Assembly: GCA_001949185.1 (NCBI GenBank)
Contig: BDGG01000003.1
Span: 907,577 to 971,576, forward strand
DNA: 64,000 nt
Direction: 5' to 3'
Origin: Ramazzottius varieornatus
Lineage: Eukaryota > Animalia > Tardigrada
Shown here: in pieces, positions 1 to 64,000 of the stretch
Numbering within the stretch: the stretch's first letter is position 1
How the letters are laid out: the number at the start of each line of letters is the position of its first letter
Notes under the pieces: model-generated
Told to the model about the DNA's origin: nothing
What the model saw: only the letters and a program-made list of their open reading frames with translations
Database searches by the model: none
Program-made: the position numbers and the translations under genes

Positions 1-344
1 CGGAAATTGGACAACGGGTTCGGGCGATACAAGGAAGTAAATTAAGACCATGGGTGCCCATGACCCATGAGCGTGACTGTACTAAAAATTTCTAATATGC
101 CTAACATAAACAGGCAGGAGCCAGGTTTGCTGAGGCTGAGCTCGCAGGAATTAACTGGATACAGTATCCAAGATCTCAAATTTCACCGTCATTGAGTGGG
201 ACGTAGGAAAATGAAGTGGATGCATCTTTAATCCAAGTGGCGGACGCTTTCCAGATTATTAGCTGATTGCCTGCGCTACTTCGGAGGCCGATATGGTTCA
301 AATCATCTGCCCCAGTTCTAAGTACGGACTGGAGAAATATGTAC

Positions 345-839
345 CTCGTCATTTTCGGCGTTCTCAAAAGCGGGGTTGCTGATCCCCTCTTCCTGAAGGT
401 CCTTCGCGCGTTGCGATAATTCCGCCGGGCTGACCACTATCTCCGGTCGTCGTGTCGTCGAGATCTTCCGTATACTCCAAGAGATCTTCCGTGAGGGTCC
501 TGCATCGTCGCTCATGAGCGTCACTGCTGGTGGATGGGGCGGCGGCCAGTTAGGTTTATTACCCACCTCATCCTCGTGGTACACGGGATTGATGACACCC
601 CCATTCTCCTGCCGTGAGAAAGCTATACGCTGAGGCCCATCCACCGCATCTCCCATTGTGACGGTCTCCCGAACGTCATCCGGTAGAGTGTCGTAGTTAT
701 TACGGCCAGCCAGGGCTTCCTGTGACGATATCTTGCGAACTGAACGCGCCACAGCTTCGATAGGCGCTTGGAAGACTGACTTCTTCCGCGTTGGGGATTG
801 AGGTGGCGGATCCTCGTTGTCCGTATTAGGACGATCCAT
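345..839 (-). CDS. First coding exon of an unidentified gene continuing leftward; disordered N-terminus
   Basis: ATG at 839 opens 165 codons up to a GAG|GTACAT donor near 344. It has repeated RKKS/RKIS motifs and ISNPAFE. Downstream exons could not be resolved. Confidence 0.45.
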
Positions 840-1676
840 CGCGAATGATTAAGCAAGGTACTTGTTGTGCTAAAGTTGAAGTGACGAGCGAAGGTAACCG
901 TTGTAAACTGTCGGACAAGAGAAAATGCGCAGAAAATCACGAAAGAGTGTAATAGCTGGATAGCTGCGGGCGTTGGCGTAGAAGCGCATTTTCCGGTTTA
1001 CGTTATCTCTGCACTTTTGTTTCTTTATGGCATTCGCATTGTCTCGAGCTTATGTTGCACATGTAAGCTCAGCGGATCATTTTCCAGCTCGTTGAAACTG
1101 GCCACCATAAAACATTAAAAGTAGAACGGCGATCGCGCAGCTGATATCTACGCCTTCATTCGCACCTAAGAGACCCAGCTGAAAGTTCATCAATTCGATT
1201 TCATTTTAAGATGTTCTCATCGCTTGTGAAAAAAACGGAGCTGTTTTCAGCTTTGGCTGAATCGGAAATTAGTATAGATACATTACACGAAGTGTGCTCG
1301 TTTCTTCCTGATGAGGCTTCAAGTTCCGGGAGATTCGGACGTCTGTTAGAAATGCCTTCGCTGCAGCTCAAAGATTTGACGCGACGTTCGTTGCACTGCA
1401 CCTACACGTACTTTGCCTAATTATTAACTGGCACCGATCATCTACAGCGGCAGCAGCTAAACTTCGCTGAAATTGACCAATCGATCGAAGCCGGTGGCAA
1501 TAAATTTGTCCACGCCGGTTGTTGCCAGGCAAGCGTCTCCAACGGTAGAGGCAAAACCAAATTGTTTAATCTGACCATTGACCAGCATGGCTCCAGACCG
1601 GTAAGTAGAAATCGTTCCGAGCAATTACCTGAATACTTTAGACTGCAAATTGCTATAGTTTCAATTTGGGAGTGGC

Positions 1677-4053
1677 ATGGTGTGGATAACTGATTATTGT
1701 CCCGATGCAGCATTGGACGTTGTACTGCGCTTTCCACTTGCCCTGCTGCTCGACCACATTCTGGGGACGCTATGGCTCCAGTCCGATCAGGCCAGCCTTC
1801 AGTCAACCGTTCCTCCCTCCACAAAAGGCAAGGATGCACTAGCCGTTACACCATTGGCCGATTGGACAAGCTTGACATATTACGCACAATCCAAACTCTT
1901 CCTGATAACCGGTATATAAGTCAATATTCGTTGTCATTTTGAGCCTTCATGCGGCGACCATTTTGTGTTTTTCCATAGCTGCGTTCACCTGCTGGATGAC
2001 CGTCAAGTTCCTTCCCCGCTCCCAACTTCTCCTGTTCGCCGTATTCCTCGAAGGCTTGGCCGTCTTTTGCAGCATACTGCTCATCAACCTCTCTCTACCG
2101 GCAGTTACATTCAGCACGGCCATCGGTGCCATGGTCCTAGTTAACTTCCTCCACGCTCAGCTGATCAGTGATCTTCGGCACCTTCGCTTCTTCGAAATCG
2201 TTGCTGTACCGTCGCTGGCTGGAGTCATCGGCTCGCGTAGCTCCAACATTGCCCAAAGCCCCTGGCTCAACATCTGGCCTTGCTTGCCTTTGCTGGTCAT
2301 TTGTGCACGCACACTGGAAGCAACAGGTGTTCGTACACTATCTTACCGATATTTTCCTCCATGTTGAAACTTATAATTATATACTATTTCATGGAGTCAT
2401 CTATAGGTATGACTGTAAGCACGGAAGCATTCAGCACTACCTACTTGCTACTGGCGTGGACGCTAGCCGCTCCGGTCGGCTGGTTTCTGCTCGACGGGCT
2501 GCGGTGGCGGTTGTATGCAGCCAGACAGTCGCTCAGCGCTCGTTACCGACCGGGAATAAGGCTCTCGGTGATTGGCTCCTACTACGCTTGCATCGATAAC
2601 TTCCACTGGCAGTCGGTCGGTGAAGAAGCGGTCAATGCAGCTTACGTAGCAGTGTGGACCAGCAAAGTCTTCTATGAGGTCGGCACATCCCTAACAAGGT
2701 AACGTCATCTACTGTAGTAGCGATGCCTTTTATAAATTCCTATGTCAATGATGATCTATTCTTTCAAAAGGACGACAAGTTCTGCGGCTCTGGCCAACGT
2801 CCTGTCCGCCCTGCTGGCCGCCACTGTATCCTCCTACGTTTCGCTCTTTGGTTTCTGTTGGATCGTCGGCCACATCTACCGCGAGATCTCCAGCAAGTGG
2901 CTCTCCTCGGTCGACGTCATCCTAACATCGCCACAACTCAGTGCACAAGAGATGCAGCGTTTCGACTTCTCCGGCCATCTTTTCGTCTTTGCCTACCAAG
3001 GCAACCTGCTGGTCGACCCAGCCAACAGCTCCAGCATCGACCCACTGACACGTCTCTTAGCCTTCCTGTTGCTCTATCGTCTTGCCCAAATACCCGACCA
3101 CGTTCGCGCCTACTCACACGCCATCTCGGTCGAAGGGACTGGTCCGCGGCAGTATTATGCCCGAGCGTTGATCGAAGGTGCCATCACACCATGCTTGCTG
3201 GGGCTGGCGCTGCTACCTCGAGTGTGGCGAGTTACCAATGCACCGACAGATCTGCTGTCGGCGGTGTGGAACAGGAATATTTCAACGGGTTTCCCAGCAG
3301 AGTTCGAACTTTGGCTACACTCCGAAACGTTATTTTCCGCAGGTAAACTTTGGCCTTGGGCACAAAACATTGGTTCCTTAACGATTAGACTGACTGAAGG
3401 GACTTTTAGGTGATCTGGTAGTGGCGGTGATCGTCGCGGGCTTGAGTACCATTGCTTATCCGCGCCAACAGGTGACAGACGAGGCGGGCATTTCGGCCCA
3501 TTTCTGGCATGGATATTTGGGTACCGTCGACTACGGTAGCAAAGTTTACTCCCAAATCGTTCGCGAACTGGCCGGTATCATCGTCCATTTCGTCATCATG
3601 ACGCTGATGTTCGAACACCTCTGGCGAGTAACGGTCACCGATGAGCAGGACGCCACGATGTTGGGTTGGTACGAAGTGGTCAACTTTCTGGTGTACTTCG
3701 GACGGTACGCTGACGGGAACGTTCGCTTCTCTTACACGACCCAACACGGTATCGTCAGTGACGCGGTGTGCTCCTACAAGTGTGTCATCAGAGAACTGCC
3801 TTCGCCGGATGAGGAAGCGCATAAGGCCTGGGAGGACTGTTGTGGTATATGTTACGACAATGAAGAGGACCGACTGAAGCTGTGTGTCTTTCCCTGTCTG
3901 CATTTCTTCCATCGAGATTGTATTGGAGAGTGGTTGAAGATGAGGATGGTCTGTCCCATGTGTATGCGCAAAGTGTGGTTCGACAGAGGCTCGGTCAAGA
4001 TGGACAATATGGTGGCGCCACCAGCTGATCCACCTTTGCCTGTGACTGACTGA
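1677..4053 (+). CDS. TRC8/RNF139/RNF145-like multi-pass ER RING-H2 E3 ubiquitin ligase (5 exons)
   Basis: Exons 1677-1911, 1979-2326, 2407-2698, 2771-3342 and 3410-4053 join in phase through GT-AG introns. N-terminal AALDVVLRFPLALLLDHIL resembles the TRC8_N start (AALEVALRVPCLYIIDAIF). There are many hydrophobic segments and a C-terminal RING-H2, CGIC..CLHFFHRDC..W..CPMC. Confidence 0.85.
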
Positions 4054-4688
4054 TTTGGTTGAAAAAATAGCATTCTCAAACACCATCGCGCTTTCTTTTT
4101 CTCTGAGTTAAATCACAGCTGAATATTGCCGACAGTACAATGGCGTTCGAGTTCATGGAAGAACTGGAATAGATTTGACGTCATTTCGAATGACGAACAA
4201 ACAACACAGACACGCGCAGCAAAAGTGACCACATTCTTTGCCAAAATTCGTGAAATGAGATTTAGTAAACCAGTGATAACTCCACTGTATACGTTAACTA
4301 GTCGTTTTTTGCTGGTCTCCGCCCTGAGACAAAAAAAATCTGCTGGGTTATCGAACGCTGTTGGCAACTTTTGGCACCAACCGATGGAACAGACTTGAAA
4401 AGGAAGAAATTCAGAAGCTGCAGAGCTCATTGTCTTCGCTCCTACTGAACCTGTAATTCGAAGCGGAAAGACCGGTTTTGAGCTTCAAATATCTGCGCTG
4501 CTGTAATGGTCACTATCATCTTCTGCCATTGTTCGCCACATCGCTCGAGTTTTGATTTGGCCTCCGCGTGGTGATATGCAGCGGTGTTACCGCACCGGAT
4601 CGTATGGTCTTCTTGTTCGAAAGCCGCATTCCGGCTCGCTAGACAGCCGGTAGTTTTGTTTTGTGCAACAGTCTAAAACGAGGCGAAA

Positions 4689-7600
4689 ATGACCAGCAAT
4701 GGCTTTCAACGTGTGCCGACAACCGATCCAGACAACGATGAACAAGACGGAGATGTCGTTCCCCCCATGGTGAGTACTGCACAATGTTCAGCTGCAAGTG
4801 CAAGCCATCAGGTGGTTTACACGGCCAGGAGTTCATGCTGTCGGTGTTGCAGAACCAGGCGTCGCTGAGGCCGACACGCGTCTCCCGCGTCCACTATGAC
4901 GAGTCAGCTCTGCTTCGACCGCCCCAGACGCACTTGCCAGCCTTGTATGAAGAGGGAGGACCAAGACGTCCAGCACGCAAAAGCACCATCGAGACCTACC
5001 TTGATGAAGAAACCCGCCCAGCGCCCACTCGACGTATTTCGCTGGCTCGCAAATCCAGGACGGAACGACCAGACTTGGACGAACTCAAGAAGGAAATTCG
5101 CATTGTAGGTCGGGCTTTTCCCAGAAATAATGACTATGAATTTTCGGGAATGGTTGATGGGAAAATGTCGATAGGATGAACACACTATTCCACAAGAGAT
5201 CCTGTACGAACGTCTGCGGACCGATCCCTTGAAAGGACTGACCAGTGAGGAAGCGAAGAAACGGCTGGACAAGGATGGACCCAACGAACTGACACCTCCC
5301 GTCGCCGAATCCGAATGGAGGAAGTTTGCCCACCATCTGTTCGGTGGCTTCAGCATGCTACTGTGGATCGGCTTTGTGCTTTGTATGTTGGCTTATGGAC
5401 TGCAGTATTTGACTATGCGCCCTGAGGACATTACGTACGACAATGTAAGTGCAAACAAAGATGACTGGGAAGTCGGCAAATGATTTGAACACGATCGTAG
5501 TTTTTAGGTGGCGCACATTACGTTTGTTACTGGCTGACAGTGTGTGCGCCACTAGGGAAGACGATCGTGTTCAAGTTATTGCGCTTCGATGGTTCGAGAA
5601 TTGGGACTTGCGAGCCTTATCATGCATTCTGCAGTTGTACCTTGGTATCGCTCTGTTACTTGTGGTGGTACTCAGCAGTGTCTTCGCCTACTACCAAGAA
5701 CGCAAGTCGGCCGACATCATGAACTCGTTCAAAAAGATGGTACCAAAGTTCACAACCGTGATCCGCGACGGACAGAGGCAGAGCGTCCACACTGTCGACA
5801 TTGTCAAAGGTGACATCGTCCAAGTGTCGGCCGGTGACACCATGCCCGCTGACATCGTCATCATCGAAGCACAGTCCTTTAAAGTCGACAACTCATCCAT
5901 CACCGGCGAGTCCGAAGCCCAGATTCGTACGCCTAAATTCACCAGCGACAATCCACTGGAATCAAAGAACCTGGCTTTCTTCTCGACGAATGCCATGCAA
6001 GGCACAGCTATCGGCGTGGTGATTTACACTGGGGATAATACTGTAATTGGTAGAGTGGCCAACCTTGCCAGTAACGTCGAACATGTGCCGACACCGCTGT
6101 CGAAGGAGCTGGATCATGTCATTTTGGTCTCGACTTCCATCGCTTTTCTGATTGGTGGGATATTCTTCATCCTGTCGCTCATCTATGGCTTCCATTGGCT
6201 GGACTCCATGATCTTCTTGATTGGTTTGATTGTGGCGTACGTCCCCGAAGGTCTGCAGATGACCGTCACGGTACGAGAATACTTCCGTCGGAGCATCATT
6301 GCGGTTTCAAGACACGTGACATAATCGTTGATATTGCAGATTTGTTTGACGCTGACCGCGAGAAGGATGGCGAAGAAGAATTGCCTGGTGAAAAATCTCG
6401 ATGCGGTAGAAACGCTGGGCTCAACGTCAATCATCTGTACGGACAAGACCGGCACGTTGACACAGAACCGAATGACCGTTGCGCATGTGTGGATGGACAA
6501 CAACATTGCGCTAGCCGACACCACCGAAGACCGCAGCGGTGAGCACCGTGAATCGCAGTAGCTCTAGTTTTCCCCTTCAAACATATCTTAAGCGAATTAG
6601 ATCGGCGGTTGATGCTTGTAGCGCATCTTGATGAAGCGTACATTTTTCTACAGGTTTGAGTACGATCGATGTGGAATCACCGACATGGCATGCGTTCAAC
6701 CAGGTAGCCCGGTTGTGCAACAATGCCGAGTTCCTACCTGACCAGGAAGACAAACCAATTGTGGAACGGCTGGTCAAGGGAGATGCTAGCGAGACCGCCA
6801 TCTACAAGTTTACCGAACTGATGACTCCTGGAGTTGCTCCTTATCGCGCCCAGCACAAGAAGGTTGCCGAAATCCCTTTCAACTCTGCCAATAAATACCA
6901 GGTACAGTACGCAATATCGATGCATCACCAATGCGGTTTCCTGAGGTCGAAGACTTGGAGTACATACGACATTTTTGTACGTCAATTTCCCACTACAGGT
7001 ATCCATCCACCAGCGAGATGATGGTCCGGGCCACTTGCTGGTGATGAAAGGCGCACCCGAACGTATCCTCAAGATGTGCAGTACTGTCCTGATCAACGGT
7101 CAGGACGTCCCACTGGACACCAACACGACTATCCACTACAATGCCGCCTATGAGAAGCTGGGCGAAATGGGCGAGCGTCTCCTCGGTCTTTGCCGCTACG
7201 ATCTGCCTATCGACCAGTTCCCAGATGGCTACCCATTCGACACTGAAGAAGTCAACTTTCCAATGTCCAACCTACAGTTCGTCGGACTGGTTGCCTTGAT
7301 CGACCCTCCACGGGCCTCCGTTCCAGAAGCCGTTCAGAAATGTCGCAAGGCCGGCATCAAAGTCATCATGGTTACTGGCGATCACCCTATTACGGCCAAG
7401 GCCATCGCCCGACAAGTGGGCATCATTTCGGAAGGCGTACTTACAGCTCAAGAGGTCAGTTTCTCTCATCATCGAAGGTTATCTTTCCTGAAGAATGTCA
7501 GAGCCAATTTCAGAGCCGGCCACTGTATTGGTATCCGCATATTTTCTCGCAGTTGAAACAGTCCAGTCCAATGCGACGACGACGTGGTCACACCAGCGCC

Positions 7601-9008
7601 ACTGCTCAGGCAACGGTCATCCACGGAGACGAACTGCGCTACATGACCGAGGACGAACTGCAGCACGTTCTTAGAGCTTACTCTGAGATAGTATTCGCAA
7701 GGACCTCACCGACGCAGAAGCTCAGAGTCGTGGAAGGATGCCAAAAGATGGGTGCCATTGTGGCCGTGACTGGTGACGGTGTAAATGACTCGCCGGCCTT
7801 GTCCAAAGCCGACATCGGTATCGCCATGGGTATCGCAGGAAGTGAGGTAAGCAAACAGGCAGCGGATATGATCTTAATGGATGACAACTTTGCATCGATC
7901 GTCACCGGCGTGGAGGAAGGCCGGGTTATTTTCGACAACCTGAAGAAGGCTATTGTGTACACGCTGACGTCGAAGGGTCCTGAAACCTTACCATTCATCT
8001 GCTTCATCCTGTTCGATCTGCCTTTGGCACTGGGAACCGCCATGATCTTGCTGATTGATTTCTCCACTGACTTGGTAAAGAAATTAAAGAGACCAATCGA
8101 TCAACCGAAAGATGCATGACTATTCTTATTTTTTTTACAGCTTCCCGCCATTTCGCTGGTTCACGAAAAAGAAGAGAAAGACGTCATGCGGCGACCACCC
8201 CGCGATCCCCAAAACGACCATCTGGTTACCAGTGCTTTACTGCAAAAAGCCTACTTCCAGTCCGGTATCATTGAAGGTCTCGGTGGTCTCTTCGCCTTCT
8301 TCGTCGTACTGGGAGAGAATGGCTTCTGGCCACGAACGTTATTCGGCATCCGACCGGAATGGGACAATCCGCTGGACGATGCAGTCGTCGATGCCTACGG
8401 CCAGGAATGGGTAAATTTGGTATTTCGATCGGAAGCCCTCACTACGATACTTCAATGCCTATTCGCTTCTTCAGAACTACCGACAACGGAAAGTGCTGGA
8501 ACAAACGGGGCAAACTGCCTACTTCCTTGCTGTGGTGTTCATCCAGTGGTTCAATGTGTTGACTTGCCGGTCGAGACGTTACTCTATCTTTTCTTACGGA
8601 ATGAAGTAAGTTTCCCACTGTCGCGAGACGCGGAATTAAGTTTGTCAAATATCGACCCTACGTTATTCTGCAACGCTGACTGCTTTTCAGGAACTGGGTG
8701 TTGAATTTCTCGCTGATATTTGAGTTTGGAATGGCCATGTTCCTTGTCTTTACACCAGGAATGGAAGTTGCTCTGCGCTTCCGGCCACTGAGGTAACTGT
8801 GCGCCCGACTTCAGCTTACAGATTACCTTAGACTGATGAGGCGGCTCGGCCTGATGCATAGTGACTAAAGAAACATTTTGGCCGCAGGTGGATGTGGTTC
8901 TTCCCGGGGATTCCTTTCGGTATTTACCTACTTGCTTACGATGAAATCCGCAAGTACATCCTTAGGCACGACCCCAAAGGCTTCATAGCCCGAGAAACGT
9001 ACTGGTAG
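4689..9008 (+). CDS. P2C-type Na+/K+-ATPase alpha subunit (divergent paralogue)
   Basis: Exons 4689-4769, 4853-5104, 5175-5444, 5635-6270, 6340-6538, 6654-6901, 6999-7454, 7553-8074, 8141-8410, 8475-8605, 8691-8792 and 8888-9008. Motifs: [63 protein letters not shown], and C-terminal ETYW. Confidence 0.95.
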
Positions 9009-10541
9009 ACAGATCAGGCGTACGCGTAAAGTAGCGGTGTAATTTATAAGCTGAAACTAGTAACACGTCCACAGTTAGTACTTTAATTTATCCTTCTCAG
9101 ATTTTTCTGTATCTACCTGCACCGTTGACGATACCTGAAAGCAAATCAAGATTAAATTATGACTACTGTAGATACATCCTATATCCGAGAGACGTCGGTG
9201 GCCTGCTTTGTGGTAATGGGAAAAAGTACCGCATTCCCTGACAGGCCGGAGAGGTCGTTTTGAGCTTCGGCCGAAAGAAGCCGTTGCTTCACAGGTTCCA
9301 ATTACTGTTCTGCTTGGTCGAGCATTATTGTTCTGTTCAACCATGCATACTTTGCAAACCGCGCACCAGATGTACATGTAAAACGCCAGCGTGCTTTGTA
9401 ATTACTGTAGATGACGGAATTTTGCAACGGTTTGTTTACGAAAATACAACAAAGGCCGACGTTCCGACTAATTCATTATACAAGACCTGAAAATCGCGAG
9501 GTACAGTATCAATAGTGCCCTTGATCTGTCAAATTTGATAGAGTGCTACGGCTCTGTTCTTTCTATTTAAGTTTGACACCCCCATCACAATAAGAATGCA
9601 GCTAATGTCATCTGCAGGGTCGTGTGGGTGCCTGAGGTGATCTTACTCCTCCGCTGTTTTGTGTTGAACTACGAGAGAGTGCGTGACCACAGAGGATCAG
9701 TGCTGGCGCAAACAAAAAAGTTTCGCGGTAGCAGCGAGAACTCGAATGTACGGCCCTTCAAATTAGTCGAGCCATCAGTCTGGGTCGACCAGAAAGAGAT
9801 GAATTGTCAGTTTCTCCATGCATTTGGTCCAGTGCAACGTACGTACATGCGGTTTACCTCCTTTCGGCTTATGTAGGTTGTCACTCCCCGTTCCCAACTG
9901 CTAACACGAAAAGTAAAAAATAATTGTTTGCGGCAAAATTGGATTTTTCGCAAGTCTCGGAAACGTGGGTATATAACGATAGGTCTTGGACAGCGCAAAC
10001 GCACTCTTTCACTCGTCTAGCACCACGAACAACCCTTGAACACGTTCAGGCAATTATGAGGAAACTTGGGTAATTCTGGAAATTTCAGATAAAATTGGCC
10101 AATTGTAGTGAAAATTGACCATTGCCCGAAGTCAATTGCCTTAAAATGTCTTTTCTGCTCTCGAGTCTGTAAAGCCTACTCTCGAGTCTGTAATTGGCGG
10201 TTAGTTCCTCATGTGTTAGAACTTAGATACGTACAGTGTGTAGCTTTCTTCCCATTAGTCGTGAGTGAGGCAAAACTGCGTGTTTCCAAAGTCTCGGAAA
10301 CGGGAGCGGAAATGCGCGAGTTTTGCGGGGTAGGTTTGTAGGCAAACTTTGCCGCCTGACTAGGCTGAAATTCATGGTTTTCTGTCTGGGTAGTCTCTGT
10401 CTGTTGATATCCGCGACACTAATAGTTATCAAGAAGCCTATACGTGAAACGGTATCTCGCAACGTGAGGCACTGTGCAGACAGAGATCAGCTGAGAAATG
10501 AAAATTGAGATTTTGAGTCAAGTGTGCAGAGAATAATTTGT

Positions 10542-10591
10542 TTTCGCTTTCAAGATAAGCTACTCGAGGGCTGCTTATCTTGAAAGCGAAA
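10542..10591. repeat. Perfect 19-bp inverted repeat with 12-nt loop
   Basis: TTTCGCTTTCAAGATAAGC (10542-10560) pairs with GCTTATCTTGAAAGCGAAA (10573-10591). Confidence 0.9.
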
Positions 10592-11263
10592 CTTTGTAAT
10601 CCACTTTCAAGATCAACATAATCAACGGAGTCTTACGGCCTGTCGTGAGGAGGACTATTGCTAGTTCATCTTGTTCTGGGCCCTACGGGCCTACGTTTTC
10701 TGGCTTTGGTTCGACGGTCTGCTAAGAGTTTACCACATAGCATAGTCGCAGCCAGAACGGACATTTTTTTCTGGACAGACTGAGACCTAAAACCCTTATA
10801 CAACAACAAATTTCTCCAGCTAGTGGATATAATGCCCTGTCACCCCACCCGAGCGAGACCGGCGCTGTAGATGTTCCAACTGCTCCCCTACTCGAATCAG
10901 CATATTATTCTGTCTAATTACGCACAGCATACTTTACATACCGTACATCAGGTGTTTGAACGCCGGGAGCTTCCGTGCTTGACATTTACAGTGTAATACC
11001 ACAGCATTTATTTACGCAGGCGAAGCAAAGCTTAGCGCTCCGACTGATTCATACTACATCCCGGACGAGCGTATGCGCTGCGCAGTCATGCGAAAACTTC
11101 CTTCGGGGAACGGAAGTAGCTGTGGGTGGATGCGAACACACATCCCACTGAAACAATTAGATGGATGCTGGAAAACGTAAAATATCATCTTTTAGCCCAA
11201 CCTTTTAGCCGACAAGGCAGAAGCAAATTCGAACTGTCTTTTAACGTGCGCCCTGAAGTAACA

Positions 11264-12277
11264 ATGAACAAATCCCACATTGTTCTGGCGTTGTCCAATT
11301 CGACGCACGACTTGCTACCTGCATTGCCTGCTATCAGTTTTCTTTGGTGGTTTCTTGCTCTTACAATCTTCTTTGGATCAGTCCTACCAATCGCCGTCAT
11401 TTTAAAAACGCCTGCTCTTCGCACTGTTTTCGTCACCTACGTGCTGAATATCTTACTCGCCGAACTGATCGTGGTAGTTTATATGGTCTTATTTGCTCTG
11501 GAAACCAGCTACGGTCCTCGGATTATAGGATTCGTCCTATGTCCATTAGTCGATTCGATATATGATCTGTGTACTCTAGTCATTGGCTGGACTGAACTTA
11601 TCATCAGCGTGACGCGTGCATGGGCGCTGTTGTTCCCGTTACATTTTCGACGCCGTCGGAAAACTTCGATGGCAACCTACATTTGTTGCGGGTTATGGTT
11701 AGTTTCAGCGGCGATTGTTGTACCATATGCTGCACTGAACTTTGTAACGAGCTGGACTAGCAGAAAACTGATGAATCGATGCGTGGGTATTTCGCCTGTC
11801 CAACACCCACTGTATACACAAATTCTCGCGACTTCTGCGATCATACCTCCAGTTTGCATTTTGCTCCTGTACCCATTGATATGCAAAAAGTACCTCGATG
11901 TGCGAAAAGTTCGAACTGGATTGGAGGCACGGTGCCAACCAGCGGTAGATAAAGCTGATCTTCCGGCACGCATTACCCGACACGAGTACGAGAGCTTCCT
12001 GGTTTTGACATGGATTACGCTGTGCGTGGTTCTATTTTGGATTCCAGCTTCAGTATACCAAGTATTAGCTCGTGTTTTGGACCTGCCGGCCACATACGAA
12101 CGCATTGGAGGAACCTGGGTCGTGCTCTGGTCTTTAATGCATGCCTGTCTCGAGCCATACGTCTTCATGTTAACTATTCGTCCGCTTCGTCAAGAAATTT
12201 CGATCCTTCTTCGCAAACTTGTAGTTCAGTATCTTGGGCCGTTCAGATGCAGTAGTTCGCTGACTCACCGCCCCTGA
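11264..12277 (+). CDS. Intronless class A (rhodopsin-like) orphan GPCR
   Basis: Seven hydrophobic segments, N-terminal sequons NKS/NST, TM2 NILLAE, TM3 ISVTRAWALLFP, extracellular-loop Cys, TM6 FWIP and TM7 EPYVF. Start chosen at ATG 11264 because the ORF track begins at a GTG. Confidence 0.85.
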   Translation: MNKSHIVLALSNSTHDLLPALPAISFLWWFLALTIFFGSVLPIAVILKTPALRTVFVTYVLNILLAELIVVVYMVLFALETSYGPRIIGFVLCPLVDSIYDLCTLVIGWTELIISVTRAWALLFPLHFRRRRKTSMATYICCGLWLVSAAIVVPYAALNFVTSWTSRKLMNRCVGISPVQHPLYTQILATSAIIPPVCILLLYPLICKKYLDVRKVRTGLEARCQPAVDKADLPARITRHEYESFLVLTWITLCVVLFWIPASVYQVLARVLDLPATYERIGGTWVVLWSLMHACLEPYVFMLTIRPLRQEISILLRKLVVQYLGPFRCSSSLTHRP

Positions 12278-13910
12278 AAACACCTCTAAAACTTAGCAAC
12301 GAAGCATTTGTCATGTTTTGACAACTCGTCCATCATCTGATCGCCTACTGTAATGCTTCAGGAGCTTCTCGAATGACGTCAAAGTAAGAGTATGCAGTCT
12401 GCGTCATCATACTTGTAAACTCTACGCGCACTGTGACGTCGCTTCGCGAAGTTAATTAGGCATTTCAGTACGTGTTCGGTAATGGCATGGTGGAAATCAG
12501 AGGGAACTGCGTGATATTGGACCTGTTTCGCAAGGTATGTTTCGGCGTGCACAGCATAAGTATAGGTTTTATGCTGTGTAGTTATCCACGGCTTGTGTTC
12601 TGCCTAATATCGCTGCATAGAATTTGAAATTCTGTGAAAGCTGAGTTGATTGTCCTGTGTACCAGTTTGGTCGAAATTTGAAATCTTGGTGGAGTGGAGC
12701 GCGATCAGACCAATCAGCGAAGTGGACCTGGCGCGTCAAGTGGTCCGAGCGACTCGCCTCTTCCACACTGCGCCACTTGACCTCCGCTCTCATTTCTTCT
12801 GGAAGTCCGTATTGTTTTCGACCGCAACAAGCATTGTAGTTAGGAAAAGATAACTGTCTTCTCGAAACTATCGCAAGAAAAGGCGAAGGAAGTCCGGGCT
12901 TCCTCCAGTAGAGGTCCGAATGACAGGCCCCCAAATTTCGATACCTTGCTAAACTCGCGCGGCTTAATATTCCTTTATGCTAATATTCCGTGCCGGAAGT
13001 GAGCAAAACTGCGAAACGGTTTCTGCACAGGAACTGACACAACATAAAATCATGAGATTCTATGCTGTGTCAGTGCTGATTTTTTCTATTCACAGCCGAA
13101 ATATGACTTGCGAAACAGGTCCATTATCTGGAGAGAAAACCAATGAAGACCATCAATTACATCTTATCTTCAGCCAATTCAATGATCCAAACGGCTTGGT
13201 TGGCACAGAACAGAGCAGTACTGCGAGAGAGCGATCGAACTCTGGTTAGGTCAGACTTCTCTCCGAACGCTAGAACCCATGAAAAAGAAGCCGTGGGTTC
13301 GGAACGCATTATGGAATTTTGGGTATATAGAGTTGTCTGTACTATGGGCTTACTGAACTGCACGTCTGTGCGCGTCTCACATGCTCACTTGTTTTCGGCA
13401 ATCAATCGATCAACCAGCCAAGATTCACTGCTGATTGCTTGATTGACTTAAAACCGTTTTAAAATCTTCTTCGATTGATTGCTTGGTTTTCCTCGCTTTT
13501 TCGTCGATTTTTGCTCGATTGATTTTAAACTGACCTTCTCAGAATTTCGATGATCCGGTCCACCCGAACTGGTGATTGGGACGGCTGACTCGATTCGGTC
13601 TTCCCTTAAGTCGAGTCGTTCCAGAAGTCCGGCGCGGGCCCGGTCGGCTCACCCTAGCGAAAGATAGCCGACTGACAGGCTGTCATGTCAGGTGGAGATC
13701 CGACACGACAGTGTGAGGGTCAGCCGCGGCATGTGCAAAACAATGTCCATTTTCATGGCTCTTTAGTCATCCGGTTCAGCCGAGACTTCCGGCGATCTGT
13801 CCCGGAGCCACAACTTTTTCCGGTTCCCTCTTTCGGTCCTGTCTCGCTCATCTCAACAGTGGGCTTGTCCTGATGTCAGCAGACCACCTGAAAGCAAAAA
13901 CATCCAGCTA

Positions 13911-14054
13911 CTGTAAATATTCGATGCTATCGCGCAGCACGTCATCGTACACGTGAAGTACACCTCGGTCCGGTTTCACGGCCTACACAACTCCGTGCGG
14001 GGGTGCACCGTCACTTACGTGTACGTTCTGCTCGATAGCATCGAACATTTACAG
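13911..14054. mobile_element. MITE family A (144 bp, TA target duplication)
   Basis: TIRs CTGTAAATATTCGATGCTATCGCGCAG and CTGCTCGATAGCATCGAACATTTACAG, flanked by TA on both sides. Confidence 0.85.
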
Positions 14055-15322
14055 TATGAAAGAATGTAGCTTTTCATGTCCGCTACAATATGAGCCTTCC
14101 CCGTAAATATTGATATTCTTTGTTCACCGTAGATCTATGCAGTTAAAGAAGAATCTTGTGCTTCTTCGTTCCGTTAAGAATCTCAAATATTTGAAGAGAA
14201 GACGTCTTTCGTTCTTTACTTTCAATTTTTTTACGAGTAGATGCTTAAATATTGAAAAATCAATGAACAAGCAAATGCTAAACATCGTCATTGCTGTATT
14301 TCGACGATGAAATCTTGCTAGCTATCCCTAATTACCGTTAGTCCCCAGTGGAAAATTCAAAAAGTTATCTGGGCTTTGCATACCGTCAGGTACAGCTTGC
14401 AACACCCCAGAGACGTAGAATGCCGGAGCACGGGAGCAGTATCTGGCGCAGCAAAGTCACCTTCTCTGTCAATCGGCTGTTCCCCCAGATCTCCTTCCAA
14501 ATCTCGCAACGTTTGGAAGATGATAGGAATAAAAGAGAGCAGGGACGAGGACCATGATGAGCGAGGGAAGGTGAGGAAGGCGGACGGTAGCCTGAGCTGA
14601 CGGGTGCAGTAAACTCAAGACGAAATTCTATCGTCTGGAAGTTAACAAGTCCAAAATTTTGTGCTTGCATCGGCCACTTACACACGGACGCACGGCATGC
14701 GCATGACCAATTATGCACCGGTTGAGAAAAGCGCACTCTGGGTAAGTACCCGACGGAAGCTCAGTACTTTGCTAGGTACTATTTTCCCTTGGAAAACAGA
14801 AGAAGCTGGAGAGAGCCAGCAAGTACGCTACTGCTCTATCCACAGCTTCCTTCCTGTAGACCACACCCTTCTGTTCTGTGACGTCAAAGTTCGCCGGAAG
14901 ACGCAAAACATCCGGAAAACATTGGAAGACACGTCTGTTCATTGGCTGGCTAGCTATTCGACCTCGGTACCCTACGTGATCGCGTACACCGAGTTCGTCG
15001 TCAGCTTCCAGCGCGCCTGGGCTTCGTTGCGTCCGAAATTCTTTCGCCAACACCACCATTTGAAAACAGCTGCCAGAGCTTCCATCGCGATATTGATTGG
15101 CTCAGTGATATTTCTGCTGCAGTGCGCAATCATCAGCTGCAAAATGTTTGAGGAAAGCGGGCAGCTGGCAAAAGAATGCGTTGGTTTGTCTTTCCGCTTA
15201 CAGCCACGTCACCAAGGCTATTGTGCTCGCTGTGGCTTTCCCGGCTGTATCCATCGTGGTGATCTATCCTGTTTCATACAAAAAGCACTCCCGCTTTCGA
15301 CAAGTGCATACTGATTTTATCA

Positions 15323-15936
15323 CTGTAAATATCCCTGCATCCGCGCAGTACGTCATCAATCAAGTGGAGTAAACGCACGGCGGGTAATTATGGGACACTA
15401 AAAATTATGGGACAGGCCTTTTCGCTATGGCGGCACGGGCAGGTGGTTTTTACTTCAAGTAAAAACCAGCACTGAAGGCTGCTTTGCTGTACGTACGTGC
15501 TGAATAGCAAAAAGCAAGTCCTTCCTTGCTTTTTCAGTGTACGGTCGAGGTCGACTGGTTTTGAAGGACTGGGACCTTATGGAAATAACGGTTACAGAGA
15601 CGATTAAAGCTCGAGAGCGTCTCTGGAAGAAAGCAAATGAACTGTCGGCAGCCTCGAAGCACAAAAGTCAAACAGCTGATCGGCTGATGGGCACTGTCCA
15701 TGATAATATTCTAAGGTTAACTTTCACTGCGTTACGTCATATGCTCGATTTTTATTTCTGGTTTGCATTCAAGATGTAAATTTGCCGTCATTTCCTCCTG
15801 TCCCATAATTTTTGGTGTCTCATAATTACCCGCCGTGCGTGTACAGCCCAGGTCCGGTTTCATGGATTGCGCAACTCCCTACGGGGTGCATTTCACGTAG
15901 GTGTATGTACTGCGAGGATGCAGCGAATATTCACAG
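15323..15936. mobile_element. Diverged MITE family A copy, interrupted by MITE family B
   Basis: Ends CTGTAAATATCCCTGCATCCGCGCAGTAC and GTACTGCGAGGATGCAGCGAATATTCACAG. Internal GGTCCGGTTTCA..CAACTCC..CGGGGTGCA is shared with 13911-14054. Confidence 0.75.
15372..15841. mobile_element. MITE family B (470 bp non-autonomous Tc1/mariner-type element)
   Basis: TIRs of about 44 bp (ACGCACGGCGGGTAATTATGGGACAC..TTATGGGACAGG and its reverse complement), with TA at 15370-15371 and 15842-15843. Confidence 0.85.
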
Positions 15937-16799
15937 TAATTGATATCGCACCAGTTCTCGATCAAGTAGTCCTACAGTAGAGAGGTCGCGAGCTCAAAGG
16001 TGGAACCACAGTTACCATGAAAATTTTCTGGTCTTGACCTGGATCGTGGTCTGTTTGATCATTTTCTGGACGCCTGTTTTGGGGTTCAAGACGTTGCGAC
16101 AAATGCTTCTTATTCCTACTACTTGGAATCCGATTGGTGATCGAGAGCATCTACAGCACACTGCACAGTAGTCCGGAAGCAGTACGCGGTAACCTCCAAT
16201 GGTGCGCGGCAGCGGCAACATGCAGTACTACCGCCAAATGCTACATACCAGTTCCGGACCACGTAGACCAGATCCGCATCCTCGTAGTTTCCTACAAGGA
16301 AGAAACACGAACTCCCCAAATATCCCTACTCACCAGTTGTTCTTCCAAGGTGCTGCCCGGCGCCAGTCAGTATCTCGATCTAGAAGTGCCCGATTCCCTG
16401 AAATCCTATCTGAACGCAGACTTGGGACTCTGGAAGACGTCTGGACCTCAGTTGTCACAGGTACTTCCGGGATCTCGAAACCAACACAATCGATCGACCA
16501 ATTAATTGCTGTCACGAGAAATCACAGGGAAGAGTACAAGTTCATATCACGGTAAACGATGACTGTTTTGTCGATAATGTTCCAGAATTGTTTTTCGCGA
16601 CTCTTTACGAGCGCCGTTTAGTCTTTGAGAACTGGCTACGTTTTTTAGAACTCCGTGCACTGCATAAGACCGATTTTCGAATGGACGAGGAGATGTGAAC
16701 TACAGCCACACTCATGGGTCATCGTACACCCATGGTTCTCATTGCCTGCTTGTATCTGCTGAATTTAATTTTTTAATTCAAAGACCACCAGGTTAATCA

Positions 16800-16944
16800 C
16801 ATTTTAGATTTCCGTATCACGTGACAGGAGAGTTACTGGTTCAAACAGTCAACCAGTAAAAGTCGCTGATTTAGACAAGGAAATACCGACCATTTTCGAC
16901 AGCCGCTCTCCCGTCACGTGACAGTTTCACGGCAAACCTAAATG
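16800..16944. repeat. Degenerate inverted repeat, probably a MITE relic
   Basis: TCACGTGACAGGAGAG pairs with CTCTCCCGTCACGTGA; weaker pairing extends outward. Confidence 0.5.
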
Positions 16945-18075
16945 GCCGAAACTTGGTATAAAGTCCTGTCTATCGACAGCACATAAACGGATGTTCGTCA
17001 AGATCGTCTTGCGGAATTTCTCCACTTGAGTTTTACACGATACTTTTGCGGACAACTCAACCAGAGAGTTTCTCTTTTACGGAACTGTGTGAGGAAGTAG
17101 ACCGGGGACCAGTGTTGCAATGCTTCACGAGCGCGCCGTGGCATGTGATTGACACACGTGAAATTCAGCCCCGGTCCAGACATGCTACCCCAGCAAGCCC
17201 TGTCGGGAATTCAGCACATGCAGGACGATACCACGCGGCATGTCGATGCAGGATAGATTTGCATTCGCCCCCAAGAGGAAAAAAGCAAGTCTCCGAAATA
17301 CCACAGTTCACCCATCCTACTGTAGTCCAGTCATTTGTTGCCGAAGCTGTTGTATGGAATTCGGGATTATGTCACAAAAACCGGATTTCTAAAAAATCAG
17401 TATCTAATTATGGAACGCTTGTAGGTCATAACCCCGGCGCAAGAAGACCAATGAGTAGTAGCCCTTTATTCGTAGCTCTTGATGCATTGTGTTGGGTCTG
17501 GCGGGTTCAAACAATGCTTTCATGTTCTCGTGACTGTACCTTTGACAGGTGGGTAGAAGTTTGAAGAAGAACCGATGAATGGCCGGGCAAGCTCGATGAG
17601 CTGATGTATTGGCTAGTACTAAACTACATAGCTTTAGAACTGGATGAAGGCTATTGATGTTGTTTGCGTCAGACCGTATTTGATTTCAGGCTGTGCCTTG
17701 CTTGATCGGAAGTCCATACAAAGAACGTCGCGCACTTATGCGGTCAAATTACGGAAAGGTTCATATATCAATCGGAGCTCGTCCCGACAGATTATGGGCT
17801 GAGGGGGATTTGCTGTTGCAGCAAACCAGGAGGGGAACCATAAATTGTTTTCCACAAGCCAGGATCCGTCCCGGCTTTGAAGACTTTGCGGTCGTAACAT
17901 TAATTTGAAAAGCAAAGGAGGGAAACCCAGGATTTGATCAAGCTCGTTTTCTGAAACGTTTTTTAGGTCTGCGCGATCCGTTAGTTTTACCGTGGCGTCT
18001 AGAAAGCTTTATGTTCGTGATACTTTCGGTTTCGGCGGTTGAATTGGATAATGAACGAATCAGGCATCTTTTCCA

Positions 18076-19061
18076 TGGTTTTGAACGGGACTGTTCAAGA
18101 AGATATGACGGTAACCAATTCATCCACCATAAGTACAGTCTGCTGGCTACTTGCCATCGTTATGTTGATCGGCCTTTCGACACTGTGGTGTGCTCTACTT
18201 ACTAACGTGGAGCTTCGAACCCCGTTTCTGTGTTACGTACTGAACATCCTCGCCGGAGAGCTAGTTTTGTTTGTGTATGTCATTTTACTGGCTGTAGACG
18301 TCGGCCACGGAGCACAATCAGTTGGAAGAATCTTTTGTCCCTATGTCGATGTCCTTTTCGACTGGGGAACTTCCGTCATTGTTTACAGTGAACTGACCAT
18401 CAGTATCACTCGAGCATGGGCCTTGTTCTTTCCGATACACTTTCGCGGACACCACAGTAAGGTCGTGGCCAAACGTGTTTGCTGTGCCATATGGATGGGG
18501 ACTGCAGTTTTCTTGTTGCCTTATGGAGTTATCAGCCACGTCCACGTACGTCACCAGACAAAGTAAGTCATGATTAGAAACTGTGTGGGCTTGTCACCAC
18601 TATTACAGCTCAACTATACCAAAGCTATCGTGTTGGTTCTTGTCATACCTCCGATCGCCATTGTCTTGATGTATCCACCACTTTACAGAAAATATTCCAG
18701 CCTACACAAGGTACATACTGAGCTGAACGCCAGGTACCGTGTGCGCTCACTGTCAACCGACCCTAGTGTGCAGCTTTCGGGTACACAACGGTTGAGCCGC
18801 AATGAGCACGAAGGTTTCCTCATTCTGACCTGGATTGTCGTTTGTGTGGTTCTGTTCTGGACACCAGCTATAGTTTTCCAAATACTGCGGCAAATCCTAC
18901 GGATGCCTGCCGCACAAGCTCTAACGGAAGCACGATGGGTTTTGCTCTGGTCGTTGTTGCATGTATGCGTGGAGCCGTACATGTTCATATGGACCATTCG
19001 GCCTCTTCGAGAAAAATTTGGAAACTTGTTCCGGCGCTGTGGCTCCAGTGGTTGTCACTGA
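18076..19061 (+). pseudogene. Class A GPCR paralogue with a single in-frame TAA (pseudogene or unusual splice)
   Basis: ORFs 18039-18566 and 18570-19061 are in the same frame and collinear with the 11264 GPCR (YVLNIL, ISITRAWALFFP, CVGLSP, LTWIVVCVVLFWTP, EPYMF). The only lesion seen is TAA at 18564-18566. Confidence 0.75.
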
Positions 19062-21866
19062 TTGATGAAAATGACACGTCCTACCATACAGCTGAGGATT
19101 ACGGTCATGTAGCCATTGCAAACGATCTCCCATCGCCCAAACGGCACTCGATCGACGCTGTTTTCCGGAAAGGAACACAAAGAGCGTATTGTCTGTCTCC
19201 GGTAGTCTCGGTACGTCACAGCCGACAGTTCTGTTAGGCGGTGTACGAAGCAAGCAGAAGGTGATTTACCTCCGTCAGCTTACGACATTGTTTCGAACAA
19301 AACTTAACGATAAGCTGACTGCTCTTGTAGAGCGACATTCAGGCGTCTAACGAATCATTGTGTGAGCTTGTTTGAGTCCGACGACCTACAGCTTTGCCAC
19401 TGCGGGCGCACATCGCATCGTTACCGTTGTGCCGTCGTGGAAATCGCTCGATGACGTAGGGAGATCGCCGGGGAGAACACAGTAGATCTTGGGTTATGGT
19501 AACCGTATTCTGTTTTATTTCTACTTTGTAAGACACTCCGTACAAACTGAATTGACCCGGGTGCTCGTTGGTATCGTACCCTAAACTTTAGCACGCTGTA
19601 AGTCTGATCCATTCCATAAACTTACGTTTTTTTTCGTAGACGCGAAATGATTGGCTCACAAAAATTCCGCACGCTTCACGTCAGAGGACGCATAAATGGT
19701 GACGAAGCGAACGAGGAACCAAGGTGGCCAACCTGCCCGTGTGTACAACTAGAAAGCCTTGCTTGTGCTACGGCCAGTTGAGGCTAGTCTGGGAGGTTGA
19801 TTGCACGAACGGTTAAAATGGCCTTAGCTTTATGGGGAACTTCACACAAGCTTTGCCAGAACAAGGAAAAACAAGGTTTTGGTTGGTCAGATGCGTGCAC
19901 GTCTCCGCCCAGCGATTGTAAGGTGGTGCGTGACAACCGTAGCAACTTACACCGAGACGCGACAAGTACATACATACATACACTGCCTGAAGCTGTAAAG
20001 TGGTGCGTGACGATCGTGCTAACTCACAGTGAGACGCGACAAGCACATGTACACACCGCCTGGCATGAGTGATCTTGACGCAGTCATTGGCACATTAGCT
20101 GAACAGGTGATGGTTTCATGCTCAATCAAAACGTTCAATCACGCATCCAATAAAGCGTGGCGTCATCAGTTTTGATGGGCGTGTCAGTGTATTTCCTCAT
20201 CCTCCAATCAGCTTTGAAATGGTGTTTCCGCTGATCTGATATTACCGTGTTACCCAGCTGTAAGACTGGTCTCAACTGGCCCTGCTTGTGCTGTTGCAAG
20301 CTTATGCTGTTTCATTTTTAAGTTGTGCTTTCTTTCCCACACGATTTCCTACCTGAAGGTTTTACTGTCGGTGTCAGTGTCGTCTGCCCCGTATGCCACC
20401 CCGGTGAAACCATGCATGCATAGTTCGTAGTGTAGCTGAAGTCAAGCGAGGGGAGTGGTTTCCCTCTTGTTCCCCAAAGTTTTCACCGTTCTTCCCCGAA
20501 ATATCAAACGATCTAATTGTCCAAAGATGTCACTGATTGATTGATATTCCGTGGAAAATGGTGGCAGCCAATGAGAGAAAAGTGAAATCCAATTTCCGTC
20601 CCTGCATTCCATCAACCTTCCTATTTAAACTAAGTGCCTTCCTGCTGGAAGAGTTTAACTTAGTGAACTTTTTCAACCGCTCGAATTGTTTCAACGAATA
20701 AAAGAAGTCAGCAAGGGGATGCGAGAAAACCCTTCCATTTCTGATGAAATGTCAGTTGAAAAACCTTGTTGCGCTGTGCGCGTCCACGCAACGAATGCGC
20801 CTCGAAGATTCACTTGCTTCACGGGTAACGCCGCTACCTTCGGACCGAACGGCTCAACATCTCTACCTTCGGATGAACATTTCCACCTGATCGCAGAGGC
20901 TGCTGAAAGAGTCCTCAGGTTTCTCTCGAAACATGCATAAGAGTCAGATACAATGACGAAGGCTCGAGCCCTCGATCTCTCTTCATCGATACCAGTTCCG
21001 ATCGTTTCGATGAGGGACGGCATGTTCGATGCTTTTCCTTTTATAAATGATTACCGTGCTCGAAAATGCAGCCGTAGGAAATCTAATGTTCAAATGTGCA
21101 GCGACCGAACATTGATAATCTGAGTGGTTACCAGCTTTCAGGACTGTACAGATCATTACCACATTCAGAACACCGAACTCACGCTTGCACCCAGATGGTT
21201 GCATGTACGGATACCATTCTGGCGAGCTTTGATATTAATAGTAAGTAAAACCAGCATGCATTCGAGTGGAAGCCAAAAGAAAATGGAAAGTGGGCAGACC
21301 ACAAGGGCCAAAACCTGACGTTACATTAAACCATTGCGATCAGATTCAAAATATCAGGTGATCGGAACAGTAAAACTGAGGAGGCAGAGAGCAAAATTTC
21401 CATTTTCTTTTGGCATCGTGCTCCGCCCTTTGCGCTTCTGTAACCAACGGCCTGCCAAGTGTCCAGTGTTTAATGGCATCCACTCATACAGTACAGTACA
21501 ACGGGCTCAATGCCAATACGGTATGTTCTTTTCGGTCGCGTATGACTGATTATAAAAATTCAACTGTTCAACTTGCTATCGAGTAGTTCGTCGTCGGTGA
21601 AGAATCTTGGTAGAAATTCCTAATCTGATTTTGAGTGATGGAAGAAAGCAACGAACCGTAGTGGAAAAGAATCTGAGCAGACAGGAGTTTTTTGAGTTTT
21701 CTTGCAGGTTACATGAAGCATTAAGTTTTAAGAAATGATTACAAAGCTAGGTACAGCATTTACATGTAGGTTCAAACCAGGTGACAAGTTTTGTATACAG
21801 ACAAAGAGTTTCCCAGTCAGGGTTTGTGGCCAGGCTTCGGCTTCAGAGCGCTCACTTGGCCGAAGC

Positions 21867-24003
21867 CTACTTCAGAGCTAGCTTATATAAACTAGCACCG
21901 CCGCTGCCACCGCCGCTGCCCGCGCCGCTGCCCCCGCCACAACCGTTCTTGATGATATGACGGCAGAGCAAGATAATGTCGTCGTCCCCGCTATCTCCGT
22001 TCCCTCCACTTGTAAGAAGTCCGGCACCGCTTCCCTCCATCTCGTCGTCGTCTGGGAGGATATCGACAATAGCACGGATCGCTATCTTCAGCCCAGCCAA
22101 TTGCACGCATATGTCGGCACGGACAAGCGGATCGATGGTTACGCCTGCAGCGACCGAGACTGAACCCCCGGAGCAGCAAGTTCCATTGTCCATCGCCATG
22201 CACTTAAAGAGCGTCTTGGCGCATTTCTTGAAGAGATTTTTTTTTTCTTGGCATTTGCCGTCTCCGCCGTTGCTGCTGTTCCCCCCACCTCCGGCCCCAC
22301 CGTTGCCGCAGCCCGGTGCTTTGCAGGACCCACCGCTGTTTCCACCGTTGCCGCCACCGTTGCCGCCACCGTTGCCGCCATCGTTGCCGCCACCGTTGCC
22401 GCCACCGTTACCGCCACCGTTGCTCCAACCTCTACCTCTATAGCCCCCTGGTCTGCCGTCTCCTTTACCATCACGGCCATTTCCGTCATCGTCTCGGTCA
22501 CCACCATTGCCACGCCGTCCATCTGCGTTATCCCCTCCGGGACCATTCCTGCCACTGTTCCATCCGCGACCTCCATCTCGTTCATCATCTCTGTCACCAC
22601 CGCCACGACCATATCCACCGCCATCCCTGTCCCTGCGACCGTAGCGTCCATCGTTCCTGCCATTTCTGCCTTGGTCTCGATCGTCGTCTCGATCTCGGTT
22701 TCGGTCTCGGTCTCGGTCTCGGTCTTTGTCCGTATTTCGACGGCCTCCACCGTATCCTCCAACACGTTCTCGTCCCCCTCTTCGATCTTCATCTCTGTCT
22801 CGTTTACCGGCGTCGCTGTCGTCTCTTCGGCCAGGTCCGCTGTCTCGGTCACCGTTCATCCCGCTTTCTCGCTCTCCTCCTCTGCGATCCCATCCATCTT
22901 CGTCGCGGCGGCCTGGTTTGTCGTTCCACTCCTGTCCTCTATCGCCGGATGAGCTGTTACGGCGGGAACCTCCATGCCTGCCATCTTTGCGTTCGGATGG
23001 ACGGTTGTACATCGATGGATAGTACATCTGCGAATTCATTGGATCGTCAGCCTGGAGCCGCTTGCCTACGCCTATTACAAGAAACAAAGACATAAAAATT
23101 GGCACAAATAACGAAGAGTTCGCTCAAAGTTAAAAATAACTGCTGCCGTATAGCAGGCAGACATGCGACAACTCTAGATCAACACTTTCCCCACGATCGT
23201 TTCATGTTTGCAGAATACTACCGTCCTCTTTGTGTATACAGAAATTTCATTGGCTGGTACCGTGTTGCGGAGTCTGGTCCAACCGATAGGCAATTTTCGA
23301 AATTTCAAAATTTGGATAATTGGCAGGCCATGAACGCCAAATCTCAAAAGGGAGAACTGGTCGTCTTGATTTTCTTCTGACCGCACTGATGACTACAAAA
23401 TTTATCCCAGGCTCGGCTTCGATAGATAAGACTGTCCCCAGTGCTCCAGTTTTTTTCTAAGCGAATACCGTGCACGTGTCTCGCGCGAAGAGACGAAACA
23501 CCAAATTTTACCAAAACCACCCGAAACCGTGCTGGAGTCTTGCTGACCGCTGGTCATTAGTGTTGCTTTGGTGAGAAAACCGAGGTACATGCAAAAAAAA
23601 GACCCAGACCCGAAAGATCAAAAGCTAAAACTGGGAGGTGAATAAAACTGAGTGATTGTATACACAAAGAGGACGGTCGTATGCAGAGTGTTAAGTGAAG
23701 ATCGGAAATAAGCATTAGAGAAGTTTTGGATTGAGCTGATGTTTTCAGCAGAAGAAAATCCACCCAGGGAAACTTACCCGGAGGTCTCATGACGGGAGCG
23801 GACATGTTGTTCGGGTATCCCCACGCGGAGCTGTTGCCGTAATATCCAGCAGCGTCGCGCTTGGTTCGCGGTAGTAGGGCATCTTTGTCCGTACCCGTAT
23901 CCTCCTCCTCCTCGTCCCATGTTGTTTCCAGAGATTGTACCACAGAGAGGTACCCCAGGAACAGTCCCAGAAAGGAAAGGCCCGAGAGCCGGATGGTCCT
24001 CAT
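21867..24003 (-). CDS. Secreted Gly/Arg/Asp-rich low-complexity protein with Cys-rich C-terminal region
   Basis: Exon 24003-23778 has a signal peptide, an acidic run and RTKR, and ends in G|GTAAGT (phase 1). A small phase-1 exon is probable at about 23566-23512. The last exon 23071-21867 starts in phase 1 and carries RD repeats, (GGGN)n and a Cys cluster. Confidence 0.75.
22340..22421. repeat. Coding 12-bp tandem repeat (GCCGCCACCGTT)n encoding GGGN units
   Basis: About seven copies visible directly. Confidence 0.85.
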
Positions 24004-25828
24004 AGCTTGTCAGCAGTCCAACCTACGATAACGCAAAATCAAACCTATTCAAGGTTCAGAGTCGACCGGCGATAGAATAAGTCTACTAGCGGTGTACAAA
24101 GAGGAACTGAAACACTTGTTTCAAAGAGTTATACCTTGATAGCTCCCCCGACGTTCCCTGTGAAGAAGTTTGTTGACTTTCGTACCAAGTGTTTTCCGGG
24201 TATTCGAAATGGGCCATCGAAGAGCGAACGAAACAGAAAAAAAATGCTGCATTATGCAAATCGGCAGTCATCGCACTCACTGAAACATATGCCACAAGAT
24301 CCAAACGAAACTTTGGAGCGAAAACAGGAGGGACGTGTTATGCAAAGAGGCATGAGCGACCATGCTGCTCCACTGCGGAATACCTTTTTCTGTCGATGAA
24401 GTTCGCGATATCGGCGACTGCGCTGTGGTTTTTTATGGTTGGACCACCGCATGCGAGGCGAAGATTCCAGCGAAAATGCACGGCACCGTACAATGTCCAA
24501 AGAACAGCCATGTCATTAGCCGTAACTCCATCGTATGGGTACTGAAAGGTGTTGGAAAGTAGGCTGTAGTTGGTGAAACAGTCGGACGGCCAACGTTTCA
24601 CCCATGAAGTTTTTCCAGCACGACGAACGATTACATGCTTCTTTCCCTGAAGGATCTTTGCTTGGTTTGCTTTCAGTTGTTACGTGCGAAGCGGACGTTT
24701 TACGAGTAACATATGTACATAGAGGGGTTCAATACGTTTTAAAGCTGCGTTCACGAGAAATTCTGTTGGCGATCTCTGCAATTTCTTGCATAAGGTTAGA
24801 GCAACTTATGGGCAATACTGCAAAACTAGAGCTCAGGCTGCGAAGTCATTCGTTTGTAAGGTATACGAAGGGAAGTTTTTTAGGGCTCCACGTTCTCGAA
24901 GAAATTATGTAGTTTCTTCCCCATTGTCCGTTTGAATTTAACTACGGCACTGGATGAAGGAGGCATGTCTAGTGCCTTGTTCGGACAGGAGGAAGTCAAG
25001 CCGGACCGCTGTCAAGACTCGAGAAAACATTTTTACTTCCTACAAAGCAAAAATGCGCAAGTGAAACGGGTGAATTCATCTGGCGCGCTACCGGATCATT
25101 TTTGAAACTTTTTTATCTCTACCGGGGTTCTATTTTTGATGAGAGTTAGCTGTCACTCTGTATTTTCTTCACAGTTTGGTTGCTTTGTGTCGAAGCGCTA
25201 AAAAATAACCTATCTAGAAATTCGAGAAACTGCATTACCACGGTCGGCGCGGTTAACGTCAGAATAATATTAAAAAATGCGTGAGTTTACGAAGAAAATC
25301 GAAAAAGATTTCGCATCTTTCCAAAAGAATTATTTATCCTTCTGTGCTAGTGCCAGGTACCTCATGTTTCGAGGATAGTGGTTAGAAGAGATGGTCTATC
25401 TCTAAAAAGCGTGCTCCGGATAATAGAACTTTCAGGTGGTCTCTGCCTTAAAACTTATTGAGCCCCCTATGTATTAGGTGCGGGAGTACGACCCGTCTCC
25501 CTGTCCTCTGCCGAAGTCGAAAATTTTTTCTGACGCCATATCTCAAACGTTTTGGCCAGCTTATCCTAAGTCATAAATTTTGCTATCCCTCTGATTCTTT
25601 GTACGATCGTACGTTCGGTTGTTTGGCGTCCCGTATTGTCACAATTCTTTCCTACGTTCGGACAGAATACCAGCGGGGACAAGTGTAGTTTTTACGGCCT
25701 TTCAGGCGTGTCAAATTCCTGACAGATTTTTTTCGGGTTTTGGAAGGCATTTTTCGTCCATCAATTAGTAAACTTTGCTTAGCGTGTACGTCTAAAGAAC
25801 CGGGACGTTAATGTGAATGTGAACGCTA

Positions 25829-26002
25829 CAATGCCTCCCAAAACCCGAATCAGTGTTTAACCTGTTAATCACAATTAAACTGGAGCTTAACTTTCGCTTG
25901 ACCAGTAACAACGTTCGTCTGGCTCACACGCAAATTTTATTGGCCAATGCCATCTGGCTCCATCCAACACCTATTTTTGGCGGTGAATTTTTGCGTAGAC
26001 TG
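25829..26002. mobile_element. Diverged MITE family C copy
   Basis: Internal ACAATTAAAC(T)GGAGCTTAA..ATTGGCCA..CCATCTGGCTCC is shared with 47396-47562; TA flanks. Confidence 0.6.
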
Positions 26003-26519
26003 TACATCCAGACTACTACTCACGCGTCAGATTAATCATATTCAGAAACATCTGAGATCGAAAATTTCTCATGCACATGTGGCTCTGTAGCGACAACGAC
26101 TGGGGAAAACATCCATAGTGCTCAAGAGTTATTTGCGAAGATACGAAAAACTAATGTAAATACAGTGCAGTGGACAAGTAACAACAAGTGGATAACAAGA
26201 AGCAAATAACAGGTGTTCTTGCACATAAATTATCAGAGCGTATACCAGTGGTTCAATGACATTACTTTGTTAACTGCTGCTCATTCCATAGCTCAGTCTC
26301 ATCGGTCTTTGTCGTGGACGTTATACCATGAATAAATTATCCTGCCCACTTACATTTCCCCCAAGTTTCCCTTTCGCACTGAACATTCGCACGCAGTCTC
26401 AGTCGGTGAAACTGGTTACAGTCTAGGTTGCGATACTCCTAACGAGCCCGCTAGCGCCAAATATTCCAGTTATCCCCCGAGAACAATCGAACCATCTGCC
26501 CGTCACGCATGCCGAAATG

Positions 26520-26525
26520 TATAAA
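26520..26525 (+). promoter_or_regulatory. Putative TATA box of the Ly6-domain gene
   Basis: TATAAA about 80 bp upstream of ATG 26603. Confidence 0.4.
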
Positions 26526-26602
26526 GTGAAGTCATTTTCCGCTTATATTGTCCTGGTTCTAGACGGTAAGGAAAGATCCATAGTTACTTTCATCTCGCTG
26601 AC

Positions 26603-28796
26603 ATGAAGCTCTTCGCCGCTCTCGCTACTGCGCTTGCCGCGCTGGTTCTCCAAGGTATGCTCTTTGGTTGGACGATTGTACAGAGTTTCTTTCATTATCC
26701 CACCGCTCAAGTAGTTTACAGCTCCTTAGTAAGTTACCCGTGTTTTCCGTATTTTTAGATGGATCTTCCGCCTTGCAGTGCTATGAGTGTCAAAGCTGTA
26801 GCGCGGTGTCCGCCGATACCCTGACCGACTGCCCAGAGCCCGATGATCACTGTGCGGTTGTACTCTTCGAAGACAAAGGTAAGCCTGCTGTGTTTTTTGT
26901 TAGATTTTTAGGGGGAGGCGAACGGAAAATCAACTGCTAATGTTTGCAGGTGCAGTCAAGGTACACCGTGCATGTGCGAGCAATGTCGGCGAGTGGAAGA
27001 TGGGTAACGAAAACGACGTCATCAACAACTACAAGCTCTCCAACATTTCCGCTGCCTTCTATCAGTGCAACGGCGATGCCTGTAACGACGTCGAAGCCGC
27101 CGGAGTTAGCAATGGCCGCATCACCTTCACCATTGGTATGTCTGAGTCCCATTCTTCGTCATCCTCCTCCAAGTCCTCGTCTTCCAAGAGCGCGAAGTCT
27201 TCGAACAGCCAAAGCGGCGAGCAGAGCAAGAGCGAACAGGACGCTTCTCCTCAAGAAGGCAGTGAAGCTTCGTCAAAGTGGTCTTCCGCCCAGCTGCTCA
27301 ACAAGCTGTCCGCCAGCAAGTCGAAAGAAAGTAGTGGCACGATTTCCTCCCAGTCGAAAGGCCAGGAAACGAGCCTGAAGTCGAGGTCCTCCAAGACATC
27401 CCTCAGCGCTTCCAGCAAATCGCAGAAAGCATCCTCTGGCTCTTCTGGTTCTACCGACGAGGTTGATGCCGATGGAGACGATTCCGCAGACAATGACCGA
27501 GACCAAACGGCCCAACCACAGAGAAGCCACGGATCGAAAAAGTCGTCTTCCGCTCAGCTGCTGAGCCAAATGTTCTCCAGCAGGATCGAACAGCCAAACT
27601 CAGCTACCGGCTCGGCTTCGGCTGGATCAAAGTCTCAAGGCTCGAGTTCCAAGTCGACATCGTCTAAAGCGTCCTCCAGCCGTGGACTGCAGTCCGCCTC
27701 TTCCAGCTCGCTTGCTTCATCCGACGGCGCCACTGACGACAGTCATGACCAGCAACGAAGCCAAAGGAAGACAAAGGCAACTACCGCCCGGGCCAGCAAG
27801 CACGCAAAGTCTGTCTCGATCAACACTCAGGATTCCAGCTCGGAGTCTTCCAAGGCATCGTCCAGGAAGCCGGTGTTCGCTTCGTCTGACAGTGCCGAGC
27901 AAGACGACGTTCCCGCTAACACCAAGGAGCAAGAACGAGCGCTAGAGAATAGCCAAAGTGTCAAAAAGTCCTCCAGTTTGATCTATGGCAAAATATCGTC
28001 CAAAACCGGCTCGTCATCGTCCATGAAGAAATCATCTTCCATCTCGGTCTCCAACAAATCCATTACCCAGTCGTCCGCCGAAGGTTTGGACCAAGATCGG
28101 GAAGACAACGATGCCGAAGTGGAGACTGCCAAGAAAGCCCAAAGGACCAAAACTATCGACGCTACTTCTTCGCAAAAGAACTCCAAAGCTCAAGGTTCGC
28201 TGGCAGCCAAAGCCAAGTCTTCTTCCAGCAGGTTCTCATCTTTCGCCAGTAGCCAGGAAAGTTCTCACAGCTTGCTTAGTGCTGGTGCCAAGAAGGAGCA
28301 CGCCAAAGTCCAAAGCCACGGTGCCAAGTCCACCAAGTCCGAAGACCTGGACCAGAGCGAGGAGTTCGAAGATAACAGCGATGACAGTGAAGATGATGAG
28401 GACAGTACCGCCAAAAAGACCCATCAGAGCCAGCTGAAATCGGCCGAAAGCAAACAGGCCGCCGCCAAGGCTGCCTCTTCTTCGAAGAAATCCAAGTCTG
28501 CTTCCAGTTCTTCCTCTATCAAGTCATCCAGCATCAGTAACAAGCAAACGGATGACTCGCAGCAGGAAGATGGCAGCGATGCAACGGGATATGGTCCTCG
28601 ACCCACCAAGCCCACCACTAAGCCCACCACTAAGCCCACTACCAGGACTACCACCACCACCACGACTTCCACGACCACCACGACAAAGAAGCCCAAGCCT
28701 CCAGTTTATGGTGGTGAGGAGCTTTTGCCTGCTACTGAGCTTGAAGTCACTCTGCGTCCTCGTCGACGAGGTCGCACTGTTTTTGACAGAAAGTGA
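26603..28796 (+). CDS. Secreted Ly6/uPAR (three-finger) domain protein with long Ser/Lys/Gln-rich disordered tail and Thr-rich mucin-like end (about 672 aa)
   Basis: Exons 26603-26654, 26759-26878 and 26950-28796 with phase-1 introns. Signal peptide MKLFAALATALAALVLQ, then LQCYECQSC..C..HC..RAC..QCNGDACN. The extreme C-terminus could be spliced differently (GTGAGG near 28714). Confidence 0.8.
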
Positions 28797-31167
28797 ACTA
28801 TCCATCACTCACAATATGCTTATAGGTACCGCCACTTTGGCACTTGAACATTACAGAGTGGTTTCTTCATGCGTTTTTGTTAACACTTGCATCGGCCACA
28901 AAAGCTTTTCACTTGGTATCGCGTTGCCCGCAGTTCAGACGTGTGTTTTCCACAGCGATGAGCTCGCTAATGCAACCAGAGGTCGCTCACAGTCTGTTTA
29001 TGAGACCGAGGGGGAACTGACGGCTTGGCGCATCAGCCTTCCCCCTGTTCTTCTGAACTGCAACGACCCCGTTGGCGAACTTAAAGACCCGAAACCAAAT
29101 AGATCACTCAACGCTCTTGTAAACGTGGAGACTCGAAGAATGCTGATTCTTCCTGATGTAGCCGTTGTAGCAGTTGCTCTTCCAGTGATTGGCTTGCCGT
29201 ATTTCGCCGGGTGCGCGACCTCGATTGGGATTCTTCTGTGGCCGCGCGGATACGGAAACTGTGAGTCTTAAACCGGTGAGAATGGGTAATTCCGTGGAGA
29301 AGATTGATCAGATATGAAGCAACGATGTTGCGGAGCAGGAAAGAAGAACTCATCGTGTGTGGCCTGCAACTGCAGGCAACGTCAACTTGTATCGACAGGA
29401 CAGCCTGACTATCCGGTGACGGGTAGCTCAATGGAACTTCCGGCTTCTAACTGATCCGTCTTTGAGCTTACTACAAAAAACAACTTTTGTTGGTACGACG
29501 AATCCGGTGCTGTCTCTTCTGATTTTTCTGTTCAAACTTTGCTTGGGTTTTCACTGAGCTGCGACGTGAGAACTGGCATCAGTCCGCAAACGATTGTCAA
29601 TACCGGGACCATATAATGTTGGAGCCACTGGTACAACTACGACTCGTGCGCGACATTTCATCCTCTTTTTCCGACTCTTTTTCTGCCTTATGATCATGTG
29701 GGTAACAACCAGAACAGGCATTGTGGAAGTGAAGTTGACCGCTATACAAAATCGGGATTACCGGGTAGGACGTCGCGGTTCTCGGTACGTATACCGGTCG
29801 ATGTCAGTTGGTCGCCACGGTGTGACCTGGTATGCAGACGGCATCGTTCGTTAAGTGTACCCCCAAGCATGGCACGAACTCTTTGACTGCCGGCATCCAT
29901 GGTACTATAAAATGTTGACGATAGCTGTGCGGGAAGTACATGGCGCCTTTTTATACACCGTAGCTTCCGATGAAAATCGAGATCACATGCAAAATTCAGT
30001 TCAAGTTACTGGAGATCAATCGTTCGTAGCAGAGCTTAGACGGATAGGCAATGCCGGAAACAATCAACAGCATCTCAGGCAATAGTATGGATACGATATA
30101 GACATCTACTTGAAACATACCAGATGAAAAGTGACAGACCGATCAAGAAACCGAGACCTGAGATCGAGAAGACCGGGTGGTTGCCAGAACGTGCGCTATA
30201 TCAGGGTTGACCTCCGCGGAGCTGGAAAGTGGAACAAAGAAGTTCACTGCGGAAAGGTTAAACGCCAAAGGTTATGGGGCAGGTAAAACGTGAGTGGGGA
30301 AACAAAAAGTCTTATAAAACAGATATAAATAAAGTTTGCCGCGCTAGTCCTGAAACCCGCTCTCCAGTATTGGAGTCTAACTTGTTATTCAGATGCTGCT
30401 TTCGAGATCTCGGTTTTGTGGAACTGCAGGGACACAGGGAACAGTCGACTGTCAGCGGCAGGTCGGTTGCGCGTCTGGTACTGTTTAGAATTGGCGAAAT
30501 GGTTTTCAAAGGATGTGCTTGATGATCCCATGCACTTCATCGATTGCGTGAAAGGGTACGAAGCCACTATAAATAATCTGGTGAAAGAGTTTAGCCAGCA
30601 CGCGTTCGCAGTTTACTTCAAACGCGAGAAGGTGGATGAGGGCGGAGGGTCAACCGCGGCAAACACGACATCGTAACTTAAGTGCGCGAGAGATATTCTG
30701 GTTGGGGCTGAGGGTCAAAAATTTGGCCTGTCTCATAGTACTGTTGTGACGATATGGATTCGGCTGTGGTTCGCAACGCTTACGCGGAGTTTGCCATCGC
30801 CAGCCACAGAAAAGCAGCCGGGGTTGTCGTTAACGCGGCGTCGATACACTGCCGCGTGGCGATGGCTAAGTTCGAGTTCAGAACACCATCCGCAACGACC
30901 TGTTGTGCATGTACTTACGGCTTCGAAAACTTTCGTACTGCATTGCCAAACTGAATACCTTAGCTTGCACCGCTCGATATGTAGAAGTTTGGGAACAAAC
31001 GAATGGAATACTGTACTCAACGGAAAGTGGAGGACTTCTGTAAAACATCAGCAGAAAACCTCGTCGGTAACTTGCAACAGTACCACTGGGACTGTTAGAG
31101 GGCACTGCAGGGGTACAACCAGCTTATTTTCACTACGCGTAAACTGTAACCAGCTTCGACATATTAT

Positions 31168-32247
31168 CTAATCTTTTTTTGTCTTCAGAACTTCCAAGGT
31201 GATTTCCAGACGCGGATATTGCTCTTCGCAACATGGATAGGTTGCGGACTGGCGAGTTATGCTGGAGTTCTGGATAATAAAATTCTGGCCGTGGTAATCG
31301 GTATGATCTAAAAACGACATAAATTAGTCTCATCTCCATAGAGATCAGATAACCAAACGGAACACTCTCGGACTGTGTCCTATTACTGAAAACTACAGTA
31401 GATAAACGACCTTCTTACCAACAGTTGGGTGAGTTTCCTGCGGATAATCCAAGGCGTTTGCATCATACACCCAGGAGCCTGAAAAGCAGGAAAAAAACTT
31501 ACGTTTGATGAAACGAAAGCAGTCATGAGGCTAGAGGTATTGTAAGAAAGCCGACGAACAATATCTTCACGGTGACACGCCACAAAAACCTTACACGTAC
31601 CAATTAGGATTTTTGCCTGATACAGCGTCCCGTTGTTGGTTTTTGTTTCGTTATAGTAAGTGAATATGGTGACTTTCGGAACCCATAACAGGTCTCCATT
31701 AGAGTATACCACACCTATCGTGTGTTCTTCGGAAAACAATTTCTGTTGGGAGTCGGGACTGAAAGCATGCAAAACTGTGAACGTCTACATCTTGCTGAAT
31801 CGGAGATTAGACCACCTATGGTAAACCGTCAGATCAGGTGTCCATATTTCATCCATAGGGATCCGGACTTGAGATATTCCATCATAGGCAGCTGGCTCCC
31901 ACTGCAGACGCGAGTCATGCCATTTCATAGACAAGTATCCATCGAGCCGCATTACTTCCTCGTTGTCGTCCTGCAATAACAATATTCAAGTCTTCTTGGA
32001 AAAAAAGGTAGAGTAGTATTGATAGACACACAACTACCTGGATTCTGACGCCACTAATCATGACGTTTACGCTGACGTTTACGCTAGGACTTCCTGGATC
32101 GGCATTGGGTCGTACATTAATATCGGCTCCAGCAATGAGGCTAGAGACCAGGGAGGAAGTCAAAATGGATCTGCACTGGGTTCCGGATAAGTTACAAGTC
32201 ACAGTTATCATAAAAACGAATACTACAATCAGTGGTGTCTTCGCCAT
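31168..32247 (-). CDS. Soluble acetylcholine-binding-protein-like (nAChR alpha-type ligand-binding domain only, 240 aa)
   Basis: Exons 32247-32038, 31970-31816, 31758-31601, 31478-31419 and 31307-31168 total 723 nt in phase. Signal peptide, VRP, WHDSRLQW, IWTPDLTVY, GSWVYD, YPCCEEQY, then LEITLEVLKTKKD-stop with no transmembrane segment. Confidence 0.85.
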
Positions 32248-32367
32248 GATATCCTCGGATTATTCCGCAGGACTATATTAGCCAGAAAACAGTCTGTGGA
32301 CGACTTCGGTCGAACGGCCTCTTCGACAGAACAAAGCTTTTCTCACCACCCGAAAAGCTTCCTGCTG

Positions 32368-32421
32368 CGTTCTACCATGTACCAAAGTGGACTTCGTTCT
32401 ACCATGTACCAAAGTGGACTT
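32368..32421. repeat. Perfect 27-bp tandem duplication between the divergent AChBP-like and astacin-like genes
   Basis: CGTTCTACCATGTACCAAAGTGGACTT twice, followed by CTATAAA. Confidence 0.9.
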
Positions 32422-32754
32422 CTATAAAGCTTTTCTGTGGCTTTTAGCTGAGTTCTTTGTATCAGGTTGTAAGATCGGCTTCGCTGTTTATCACTTTTAG
32501 GTACGAAGTGGTTTCTTGGACTTTCAGTTCAAGACGGACCTTGCTACCAAAGTGTCTTTATCGGTGTCAAGGATCGCTAGACGGAAAGCTAGAGGCAGTC
32601 TCATTTTTCCAGCTGTCAATTGCTTTGGGCATCGCCATAGACTATCTGCTCAAAATCAAGCCGCTTTCCGGTTCAACCATCATTCTTTTCAGTACAGGTA
32701 CTCTCCCCGTTCTTCTGCAGTGTTGAAAAAATATCATCTGAATATTGTGAAAAT

Positions 32755-33824
32755 ATGACGAGGTTGCTGCTGAGCGTAGCAGTTTTTGGCTCATTGACTG
32801 CCCTCATCGGGGCGGCTGGATCCCGCGAGACGGATTTTATTCAACCTGGCGATGAGATAAGCGGTAATTGATATAGCTGATGAGTTTTTGTTTTGCCAGT
32901 TTTCTGCCACCTCATCCGGAATTTTGAATAGAACCATCGGAGCTCGACGATTACGATGACTTCACTGCACAAGGCGGAAGTTCGACCAAGCCGGACCCGA
33001 ATGCGCCACCGCGCCGGGTGATCAAGCTGTGGCCTGATGGTGTTGTGAAATATAAGCTGTCCCCCTCCCTTCTATCTGATAATCGTAAGATAGCCCCACT
33101 TCGGGTTTTGTTTCACAGTAGCATCAAATTCATTCTGAACTCTATTTTAGCAAGAGAAATCGCAAACTTGCGCGCCATCATGACCACCATCTCACAGAAG
33201 ACTTGCGTGCGATTCTCTCAGGCGTCGGCTGGAGAGCAAAGCTATGTTAGTGTAATTCCCGGACTCAAGTATGTACCTCGGGCTAAAGTATGTCAGAGGT
33301 TCCCCAAGACAAGTGACGGTTTTATTTCAGGTGCAAGTCCATGTTGGGAAAGCAGGAAGGAGTTAGCACGTTAATGTTGTCTGTCAAGAACTGCTTCAAC
33401 AACGGAACTTTGGCTCGAGGATTCATGCGTATTCTAGGTTTCACCTACGAAAGCAATAGAGCGGATCGCGATCAGTTCTTGACTTTTAACTGGGATAACG
33501 TGGCCGAAGGTGAGAACTGAAAATGCGAACATGGACCTACTCTTAGACTGTGCGTCGGCATGTTCTTTGCTAAATGGAACGTGCCTTCTCATCCTTCTAG
33601 CTAACAAGAAAAAGTTCACAAAGTTATCCGCGGACGATTATCCCGTCACCGATATGCCATACGATTTCTTGTCCTCCACTCACTTCCCGAAAAACGCTTG
33701 GGCCATCAATAAGAGCAGCTGGACAGTCCGTGCCAAACGCGATCCCGCGCAGCAGTTAGGCAACAACCGTGGGCTCAGCGACGGCGACCTCGCAAAAATC
33801 AAGAAGTTTTACAAGTGTCGTTAG
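32755..33824 (+). CDS. Secreted astacin-family (M12A) metalloprotease homologue, catalytically inactive (260 aa)
   Basis: Exons 32755-32863, 32932-33084, 33151-33268, 33331-33509 and 33601-33824 in phase. Motifs WPDGVVKY, TCVRF, CKSMLG, GF..E..RADRD, PYDFLS, LG..RGLSDGD..I..FYKC. The zinc motif is degenerate. Confidence 0.85.
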
Positions 33825-34450
33825 CTTGAAGCGTTATGCCCTGGTATCTGACAGAAACTGAGTGCCGTTTTGATAACTTCGAGATTTCTCTGGACTTTGG
33901 GCCTGACGTAGCATTGTGCCCGTTCTGTACCGGTAGCTCAGCTCAGGTTGAGTTGAGAACATCCTCGAGGCAGGCTCGTATGAAGAGTGTTGCGCAGTTG
34001 ACGGAGATTCAAGATATTCATACTTGCTTCTGTATTATAGTCTTTTCCTTCTCGACGGTGAGAATAGTTTGGAGGGTCTGGATATCTGTTCCTAGCTCAT
34101 ATTAGTCGTAGCAAGAGCGATAGCCGATAGCGAACTAGTGAAACCTGGTCCGGAAGTAGGCAGTTCGATCAATTACTTGTCCAATCAACTCACACGCCAG
34201 CATGCATGGGCACCCAGTGCGCATACTGTGTCGTTTCACGATCAGCTGTTTCCCGCTGAGCGTTGTCATCTCAAGTCTTCCTTCCAGCTTTCCATGTAGC
34301 TATAACCCTAATGTCCCATTCGTGCTTACGCATCAGCGACAGAAGACAGCAGTAAAAACGGTTTTTTGGTGACATCATCGTTCGCACTTCCAGCAGCGAA
34401 AGTTCTACGGCTGCAACAAAAGTTCTTGAGTACGAACGGTTCATTCCTTG

Positions 34451-34648
34451 CTGTATTACCTCTAAGGTTTCGCGCAGTCACGTGACAAGCCAGTAAATAT
34501 TGCGTGGCGGGGATAAAAAACTTCACTGCCATCAATCAAAAATTTCCGACCAATCAAACGCAGCAATGTGCCACAATCAANNNNNNNNNNNNNNNNNNNN
34601 NNNNNNNNNNNNNNNNNNNNNNNNNNNNNNACCTTAGAGGTAATACAG
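34451..34648. mobile_element. MITE-like element whose inverted ends flank the assembly gap
   Basis: CTGTATTACCTCTAAGGT (34451) and ACCTTAGAGGTAATACAG (34631-34648) are exact reverse complements. Confidence 0.65.
34581..34630. other. Assembly gap (50 N)
   Basis: Run of n characters. Confidence 1.
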
Positions 34649-35272
34649 TAGCATTTTCCGCTCGGTTTTTCGCTTTAACTTTTTCGCTTAGTACCGTATT
34701 TCGCAACCTACGGGAATCAGGTTGAGCAGCCTGCGGAAAATGTTTTTCTGGCGGATTTTCACTTTGGCGCGTTTTCTATCTTCCTCTAATACAACCCCTT
34801 CTGTACTCACCCAGGATCTCTTGCATAGAATCTATCGAAGATATACTGACTCATCGAGGTATACAGTCGGCCACTTCCGACAGGTTATGGTCTATGACAT
34901 GACACCACACCATATGACATGACATGACCTGACCTGATATTCCGTTTCTGCCGCATCGGAGTATGAACGACAGGCAGTTTTACGGGAAGGTGCAGAGTCA
35001 AAACTTGGCGAAAAAGTTGTAACATCATGCCTGCGTCAGAAATTTGCGAACCGTTGGCAGCCGCATTACTTGATTGCAAACTTCTCGCCTCTGACTTCTG
35101 TCGCCGACGCGTAAGCACGAATGGGGCATAACACCTATTAGTAACGCATAGAGAGTTCATGGTCTTCTCTTTGGTTTCTTCGGCAGAGGAGCATCAGGGA
35201 CGCAGAAGCATGGTAAGCAGAGCCAATTTTTGATCATATTCTGTTATGATGTGATGGATTCCGTTCTAGGCG

Positions 35273-36397
35273 ATGAAAGGCAGTCTGCTTGACTTTCTAC
35301 AAGGATGGATGCTGATACCTTGGCGCATATTCATCGAAGTTTACACAAACCTTTATCGACCTTCAATTTCCAAGGATGAAGGAGAGCATGTCCCCGACAT
35401 GGATGCATCGGATACCACGGTCGACGAACGCGAGATGCGTCATTGGACCAAATTAGCCGAGACGTGGTGGGATCCCGAAGGCGAATTTGCCCTACTACGC
35501 GGCTTCAACACCACGCGTATTCCCTTCATCATCAAGACATACCAAAGACTTCTTCCAAAACAATCAGCTGACTTTTCTGACTTCGACTATCCCTTGAAGG
35601 GCCTGAAGGTGATCGACGTGGGTTGCGGAGCAGGATTAGTGTCCGAGCCTTTGGTCGAACTCGGTGCGGACGTTACCGCCGTGGACATGGTTCCGGAAAT
35701 CATACAGATTGCCAAAACCCACTGGACGCAGACCCACAAAGGCGCAAGAGGTCCAGAGTACCCCGAATATCTATGCGAGCCTGTGGAAGAATTAGCGAAA
35801 AGTCGTGAGGGGTACTACGACATGGCTCTCTGCCTCGAGGTGGGTTCCCTGATTCAGTTGCGCATATGTGTTCATCTAGCCTCACAATATGTGCGCGATC
35901 TGGGCTGGTGAGCGCTTCGCATCACCAAGTGGCGCACATACGCCATGAATACGTCACAATATGTGCGCCAGTTCAGATGCACATTTGCTGATCCGCGCAA
36001 TTATGGCGAATAGCGAACGAATGCAAACGTAGCATGATTCCTCTCCCCGTTGCAGGTGTTGGACCATGTAGGAAACTTACCGCCGTTTGTGGAGCACTGC
36101 TGTAAGTTTGTGCGAAAAGGTGGATGCGCCATCTTCTCCACGTTCAACAGGACGACAGCTGCTTTACTGCTGGGTATTATTGGCGCAGAACACCTGCTTC
36201 GGATAGTCCCTATGGACACCCATCACTTTCACAAGTTCGTCAAGCCTAGTGAGCTGACGGAGATGATCTCTTCTCATGGATTACGAACTGTTAGTGTTCA
36301 TGGCAGTTTTCCTTTGAACCCATTTGCACGAAGACCCAAGTGGGTCGACATCGGCTACACCGGCGTGACCTATGTCCTAGTAGCTACACGGGACTGA
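35273..36397 (+). CDS. COQ3: Ubiquinone biosynthesis O-methyltransferase
   Basis: TVDERE..LAETWWDPEGEFALL, SAM motif VIDVGCGAGLVSEPL, intron 35840-36055, EVLDHV, STFNRT, AEHLLRIVP..HHFHKFVKPSEL. The true start may lie in upstream exons. Confidence 0.9.
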
Positions 36398-37791
36398 AGC
36401 ACGTTTTACTCTGCACTCTTTACCGGGAGTTTCTTGCTGGATTATTTTAGCTGTGATTTTTTTATGCTCAGTATCAAACTCGGGCCCCCAACAGCGTCCA
36501 GTTCGAAATTTGACGGTTCTGACACTTTCCAAATTTAGTTGTATACCGCAGCACCAGTAACAGACAGCCACAACGATAAAATACTATTTACGACCACAAC
36601 CTCCGCGGTTTTCATGGTGTGAGGTTGCGCGTTCGCGATTGAGAGATCCAGACATGGAGGATTCTCGAGAACCAGCTTTCAGTAGTCAGTACCAACTGGC
36701 CGGTCGTAATGGACACCACCGCGGGACATGCAGCGCCAGTACGCCAAGGTCAGAGAGTCGGGAGGCCAGTCTTTTCCTGCGGAAAGTAGTCGGTGACAGT
36801 GTCGTCTGGTCATGCTGACAACCCTGTTACAAGCGGGAACTGGATTGGGGTACTGGTTGGAACACGAGGAAGCCATCTTGAACATTGTCAAAATAGTCAA
36901 ACCCAACACCACAAAATATGGCAGGAAACTGCTCCCCATGACAGGAAGTGGTAGGTCCGTCACGAAACGACAATGGAATCAAAATACGTTTCTTTCAGAA
37001 CCAGGATCCAGCAACGACCGTTAGGATATTCCACGTTACAATAGTCTTCAGCAGGGCTTTTATGCTCTGGGAAGCAGGTCGTACAATGGGAAACCACAAA
37101 GTCTGCACGACCTCCGCATATGTTTCGTTACGATCGGGAATAAAGCGGCGTGCTGTGTTATTCGACCGAGAAGTTATTTGATGTTATGCAAGGTCTTCGT
37201 GGGTGTTTACGTCAATCGGCTCCGTAAAAGTCCTTCGGCTATTCCACACGTCACTCATCCATCACTCTGCTAATGTGGGATGTGAGGATTATTTAATTCG
37301 GGAGCGAGCTCAACATGCAGTACTGGCGGTTGCAAGAGCATCTACTTTAAATCTGCGACCGGCGCACGCAGCAATTTTCCAGAAAATCACCTATCCTAGA
37401 CTCCTGGAAGGTTTTAATAATAACATATTTTTAATAACATGTTTTTCTCACTGCTAAATTGGTGCTAATCGCGGCAGCCTGTTGGGGAAGAGCAAGACCT
37501 CGCAGCTCGAGGGTTTTTTTCCGAGGCGTTAAACGGCGTGATTTCGTGACATCACGGAGACCAGACGTCATACGCATCCGCCTGTGCTGTAGGAGTTGTG
37601 CCTCTTCCCGTAGGCTCATAGCCCTATACCTGGGGATTCCTCCTACTGATCTGGTCCTACGCACGGTTTAAACACCCAGTCACTGCCACCGCTGAAAACG
37701 AGGTTCAAATCACTTGATTTATTGGGAGGTTCAGCCATTTTGTTTGCAACTGTAATCATCTCATCTCTTTCTTCCAGGATATCTCTTCCTC

Positions 37792-38772
37792 ATGGATCCC
37801 CTAGCGCCACTGGCCGAAAGCATAGTCGGAGAAGAGATGGAAGATGTGCAGGAGAATCAGGAAGTGGACGATTTGTACGAGCGGAGCCCCACTCCGCAGC
37901 CTTTACCTCCTGACATCCCTCAGTACAATTCCGTACATGTCGCTAATCACAAGCCCTTGCCCATCCCTCGATCCTACCTCCCTATGCTTGGCAGACCTGC
38001 GAAGTCCATGAAATCGACCGTTCCGATGAAAGATGGCGAAACCACGACCATGACGACGATATACGTCCCGGAAGGAGGCAGTGTTGCTACTCCGAAAGCA
38101 GCTGTCGATACAGACAAGCCCAAAGGACCACGAGGCGCGCACATCAAGCGCTCCCCACAGGCTGCCATCGCTCTCGCTGTGCATCGCCTAAAAGCCACGG
38201 GAAAGTTCACCAACGAACAGCTCGGAGACATCTTCGATCGAGGACCGAAGTGGGCGTACAAAATTCAGAGGACGACGTCCAGTATGACTGGTATATTTAC
38301 CTTCAATCAAGTACAGTCAATCAATGCGTGCCATGGTCTACACTGTAGTAACTTCGAGTTCACTGATCTATTCAAATCTATTGTGAGCTGTATGCAGGTG
38401 CATGAGATGCTGTGCACTGTACTGTCTTTGTCCGCAGGTGAGCAACTGAACCCGAAGAAGCCCGGAAGGCGGAAGAAGCAAAGTTCGACAATAGACGAAG
38501 CTATCCAGAGGTACGTCAAGGACTTTCAGACAACCAGCGGTGCCACGATCTCGCGATTCCTGAAGGAACATGGCATCGCCAACGTTTCCGGGCATACGAT
38601 TGTCCGCCGGTTGAAAGAGTTGGGCATCGCCCGTATCGAGAAACCTCCTGGACCAAGCGCCGAACGCTACAGACGAACCACTAAATACAGACAGAAACAT
38701 CCCGAAATGTTTCAGCAACAGTATGACAACGGCGCGGGATCTGATAACGAGTACAGTATCGTTGAAACATGA
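37792..38772 (+). CDS. Protein with a bipartite Tc1/paired-like helix-turn-helix DNA-binding domain and no DDE domain
   Basis: Pro-rich disordered N-terminus, HTH1 (FTNEQLGDIFDRGPKWAYKI), linker PGRRKK, HTH2 (TSGATISRFLKEHGIANVSGHTIVRRLKELGI). In-frame 147-nt GT-AG intron at 38291-38437. Confidence 0.7.
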   Translation: MDPLAPLAESIVGEEMEDVQENQEVDDLYERSPTPQPLPPDIPQYNSVHVANHKPLPIPRSYLPMLGRPAKSMKSTVPMKDGETTTMTTIYVPEGGSVATPKAAVDTDKPKGPRGAHIKRSPQAAIALAVHRLKATGKFTNEQLGDIFDRGPKWAYKIQRTTSSMTGIFTFNQVQSINACHGLHCSNFEFTDLFKSIVSCMQVHEMLCTVLSLSAGEQLNPKKPGRRKKQSSTIDEAIQRYVKDFQTTSGATISRFLKEHGIANVSGHTIVRRLKELGIARIEKPPGPSAERYRRTTKYRQKHPEMFQQQYDNGAGSDNEYSIVET

Positions 38773-39142
38773 TCAGGAACTTCATTTGGTAGAAAACAGT
38801 CCCAAAGACCTACTTCGTACTCGCAGTCGTGTTGTTGAACATTTTGGTCCTTTTGAGTTGATTGCCGTACCAAGTCCAAGCTGGTGCGGTTTTGTCGAGT
38901 CGAGCGAGTGGCTCGACGAGCCGATAATAAAAGCGAGGCTCCGCTCTCCATATGTCGCAGTAACATCCTCCCAGTTTAAGTGAATCCGCCGGAAGCGATA
39001 GAATCAGTCAGCTGACCGGCGAGTCACAGCATTAGAAAGTCGGGGGCTTCATGACGTCATTTCATCGTTTAACTTTGCAGGCCATAATTTCCTTCTTACG
39101 TAATACGCGTTCGGTTGATTGTAGAATGTAGAGAAAATCGTA

Positions 39143-39380
39143 CACGCACGACGACATATCACGGGCCAGTATAAATTACGGGCCAGGAGGAAAAGACGGC
39201 AAATTTACAATTCTTATGGAAGCCAGAAACAGAAATCACACAACTGACGTTACATAGTAAAATTCAACCGTAGAAAATTGTCATGGACATGTGGCCATCA
39301 GCTGATCAGATGTTTTACTCTAACGATTCTATGCTGCTGTCGACTTTCTCCCGGAGGCCGGAGAACAGTATTATTTTAAT
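39143..39380. mobile_element. Partial diverged copy of MITE family B (opposite orientation)
   Basis: TA-CACGCACG..CAGGAGGAAAAGACGGCAAATTTACA..TCATGGACA..CCATCAGC matches the reverse complement of about 15660-15841. The right boundary is approximate. Confidence 0.65.
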
Positions 39381-39756
39381 CATTATAATAGGAAATCGAT
39401 TTTAGTAACTAAAATCGTTTTGATTGTGCAGGTCGGTGTTGATCGATTGATCCATAACAGGAAATCGAGTTTTAAATCTAATAATTGAAATTCGTCAGCG
39501 ATAATTGATTTTACTTACAGTCAGCTGATCACGAAGACTCAACATTAGCGCGTGACTTTTAATAATTTTTGACGCCTGGACCTTCCTTAATTACGAAACG
39601 AACACGGAAGTACTTGGGGTCAATGAAGGTAAACTGTCAAGGTAGGCGGATATACACAATTGCGTAAACCATTTGCCCAGCCTTCGCACAGTCCCCAAAC
39701 ACAGACCCCAAGCGGAGGCTGATTGAACTAACCTGAGATTCGCAGCATAGTTTGGG

Positions 39757-40551
39757 TCAAGGAGCCATATCTGGTCGGACGTATAGGTTTGAAACGTCGC
39801 TTCTCCATCTACCTATGGCCCTAATCTGTTCCATGGAGCTTCCGGCTTTAGAAGCCCTCGAGACCGCTCCTATCCGGAAACTATGAGAGGCACAGCCATT
39901 CCCGAGAAAAATTTGTAGCTCGCGATTGGCACGTTGGCGAGTCAGGTAGCATCCATCATGGGAAATGAATAATGGTGTATGTCTTGCTGAAGATCTGACC
40001 AGCATATAAGCGTGAACGGCTCGTACGGGACAAGTATCCGTTTGAGTTTTTGTTATATAAATTGCAGGAGGTGTGGTTTTGCGATGGGTTTTGTCTCGCC
40101 GCAAACATATTTGGACCGAATCGCAGGATATTTGTAAGTCATTCAGGACAAGGTTTGATTTGTCAAAACTTGTCTCCTTCGAGCTAGTATACTCGAACAC
40201 ACGTAACATGCCGTAGAAGGCCATGGTGAAAGCCGTCCAAAGCATCAGTTGGTCGTGTCGAGGAATGAGAGATCCGAATAGGTCAGCTTTGAGCTGTCGT
40301 AAATGTTCTATTGTCAGAGGCTTTCTCTTGTATGTGTCGCGACGGGTTTGGTTGGTTAGACCTTTCAACATCATTGAGAGGTAATGGTCATTTCTACCAG
40401 GATGTTCGAAACCGTGCTCCAGTTGTTCTGAACGCACGCCGGCTACATAAACTGTCGCTGTTTTCCCGCTTAGCCCTTCGCTATCCAACCAGGAAACGAA
40501 CCGTCTGATGGTTTGGTGATCCGTAGGGAGATAACGGAGATGACGGCTCAA
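39757..40551 (-). CDS. Tyrosine recombinase of the DIRS/Ngaro element
   Basis: FYGMLRV.E, DKT, CPV.A, SHSFRIGA, IGRWRS and LYVR motifs. Confidence 0.85.
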   Translation of the reverse strand: MSRHLRYLPTDHQTIRRFVSWLDSEGLSGKTATVYVAGVRSEQLEHGFEHPGRNDHYLSMMLKGLTNQTRRDTYKRKPLTIEHLRQLKADLFGSLIPRHDQLMLWTAFTMAFYGMLRVFEYTSSKETSFDKSNLVLNDLQISCDSVQICLRRDKTHRKTTPPAIYITKTQTDTCPVRAVHAYMLVRSSARHTPLFISHDGCYLTRQRANRELQIFLGNGCASHSFRIGAVSRASKAGSSMEQIRAIGRWRSDVSNLYVRPDMAP

Positions 40552-40759
40552 ACAGGAAGAGCGAAATCACCCAAATCCATTTCGGTAGCCTCTTCTGGTA
40601 GAGGGAGTCAATCGCTTACCGACGAGCTCTCGCGATCTTGCATCGAGTTCGAACGGTTTCCGGGTTCTAGCCTGATCTCCCGCAAAAAATCTAGGATGTT
40701 TCTACCATTATGGGCTCGGTATTGGCCTTGGGATGATTTTCGAAGAACCGCGGGTTGTC

Positions 40760-42398
40760 GAATCTAGACCCAGCATCAGCCAATGTATTATCGACGCCGC
40801 TTATATGCGTTATTCCTAGCGTGAAATTGTTGTTTGCCGCTTCAACATAGGTGCGGCGTATCACCGTCATGATGGCGACATTCGATGACGTACATTTTGC
40901 CCAGATCTAGACCACCGACATATTGGCGGAATGAAATAAGATTCGCTTTGTCTGCCAGTCTGACCCCCAGACACAGCACGAGATTAAAGCTGGCAACAGT
41001 TCCAACAAAGCAATGGATGGTTTGGCTTCAAGTAGCCAGCTTGGCCATCGTAACTGAGACCGTTCTGCGCCGTAAACACCACCGCAACCGATGCTACCTG
41101 ATGCGTCAGTAAATAGATGCATACTTGGAGATGCATACTGCCCGAAGAAACTTGCACGAGCCATCCCACGTCGGAAGAAAATCTATCCACCACTGCCGAT
41201 CTGCTCTGAAGCCATCGTTCAGTTTCAGTTCAGGATGGTCGAGTTGTTTAACCTTATGTGCAAGATTGAGCATCCTTCGGAGGAAGATTCTGCCAGCCGG
41301 GATACATTTGGTTGCGAAGCCCAATTGTCCGCAAATGCTAAGAATTTCCCGTTTAGTAGCTTTCACTCTAGCTTTGTATACCGTGAACAAATCTTGAATT
41401 TCCTTAACTTTACTTTCCGGAATGCTGATAGTCTGAGTTTCAGTATCGAGTTGAATGCCAAGGAAGGTGAGTTTAGTCGTAGGGCCCTCGGTTTTTTCTT
41501 CTGCTATAGGCACACCAAGGTGTGCACATAATGCTCGTATAAAAGTCAACGTATAATGGCAAGCAGGTGACGAACTAGGTGCAGCCCACCAGAAATCATC
41601 GATGTAATGCAAAACGTCGAGCATTCCACCAGTAGTCTTAATTTTCCATTCGAGAATTTTGGAGAGATCATCGAACAAACTAGGTGAAGATCGACACCCA
41701 AACGGCAGTACCGTATCGAAATAATATTTTCCATCCCACATGTAAACAAGCAGACGCCAATCCTCTTTCGCGACTGGTATGAGTCTAAAGGCGCCCTTCA
41801 AATCCGTTTTTGCCATCAAACAGCCCTTTCCAAGTTTAAGACAAATATCAATGGCGTCGTCGACTGAACAGAAGTTAAGGGTATAATCTGTTTTCGAAAT
41901 GTAATCGTTGACTGACTGTCTGAAGGGTCAGGACAAGTCCATAATAAGGCGAACTCCGCCTAGTTTTTTGGGGCGTACACCCATGGAGGAACAAATGAAG
42001 TGGGGAAAAGGCGGATGGTCCAAAGGACCAACGGTGTGCTTTGCAGCAACCTCTTTGGCTACATAATCGCGTACGACCTCAGGGTGTTCTCGAGCAGTTC
42101 GAGCGTTAGGAGTAATTTGAGTAACATCAGGGCCAGTATAACCCAGGCGAAAACCATTGATAAGACCATTGACGAAATAATCAGCAAATTCGGAGTCAGG
42201 ATAATCCTTCAGGGCATGAGCAAACCGTTCTGGTATCAACGGGGTATATGCTTTATCAGGAATTTCAACAGAAGTAAAATGATGAGTGGTAACAGGAACG
42301 GGTGCTAGCGAAGTAGATGGAACACTAAGCGTAGCGATGGGTGAGCTTGGTATGCCCGGTTTTGAGGCATTGCGAACAGGGCATAGTTCTGATAACAT
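40760..42398 (-). pseudogene. Disrupted RT/RNase H ORF of the DIRS/Ngaro element
   Basis: In-frame stop at 41928 after RLIMDLS, a frameshift near 41160, and a further stop at 40907. Confidence 0.85.
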
Positions 42399-44031
42399 GG
42401 TTCAGCGCAGCCACCGGGTTCGGTAAAACGACTGCAAGCCAGGACCACAGCTTTAGGTCGATTACCATCAGAGTTAGAATTATAGCCATCAGATGTCATA
42501 TTAGAAAATCTATTAGAAGATCTATTCACACCTTCTTTCTTGCTGGGGCATGTTGTTGCCATATGGCCCTTCTCGCTGCATATATGGCAGGTAGCGGTGC
42601 GAATCCACTCAGAGTATGAACCTCGAGCAACGGTGCTGATAACTGTGGTGGTAGTAGCGGTTGGCTTGAAATTATTTTTAACGGCCTTAACGATATCACG
42701 GTCCTCGTGGTACCACCCGGTTACATCACAATCTTTTGACGGAAACGTTGGTCATATTCCAACCAAAAGCGCACGTCAGGCTTTCGTGAAGCCAACCCCC
42801 GGATGATGCCACTATAGGCAAGGAAAGGTATAGCCATATCGGGGTAATAGTAGCTCCGATAGAGAGAGAAAGTCAAAAACGCATCTTGCCAGGAGGGCAA
42901 GTCAACGATCACCAAGTGTCCTGTACTAGGGTCACCGGGTTGTTTGCGCTTGGTGTTATCAGGCACATATCTATCAGTAACCAGATCCTGGAAAACCACG
43001 TAGGCTGCTTTTTGTCGAAGCAACTTTTCAACAGTAGGAGTGACTGGGGGGAAGTTGAAATGAGTAGAAGGAGGTGGCTTTTTTCAAACGACACTGTAGA
43101 CAACTGGGGTAGGTGAGGAAGGTATTTGATTGCCGTACTGCGGTAGAGGCGAAGAAGCCCGGGAGACTGAGTACGTTGGGGGGAGCGTACCTGACGATGG
43201 AGTGACTCGTTTGTAGCTTCCAGCCGCTTGACATGACGAAGGATGGCGGCAATCTCTTCTGGTGTCGGGTAAGTGGCGTTGGTAGGCAACCACGATCCCT
43301 TCCATTTCGGCCTGCCTGTTCGCCTTGTAATCGTCCACCGGAAGAATGTCCCATGTGACCCATCAAGACGTCGTGTCCACCAGGTCCAACTTGGCCACCA
43401 ACATACGCGCTCCCTTCGTATTCCGTTCTTCTTTCCTGTCTTCCTGATCTATCCGACACGCGAAGTAATTCCGGACCAGTTCCCTGTCTTTCCAGTCTTC
43501 CAGATCCACTTTCCAGTCTTCTGGTTCATTCTCCAAGCGGCTTGGGCTTCCCTGTCGGTCTTCTCGTCCGGGTGCTGCGAACAGCTCCAAGGCCCGATCC
43601 ACACTGACCGCGCGACGAACGTCTTTCAACGCCGAGCGAAGGCGTTTGGCGAGAGGCACCTCTGGTAACGCGGTAAGAACTTGACTATCATCAGGCCCAG
43701 CTGGATTTTTGGTACCGTAACGGTGTCGTCCACTAGGGCTATCACTGGCTACCGGAGGCATAGCCCCGTGTGGGCTCTGAGGTCGCGAGTTTGCCATCGA
43801 GAAGACTTAAAAAAGCTGAGAAAAAAAAATGTGCTCACTTCGTGAAACAGTGACTGACTCCAGCTGTAAATTTAGACTGTAAGCTACTCAGAATCCACAT
43901 GGCAGCCTAATCAAATGACTATTCTGTAATGAGGGAAATGCCGAAATGGCGTCAACGGCAGTGTAACACCTTTCGCCGTTAACTCTCTTAACTGCATAGT
44001 AAAATAACACTGGCCGGCAAGCACAACACAG

Positions 44032-46705
44032 CAGAGCGTAAAACCGTTCGATAAACCGGAAACCAAATCCACATTTTCCAAAAAACGAAAACGAAAACGA
44101 ACACGAGCAGAAAGCAATCGCGAGTTTTTTAACGGAACTGAACGGAAGATTTCGATGTTCGGAACCGAAACTAAAATACACCGTTCGCACAGAAATTAAC
44201 AGTTTATGATCGTCAAAGATTCACGCTTTAACATCCTTCGGTAAACTATTTTTCGCCGATGTCTTCGGCTTTCCACTATCTTAAACTAAATTCCACTTCA
44301 AGTACAGCGAATCATCTAACTTCTCGCTGCCTAGGGAAGTTGTCTTCTCGGTGGATCCATTTCCAGCATCACTGAACAGTCTTTCGGGGGAACAGCTAGA
44401 GGGGGGAACCGCGAGAACCCGCACAGCCAGCTTGGAAAGCTTCGGAAGAGTAGCTGCATGCTTTTGCCAGAATTCCAGGATCGGTTTGGAGCTTACAGGT
44501 GGCGGCAGGCTTTGATGGAGACTTATCTCGTCAGCGTGATTGACCGCACTGCCAGTGTCGGAGTAACGGCAGAACTGGCTAAACTCGGTGAACAACGAAG
44601 CTGTATCTGTGGTCGCTGCTATTGGCTGTGCAGTTAAGCTGGTTGTTCCGCACATTTTCTGCACGCCATTGATAATCTCACTTTTTTCAGCGATGGGGTA
44701 CATCAGGAGACCTTTCATGGCTGGATTGAGGAACACTGCTGCTTTGTGTAGTTCGTCAACGACCAGTTTAGCGTCACAGACTTAAGCTGTTTCTGCAAAT
44801 ACGGAAGTTCGTCAGTGACTGAGAAACATGTCATATGGTGTCAAAGAAGTTTAATCTTACCTGATATGCCACAAGAGCGCTGTACTGGGGTAAGTCCCGG
44901 AACTCTTCAGAAATTGGCTGACTGACGTACGCCTGGACTTCGATGAAGTAAGGTACGACCAGGTGTATCGTCGGAATGTTCGATGACTCTAGAGCCAACG
45001 TGGCAGTCTTGAAGGGTCACAGCAGCTCAGCCACAGCACGGAGAAAGTCGACAGGTCCCGGAAGTCGGTTTCGTTCGTCTCTTTCTTGCAAGATGTGTTC
45101 GAGTTCTGGGTAGAGCCGGATAATGGAATCCAGCATGCCCAGGTTGGAGTTCCACCGCGTTTCGATCGCCCGACAGACGGCGGCTAAGATAGTCTTGCTT
45201 GCAGTACGTTACCAGCGACTTACAGGACTGAATCAAGGTTGAAATTGAAACTCCTTCATCACTCAGTTTGAATCTGCGAATTTGGCTTCCGGTTAACTGA
45301 GTTTTGTAAGCACGTGTTGTGCATTTGACAAGCACAGCTGACACGTTTAAGAATGGTTCTATTTGGAACTCTGGAGGCAGCAATCATAGTAGCAGCAGCA
45401 TCTGTTATGAACGTAACGTCCGCGCATTCCTCTTCTGAGATGCAAATGTGTGCCAATGCATGATGAACCCGACGAACTTGGTCTTTGTGTAATCTTCCGT
45501 CCATCCATCCAGGCTGATACAGACACCTCTGGTTGTAAGGATCTTTGTCAGCTTTGGAACACTTATCTTCCGTAGAGCTTTAGCTTGGTTGGTCACGCTG
45601 GTGCTAACGGTGGCAGCAGATGTAAGAAGTTCGCGAGCAGGAAAACGAGCTCCTTTATGCTTTCTTGCTATCCCCAACACCGTGTCAATCATCAGCTCGA
45701 ATCCTTCTCCTTCGCACACTTGGAATGCTGGAGAATCCAAAGCACAGAATCTTTGAACAATAGCACACATCAAAAGCCGTCAAACAATAACGTAAGATCA
45801 AATTAGCAAGTTCAATATTACTTTGCAAGAGCTTCCGACATGAGTTATTTTTCTTCTGTCGTTACTCCGACCTTCAGATACTGCTGTATCGAACCTGCGG
45901 CTTTCTCCTCACACTTGGCTGAATGGTGTAATAGTGAGGTTGTTCCAGTCTTAATGCTGAAAGTGTACACTTGACTGCAGTTCTTACAGGCAACGAAGTC
46001 CAGCACCTCGTCCGTATCCACTGTGACTACTCGTAAGAAATCTTCCCACACGGCACTTCTTCCACTCGCATTCTCTTTAGTCGCCAAAAGACTCATCTTT
46101 GATGCCGCGTTGTACCTCGGCTACCGTAAGTCCTCTTAGCTGCAGTGAGGGTGACGCCTTAACTTTCTTCGCAGCTCGCTTTGAATCGCTAGCTCGCTTC
46201 TTCAAGGCTTCGCCGGTCAGATCTATCAGTTCCACTTCACCTTCATCGCCCGAACTCTGTCCCGACCTACAAAACCACTATTATCTTACCGTACTCTAAC
46301 CGAATATGAGCTGCACTTACATAATCCAGCCTGCCAGCGACGTGGTAGATTAAGAGACCAGCGGACTAAATCCAGAACCAAACTAATACAAGAATTAACC
46401 GCAAGTTAGTAAGTCGATTCAGAATACATAGGAGTCTGCGATACAACCCAGCGACTTGCTCAATGAGTTGCGCGATGGTCAGAAATCGTATTTAACTATA
46501 GCTTACGTGCTCTGCTATAGGGCTGTGTTACGTAATTGTTTCGGTTTCTAAGCCAGTCCGATCAGAACGGAACGGGCGGAACGTCATTCTGTCAGAAACC
46601 GAACGGAAAAAAGCGGAAATAATTTCGGGTATTCCAGAACGGAAGCGGACCGAAACTTCGTTAACTGCAGTTCAGTTCCGCTTAACGGACCATTTTTAAG
46701 CTCTG
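44032..46705 (-). mobile_element. hAT DNA transposon, full length but decayed
   Basis: TIRs CAGAGC(G/T)TAAAA, 8-bp target duplication CAACACAG/CAGCACAG (7 of 8), and subterminal AACGG/AACGA repeats. Transposase fragments include a BED finger (VW..F..CKNC..GTTSLLHH), SLDGWT, TRWNS and the dimerisation motif FW..LPKLSKLA..PPSS..ERLFS. Confidence 0.9.
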
Positions 46706-47395
46706 CAGCACAGACTACGTTGCCGACAATTTAGGCAAGTTGCACTGAGAGAAGATGCCGGAAGAGCTTGCCAGACTGCGGTGGGAGTCAGCAGTTTGCG
46801 GCAGTATGGGAAGCTCTTTCGGGTACCAGTCCAAACACTGCGAGCATGTATCAGTCAGAGCGATCAAACGATCGCATACGAGCTCTTTAGAGTAATTAGA
46901 GTGGAACAGCTGATTAGCTACACCCTGCTAGAGCACTGGGCCGCAGGTCCAAAAGTACGCTGTAACTGTGCTGCGCACATTACCAGGGCGCTGTACGCTG
47001 CTCTGTGCTGCACAACTTTCATGCCCTGTGGCCAAGCAGCTGTGCTGCAGATGCACGTTGACCTGGTGCAACTGCGCGGAACGCCGATGTATTGACGTGG
47101 TTCGTAATTCAGTCAGCGAAATCGGTAGTCAACCTGGAGAACGTTGCCCTAAAGTACGGCAAAGCTAAGACGGTTGACGTTCGAATGCCCAAAAACTGTA
47201 AATTTTGTTTGGTTTCGGTAGGTGCATCTGTGCGGTAGTCTATGGCTTTCTGCTGTATGCTGTGCTGTGCCGCACAAATTTCGTCAGTTTACGCGTTGTA
47301 GCTGTTGCTGCAGCACAGCACAGCTGCAGTACAATGCAGCGTATGCGGCCAGATTCCGTGCTCTACACCCTACACAGGCGTTAGGCGTGCTGATA

Positions 47396-47562
47396 CAGTG
47401 TACCAAAAATTAACCGTCGATAAGGGGTGTGACAATTAAACGGAGCTTAATTACCCTGTGACCAATAACGGTTTTGATTCGCCGCATGCGCCAATTTCAT
47501 TGGCCATTTCCATCTGGCTCCTTCTGAAACCCATTTTCGACGGTTAATATTTTGGTAAACAG
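47396..47562. mobile_element. MITE family C (167 bp, TA flanks)
   Basis: TIRs CAGTGTACCAAAAATTAACCGTCGA and TCGACGGTTAATATTTTGGTAAACAG. Confidence 0.75.
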
Positions 47563-47760
47563 TACGTCACGTTCTGAACAGCCAGTCAAAAAGTCATTCA
47601 TAAAAGTCATAAAACCGGGTATACTATTCGGTAACATGCAGTACGGCCGTACGACGCACGAGTAGCTACCTCAATTTGAAATTATTCGTTTTTCGTTTCG
47701 TTCTTCTCCATTTTGTACAGAGTCGTCGACACAACATCAGTCAACGACGTCATCATCAAG

Positions 47761-50309
47761 ATGAAGCCGAAGAATGGGAACGAACCGGGGAAAGGCAGCC
47801 AGGTGAAGTTCAACCCGAAGCTAAAGAAGGAGATGCAGAACGCCAAGGAGACGCGAAACCATAACCGAGTGCTTCAGGATGATCGCTTTTCTCGGATAGC
47901 TACTGACCCGCGTTTCCGTGGACTTCCAGCGGAGGAGAAGAAGATCCAGATTGATGACCGTTTCGAGTCGATGTTCACCGACAAGCGCTTCAATCAGAAA
48001 CATACGGTGGACAAACGCGGACGACCTGTCAATTTTGCTTCTTCCGATTCAATCCAAAAGTTTTACGAGCTTAGTGACAAGTCCGGGAAGAAGAAGGCCA
48101 GTCAGTCCGCCAACGACCGATTCAAACTTCCTGACGGTAGGCGATTCAAAAGGCTGCCTGTAGAATCTCCTTCAGAAATTGCGACAGTATTTCCGACAGG
48201 TTTAACATGGAGACATCGCCTGATTCTTGATTGATGACCTGTGTGATGGATTGCTGATTGATTCGGCTTTTGCGTGCAACGCTTGTTTCGTGTTTTGAAA
48301 TGTTCCTCATATCTTGCAGGTGATGGGACCGACGAAGATACTTCTGACGAGGAAGAAGATGACAATAATAATGCCGGTAGAGATTTTTCTCGGGGAAAGG
48401 GAAACGTGGAAAGCAGTTCGTCAGAAGAGTCGACAGATGAAGATGAAGACGGCCCTATCAGCAAAGGCGAGGAGATCGAGGAGATCGAGCATCCCTGGGC
48501 CGAACTAGCAAACGACGCTCCATCAACCGATGAAGTTACCAACCGACTAGCCTTGGTCAACATGGACTGGGAAAACATCCGTCCAGAAGACATTTTCGCT
48601 TTGTTGAACTCATTCAAACCAACGAATGGTTCAATCGAGTCCATCACAATCTACCCTTCTGAGTACGGCAAAGCAAAGATGGCGGAAGAAGGCACGAAAG
48701 GACCGTTAGAGTATGAAGCCCCTAAGAACGGCGAAGAGGAAGAGGAAGACGATTTAGACGCTGATTTGGACAGCGAAGAATATCGAAAGAAAGCCACGGA
48801 GAAGCTACGCAAGTACCAGCTGAACCGTCTGAAGTACTACTACGCAGTGGTGGTTTGCGACAGTAAGGAAACAGCCAACAAGGTTTACGAGGAATGTGAT
48901 GGGTTGGAGTACGAGAATTCGTCCACGGTGGTCGATCTGAGGTTCGTGCCGGACGAAATGGAGTTTGACGACAGCGAAGCCAAAAGTACCGTCAAGAACC
49001 TTCCGGCCAACTACCAGCCAGCCGAGTTTGTCAGCACGGCACTCCAGCAGTCCAAAGTCAGATGTTCGTGGGACGAAACGGCCAGAGATCGGCAGGGGCT
49101 GGGGAAGTTGGTGGACTGGGCGAAAATGGACGATATCCAGGTAAAATAAACCGTCTGTTGGAAAACGGTCTTAGTAGCGAATGGCGTCAACCGTCTGTCT
49201 GGTGCGCAACCGTAAATTAGAACCGTGCGTTATGCTTTTGCTAGCCCACAGTGACTAGGTGATATTTACGGTATGCGGTTCGAATGTGGCGGTCAGCGGT
49301 TTCTCGCTTTCTATGTTCTAACTTGTTGAAATTGCAGTTTTGTTTTTGTAGCTTCTCGTTGGGTTGTGTTGAATGGTGGTTCATGTTTTGTATGTTGTAG
49401 GCTTACCTGGCAAGTTCGTCTTCTGAACAAGATGCGGGAGACGTGGACGATGTGGATAACGATACGCGGTCAGTTCGCTCAACGAAGGACCCGGAAGCAA
49501 TTGAACGGTATCGAGCGCTGATTCTCGAACGGGATTCCAAAGACAAGTCAAAGAAAAAAGACACGCTGTCCGATGAGAGCGATGTCGATCTGGAAGTTGA
49601 TTGGGAACCTGGTGTGAAAACATCGACAGAAATCGCGCTGAACGAACAGAAGAAGAGGGCAGAAGTCAGTCAGTTAACGCCTTTTGAGAAAATACTCGAG
49701 AAACAAAAGCTGAGACGGAAGAATAAAAAGCTGGAGAAGTCCGAGAAGAAGAGCATTAAAGTAGCAAGGATGGAAGATGAAGAGGAGGAAAGTGACGATG
49801 ACTTGGAAGGTTCGTCCGAAGATGAAGAAGAGGAAGAAGAGGAGGAAGATGAGGAAGATGATAGTGAAGAAGAGGAAGGGGAACATGAAGCCGAGAAAGA
49901 AAAAGCTGACTTGGAATTGTTGGTGCAAGATGACAAAGATTCGAAGCGGCATTTCAGTCTGAAGAAGCTGATGAGAGACGGCGGGGAAGTCTCCAAGACC
50001 AAGAAAAAACAGTTGAGGAAGAAGAGGAAAGCTGGTGAAGCGGCGGAAGAACCCGAAGATGGCTTCCAGATGGATCTGAAAGACGAACGATTTGAGGCGC
50101 TCTTCACGTCCAACCAGTACAACGTCGACATGTCCGATCCTGCCTTCAAGAAGACCAAAGCTATGGATGCTTTGATCAAAGAAAAGCTGCAACGAGTCAA
50201 GAACGGAGAAAGGGGAGGAGAAAAGAAGAAGGGGACGATGGTGGTCCGACCGGAAATATCCTTGTTGGCCGAATCTGTCCAAGCGAAAACTAGAAGCAGT
50301 AAAAAGTAA
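47761..50309 (+). CDS. ESF1: ESF1 homologue (nucleolar pre-rRNA processing protein)
   Basis: DPRF..IDDRF..VDKRGR, TNRLALVNMDWE, LRKYQLNRLKYYYAVV, DLRFVPD, AYLASS, and the NUC153 motif DERFEALF..DPAFKKT. Introns about 48137-48319 and 49141-49400. Confidence 0.92.
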
Positions 50310-50604
50310 TAGTTATTTATTCTTCTTCCGTGAAGTCAAGCACTGGCTTCTCGTTTCACATGTTTTTCTTCGTCTTTTGTACCAATTTCTGATTAACGAC
50401 GAGAAAAGGAAAAAATGGGATTGTGAAGTTATCACATTTTGTTTTGCAACAGGTCCGTATCTAGGTGAAACCAAAATGGTATTCGCACGAGGGAATATGT
50501 CGATAGTGTATTGAAAGAACGAAGATCAGACAAAAACGCAAAACAACGATTGGTGCGAAATGGAGGCTTCAGGCTTGAATGACTGGTCAAAACTAGTCGG
50601 TAGA

Positions 50605-50940
50605 TTAGCCGGTCGCGCCCATGTTTTTCAGGTACTCTATCAAGTGTCGATCTTGCCTTTCTCTGGCAACTTCAAGAGCGGTTTTGAAATGACCGTCGTC
50701 TTTGAGGGGGAGGCTGTCGTTGACGCTGAAGACTCGGCTGGCGAAAATGGCGTTGAGAATGATGATGTCTTGCCGAGGTTGTGCGGGCGGCGTTGGTAGG
50801 TGTAAGTCGGAGACTGTCAAGAGCCAGGCCACGAACCTCTTAGTGTCGGGCAAAGTCCAGTCGTCACAAACCGTGGGATCCAAGGAAAGCTGGCGGACGA
50901 GGTCGCCGAAGAGAGCATTGGTAGTCACACCTGCTGCCAT
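50605..50940 (-). CDS. 111-aa intronless single-ankyrin protein, truncated paralogue of the gene at 53735
   Basis: DLVRQLSLDP..DW matches DLIRQIFLDP..DW, and TALEVA..LIEYLKNMGA matches TALSLS..LIKYLRKVGA. The AAGATGG start context is also shared. Confidence 0.65.
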   Translation of the reverse strand: MAAGVTTNALFGDLVRQLSLDPTVCDDWTLPDTKRFVAWLLTVSDLHLPTPPAQPRQDIIILNAIFASRVFSVNDSLPLKDDGHFKTALEVARERQDRHLIEYLKNMGATG

Positions 50941-53091
50941 CTTCGGTAGCTGTTCTCAGAAGAATCAAGGATCCCTTCTTGGAGAAGATATCTGAAACGT
51001 GTTGAGATTTGGTCGGGAATTTAAATTCAACTTTACTGTACATCTAAACGCCTTCGTGGGCGAAGTTCGAATGCTTTTCTTTCGGGAGGAGCCATGTGGT
51101 TTCATTGGTGATAGCTCTTCCTTTCTGTGGTCCGAAGCGAGGTAAGTCGTACGATTTACAGGTAGCTAGCGGTGTGAAGTACAGGTGAGGCCTTTGCCTA
51201 ATTACTTGGAGTGCAGGAAGCTTTGTGGTGCGAGGTTACTGGACATTTGACCGACAGGAAGTGCAGGGGGGATACTGACGTGTGAGTTGGTGTAGGAAAA
51301 TTACAGCTTGACCGAGTTTGCCGAGTCCTTTTATTCTATCAATTTAGAGTAACGTCTGAATAAATATTCCTCGCTACCGGGTAGTGATGTCGGCATAAGG
51401 GTATCGCGACCTAATATAATCTTGATTTAATAAGCCCGGGCTGCCAGAGTTCCAATAAAATCTTAATACAATATGCCCCGACCGCAGAGCATCTAATATA
51501 ATGTCAATATATTAAGTTATGTCGCTGGGTTCTTATTATAATATATTATTATATTTCTGTCATTTCTAGATCCATGTGTCAACGGGAAAAGATAACTTTC
51601 TTCCTCAACAATCTCATCATTAAAGCAGTTTTATCTAGATCCAGCAATAAAGGTCATGAATTATCAGTTAAAAGTACTACCAAGGAACCGTCCTAAAATA
51701 ACAGCAGTTTTAGCAGCTGTTATCTCTTCGGGCTGGTGTTCGAGGAATTCCTTTCTTTCAAGCCGTTCTTTCAAGCGCGATTCTGCAAACGCATTGCAGG
51801 ATCGCGCTGAAATGCATTGTTTACAGCGCGATTGGCGGGTACGCAACTGAGTCCCCGAAATCGTAGTCCTGCACTCACCAATCAAATCAGCTGCTTCAAT
51901 CAAGTCACCACATTCGAACGTTCGTGAGTCTATCACACGCGCCGGTGGGTGATGCGCAAAATGTACTGGCACACAGCACACTGCACACAGTTTCACGCTT
52001 ATTGCGGACGCAAATCAAGCATCACTTTAATCAACCGAAGCCAAAATCCGCATTTTGATAATTTTAATATGGAGCGCCTTGCGGCTTGATTTTAACATGA
52101 TAATACTAGCTCTGGCTTTCATCTAATTTGATACTGATAAATATTCCCCCTCGGCCGAGGCATCTAATAAATGTTAATGCAAAAAGCATCTAATAAGTTC
52201 TAATTTAGTATAATACTCATATATGTCAACATCACTACTACCGGACGTAAAACTTTGTATCGAGGTGTTCATCGGGAGTTCTACGGAGGTGACTGCCATA
52301 TATCTTGAGCCGATATTCTTGGGCATTTTGCCCTTTGTAGGAAAACCTTTGCAACAAACGAGAAATCGTAAGTTTCGCTTATTCGATGAGGGTCGGGAAA
52401 CCAATAGCAAACCGTAGTTCCATGAAGAAAGCTTAAGCTAGCTGCAAATGTAGAATGTTTCAAAGCTGAAGATTTAGCGTGCGAAACAGAAGAAAAGGAT
52501 CTGGGGTGAGATGGTTACCGTAAGAGAATTTTCCTGACACTGAAATGCACTCATCTCAGATGCACGCGTAAAGATTGGGTGGCTTTTATATCTTTCCTAC
52601 TCACGCACGCAGAAGAGAGCTCATGTTACCTGCCTGTGACTTTTCACGTAATCGTCATGACGTCATGCGCTTCTCGAATGTAAGCCTGGGATTATTCTGG
52701 CCTGGTAGTACGTCTGCGTACGTCACACGGCTCTCGCCACGACAGCCTGGGATAATTCCGTTAACACATTAAAGAGTTTGATACGGAACTCGAGCAGCGC
52801 AAGAAATCCGAGTAGCGTAAAACTCTGGCCCCTCCCATTCCTTACTCTAATCGGCTGAGGTTGAGACCCGCTCCGCAATCCAGCCGACTAGCGTAACTTC
52901 ACCGGAAGGTTTTGCAAAACCTCCATCAGTTTTCGTGATTAATGACTTTTCGGTAAGATGCGATGTCGAATCACACGAAGTGTCCAGTTCTAATACAGCA
53001 ACGGAAAAAGTGATTTCCAGTTCCGACTGCTTAAAGCTCAAGTGAATCTTGATACGAAAAGCAGCAGCTAAAGGCAAAGTAAAATCCAGAA

Positions 53092-53265
53092 AGTGGCAAA
53101 AGCCACAGTTAGAGACACAGCTCTTATTGTGGCAAAAGTCACAGTTGAAGTTGCAGTCTCATCAGATTTTCGAAAGCCACAGTTACACCCACAGTCAAAC
53201 TGAGACTGTCATTGTTTTCTAGGTTGACAAAGTCACAGTCAAGCGTGCAGTCGCTACTACAGTTT
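53092..53265. repeat. Cluster of AAAG(C/T)CACAGT motifs, probably transposon subterminal repeats
   Basis: Four copies of AAAGYCACAGT plus further ACAGT cores. No matching partner end was identified. Confidence 0.5.
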
Positions 53266-53734
53266 CACGAATAATCAATAACCGACGTTAAACCCTGAAA
53301 GATATAGTTAGAAGGGCAGTTGGCACCTCGGTGGGTCGTCTTGAAAGCAAATCTGAGGTTTTGAAAAACTTTTGGGAAGAAATACCCACATAAAAGCTTA
53401 GTTGGAACGTTACTTGGATTTCTTACGCACTCGAGTAACGGCCCATATGCCTTACTCGGAAATTAAGCACCGAGCACATCAGTGGGTTCAGTCGGTTCGG
53501 CTCCGCCCACGTGCTCCCTTTCAGTTCGCTAATTCCTACGCTAATCCGATTTCTTGCTCTGCTCGAGCGCCGCATTAACCTCTGGATTTCTTTGTATACC
53601 CAATACTATACCGCCTTGTGGGTACGCGCACTTGCTGTTTATGGTCTTTGCTCATTGCTTCAGATCACAGTATCTTTCCCAGAACCGTTCGTCCGAATCT
53701 GCTGAATATTGTCTTCGGAGAACTTACCGCAAAG

Positions 53735-56700
53735 ATGGCGGAGACGGAACCTGAACCCACTCTGGAGCCGCTGGATCTTATCCGGCAGATATTCTTGGAT
53801 CCAATGTCAAGTCGGGACTGGTCGCGCGAAGACTGTCGGAGATGCAATCCGAGAATCACAAAACCTTGGTAAGACAGTCAACCATCCAGAAGATAGTTTA
53901 TTTGGCGTTGAGAACAACTCGACGAAAAGGAACCATTCAGAAAGTTGTTCAGAAAACGATTCGAAAAAGTTTGTTACAATGTCGTTCATGTTTTCACGTA
54001 AGCGGTGGGTTACGTCATCGTACACGAAATGGTTGTCCCTGTTCATATAGAGTTCATGGTCACATGGTAGAGGCTTAATTTCCAATTGTGGACACGAAGC
54101 ATACCGCTTTCACTGACCACTGTTACATCATGCCACGCATGGCACGTCGTACGGTCTAATCACTGCTGGAGCTTGGTTGTTACGTCGTGTGGTAACTGTG
54201 GTTGCTGTTACCGTTTGGACGTTGTTTTGCTACGGATGCATACAGGGTAGCCGTTCCTTGTCCATCGTGCGTAGGAATACTTGATTAGGAGCTACTGCAG
54301 ATGAAAGTACGAGACGCCCGACCACCTGCCGTTTGGTAATGAATTGGTACCTTGCAGGAAAGACCAGCAAATTTCAAGGATGATCGTTTGGATATCGTCC
54401 TCCTGCACTGTCTCCTGACCACCGAAGCATTCCACGTGGATGAGCTGGTCCAGACAGCGGATGAAGGGTGTATCGAGACAGCCTTGTCGCTGTCCGTCCT
54501 CCACAACGACGTCGAGCTGATCAAGTACCTACGGAAGGTGGGCGCTTCTCCCGACATCATGATCGGCCCTGTCTCGTCCATGTTCAACAAACCGTCCATG
54601 TTGGCTTCGGATCGTCCTTGTCCAGAGTTCCAGACGATGATTCTGCAGTATTGCCAGCCGCCAGCGCGGGTACCAGTCCAGGTAGGCCATGACGTTTCAT
54701 CATGCCGTTAATTGCATCTGGCAAATTTGGTTGTTGTCTGTTTTTGCAGGTGGAAGAGGACGACATCTGGAGGCTGGAGAACGACTTGCCGGATCAGGCG
54801 GACTTTCTACAGTTGATTCAGTCCAAGAATATTGTCCAGTTTTTCGATAAAGGCATTGAGTATGACAGAGCTCGCATAGCACGAGATCCTAATAACAGTG
54901 AGTGTCTCCAAATTATATTCTACGGATATTCTTGTTTGAAAAATTTAGTTTTTATATTATTGGTCCATTGTGATATTTTCCTATTAAGATGCTGTTTTTC
55001 CCGTCCGGTCTTTTTCCTCCCGAAATTATTTTGTAGCTTGAAAGGCAGAAGTAAAATAATTTTGACCAACGTGTTTGTTGCGTCGGATTTTCCATTGTGG
55101 TTCTTGGGTTTCGAACGTGTCCATTCTGTCTTCCACCATAGTCAAAACATGGACACGTCTCCACCGTGCCTATGTCTACGCCACGCTCAACCAACGTCGG
55201 CCCAATGGACCGCTCCCAGAAGAATTCCAGCAGATTGCCCTCTTTCTAGATTACAAGGGCGACATCTCTGTCAACAGCTGGCTGATCGACGAGGTAGTCG
55301 ATCGCAAGACAGCGCTCTTCGAAGCCATCTCCAGCAAGAACTTTCTCTATGTCGAGTGGCTCCTCAAGGTTCAGAAAGCTGATCCCAACCAAGTAAGCTT
55401 CTTTTCTTCTCGTATTACGTTATTTTCCACTGCTTCATTCACCTGCGTACCCGCCTCATCGTGTACATGCGGGGCACAGGGCATGCAGGTGGACGGAAGC
55501 CGAGTAGCGAGTGCGTCACGACATCAAACCTCATCGATATGGGGTTCCACTATGCAGCTCGATGATGTCGTGTCTTTCTCGGGATGAAGCTTCTTTCTGA
55601 TTTTTCTAATTACAGGTGAGCTATACGGACGGAGTCTTCTGGCATGAAGCTGACAGGCAGTCCAACCCGATCGAGCAGACTTTACGAGGGTTCTTAGTGT
55701 GGGACGAGGAAGAGAGCGAGATGGTGGGGCGAATGATGGACCTCATTCTTGATCATGGCTGTACCAAAGAGAACCAAACGATAGCTTTTTTGAGGATCTT
55801 ACGGGACGATATAGCCCTCCAGATGGTCTGCGTGGAAGTCTTGCACTTCATGCGCATGACGGAACGATTGCTTGATAGGACGCCGGACATCCTGACGGAA
55901 GACGTCCGACGAGCGTTCAACCACGGACTGCCATTGTGAGTAAACATGCATCGTCGAGAAAATTTACAAAATGTTTAGATTCAGTAATAGAATTTCATCA
56001 ACTAGGTACAGTAGTTCAAAATATTCGAATAGCCTTCCTAAATGACGAATTGAAATATTTACCAATAAGTTGAGCAACAGATTTTTTTTTTCGAAAAGAA
56101 AAATCGGTTGAGTGGACCGGAAGTGATTCTTACTTCAGAAATCAACGAGAAACATGAGTAGTTCGTACAGTCTACAAGTGAAAACCATCAGTTGTTGACG
56201 AACTTGAAATAAATGTTGATTTCTTCAGGATAATTCGGGTATGCGAATCAAAATGGTTCGACGAGAGGTTGGAAAGTCCCACGGTTGCCCACACGTTTGA
56301 GAACGTCATAGCCAGAGTGTTTCCATTCCTCCGTCGCATGACTCCATCCGAGCGGTTCTCCATCCGTCCAGAAACCTCTCGGTGTCTGACCATCAACCGT
56401 AGTTACCGTACCTTGGCTTGTCTTCTGTGCTTTTACGACGGCGACCTCGGTTCGGTCGGACTGTACCACAACATCATCCGAACGAACCTCCCTTTCATCA
56501 ACCCCATCTACTGCGAGGTTCATCAAGCCACGGGCTTTCCACAGGGCGACGTGATTGAGAACAACCGGAAGAGAGTCCATGCCTTGATGATCATCATGGT
56601 CCGCTCACTTCCGGTGGCCACTGCAGTCAAAGATTTCCTCTTGGATTTTGTGAGAATACTAATTGATGATCAAACTCCTCAGTTACCTGCCAAGATTTAT

Positions 56701-56865
56701 AGTTTGCAAAATCGATGCATTTCTGTGATGAGACAGACGATGAAGGCGGGAAGTGTTAAGGAGGAACATGTCAAAAGTGTTTTACCACCGACGTTGTTCA
56801 ATGATATCTTCATGTCCGGTGTAGAATGTTCCCTTCTCGCCTCCATTGAGCCGACATCGTTGTGA
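53735..56865 (+). CDS. Ankyrin-repeat and SOCS-box (ASB-like) protein, multi-exon
   Basis: Ankyrin-like TALSLSVLHNDVELIKYLRKVGASPD and TALFEAISSKNFLYVEWLL..ADPN, and a C-terminal SOCS-like SLQNRCISVMR..LPPTLFNDI. Some exon junctions are unresolved. Confidence 0.7.
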
Positions 56866-57517
56866 ATTCGGTTTTAGTACGAGTTGTCGTGGCTCAATCT
56901 GTTTCTCTTGCGTCCTCTTTTCGAGTACCATGTCTAGTCTTATTGTTACCTTTTAATTATTCTCTACCGGAAAATGTTTTAGCGAAGTGTCGGCGAGGTC
57001 GATAAATATTTTTACGTTGTGCGGCTTCTGCGGCTATGGCGACCCAATGGGCAGTATCTCAGGACTTCTGACGCAAGTGCGGTGCTGCCCGATGGTCGGT
57101 CCACGGTGTCTTTGTCACATCACGGTTGACCGAAATCTGCTCCTGATTGACTGATTGAGGCTCGAGAAATAGTGATTTTTCATTTGTTTACATTTCCGAT
57201 ACCCGATTTAATTTTGCATTTTCGGAAGTTTGTCGCATAACGCGACTCTGTCCTTGTGATCTTTTGCGGACTTGACCATGTACGAATGAAGAGTCTACAG
57301 GAAAAACTAACATCAGGAGAGTGGATGAGGCTTGAACGTGTGAGAAGGACGAGTCTTCGGAGATGCAACTGCCCGTGGGCAAATCTTCATCAGTAAAGTC
57401 CAAACCGGTTTCTTAAGCCCAAGTTCATATCGATCATATGTCTCGCATCTCGATGTGGATCAATCTGACTTTTGTACCGGCGATTCCCTTCAGTTTACGG
57501 TTAATCGATGAGATCAT

Positions 57518-60500
57518 ATGAAGATGGACTCTCCGCAAGATCATCCGAGCGGCCGTAAAAGACGACCGGAGAACAGCAAGACAGTCAAAACCGGACCAGT
57601 CGTCCAACCAATTAACCGTCAATCAACGGAAGAAATCAACGTTGTTAAAGTCCTGCCCTCAAAGACGACCGGCCACCTCATCCCTTTGCTTCTCCTTACT
57701 ATTGCTGCCGGAGCTACTCGGTTATGGCGTCTCGGACAACCTTCAGCTGTCGTGTAAGTTAGCCTACTCGCTGCGAACTTACATTTCGATTTCCTAGTAT
57801 GAGTCTGTTCTCGCAGCTTCGACGAGCTATTCTACAGTCGCTTCGTCCACATGTACATCAACCGCATCTTCTTCTTCGACTCCAATCCCCCATTCGGAAA
57901 GCAGCTCATTGCAACAGCAGCGTATCTGGCTGGATACGGCAATCAGAACGAAACGTTTGAACAAATCGGTAAGTGAAAAAGCTGAGGAAAAAGCAGCGGA
58001 AGTGAAATCGATGTCCCGTTGCATGTAATGTCATATGTCCATGGTTTCTGTGTCATGTCATGTCATGTGTTCACAGTTCATGTTGCGTGTTTGCAGGTGA
58101 TCCATACGCGGAAGATACTCCCATCGTCGTTCTCCGCCTTCTTCCTGCTCTCTTCGGTGCTTTCCTCATTCCTGTCTCCTACCTGATCTCCACCGAACTC
58201 GGATACTCTCGCTTTGAATCCACAGTAACGGCTTGTTGTTTTCTGTTCGATAACGCTCTGGTCACCGGTTCGCGCTTTGTCCTGATCGACTCGATCAACC
58301 TGTGTCTGCTTCTTCTTGCTGTCCTTTTCGTTCTCAGATTTACCCACGAAGCATGTCTGTCGTACACGTCTGCCAAGTATGGCCTGCTTACGGGATTATT
58401 CATGGGATTATCCATCAGTACGAAGTTTTTGTCTCTGAACACGCTACTGGTTCTTGGCTGGGTCGTCGTAAGGCACTTCTGGAAGACTATCGATGATCTG
58501 ACCATATCCGCGGGGAAATTGTGGAAGTATCTGCTCTTTTGGGTCTTCTTGGTCTTCTGGGTACCGCTGGGAGTGTATGTGGCAACTTTTTATGTGCATT
58601 TTCTGGTGCTGAACAAGGCTGGACCTTACGACGCCATGATGTCCACACGCTTCCAGGCTAGCCTCGAGGTATCAAACTCATGTGTAAGCGAAGACCAAAA
58701 ACTCAAAGCCTAAGTGAAAAGTTCTTCAGGGAGGGCTTGCAGCCATTACGCAGGGACAGCCATACGATATTGCTCACGGATCGCAAATCACGTTGAGAAA
58801 TGTGGCGGGAGTCAATGAAGAACCTTGCTGGTTGCATTCCCACGATGCGGTAAGGAAGCCATTACGGAGAGCTAACGGCTTACACTGACAGGGAAATTCA
58901 CTCTTGAAATGATTGTTAACTGGCTTACAGGTCTATCCTGTTAGGTACGAGGGTACCAATCGGGGAAGTTCGCATCAGCAGCAAGTGACTTGTTATTCGT
59001 TTAAAGACGTCAACAACTGGTGGATTGTCAAACGACCAGGAAAGAAAATTTCCGGAGTGGCTGGCTACCCAGATGTTATCCAGGATCGCGACATCATCGA
59101 GTTGGTTCATGGCATTAGTGGACGTTTACTCAACAGGTGACCATGATCTCATTTTAGTGGTGAAATATAGCTATCGATGAACGATTGGTTTCATTGTGCG
59201 TGATTGTAGTCACGACGTTGCAGCTCCGATGTCACCCGAATGCCAAGAAGTGACGTGTTACATGGACTACAACATCTCAATGGCGCCGGAAACACTGTGG
59301 AGAGTGGTAAGCAAGTTTCTATGAGATGGATTTCTTGACACACTGTAGCTTTCAGTGCTGCAAAACTTGAGGGAAGAAATCAGGAAATTTAATTTGTTTA
59401 TCCGACAGTGATTGTTGGTTTTCGGTTTGGAGATCAACATGTCTTGTTGTTGCAGAAAATCAAACGACAGGAAAGTGACGATAAAATCTGGCACGCCATC
59501 CACACTCAGGTCCAAATCATCCATGTCACTAACGACCTCCCTGAGACGTCGCCTCAGGCATTAGCTGTGACTGGACTGAGACTTCCCGAATGGGGATTCG
59601 GGCAGTTCGAAGTGGTGTCCAGTGATCAACACAGTGCATTTACGGTGTCCCTGTGGAACGTCGAGGAACATCGCTACACCAAAGGTAACATTAGATTCCG
59701 TCTACCTAAACTGCTATCTTCCATCTCGTGTGTTTCCAGTGGATGGAAACGCAGAGAACGATACGGAAGGATCGGTCAACAAGCCGGTACAACTATCTTT
59801 CTGGAGCAAGTTTCTCGAGCTACAGTGGAGCATGCTGGGACTTTCTAAAGACACCGTGGAGGAGCACGTGTATGGCTCGGGTCCGCTCCAGTGGATCAAA
59901 AACGACAACGGCGTGGCTTTCTGGGCTGAAAAAGGCACCAACGTAAGACTTAATGGACTGCTCGTAATTATTAGTGTTTGAAATTTGGTTTACTCTTCAA
60001 TGTTTTTCCTTTGTTTGTTCAGAGGCAAATTTATCAAGTGGGCAATTTGGTCATTTGGAGAACCGGAGCGTTGGTCGTCCCATTGACCGTCGTTATTTTG
60101 CTTGTTTTCGCTCTATGGAATATGCGGTATCCGAAGAGCCTACCAGTTTCCCCGGCGCAGTGGAACAGAATACTCGCCAGTAGCGAACTTTTGCTGATGG
60201 GATTTTTGTTCAACTGGCTGCTGTTCTTCTTTACGGACCGCACTCTGTTCTTTCATCATTACTTTCCTGGACTAGCTTTCAAATTCTTGCTGATTGGAAG
60301 CTTCTTCGGCGAAGTATATGAGCGGTTGGGTAACAGGTACGTCCAACACAGTGAAACGTTGAGGCAGTGTCTCAATAGCGATGTCAAGGCGGGTTTGTTT
60401 GTAGTTTTGTTGGACGACATGTTCTTCATGGGCTGTGTGTTGTATGGCTGCTGGCGGTCATACATACCTTTGTTTTGTACTCGCCATTGACGTATGGTTG

Positions 60501-60573
60501 GGCGGTATTGTCGAGAGAGGAACTGCGCGATCTCGAACGGAAAGAAAGCTGGGCTTTTATAATACGAAACTGA
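57518..60573 (+). CDS. POMT1: Protein O-mannosyltransferase 1
   Basis: [48 protein letters not shown]-domain [44 protein letters not shown] and [10 protein letters not shown]. Multiple short introns. Confidence 0.92.
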
Positions 60574-61471
60574 GAAGTGAACACCGTTCCTGTTCTGCTT
60601 GAATTGACAAATTTAAATACGCCGGCGCCAGTTAAGAACTCAGATATGAGTTTTGTCGGTGGCTGTCTTGTCCACTCCGTTTTTATGCAGTGTGATAATG
60701 ATTAATGAAGCTTGTCGTTTGAACACGAGCGATGTGGTTCGAAGAAGTTTGCGAAAGTCACAAGTTGTAGTGGGTGCTGAAGCGCGACTGTACTCTGCTA
60801 CACACAAATCAGAAATGCGATTTCCAGACGTTCGTTTTGACGAATGGGTATCTGCATACGAGAATGCGTCCAGAGTATTCTGGCTTGGATTCGGCCTTTT
60901 TTGACATCAAGTTGTTCGAAATATCGAACTGTACCAAAGGTTCAATTCGGGGCACTTTGGGGCGGTAATGAAGACAAAACGAGTGGCTGAAATATTTGAA
61001 TATATTTATCGAAAATCACAAGGGTGTTAGGGGCTAGTCTTGGTGTCAGCAGCGCACTCCAGCTGGAGACGCGCACCAGCAAGCACTTCCGGTGCATATT
61101 GTCTGTGGGCTGTTAGTCATTGGTTAGTTGATTAAATTTGGCTGCGCACAGCGTATTTCGACCAGTGCGCGTGCCGATTCGTGCGCCACATAGGTTTTCA
61201 GCACTTTCAGCTACCTCCTCGTAACTTTTTGTCCTGTGGCCAGAATCCAATTCTGAGTTCAGATTCGTGTTTCTCAAGGTCTGTTTGACATAGATGCATC
61301 TCCGGTTGAAGCTTTTTCTCGGGCTCCGAAAACTTTAAAACGTTCTTGTGAACAATTGGGTCAGACCTGCTTTGGACTCATTCTCGTATGCAGATACCCA
61401 AATGTTCGAGCAAGGTCTACAATTGCATTGACATCGCTTGATGAGAAAGAGTGGACACACATGGGCAATGA

Positions 61472-61905
61472 CTACAACACTGCTTTCTTGCAAGATTGTC
61501 CACCACAACGTTTAGGGCAGCATTTGTATGTTAGTCCGCAGTCGGCGTCATCTTGGCAGGTAACGAAACAAGCTCCTTCGTGCGTTTTAGCAGGAGGTGG
61601 ACATGAACCCGGCATACGCATAGCTCGGCATTCGGGTCGACCGTTGCGAACGATACAGCGGGTTCCTTGTTGGCAAATCATTTCCTGCGCGAGAAAGGAA
61701 ATGTGTAATTCGCTTTCGCGAACCGCATAGGTATAACAACGCAAAGACTCACACATTCCTCGAGCGTTATCTGCTCCTGTTCCTCCGAGGTGTCCCGCAT
61801 TTGTATAATAGTTCTCGCCCGAGTGGTTTCTCTTGTGCAGAGGAAGCTCAGTACGATGACGGTGAAAGCAGGCAGAAACATATTTTGTGGAAGTAATCTC
61901 AGCAT
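61472..61905 (-). CDS. Small secreted WAP (four-disulfide core) protein with a preceding follistatin-N-like Cys module
   Basis: Signal-like N-terminus, intron about 61752-61686, then CEMICQQGTRC..PEC and PGSCP..CFVTCQDDADC..KCC..CGGQSC. Confidence 0.8.
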
Positions 61906-62407
61906 TTTAGTCCTCAAAGCCCCAGAGCACGAGAAAATCGTGATTTGTGTAGAAATAATGGCGCACTGTAAATGGATGCGAAAACGGTGATTTATCTGGT
62001 TCGGAGTACCGTGATGGTGTAGCACATGTTTTATTTCGAAGAAGTCAGTGTACTCTTATGAAGAAGCCAATTGAGTTCGAAACGAAGTCAACACATTGCC
62101 GTCCAAGAACTTCACATCAGCATTCTGATGGATAGCGGGTACCATTCATGTGTGGTTAATCCCTCAGCTCCTGAAGTGCCACGTCGAGTGCCCGCTTTCC
62201 TTACTGCTGCTGTAGGTGTCCGGGTATCGCGCCATTGTGCTCGCCTTCTTAAACTTCACATCATGCACTGGTGCATGAGAGTACCGTTGAATACAGTCTG
62301 GCGAAAACGCCAGACAAAAGAAAGCCATGAACGGGCTACTGGAAAAGGACGCAGATAGATTACGACTTGGTGGTTTCGCGAAAGAGACAGCAGACTTGCC
62401 ATTCGAC

Positions 62408-62462
62408 ATGTAAAAAAAAAATGATGTGTGTAAAAAAATGATGTGTGTAAAAAAATGATGTG
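62408..62462. repeat. Three tandem copies of TGT(A)nTGATGTG
   Basis: Seen directly. Confidence 0.8.
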
Positions 62463-63043
62463 GAAGGCCATTTATGCGGTCAGTTAACAACTGTAATCGA
62501 TTCGAAGGTTGATAGCTATTTTTAACAATCGAAATTTCGGTGTGGTACCGGTAGCGCCATTCTGTGGCATGTTGTTGCGGATCTTTGATTAGGAAGACGA
62601 ACGGCTTGCTAGAACTTGAAGTGTGCTAGCTGCACGAAACTCTTTCGCGGAGTGAGGGAGTGACCAATATGGTTCGAAACAGTCGGCGGTGCCCCTTCAA
62701 ATCTTAATTCATTTTTTGCAACTACTCTTTACGCATGTGGTGTTCAGCAGTCTGAAACCGCTGAACACGTTACAAGATTGTCGATAGTCATAGACCAGAC
62801 TCCGTGATCAATCTTCTGGCGATTTTCTTCAGCATTTCCACACTTTCCATAATTATGTGATTCAAAACCGGACGCAGACCTGGTATCAATTTTATAATCG
62901 GTTAGGTAGTGAATTCGAATCCGTTAAGTACAGTACACCATCTTCGCCTGTGTATCAGCATCTATTGTACAACTGGGTGTGATTTTCACCATCAGGCTCG
63001 AAGTTTATTAATTAATGCCCGTATCTTCAGTCCAAAGAGAATA

Positions 63044-63176
63044 CGAGGTGGCCGGCACGGAGATATCCGCCGGGCATAGAGATATCCACCGGGTTTCGAC
63101 GTTATAAAGCGACATAGAGACCCACTGGATTTCTATATTATTATGGGTGGTGGATATTTCCGCGCCGGCCTCCTCG
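63044..63176. mobile_element. Mariner-type MITE (133 bp, TA flanks)
   Basis: TIRs CGAGGTGGCCGGCACGGAGATATCCGCC and GGTGGATATTTCCGCGCCGGCCTCCTCG. Confidence 0.75.
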
Positions 63177-63386
63177 TAGATCATTTCATTTCGATAGCAC
63201 GCTCGCAAATACAGTAGGACGCTTCCTCTCGATTGTTCATGGAGAGCAAACTTTCCCGCGTTGGTCAGTTGTCATCCTAGAGGTCACCCAACAATGGTTC
63301 TTTCCACAAGCAGATTTATTGTTACCGCGCAAAAATTCTCTCAGAGAAATGTAATACTGTAAGCTAGGTTTCTGTCATGCAATTTT

Positions 63387-64000
63387 CTAGCGTAGCGAGG
63401 CTCGTATGGTGAAATGATCCGGATGGACGCCTAATAATGGTACGTTATGGTAGCAGCTCGTCAATTGCACACTGCGAGATGTCCAAATGCTAATGAAGGA
63501 CTTACCAACGCCGTTTATTCTCAGAATATCCGTCCATGGTCGACTTCGTGCTAAAACCCTGGTCATGTCGAAATGTTGTATCATCGAAACCATCGATATA
63601 AAGACGATCATCTTGGCAAAGTGATCCCCACTGCACATTCGCCGACCTGCAAAGTGGTTTCGGAGTTTAAAAATGCTCGTTAAAATCAAACAGTTGGCTA
63701 GATTTGGTTAAGGTACAGCAACTCACCTGTAGCGAATGGCAGACTATGCGGACTAGATACAAATTTTCCTTGGTCATCTAGAAATCTCTCTGGACGAAAA
63801 ACCATTGGATCCTTGTAATAGACATCGGAGTGGTGAATGTTCACGTAGTCAACAAAAACAGTTGTATCTATGAACGCAAACTCCAGTTTGATTGTCTGGG
63901 TTGGTGTACGTCGGTTGACTATAAAAAAACTACCTTTCGGTATCGTATAACCGTTTAGCATTACGTCTTCCGTGCACTGATGTGGTAGTCCGAACGGATC
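63387..64000 (-). CDS. Cytochrome P450, 3' exons (probably clan 2)
   Basis: GYTIPK, PERF, and the heme motif FATGRRMCSG split by an intron; stop at 63387. Confidence 0.9.

What the first reader, a model, noticed from the sequence alone, without database searches (positions are those of the whole stretch)
6220..9008. Na+/K+-ATPase paralogue with rewired ion-binding sites, predicting altered stoichiometry
Seen in sequence: TM4 is VAYVPEG (TAC 6238-6240) instead of VANVPEG. TM5 is YTLTSKGPE (AAG 7973-7975) instead of YTLTSNIPE. TM8 is QWFN (AAT 8553-8555) instead of QWAD. The C-terminus is ETYW instead of ETYY. The E327, E779, D804 and D808 equivalents and all catalytic motifs are intact. Established (pig alpha1 numbering): Tyr at the N324 position occurs in gastric H+/K+-ATPase; Lys at N776 is one of the two substitutions in the Artemia high-salinity alpha2(KK) pump with reduced stoichiometry; D926 is a ligand of Na+ site III. 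Inference: a built-in Lys charge plus loss of site III gives a pump moving fewer ions per ATP, or H+/K+, possibly a convergent osmotic or desiccation adaptation.
Basis: partly seen in the sequence, partly recalled or inferred. Interest (0 to 1): 0.82.

Follow-up and report, generated by a model that had tools for sequence, protein, structure and literature searches.

The report
Tardigrade sodium pump with built-in lysine
This water-bear gene is an intact, conserved extra copy of the sodium-potassium pump whose ion pocket holds a fixed positive charge and has lost the charge of its third sodium site. It therefore probably moves fewer ions per ATP, as pumps known from brine shrimp and freshwater fish do.

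Summary
The gene is RvY_06737 of the tardigrade Ramazzottius varieornatus, an 11-exon type IIC P-type ATPase alpha subunit. Its codons TAC 6238-6240, AAG 7973-7975 and AAT 8553-8555 align to pig alpha1 N324, N776 and D926. All catalytic motifs and E327, E779, D804 and D808 are intact.

The Hypsibius exemplaris orthologue (73% identical) keeps Y324, K776 and N926. Its C-terminus is ETYY, so the terminal Trp is specific to R. varieornatus.

The pair forms a long-branched clade. The best tree puts it beside the tardigrade's own canonical pump, so it is a lineage-specific duplicate and not kin of Artemia alpha2KK.

Lys776 has arisen repeatedly. Retrieved sequences from a perch, a darter, a crayfish, a snail, a liver fluke and a bdelloid rotifer carry it. 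Tyr324 and Phe805/Ser806 were seen only in tardigrades.

My reading is a reduced-stoichiometry pump, possibly electroneutral 1:1, and more likely serving ion uptake from dilute water than salt or drying stress. Function is untested. I found no paper describing it. It is a new variant of a known kind.

The parts
4689..4769 (+). Alternative first coding exon (MTSNGFQRV...PPM) of annotated isoform RvY_06737-2, spliced to 4853
   Evidence: Exact match of the P0277 N-terminus to the window; GT at 4770 and AG at 4851-4852
4784..5104 (+). Exon 1 as in isoform RvY_06737-1. The ATG at 4784 lies inside the intron of the other isoform. It encodes a long N-terminal tail ending [11 protein letters not shown].
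   Evidence: donor GT at 5105
5175..5444 (+). Exon 2: Cation_ATPase_N region and TM1, ending ...ITYDN
   Evidence: exact match in P0277 and P0394; Pfam PF00690
5635..6270 (+). Exon 3: TM2, A domain (TGES), TM3 and TM4 with [13 protein letters not shown]. Tyr324 codon is TAC 6238-6240. L330Q and A331M are also here.
6340..6538 (+). Exon 4: end of TM4 and the phosphorylation motif [10 protein letters not shown]
6654..6901 (+). Exon 5: N domain, first part
6999..7454 (+). Exon 6: N domain (KGAPE) and P domain (DPPR, MVTGDHP)
7553..8074 (+). Exon 7: P domain ([11 protein letters not shown]), TM5 YTLTSKGPE (Lys776 codon AAG 7973-7975, Gly777) and TM6 IDFSTDL (D804, F805, S806, D808)
   Evidence: The best solved-structure match is Artemia alpha2KK 8k1l.
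8141..8410 (+). Exon 8: TM7 and the TM7-8 loop, with AYGQEW in place of the SYGQ beta-subunit contact motif
8475..8605 (+). Exon 9: TM8 IQWFNVLTC. Asn926 codon is AAT 8553-8555. Q923, W924 and C930 are kept.
8691..8792 (+). Exon 10: TM9 LIFEFG. E954 is kept; T955F and A956G are changed.
8888..9008 (+). Exon 11: TM10 and the C-terminus ...ARETYW, with stop TAG at 9006-9008
   Evidence: exact match in isoform RvY_06737-3, P0395

Best explanation
RvY_06737 is a functional type IIC P-type ATPase alpha subunit. It arose by duplication of a Na,K-ATPase gene in the tardigrade lineage and then diverged fast.

Its cation pocket has two conserved alterations:
- Lys776 in TM5 places a tethered positive charge between shared sites I and II, as Lys758 does in Artemia alpha2KK. 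It comes with Gly777, Phe805/Ser806 in TM6 and Tyr324/Gln330/Met331 in TM4.
- Asn926 in TM8 removes the negative charge of Na+ site III.

Inferred consequence: per ATP the pump carries fewer ions than 3 Na+ : 2 K+. The most likely ratio is one or two cations out for one K+ in, possibly electroneutral 1:1. Such a pump can hold a steeper gradient per cycle.

Inferred role: ion-transporting epithelia of animals that live in very dilute water films. This would parallel the Lys-bearing pumps of freshwater fish gills and Daphnia.

Shown here: gene structure, residue identities, conservation, phylogenetic position and family membership. Inferred: stoichiometry, ion selectivity, tissue and physiological role.
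For: - Gene integrity: 11 exons with GT-AG borders and one open frame. Exons 1-10 and 4-11 are reproduced exactly by GenBank isoforms of R. varieornatus.
- Family: TIGR01106 1278.5 bits against a cut-off of 946.1; full Pfam P-type ATPase architecture.
- Residue mapping to 324, 776 and 926.
- Conservation: the H. exemplaris orthologue P0411 is 73% identical overall. Its TM4 and TM6 stretches and the YTLTSKGPE core of TM5 are identical, and N926 is kept. A metagenomic ORF, P0151, is 89% identical and keeps KGPE and IDFSTDL.
- Divergence: 81 of 491 near-invariant columns of canonical pumps are changed in both tardigrade proteins, 63 of them to the same residue.
- Rarity: Tyr324 and FS805-806 occur only in this clade among about 490 retrieved sequences.
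- Tree: the clade has 100% support. Holding it together with the tardigrade canonical pump gives a likelihood 12 units higher, p-AU 0.83.
- Partners: two beta-subunit genes are present in the genome.
- Literature: the two alpha2KK lysines introduced into a canonical Xenopus alpha1 give 2 Na+: 1 K+, and in the Artemia alpha2KK structure the TM5 lysine lies in the ion-binding cavity. Lys at this position occurs in freshwater fish and Daphnia (PMC10756188).
- Literature: neutralising the site III Asp gives an 80- to 135-fold loss of Na+ affinity (PMC13607240). Neutralisation through C930R makes the Na+/K+ pump electroneutral (PMC9463140).
- Literature: pumps with sites I and III disrupted are still phosphorylated from ATP with Na+ at site II (PMC10812997 title; discussion passage).
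Against: - No transport, current or expression measurement exists.
- In a canonical background D926N lowers Na+ affinity strongly, which fits poorly with a pump meant to work at low cytosolic Na+ unless site III is no longer used.
- W924, Q923, Y771, T774, E954 and C930 are kept, so site III may still bind Na+ weakly.
- Annotated isoforms include intron-retaining and C-terminally odd forms, so the main product is not certain.
- Orthologues are known from only one superfamily of tardigrades. I could not look in Macrobiotoidea, Apochela or heterotardigrades.
- The habitat argument is correlative.
Confidence: 0.6

Rival explanations
1. It is a proton/potassium pump: a convergent, electroneutral 1 H+ : 1 K+ ATPase built from a sodium-pump duplicate.
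For: - Young et al. conclude that strict H+ selectivity needs loss of site III together with a tethered cation at site I (PMC9463140). This protein has a neutral 926 and a pocket lysine.
- Tyr at 324 is the gastric H,K-ATPase residue (PMC10756188).
- An ostracod relative, Darwinula P0278, combines N926 and M324 with a TM5 reading YTLTKN. A Lys there would be at the H,K-ATPase position 775. That gene model carries an internal duplication, so the reading is unchecked.
Against: - The lysine is at 776, not at 775. In alpha2KK it points to site II, and the double-lysine mimic of alpha2KK still moves Na+.
- S775, P778, W924 and C930, the four positions that distinguish Na,K- from non-gastric H,K-ATPase, all have the Na,K-ATPase residue.
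- Exons score higher against Na,K- than H,K-ATPases.
Confidence: 0.12
2. It is an ordinary 3 Na+ : 2 K+ pump isoform in which the substitutions only tune ion affinities and voltage dependence.
For: - All acidic ligands of sites I and II and all catalytic motifs are kept.
- Single substitutions at these positions in canonical pumps leave measurable activity.
Against: - In the alpha2KK structure the equivalent lysine sits in the ion-binding cavity and leaves too little room for two K+ ions.
- Loss of the 926 charge is site III specific.
- The set of changes is conserved together across species.
Confidence: 0.12
3. It no longer pumps. It would be a derived paralogue kept for another role, such as a scaffold, a receptor or a leak pathway.
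For: - Long stem branch (1.26 changes per site).
- 16% of near-invariant columns are changed.
- Two further, more degenerate alpha-like genes in the same genome lack D804.
Against: - Every catalytic motif and all carboxylate ligands of sites I and II are intact.
- The changed pocket residues themselves are invariant between species.
- The TIGR01106 score is well above the cut-off.
Confidence: 0.1
4. It is an assembly error or a decaying pseudogene.
For: None found.
Against: - Open frame across 11 exons with canonical splice sites.
- The same residues appear in an independent genome (H. exemplaris) and in a metagenome.
Confidence: 0.01

Closest known systems
Artemia franciscana Na,K-ATPase alpha2KK (PDB 8k1l) and the Daphnia alpha2KK
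   Same: - Lys at the N776 position of TM5.
- Best solved-structure match of exon 7 (239 bits).
- Canonical residue at 324 replaced.
- Reduced stoichiometry was measured in a double-lysine Xenopus alpha1 mimic of alpha2KK.
   Different: - Position 324 is Tyr, not Lys.
- Site III Asp926 is Asn here, whereas the alpha2KK pump mimic moves 2 Na+.
- Extra conserved changes G777, F805/S806 and Q330/M331.
- Not orthologous: the tardigrade clade goes with the tardigrade canonical pump.
Freshwater teleost gill alpha1a-type isoforms (Lys in TM5; Jorgensen 2008 as cited in PMC10756188)
   Same: - Lys776 in a paralogue of animals that absorb Na+ from dilute water.
- The perch and darter Lys forms retrieved here also change TM4 (A331P) and the site III helix (W924V).
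- Changes at site III in salmonids are recalled from the title and from memory of that paper.
   Different: - Independent origin.
- N324 is kept in the fish.
- Different site III change.
- Much less overall divergence than the tardigrade protein.
Vertebrate H,K-ATPases (gastric ATP4A, non-gastric ATP12A)
   Same: - Same logic: a tethered lysine in the pocket plus neutralisation of the M8 aspartate.
- Tyr at the 324 position as in the gastric pump.
   Different: - Lysine is one residue later (776, not 775).
- The Asp is replaced by Asn rather than salt-bridged to an Arg at the 930 position.
- P778 and W924 are of the Na,K-ATPase type.
- Lower similarity than to Na,K-ATPases.
Human ATP1A3 D923N / ATP1A1 D933N disease variants
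   Same: The same Asp-to-Asn change at Na+ site III.
   Different: Here it is the conserved wild-type state, and it sits within a co-adapted pocket.

Membership tests
P-type ATPase type IIC (X,K-ATPase alpha subunit, TIGR01106) | Whole-protein score above the curated cut-off | tested here: met
   1278.5 bits for the N-terminally short isoform P0395 and 1464 for the H. exemplaris orthologue, against a cut-off of 946.1. The tardigrade canonical pump scores 1802.
P-type ATPase type IIC (X,K-ATPase alpha subunit, TIGR01106) | DKTGT phosphorylation site, TGES, TGDGVND and the N/A/P/C-terminal domain set | tested here: met
   Motifs read in exons 3, 4, 6 and 7. Pfam PF00690, PF00122, PF13246, PF00702 and PF00689.
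P-type ATPase type IIC (X,K-ATPase alpha subunit, TIGR01106) | Works with a beta subunit (SYGQ contact motif; beta genes present) | tested here: inconclusive
   The motif reads AYGQ. Two PF00287 beta genes are in the genome. Pairing was not tested.
Canonical 3Na+:2K+ Na,K-ATPase | Carboxylate ligands E327, E779, D804, D808 | tested here: met
Canonical 3Na+:2K+ Na,K-ATPase | Asn324, Asn776 and Asp926 (at least 95% conserved in 110 canonical pumps) | tested here: not met
   Tyr, Lys and Asn in both tardigrade species
Canonical 3Na+:2K+ Na,K-ATPase | Measured 3:2 electrogenic transport | not testable with these tools
   Needs electrophysiology and isotope flux
Branchiopod alpha2KK pumps | Lys at both 324 and 776 | tested here: not met
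   Lys776 is present, but 324 is Tyr
Branchiopod alpha2KK pumps | Common descent with the crustacean KK genes | tested here: not met
   No branchiopod sequence was in the tree. The tardigrade clade lies outside the arthropod clade (95% support). Holding it with the tardigrade canonical pump is favoured (+12 lnL, p-AU 0.83).
H,K-ATPases (ATP4A/ATP12A) | Lys at the S775 position, Arg at the C930 position, and non-Trp at 924 or non-Pro at 778 (non-gastric) | tested here: not met
   S775, C930, W924 and P778 are all kept
H,K-ATPases (ATP4A/ATP12A) | Tyr at the 324 position (gastric) | tested here: met
   VAYVPEG; the gastric equivalence comes from PMC10756188

The most novel reading that the evidence does not exclude
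Tardigrades have independently built a single-site, electroneutral pump (one H+ or one Na+ out per K+ in) from a sodium-pump duplicate. It would use a residue set different from vertebrate H,K-ATPases: K776/G777/S806, Y324 and N926. That would make it an invertebrate counterpart of proton/potassium pumps. It would also be a natural test of the published prediction that losing site III together with a tethered pocket cation switches selectivity.
Probability: 0.25. Interest if true: 0.8.

Novelty: new variant of a known kind. Interest (0 to 1): 0.58.

Why it matters
How P-type pumps set their ion-to-ATP ratio and choose Na+ or H+ is known from a few natural cases (Artemia alpha2KK, fish alpha1a, H,K-ATPases) and from engineered mutants.

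This protein is a natural, conserved combination not seen elsewhere in the sequences I retrieved. It joins the alpha2KK TM5 lysine, the gastric-pump tyrosine and the Asn that causes human disease at site III, inside a co-adapted pocket. Expressing it would directly test published predictions about tethered cations and site III.

It also gives a first molecular handle on ion regulation in tardigrades, which live in very dilute water films. In addition, Lys776 turned up in sequences from a perch, a darter, a crayfish, a snail, a liver fluke and a bdelloid rotifer. This suggests a widespread convergent solution.

Tried and rejected
- My first idea that TM9 Glu954 is lost, as in salmonid alpha1a, was wrong. 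The alignment shows E954 kept and T955 changed.
- A link to an ancient Lys-bearing lineage was considered, because two unicellular relatives (Sphaerothecum, Nk52) also have Lys776 and long branches met in the tree. I rejected it. All animal pumps, including this clade, form one group (100% support), and a tardigrade-only duplication fits better.
- A scan of metagenome contigs found no closer orthologue; the best was 74%.
- An alignment of a full-length scaffold with all exons as separate rows was badly misaligned by MAFFT and was not used. A reduced version (A4) served only to recover the database entry of the gene itself.
No dN/dS could be computed.
- Structure prediction was not run. The tool returns no coordinates, so side-chain geometry in the pocket could not have been measured.
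- The joined spliced protein was never sent to a search tool. Searches were made exon by exon by reference, and then with the database's own isoform entries (P0395, P0394).
- The exons were concatenated only inside a script, to count stops and length.
- The contig is not human.
Full report
**What is there.**
- The window belongs to a 55.8 Mb, 200-contig genome. Earlier notes of the scan call it Ramazzottius varieornatus.
- I confirmed the species. Translations of single exons occur letter for letter in GenBank proteins RvY_06737-1 to -4 of that species (GAU95056-95059).
- Reading the DNA and checking frames and borders by script gives 11 coding exons on the + strand. All have GT-AG borders and form one open frame of about 1,090 codons ending at TAG 9006-9008.
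- The exons are 4784-5104, 5175-5444, 5635-6270, 6340-6538, 6654-6901, 6999-7454, 7553-8074, 8141-8410, 8475-8605, 8691-8792 and 8888-9008.
- An alternative first exon at 4689-4769 is spliced to 4853.
- No single annotated isoform equals this model. Isoform 1 confirms exons 1-10 and isoform 3 confirms exons 4-11, including the C-terminus. Isoforms 2 and 4 retain introns.

**The observation.**
The protein ends ETYW.
- phmmer alignments of exons 3, 7 and 9 to solved pumps are gap-free over these stretches. In the numbering of pig alpha1 chains 3wgu/7d91 they place the residues at 324, 776 and 926.
- E327, E779, D804, D808 and all catalytic motifs are intact.
- Pfam finds the full P-type ATPase domain set.
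- The type IIC model TIGR01106 scores 1278 bits against a cut-off of 946. The tardigrade's canonical pump scores 1802, so this copy is a member but a divergent one.

**Search method.**
Searches went exon by exon by reference, and later with the database's own entries for this gene.

**Relatives.**
- The genome holds two canonical alpha genes (TSNIPE...IDLGTDM). It also holds two strongly degenerate alpha-like genes lacking D804, and two beta-subunit genes.
- With isoform P0395 as query, the best foreign hit is Hypsibius exemplaris P0411: 1093 aa, 73% identity, full coverage. A partial second copy, P0415, follows. Every other pump is at most 61% identical.
- In P0411 the TM4 stretch [19 protein letters not shown], the TM5 core YTLTSKGPE and TM6 IDFSTDL are identical to ours. 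TM8 reads QWIN, so Asn926 is kept. TM9 reads IFEFC. The C-terminus is ETYY. The terminal Trp is therefore a species peculiarity, while the pocket changes are conserved.
- A metagenomic exon ORF, P0151, is 89% identical and also keeps KGPE and IDFSTDL.
- Against 110 canonical pumps, 81 of 491 near-invariant columns are changed in both tardigrade proteins, 63 of them to the same residue. These include N324Y, L330Q, A331M, N776K, I777G, L805F, G806S, D926N and T955F.
- Among about 490 retrieved sequences, Tyr324 and Phe805/Ser806 occur only in this clade.

**Origin.**
- In a 42-sequence tree the two species' proteins form a fully supported clade on a long stem of 1.26 changes per site. It sits unresolved near the base of animal pumps.
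- A tree that holds this clade together with the tardigrade canonical pump is 12 log-likelihood units better than the free search. It is not rejected (p-AU 0.83). A duplication within the tardigrade lineage followed by fast change is the best reading.
- Lys776 needs at least six changes on this tree.
- In the tree Lys776 also occurs in sequences named for a perch, a crayfish, a freshwater snail, the liver fluke Clonorchis and a bdelloid rotifer. Each sits among its own relatives, except the long-branched fluke and rotifer rows, whose placement is unsure. A darter sequence carries it too but was not in the tree.
- The rotifer protein has K324, K776 and V926.
- A Darwinula ostracod protein has M324 and N926. 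Its TM5 reads YTLTKN, which would put a Lys at the H,K-ATPase position 775. That gene model carries an internal duplication, so the reading is unchecked.

**How it probably works.**
- In the Artemia alpha2KK structure the TM5 lysine lies in the ion-binding cavity, between sites I and II, and appears to pair with the D804 equivalent. The two alpha2KK lysines introduced into a canonical Xenopus alpha1 give 2 Na+: 1 K+ (PMC10756188).
- The residue at 324 is Tyr in the gastric proton pump. There it is one of five positions that limit the pump to one K+ (same paper).
- The M8 aspartate binds Na+ at site III. Its Asn mutant loses 80- to 135-fold Na+ affinity (PMC13607240).
- H,K-ATPases neutralise the same aspartate with an arginine. 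The mimicking C930R mutation makes the sodium pump electroneutral. The authors predict that strict H+ selectivity needs loss of site III together with a tethered cation at site I (PMC9463140).
- The tardigrade protein combines a pocket lysine with a neutral 926. Its second-shell changes (G777, S806, F805, Y324, Q330, M331) are conserved with them.
- I therefore infer a pump that moves fewer ions per ATP, at most 2:1 and possibly 1:1 and electroneutral. Whether the exported ion is Na+ or H+ is open. S775, P778, W924 and C930 are of the sodium-pump type, which favours Na+.

**Role.**
- Nothing here links the gene to salt or drying.
- Artigas et al. note Lys at this position in Daphnia and in gill isoforms of freshwater fishes. 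They suggest a role in Na+ uptake from dilute water.
- The further Lys776 carriers found here include several freshwater animals.
- From my own knowledge, both tardigrades are active only in fresh water or water films. Ion uptake or retention against a steep gradient is therefore my preferred guess, held with modest confidence.

**Known or new.**
- The gene is annotated in GenBank only generically.
- Full-text searches found no paper on a Lys-bearing tardigrade pump or on RvY_06737. One tardigrade study lists only canonical subunits (PMC5328964).
- Tethered-lysine pumps are a known kind. This residue combination and this lineage are new.

Noticed in passing
G000:C5:962440-963180 (-) and G000:C1:7680384-7681076 (-), outside the window: Two further alpha-like genes of the same genome are much more degenerate. 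Their TM5 is MSN(V/I)PE and their TM6 is LLNVVTDM or LICLGTDM, so the D804 ligand is lost. They may be non-canonical or non-pumping relatives.
   Followed up: partly
Proteins P0272 (Didymodactylos carnosus), P0278 (Darwinula stevensoni), P0276 (Clonorchis sinensis), P0327 (Procambarus clarkii), P0343 (Biomphalaria glabrata): Pocket-lysine pumps occur in many invertebrates. The rotifer has K324, K776 and V926. The ostracod has M324, N926 and a TM5 that reads YTLTKN, a possible Lys at the H,K-ATPase position 775, in a gene model with an internal duplication. The fluke has M324 and K776. The crayfish and the snail have K776 alone. TM4 A331P recurs in the fish, fluke and ostracod forms.
   Followed up: partly
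window 8920 spliced to about 11025-11177 (+): Annotated isoform RvY_06737-1 leaves exon 11 at an internal GT (8920/8921) and joins an exon 2 kb downstream. This removes the end of TM10 and the C-terminal tail. It is either a minor or aberrant transcript or a merged gene model.
   Followed up: partly
window 3421-4053 (+): An open frame just upstream encodes a RING-H2 zinc finger (PF13639, E = 2e-9).
   Followed up: partly
window 48000-52000: A purine-rich stretch on the + strand (GC skew +0.20, AT skew +0.17) holds a short GAAGATGAA-type repeat at 49818-49909. It probably encodes an acidic Glu/Asp run.
   Followed up: no

What the first reader, a model, noticed from the sequence alone, without database searches (positions are those of the whole stretch)
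31168..32247. Soluble AChBP-like protein: nicotinic ligand-binding domain with no ion channel and no Cys-loop disulfide
Seen in sequence: five in-phase exons give a 240-aa secreted protein that stops just after the last beta strand (LEITLEVLKTKKD-stop), with no M1-M4 helices. The agonist aromatic box is retained: loop A WTPDLTVY, loop B GSWVYD, loop C YPCCEEQY with vicinal cysteines, and Tyr in place of Trp at loop D. The signature Cys-loop reads TYYNETKTNNGTLYQA, so both cysteines are gone and two N-glycosylation sequons are present. The ORF track misses the last two exons. Established: AChBPs are best known from molluscs and an annelid, and Lymnaea AChBP keeps the Cys-loop disulfide. Inference: this may be an independently derived secreted acetylcholine buffer or a decoy for nicotinic toxins.
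Basis: partly seen in the sequence, partly recalled or inferred. Interest (0 to 1): 0.88.

Follow-up and report, generated by a model that had tools for sequence, protein, structure and literature searches.

The report
Tardigrade secreted acetylcholine-receptor binding domain
This is a real, spliced and transcribed tardigrade gene for the ligand-binding half of a nicotinic acetylcholine receptor with no ion channel and without the family's signature disulfide; it is likely secreted and likely soaks up acetylcholine-like molecules, as snail and spider acetylcholine-binding proteins do.

Summary
Observation confirmed. Five minus-strand exons give a 240-aa protein identical to Ramazzottius varieornatus RvY_06743. 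Contigs from 7 of 7 RNA-like runs (7 studies) show all four introns and run unspliced through the stop, so the main transcript has no channel exons. The aromatic box (Y82, Y120, W177, Y218, C220-C221, Y225) is complete. Both Cys-loop cysteines are replaced (Y157, A170), and AlphaFold2 predicts a zipped beta-hairpin there. The gene is not a one-off. It sits in a 13-row clade of channel-less proteins whose 7 named rows are all tardigrade; a 7-row subclade lost the disulfide. Channel-less domains are common in the databases (83 of 154 hits), the disulfide was lost repeatedly, and spider AChBPs are already published. Independent origin is unresolved: AU tests do not reject kinship with spider or snail forms. 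Best reading: a likely secreted, likely pentameric binder of cholinergic ligands (0.6); binding and role are untested. I found no paper on tardigrade AChBPs in the held library. The scan noted a similar channel-less gene on other DNA (e1-7469266). Verdict: new variant of a known kind, moderate interest.

The parts
32248..32395 (-). 5' UTR; transcript start near 32395
   Evidence: Contigs of X5 and X12 end at 32395 with a loose end that I recognise from memory as a template-switch adaptor. An in-frame stop lies just upstream of the ATG.
32038..32247 (-). Exon 1 (aa 1-70): predicted signal peptide (about aa 1-25, holding C18 and C25), helix alpha1, beta1
   Evidence: The signal peptide rests on hydropathy and alignment to relatives; no dedicated predictor was run.
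31816..31970 (-). Exon 2 (aa 71-122): loop D Y82 (31937-31935) and loop A W113-Y120 (31844-31821)
   Evidence: This exon alone gives Pfam Neur_chan_LBD at E 5.6e-14. Joints. Residue mapping.
31601..31758 (-). Exon 3 (aa 122-175): loop E (V138, L146, V148) and the former Cys-loop
31614..31655 (-). Former Cys-loop, Y157-A170: no cysteines, no F/YPxD motif, sequons N158 and N164; predicted beta-hairpin with a two-residue turn
   Evidence: Sequence, alignments, AlphaFold2 strands 150-162 and 165-176 at block pLDDT 96-97.
31419..31478 (-). Exon 4 (aa 175-195): loop B with W177 (31473-31471)
31168..31307 (-). Exon 5 coding part (aa 195-240 + TAG): loop C Y218, C220, C221, Y225 (31239-31216), beta10, stop
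30884..31167 (-). 3' UTR, continuous with exon 5; end about 30884-30917 in five of seven RNA-like runs
   Evidence: No poly(A) loose end and no canonical AATAAA was seen, so the exact end is a weak hint.
32396..32617 (.). About 220 bp between the 5' ends of this gene and the divergent astacin-like gene; possible shared promoter (inferred)
   Evidence: Adaptor-marked contig ends at 32395 and 32618.

Best explanation
The gene makes a spliced mRNA for a nicotinic-type ligand-binding domain with no channel, and the protein is likely secreted, likely forms a five-subunit ring, and likely binds acetylcholine-like cations between subunits without passing current. Shown: the gene structure, the transcript ending after beta10, the complete aromatic box, the missing disulfide, and membership of a clade whose named rows are all tardigrade. 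Predicted: the signal peptide; the AChBP/nAChR fold; a zipped beta6-beta7 hairpin in which Y157 faces A170 where the disulfide would be. Inferred from AChBP and nAChR knowledge: ligand is held by W177 (cation-pi), Y120, Y218 and Y225 under the C220-C221 loop C cap, with Y82, V138, L146 and V148 from the neighbouring subunit. The Cys-loop couples binding to the pore in channels, so once the pore was lost the disulfide and the Pro-loop motif could drift. The likely role is an extracellular sink that buffers acetylcholine and would also catch dietary nicotinic toxins; these two roles cannot be told apart here.
For: Seven RNA-like runs from seven studies splice exactly as modelled and read through the stop. 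Pfam LBD only. Model pLDDT 91.3, pTM 0.83; VIA-align Z 24.8 (rmsd 2.0, 211 aligned) to alpha4 and Z 23.8 (rmsd 2.0, 205 aligned) to Capitella AChBP. All principal and complementary positions map onto AChBP/alpha-subunit residues. The full box and CC are kept in P0002 at 69% identity. The 13-row clade has 99/97 support and the 7-row Cys-less subclade 100/99. The disulfide-keeping relative P0007 is modelled with a 10-residue open loop, against a 2-residue turn here. Soluble LBD-only proteins are described as homopentameric ligand binders in molluscs and an annelid, and reported in spiders (PMC3423370, PMC4569296, passages).
Against: No binding, secretion or oligomer data exist for this protein. 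The Lys before loop B and the Asp after loop C tyrosine, seen in alpha2 and alpha4, are L173 and R227 here; from memory this pair couples binding to gating and may add to affinity. Close paralogs have lost box residues: RvY_06797 and Hypsibius BV898_13562 have no vicinal CC and Trp at loop A, so the family is drifting away from the acetylcholine site. All 4 listed coding differences in run X2 are missense, though conservative and outside the box; that table was cut, so no ratio can be given. Even for snail AChBPs the physiological role is disputed (PMC3423370, PMC4569296). P0007 is an imperfect control because its loop is longer, and both models are predictions.
Confidence: 0.6

Rival explanations
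1. The fold and pocket have been repurposed. The protein binds some other small molecule (an algal, cyanobacterial or plant alkaloid, or another amine) and acetylcholine only weakly or not at all.
For: Fast divergence: 20-26% identity to solved receptors and AChBPs in structural alignments. Paralogs have altered boxes. Paramacrobiotus has several paralogs on records of one contig length. Snail AChBPs bind algal toxins at picomolar affinity (PMC3423370, passage).
Against: This member and P0002 keep every canonical box residue and the vicinal cysteines, which is what an acetylcholine site looks like.
Confidence: 0.17
2. It works as one subunit of a mixed complex: a soluble heteropentamer with non-alpha-like paralogs such as RvY_06797, or a modulator that co-assembles with or docks on membrane nicotinic receptors.
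For: The same genome encodes RvY_06797, a paralog with no cysteine at all and no vicinal CC, in the same subclade. This mirrors the alpha / non-alpha split of channels.
Against: P0001 carries both faces of the site, as homomeric AChBPs do. Its nearest relative is P0002, not the paralog. No co-expression data were seen.
Confidence: 0.1
3. [quoted passage not shown]
For: Four sequons in the predicted mature chain (N57, N158, N164, N208), two on the face freed by loss of the membrane domain. ACCBP is an AChBP variant thought to bind CaCO3 through glycans (PMC3423370, passage). That tardigrade stylets contain calcium carbonate is recalled, not from a call.
Against: No tie to ACCBP was shown (no ACCBP row was identified in the trees). 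The intact box points to a small cationic ligand. No expression site is known.
Confidence: 0.08
4. It is a truncated receptor: a decaying gene, or one whose functional isoform splices on to a membrane anchor or channel exons.
For: A 24-residue M1-like stretch lies on the same strand at about 30342-30271 (11.5 bits, E 0.031; 1 of 30 shuffled windows as high). Contigs drop rare isoforms. The listed X2 coding differences are all missense.
Against: No joint or loose end near the stop in 7 RNA-like runs. No hit better than E 0.39 elsewhere in six frames of the window, while the same profile found 17 of 25 control M1 fragments at E under 0.01. No good in-phase donor before the stop (read). The stop after beta10 is shared by P0002 and by relatives in three tardigrade genera.
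Confidence: 0.05

Closest known systems
Acetylcholine-binding proteins (AChBP) of Lymnaea, Aplysia, Bulinus, Biomphalaria and Capitella teleta
   Same: Signal peptide plus PF02931 domain only, ending after beta10; full aromatic box with vicinal cysteines; Tyr at loop D as in the Aplysia-based chimera 4ZJS; 12 residues between the two Cys-loop positions; Z 23.8 to Capitella AChBP.
   Different: Only 20-25% identical in structural alignments. The Cys-loop disulfide, called strictly conserved in PMC3423370, is absent. Different phylum. Common ancestry neither shown nor rejected. Pentamer and binding untested.
Spider AChBPs (Cupiennius salei CsAChBP; Pardosa pseudoannulata AChBP5 = P0061)
   Same: Channel-less nicotinic domain with vicinal cysteines in a panarthropod.
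   Different: 26% identity to P0061; the spider forms keep both Cys-loop cysteines; separate clade in the free tree, although joining them is not rejected (p-AU 0.307).
Nicotinic acetylcholine receptor alpha subunits (alpha2, alpha4, alpha7, alpha9; Alvinella receptor 8BX5)
   Same: Same fold (Z 24.8, rmsd 2.0 to alpha4) and the alpha-type loop C.
   Different: No M1-M4, no Cys-loop disulfide, no F/YPxD motif, and the Lys/Asp pair flanking loops B and C is replaced.
'Cys-less' pentameric channels (Jaiteh et al. 2016, PMC4795631; schistosome clade, PMC9874803)
   Same: No cysteines at the Cys-loop positions.
   Different: Those are full channels that keep the loop proline / FPxD motif. This protein has neither the membrane domain nor the proline, and it nests among disulfide-keeping relatives, so its loss is separate and secondary.
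[quoted passage not shown]
   Same: Secreted, glycosylated AChBP-type domain (PMC3423370, passage).
   Different: No sequence tie tested; mineral binding untested.

Membership tests
AChBP (soluble nicotinic ligand-binding proteins) | Nicotinic-type ligand-binding domain (PF02931) over the whole mature chain | tested here: met
   97.2 bits, residues 32-233; Z 23-25 to nAChR and AChBP structures.
AChBP (soluble nicotinic ligand-binding proteins) | No transmembrane domain; mRNA stops after beta10 | tested here: met
   7 of 7 RNA-like runs read through the stop without a joint; no PF02932.
AChBP (soluble nicotinic ligand-binding proteins) | Cleaved signal peptide and secretion | tested here: inconclusive
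   N-terminal hydrophobic stretch, 19-residue mean up to 1.84, aligned with similar leaders in relatives; no predictor or experiment.
AChBP (soluble nicotinic ligand-binding proteins) | Aromatic box of loops A-D and vicinal loop C cysteines | tested here: met
   Y82, Y120, W177, Y218, C220, C221, Y225.
AChBP (soluble nicotinic ligand-binding proteins) | Cys-loop disulfide | tested here: not met
   Y157 and A170 at the two positions; described as strictly conserved in PMC3423370. Filed as AChBP-like, not as a canonical AChBP.
AChBP (soluble nicotinic ligand-binding proteins) | Homopentameric ring | not testable with these tools
AChBP (soluble nicotinic ligand-binding proteins) | Binds acetylcholine and nicotinic ligands | not testable with these tools
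   Needs an assay.
AChBP (soluble nicotinic ligand-binding proteins) | Common descent with mollusc, annelid or spider AChBPs | tested here: inconclusive
   Deep branches unresolved; p-AU 0.307 and 0.497; the Lymnaea, Aplysia and Capitella sequences themselves were not in the trees.
nAChR alpha subunit (Cys-loop channel) | Four transmembrane helices M1-M4 | tested here: not met
nAChR alpha subunit (Cys-loop channel) | Vicinal cysteines in loop C | tested here: met
   C220-C221.
Cys-less / Pro-loop pentameric channels | Loop proline (F/YPxD) kept and membrane domain present | tested here: not met
   No proline between Y157 and A170 and no membrane domain; feature from the PMC4795631 abstract and PMC9874803.

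The most novel reading that the evidence does not exclude
Tardigrades have their own, separately derived family of channel-less nicotinic domains. It has split into alpha-like members (this gene), non-alpha-like members with a rebuilt pocket (RvY_06797, Hypsibius BV898_13562) and members with a short hydrophobic tail that may be a lipid-anchor signal (Paramacrobiotus). One branch replaced the Cys-loop disulfide with a glycosylated beta-hairpin. Together they would form a soluble or surface ligand-scavenging system with mixed pentamers and new specificities, and this member would be a natural AChBP that folds and binds agonists without the superfamily's namesake bond.
Probability: 0.25. Interest if true: 0.7.

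Novelty: new variant of a known kind. Interest (0 to 1): 0.46.

Why it matters
If it binds nicotinic ligands, it extends AChBP-type proteins to a further phylum and shows that the Cys-loop disulfide is dispensable once the pore is gone. That makes the old question of what the Cys-loop does apart from gating directly testable, because disulfide-keeping and disulfide-free relatives exist in one small clade. The biological role of AChBPs is still disputed, and tardigrades offer a small animal in which knock-down or knock-out could test it (tractability recalled, not from a call). The effect is moderate: soluble domains of this kind are already known from molluscs, an annelid and spiders, and are plentiful in sequence databases.

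Tried and rejected
Whole genome: none is held for this window, so the full set of Ramazzottius paralogs and channels could not be counted. Complex prediction of two copies (residues 26-240): no answer, score 0.00 in two runs, alignment not used, controls not folded; the tool states this is no evidence either way. Run search: no holder is on record as RNA; the RNA nature of seven runs rests on their exact intron joints. Word-index search with the whole protein found only P0001 and P0002 among 112 candidates; the deeper searches were needed. Metagenome scan: 80 loci kept of 93 confirmed; the 16 best, which are all I translated, are stop-terminated proteins of 201-277 aa whose best BLAST matches lie outside the tardigrade clade. 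ESM Atlas gave only PF02931 clusters (arthropod, nematode, mollusc) and nothing tardigrade-specific. PDB look-ups of four unnamed or little-known soluble hits found no close copy of a solved AChBP; P0120 (Nucella) was nearest to Aplysia AChBP at about E 1e-31 and served as a weak proxy. The careful mixture-model tree did not finish for 129 rows (the quick tree was used) and was killed for 62 rows; LG+G4 was used, with an unsettled bootstrap (0.940). Literature: 0 papers for acetylcholine-binding protein + tardigrade, AChBP + tardigrad, the locus tags and accession, and AChBP + Cys-less + metazoan; Ramazzottius + nicotinic acetylcholine gave 3 papers, none on this by title and abstract start; a broad evolution query was uninformative. 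Rejected: stop read-through into a membrane helix (the frame closes again after 39 codons); a missed frameshift or mis-spliced model (RNA and GenBank agree); membership of the ancient Cys-less channel clade; a paralog inside the window (tblastn hits only this locus).

Full report
What is there. The finding lies on the minus strand. Five exons (32247-32038, 31970-31816, 31758-31601, 31478-31419, 31307-31168) join in phase to 723 nt, 240 codons and a TAG; the introns are 67, 57, 122 and 111 nt and all GT-AG. A search with exon 3 alone returned a 240-aa protein identical to this model, annotated as hypothetical protein RvY_06743 of the tardigrade Ramazzottius varieornatus (GAU95065.1), and one unnamed 211-aa relative, P0002. 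The gene is therefore already called correctly in public data, but not named or discussed.

Is the truncation real? The run search listed 22 runs, none on record as RNA. I laid 8 of the 22. The 7 RNA-like runs, from 7 studies, each show all four joints at the modelled places; the eighth, X15, crosses introns 1 and 2 unspliced. In all 7 the fifth exon continues through the stop with no joint and no loose end. Main contigs end at 30884, 30895, 30903, 30911, 30917, 30953 and 30654; X15 continues to 30400. No poly(A) tail was captured, so the exact 3' end is only a weak hint, and contigs can drop rare isoforms. A profile that I built from the M1-M3 parts of 38 membrane-bound hits found 17 of 25 held-out M1 fragments at E under 0.01. 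In six frames of the window its best hit was a 24-residue stretch at about 30342-30271 on the gene's strand (11.5 bits, E 0.031), matching the end of M1; 1 of 30 shuffled windows scored as high. Its position is suggestive. Against it: Pfam does not recognise it, nothing M2- or M3-like follows, I see no good in-phase donor before the stop, and no contig joins to it. I treat it as probably chance and leave it open.

Anatomy. Pfam gives Neur_chan_LBD over residues 32-233 and no membrane domain. The only strongly hydrophobic stretch is the N-terminus; by alignment with relatives, cleavage near residue 25 would leave C220 and C221 as the only cysteines (inference). Alignments to PDB sequences (best: Alvinella receptor 8BX5, human alpha2 domain, the Aplysia-based chimera 4ZJS, alpha4; Capitella AChBP at 1.3e-18) place Y120, W177, Y218, C220-C221 and Y225 on the principal face and Y82, S84, R106, V138, L146 and V148 on the complementary face. 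Tyr at loop D matches the chimera. The Lys four residues before the loop B Trp and the Asp two after the last loop C Tyr are L173 and R227 here; I recall this pair as part of gating. The two Cys-loop positions are Y157 and A170, with 12 residues between, two sequons and no proline. AlphaFold2 with 79 soluble relatives gave pLDDT 91.3 and pTM 0.83, with strands 150-162 and 165-176, that is a hairpin in which Y157 would face A170 (the register is my inference from the strand limits). The disulfide-keeping relative P0007, folded with the same sequence set, has strands 145-155 and 166-175 around a 10-residue open loop; its loop is longer, so the control is imperfect. Fold searches rank nAChR alpha domains and AChBPs together: Z 24.8, rmsd 2.0, 211 aligned for alpha4; Z 23.8, rmsd 2.0, 205 aligned for Capitella AChBP; Z 22.9, rmsd 2.4, 203 aligned for Lymnaea AChBP.

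Family. The exhaustive search found 3977 proteins at E up to 0.001 and listed 150. Of 154 proteins then held, 83 are domain-only by my hydropathy rule, 66 have membrane helices and 5 are unclear; some of the 83 may be cut gene models and three are near-copies. I looked up names for 20. Among the top hits are Hypsibius exemplaris BV898_13562, Paramacrobiotus metropolitanus XP_055352207 and a second Ramazzottius protein, RvY_06797, which has no cysteine. A profile of ten of these returned nine further Paramacrobiotus records of 198-280 aa, all with the same longest-contig length and some being isoforms. A quick tree of 129 rows and a careful LG+G4 tree of 62 rows that I chose from 136 (bootstrap not settled) both recover the clade. 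In the careful tree it has 13 rows at 99/97; 7 are named and all 7 are tardigrade, 6 are unnamed environmental proteins. Inside it a 7-row subclade at 100/99 lacks both Cys-loop cysteines, while the other 6 keep them, so the loss most simply happened once, after the channel was lost (this depends on the root lying outside the clade). Within the subclade the vicinal cysteines are kept in 4 of 7 rows, and two rows have Trp at loop A. Across 136 of the 182 proteins held (short, low-scoring, unclear and near-duplicate rows dropped), both cysteines are missing in 12 of 78 soluble rows and 2 of 55 membrane rows; the 62-row tree needs at least 6 changes of that state. The rows were selected by likeness to a cysteine-free query and are not independent, so this is a pattern and not a rate.

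Origin. No membrane-bound sister of the clade was resolved. Forcing it together with the spider-like group that holds Pardosa AChBP5 costs 14.2 log units (p-AU 0.307); forcing it with the Nucella protein P0120 costs 0.07 (p-AU 0.497). Neither is rejected and neither is shown.

Results against my reading. No function was measured. Sister paralogs have lost pocket residues. All four listed coding differences in run X2 are missense (K86R, S53N, I43V, F12L), though conservative and outside the pocket; 31 rows of that table were not shown. The M1-like stretch is unexplained.

What is in print. PMC4569296 (passages) reports a channel-less AChBP in the spider Cupiennius, with a 16-residue Cys-loop, and notes that AChBP trees have low support and roles are unclear. 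PMC10934791 (passages) cites Pardosa AChBPs. PMC3423370 (passages) calls both disulfides strictly conserved and lists the proposed roles: synaptic or non-synaptic buffering, algal toxin binding, calcium carbonate binding. PMC4795631 (abstract and outline, plus a word search with no hit for AChBP or tardigrades) and PMC9874803 (first of three parts) describe Cys-less channels that keep the loop proline. PMC11410187 mentions nicotinic receptors only in a reference. Searches for a tardigrade AChBP, for the locus tags and for a Cys-less AChBP returned nothing. The library lacks most subscription journals, and I did not open supplements, where tardigrade expression tables may list this gene.

Verdict. 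The feature is real and the description accurate. It works most likely like an AChBP (0.6) but fails one defining AChBP feature, so I file it as AChBP-like: a new variant of a known kind. The new elements are the phylum, the small tardigrade family, and a complete agonist box on a domain with no Cys-loop bond.

Noticed in passing
window 32755-33824 (+): Five-exon, 260-aa secreted-looking astacin-family gene, spliced in RNA-like contigs, in which the zinc-binding HExxH motif is replaced (both His and the Glu absent), so it is likely a dead protease. It lies head to head with the AChBP-like gene, 5' ends about 220 bp apart.
   Followed up: partly
window about 30342-30271 (-): 24-residue stretch resembling the end of nicotinic M1, 830 bp behind the stop; borderline score, no RNA joint.
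   Followed up: yes
P0173-P0177 and P0180 (Paramacrobiotus metropolitanus): These paralogs end in a short hydrophobic tail after small residues, like a GPI-anchor signal; they may be surface-tethered binding domains. No predictor was run.
   Followed up: no
P0019 (RvY_06797) and P0008/P0154 (Hypsibius BV898_13562): Sister pair with no Cys-loop bond, no vicinal cysteines and Trp at loop A; RvY_06797 has no cysteine at all.
   Followed up: partly
P0091, P0144 (unnamed membrane-bound hits): Proteins with membrane helices, a full aromatic box and vicinal cysteines but no Cys-loop cysteines.
   Followed up: no
L001-L016: All 16 best environmental contigs encode stop-terminated nicotinic domains of 201-277 aa with 3' UTRs; four have one or no cysteine in the scored loop window, and L007 and L010 end in a hydrophobic tail.
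   Followed up: partly
window 39757-43800 (-): Retroelement with a reverse transcriptase (Pfam RVT_1) followed by an ORF that looks to me like a tyrosine recombinase (no Pfam hit), suggesting a DIRS-type element; hAT transposase remains at 44281-46120.
   Followed up: partly
window 4700-8900, 11120-12277, 18021-19061, 35270-36397, 47680-50309, 58006-60490, 61472-61906: Ordinary neighbours: P-type ATPase, two rhodopsin-type GPCRs, a methyltransferase, ESF1, a protein O-mannosyltransferase and a WAP-domain protein (extents).
   Followed up: partly
window 21867-23123 (-) and 26904-28796 (+): Long low-complexity ORFs, one Gly/Arg/Asp-rich and one Ser/Lys-rich; the second has no Pfam hit and is covered by RNA-like contigs.
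   Followed up: no
window 34582-34631: A run of 50 N (assembly gap) about 750 bp behind the astacin-like stop codon.
   Followed up: no
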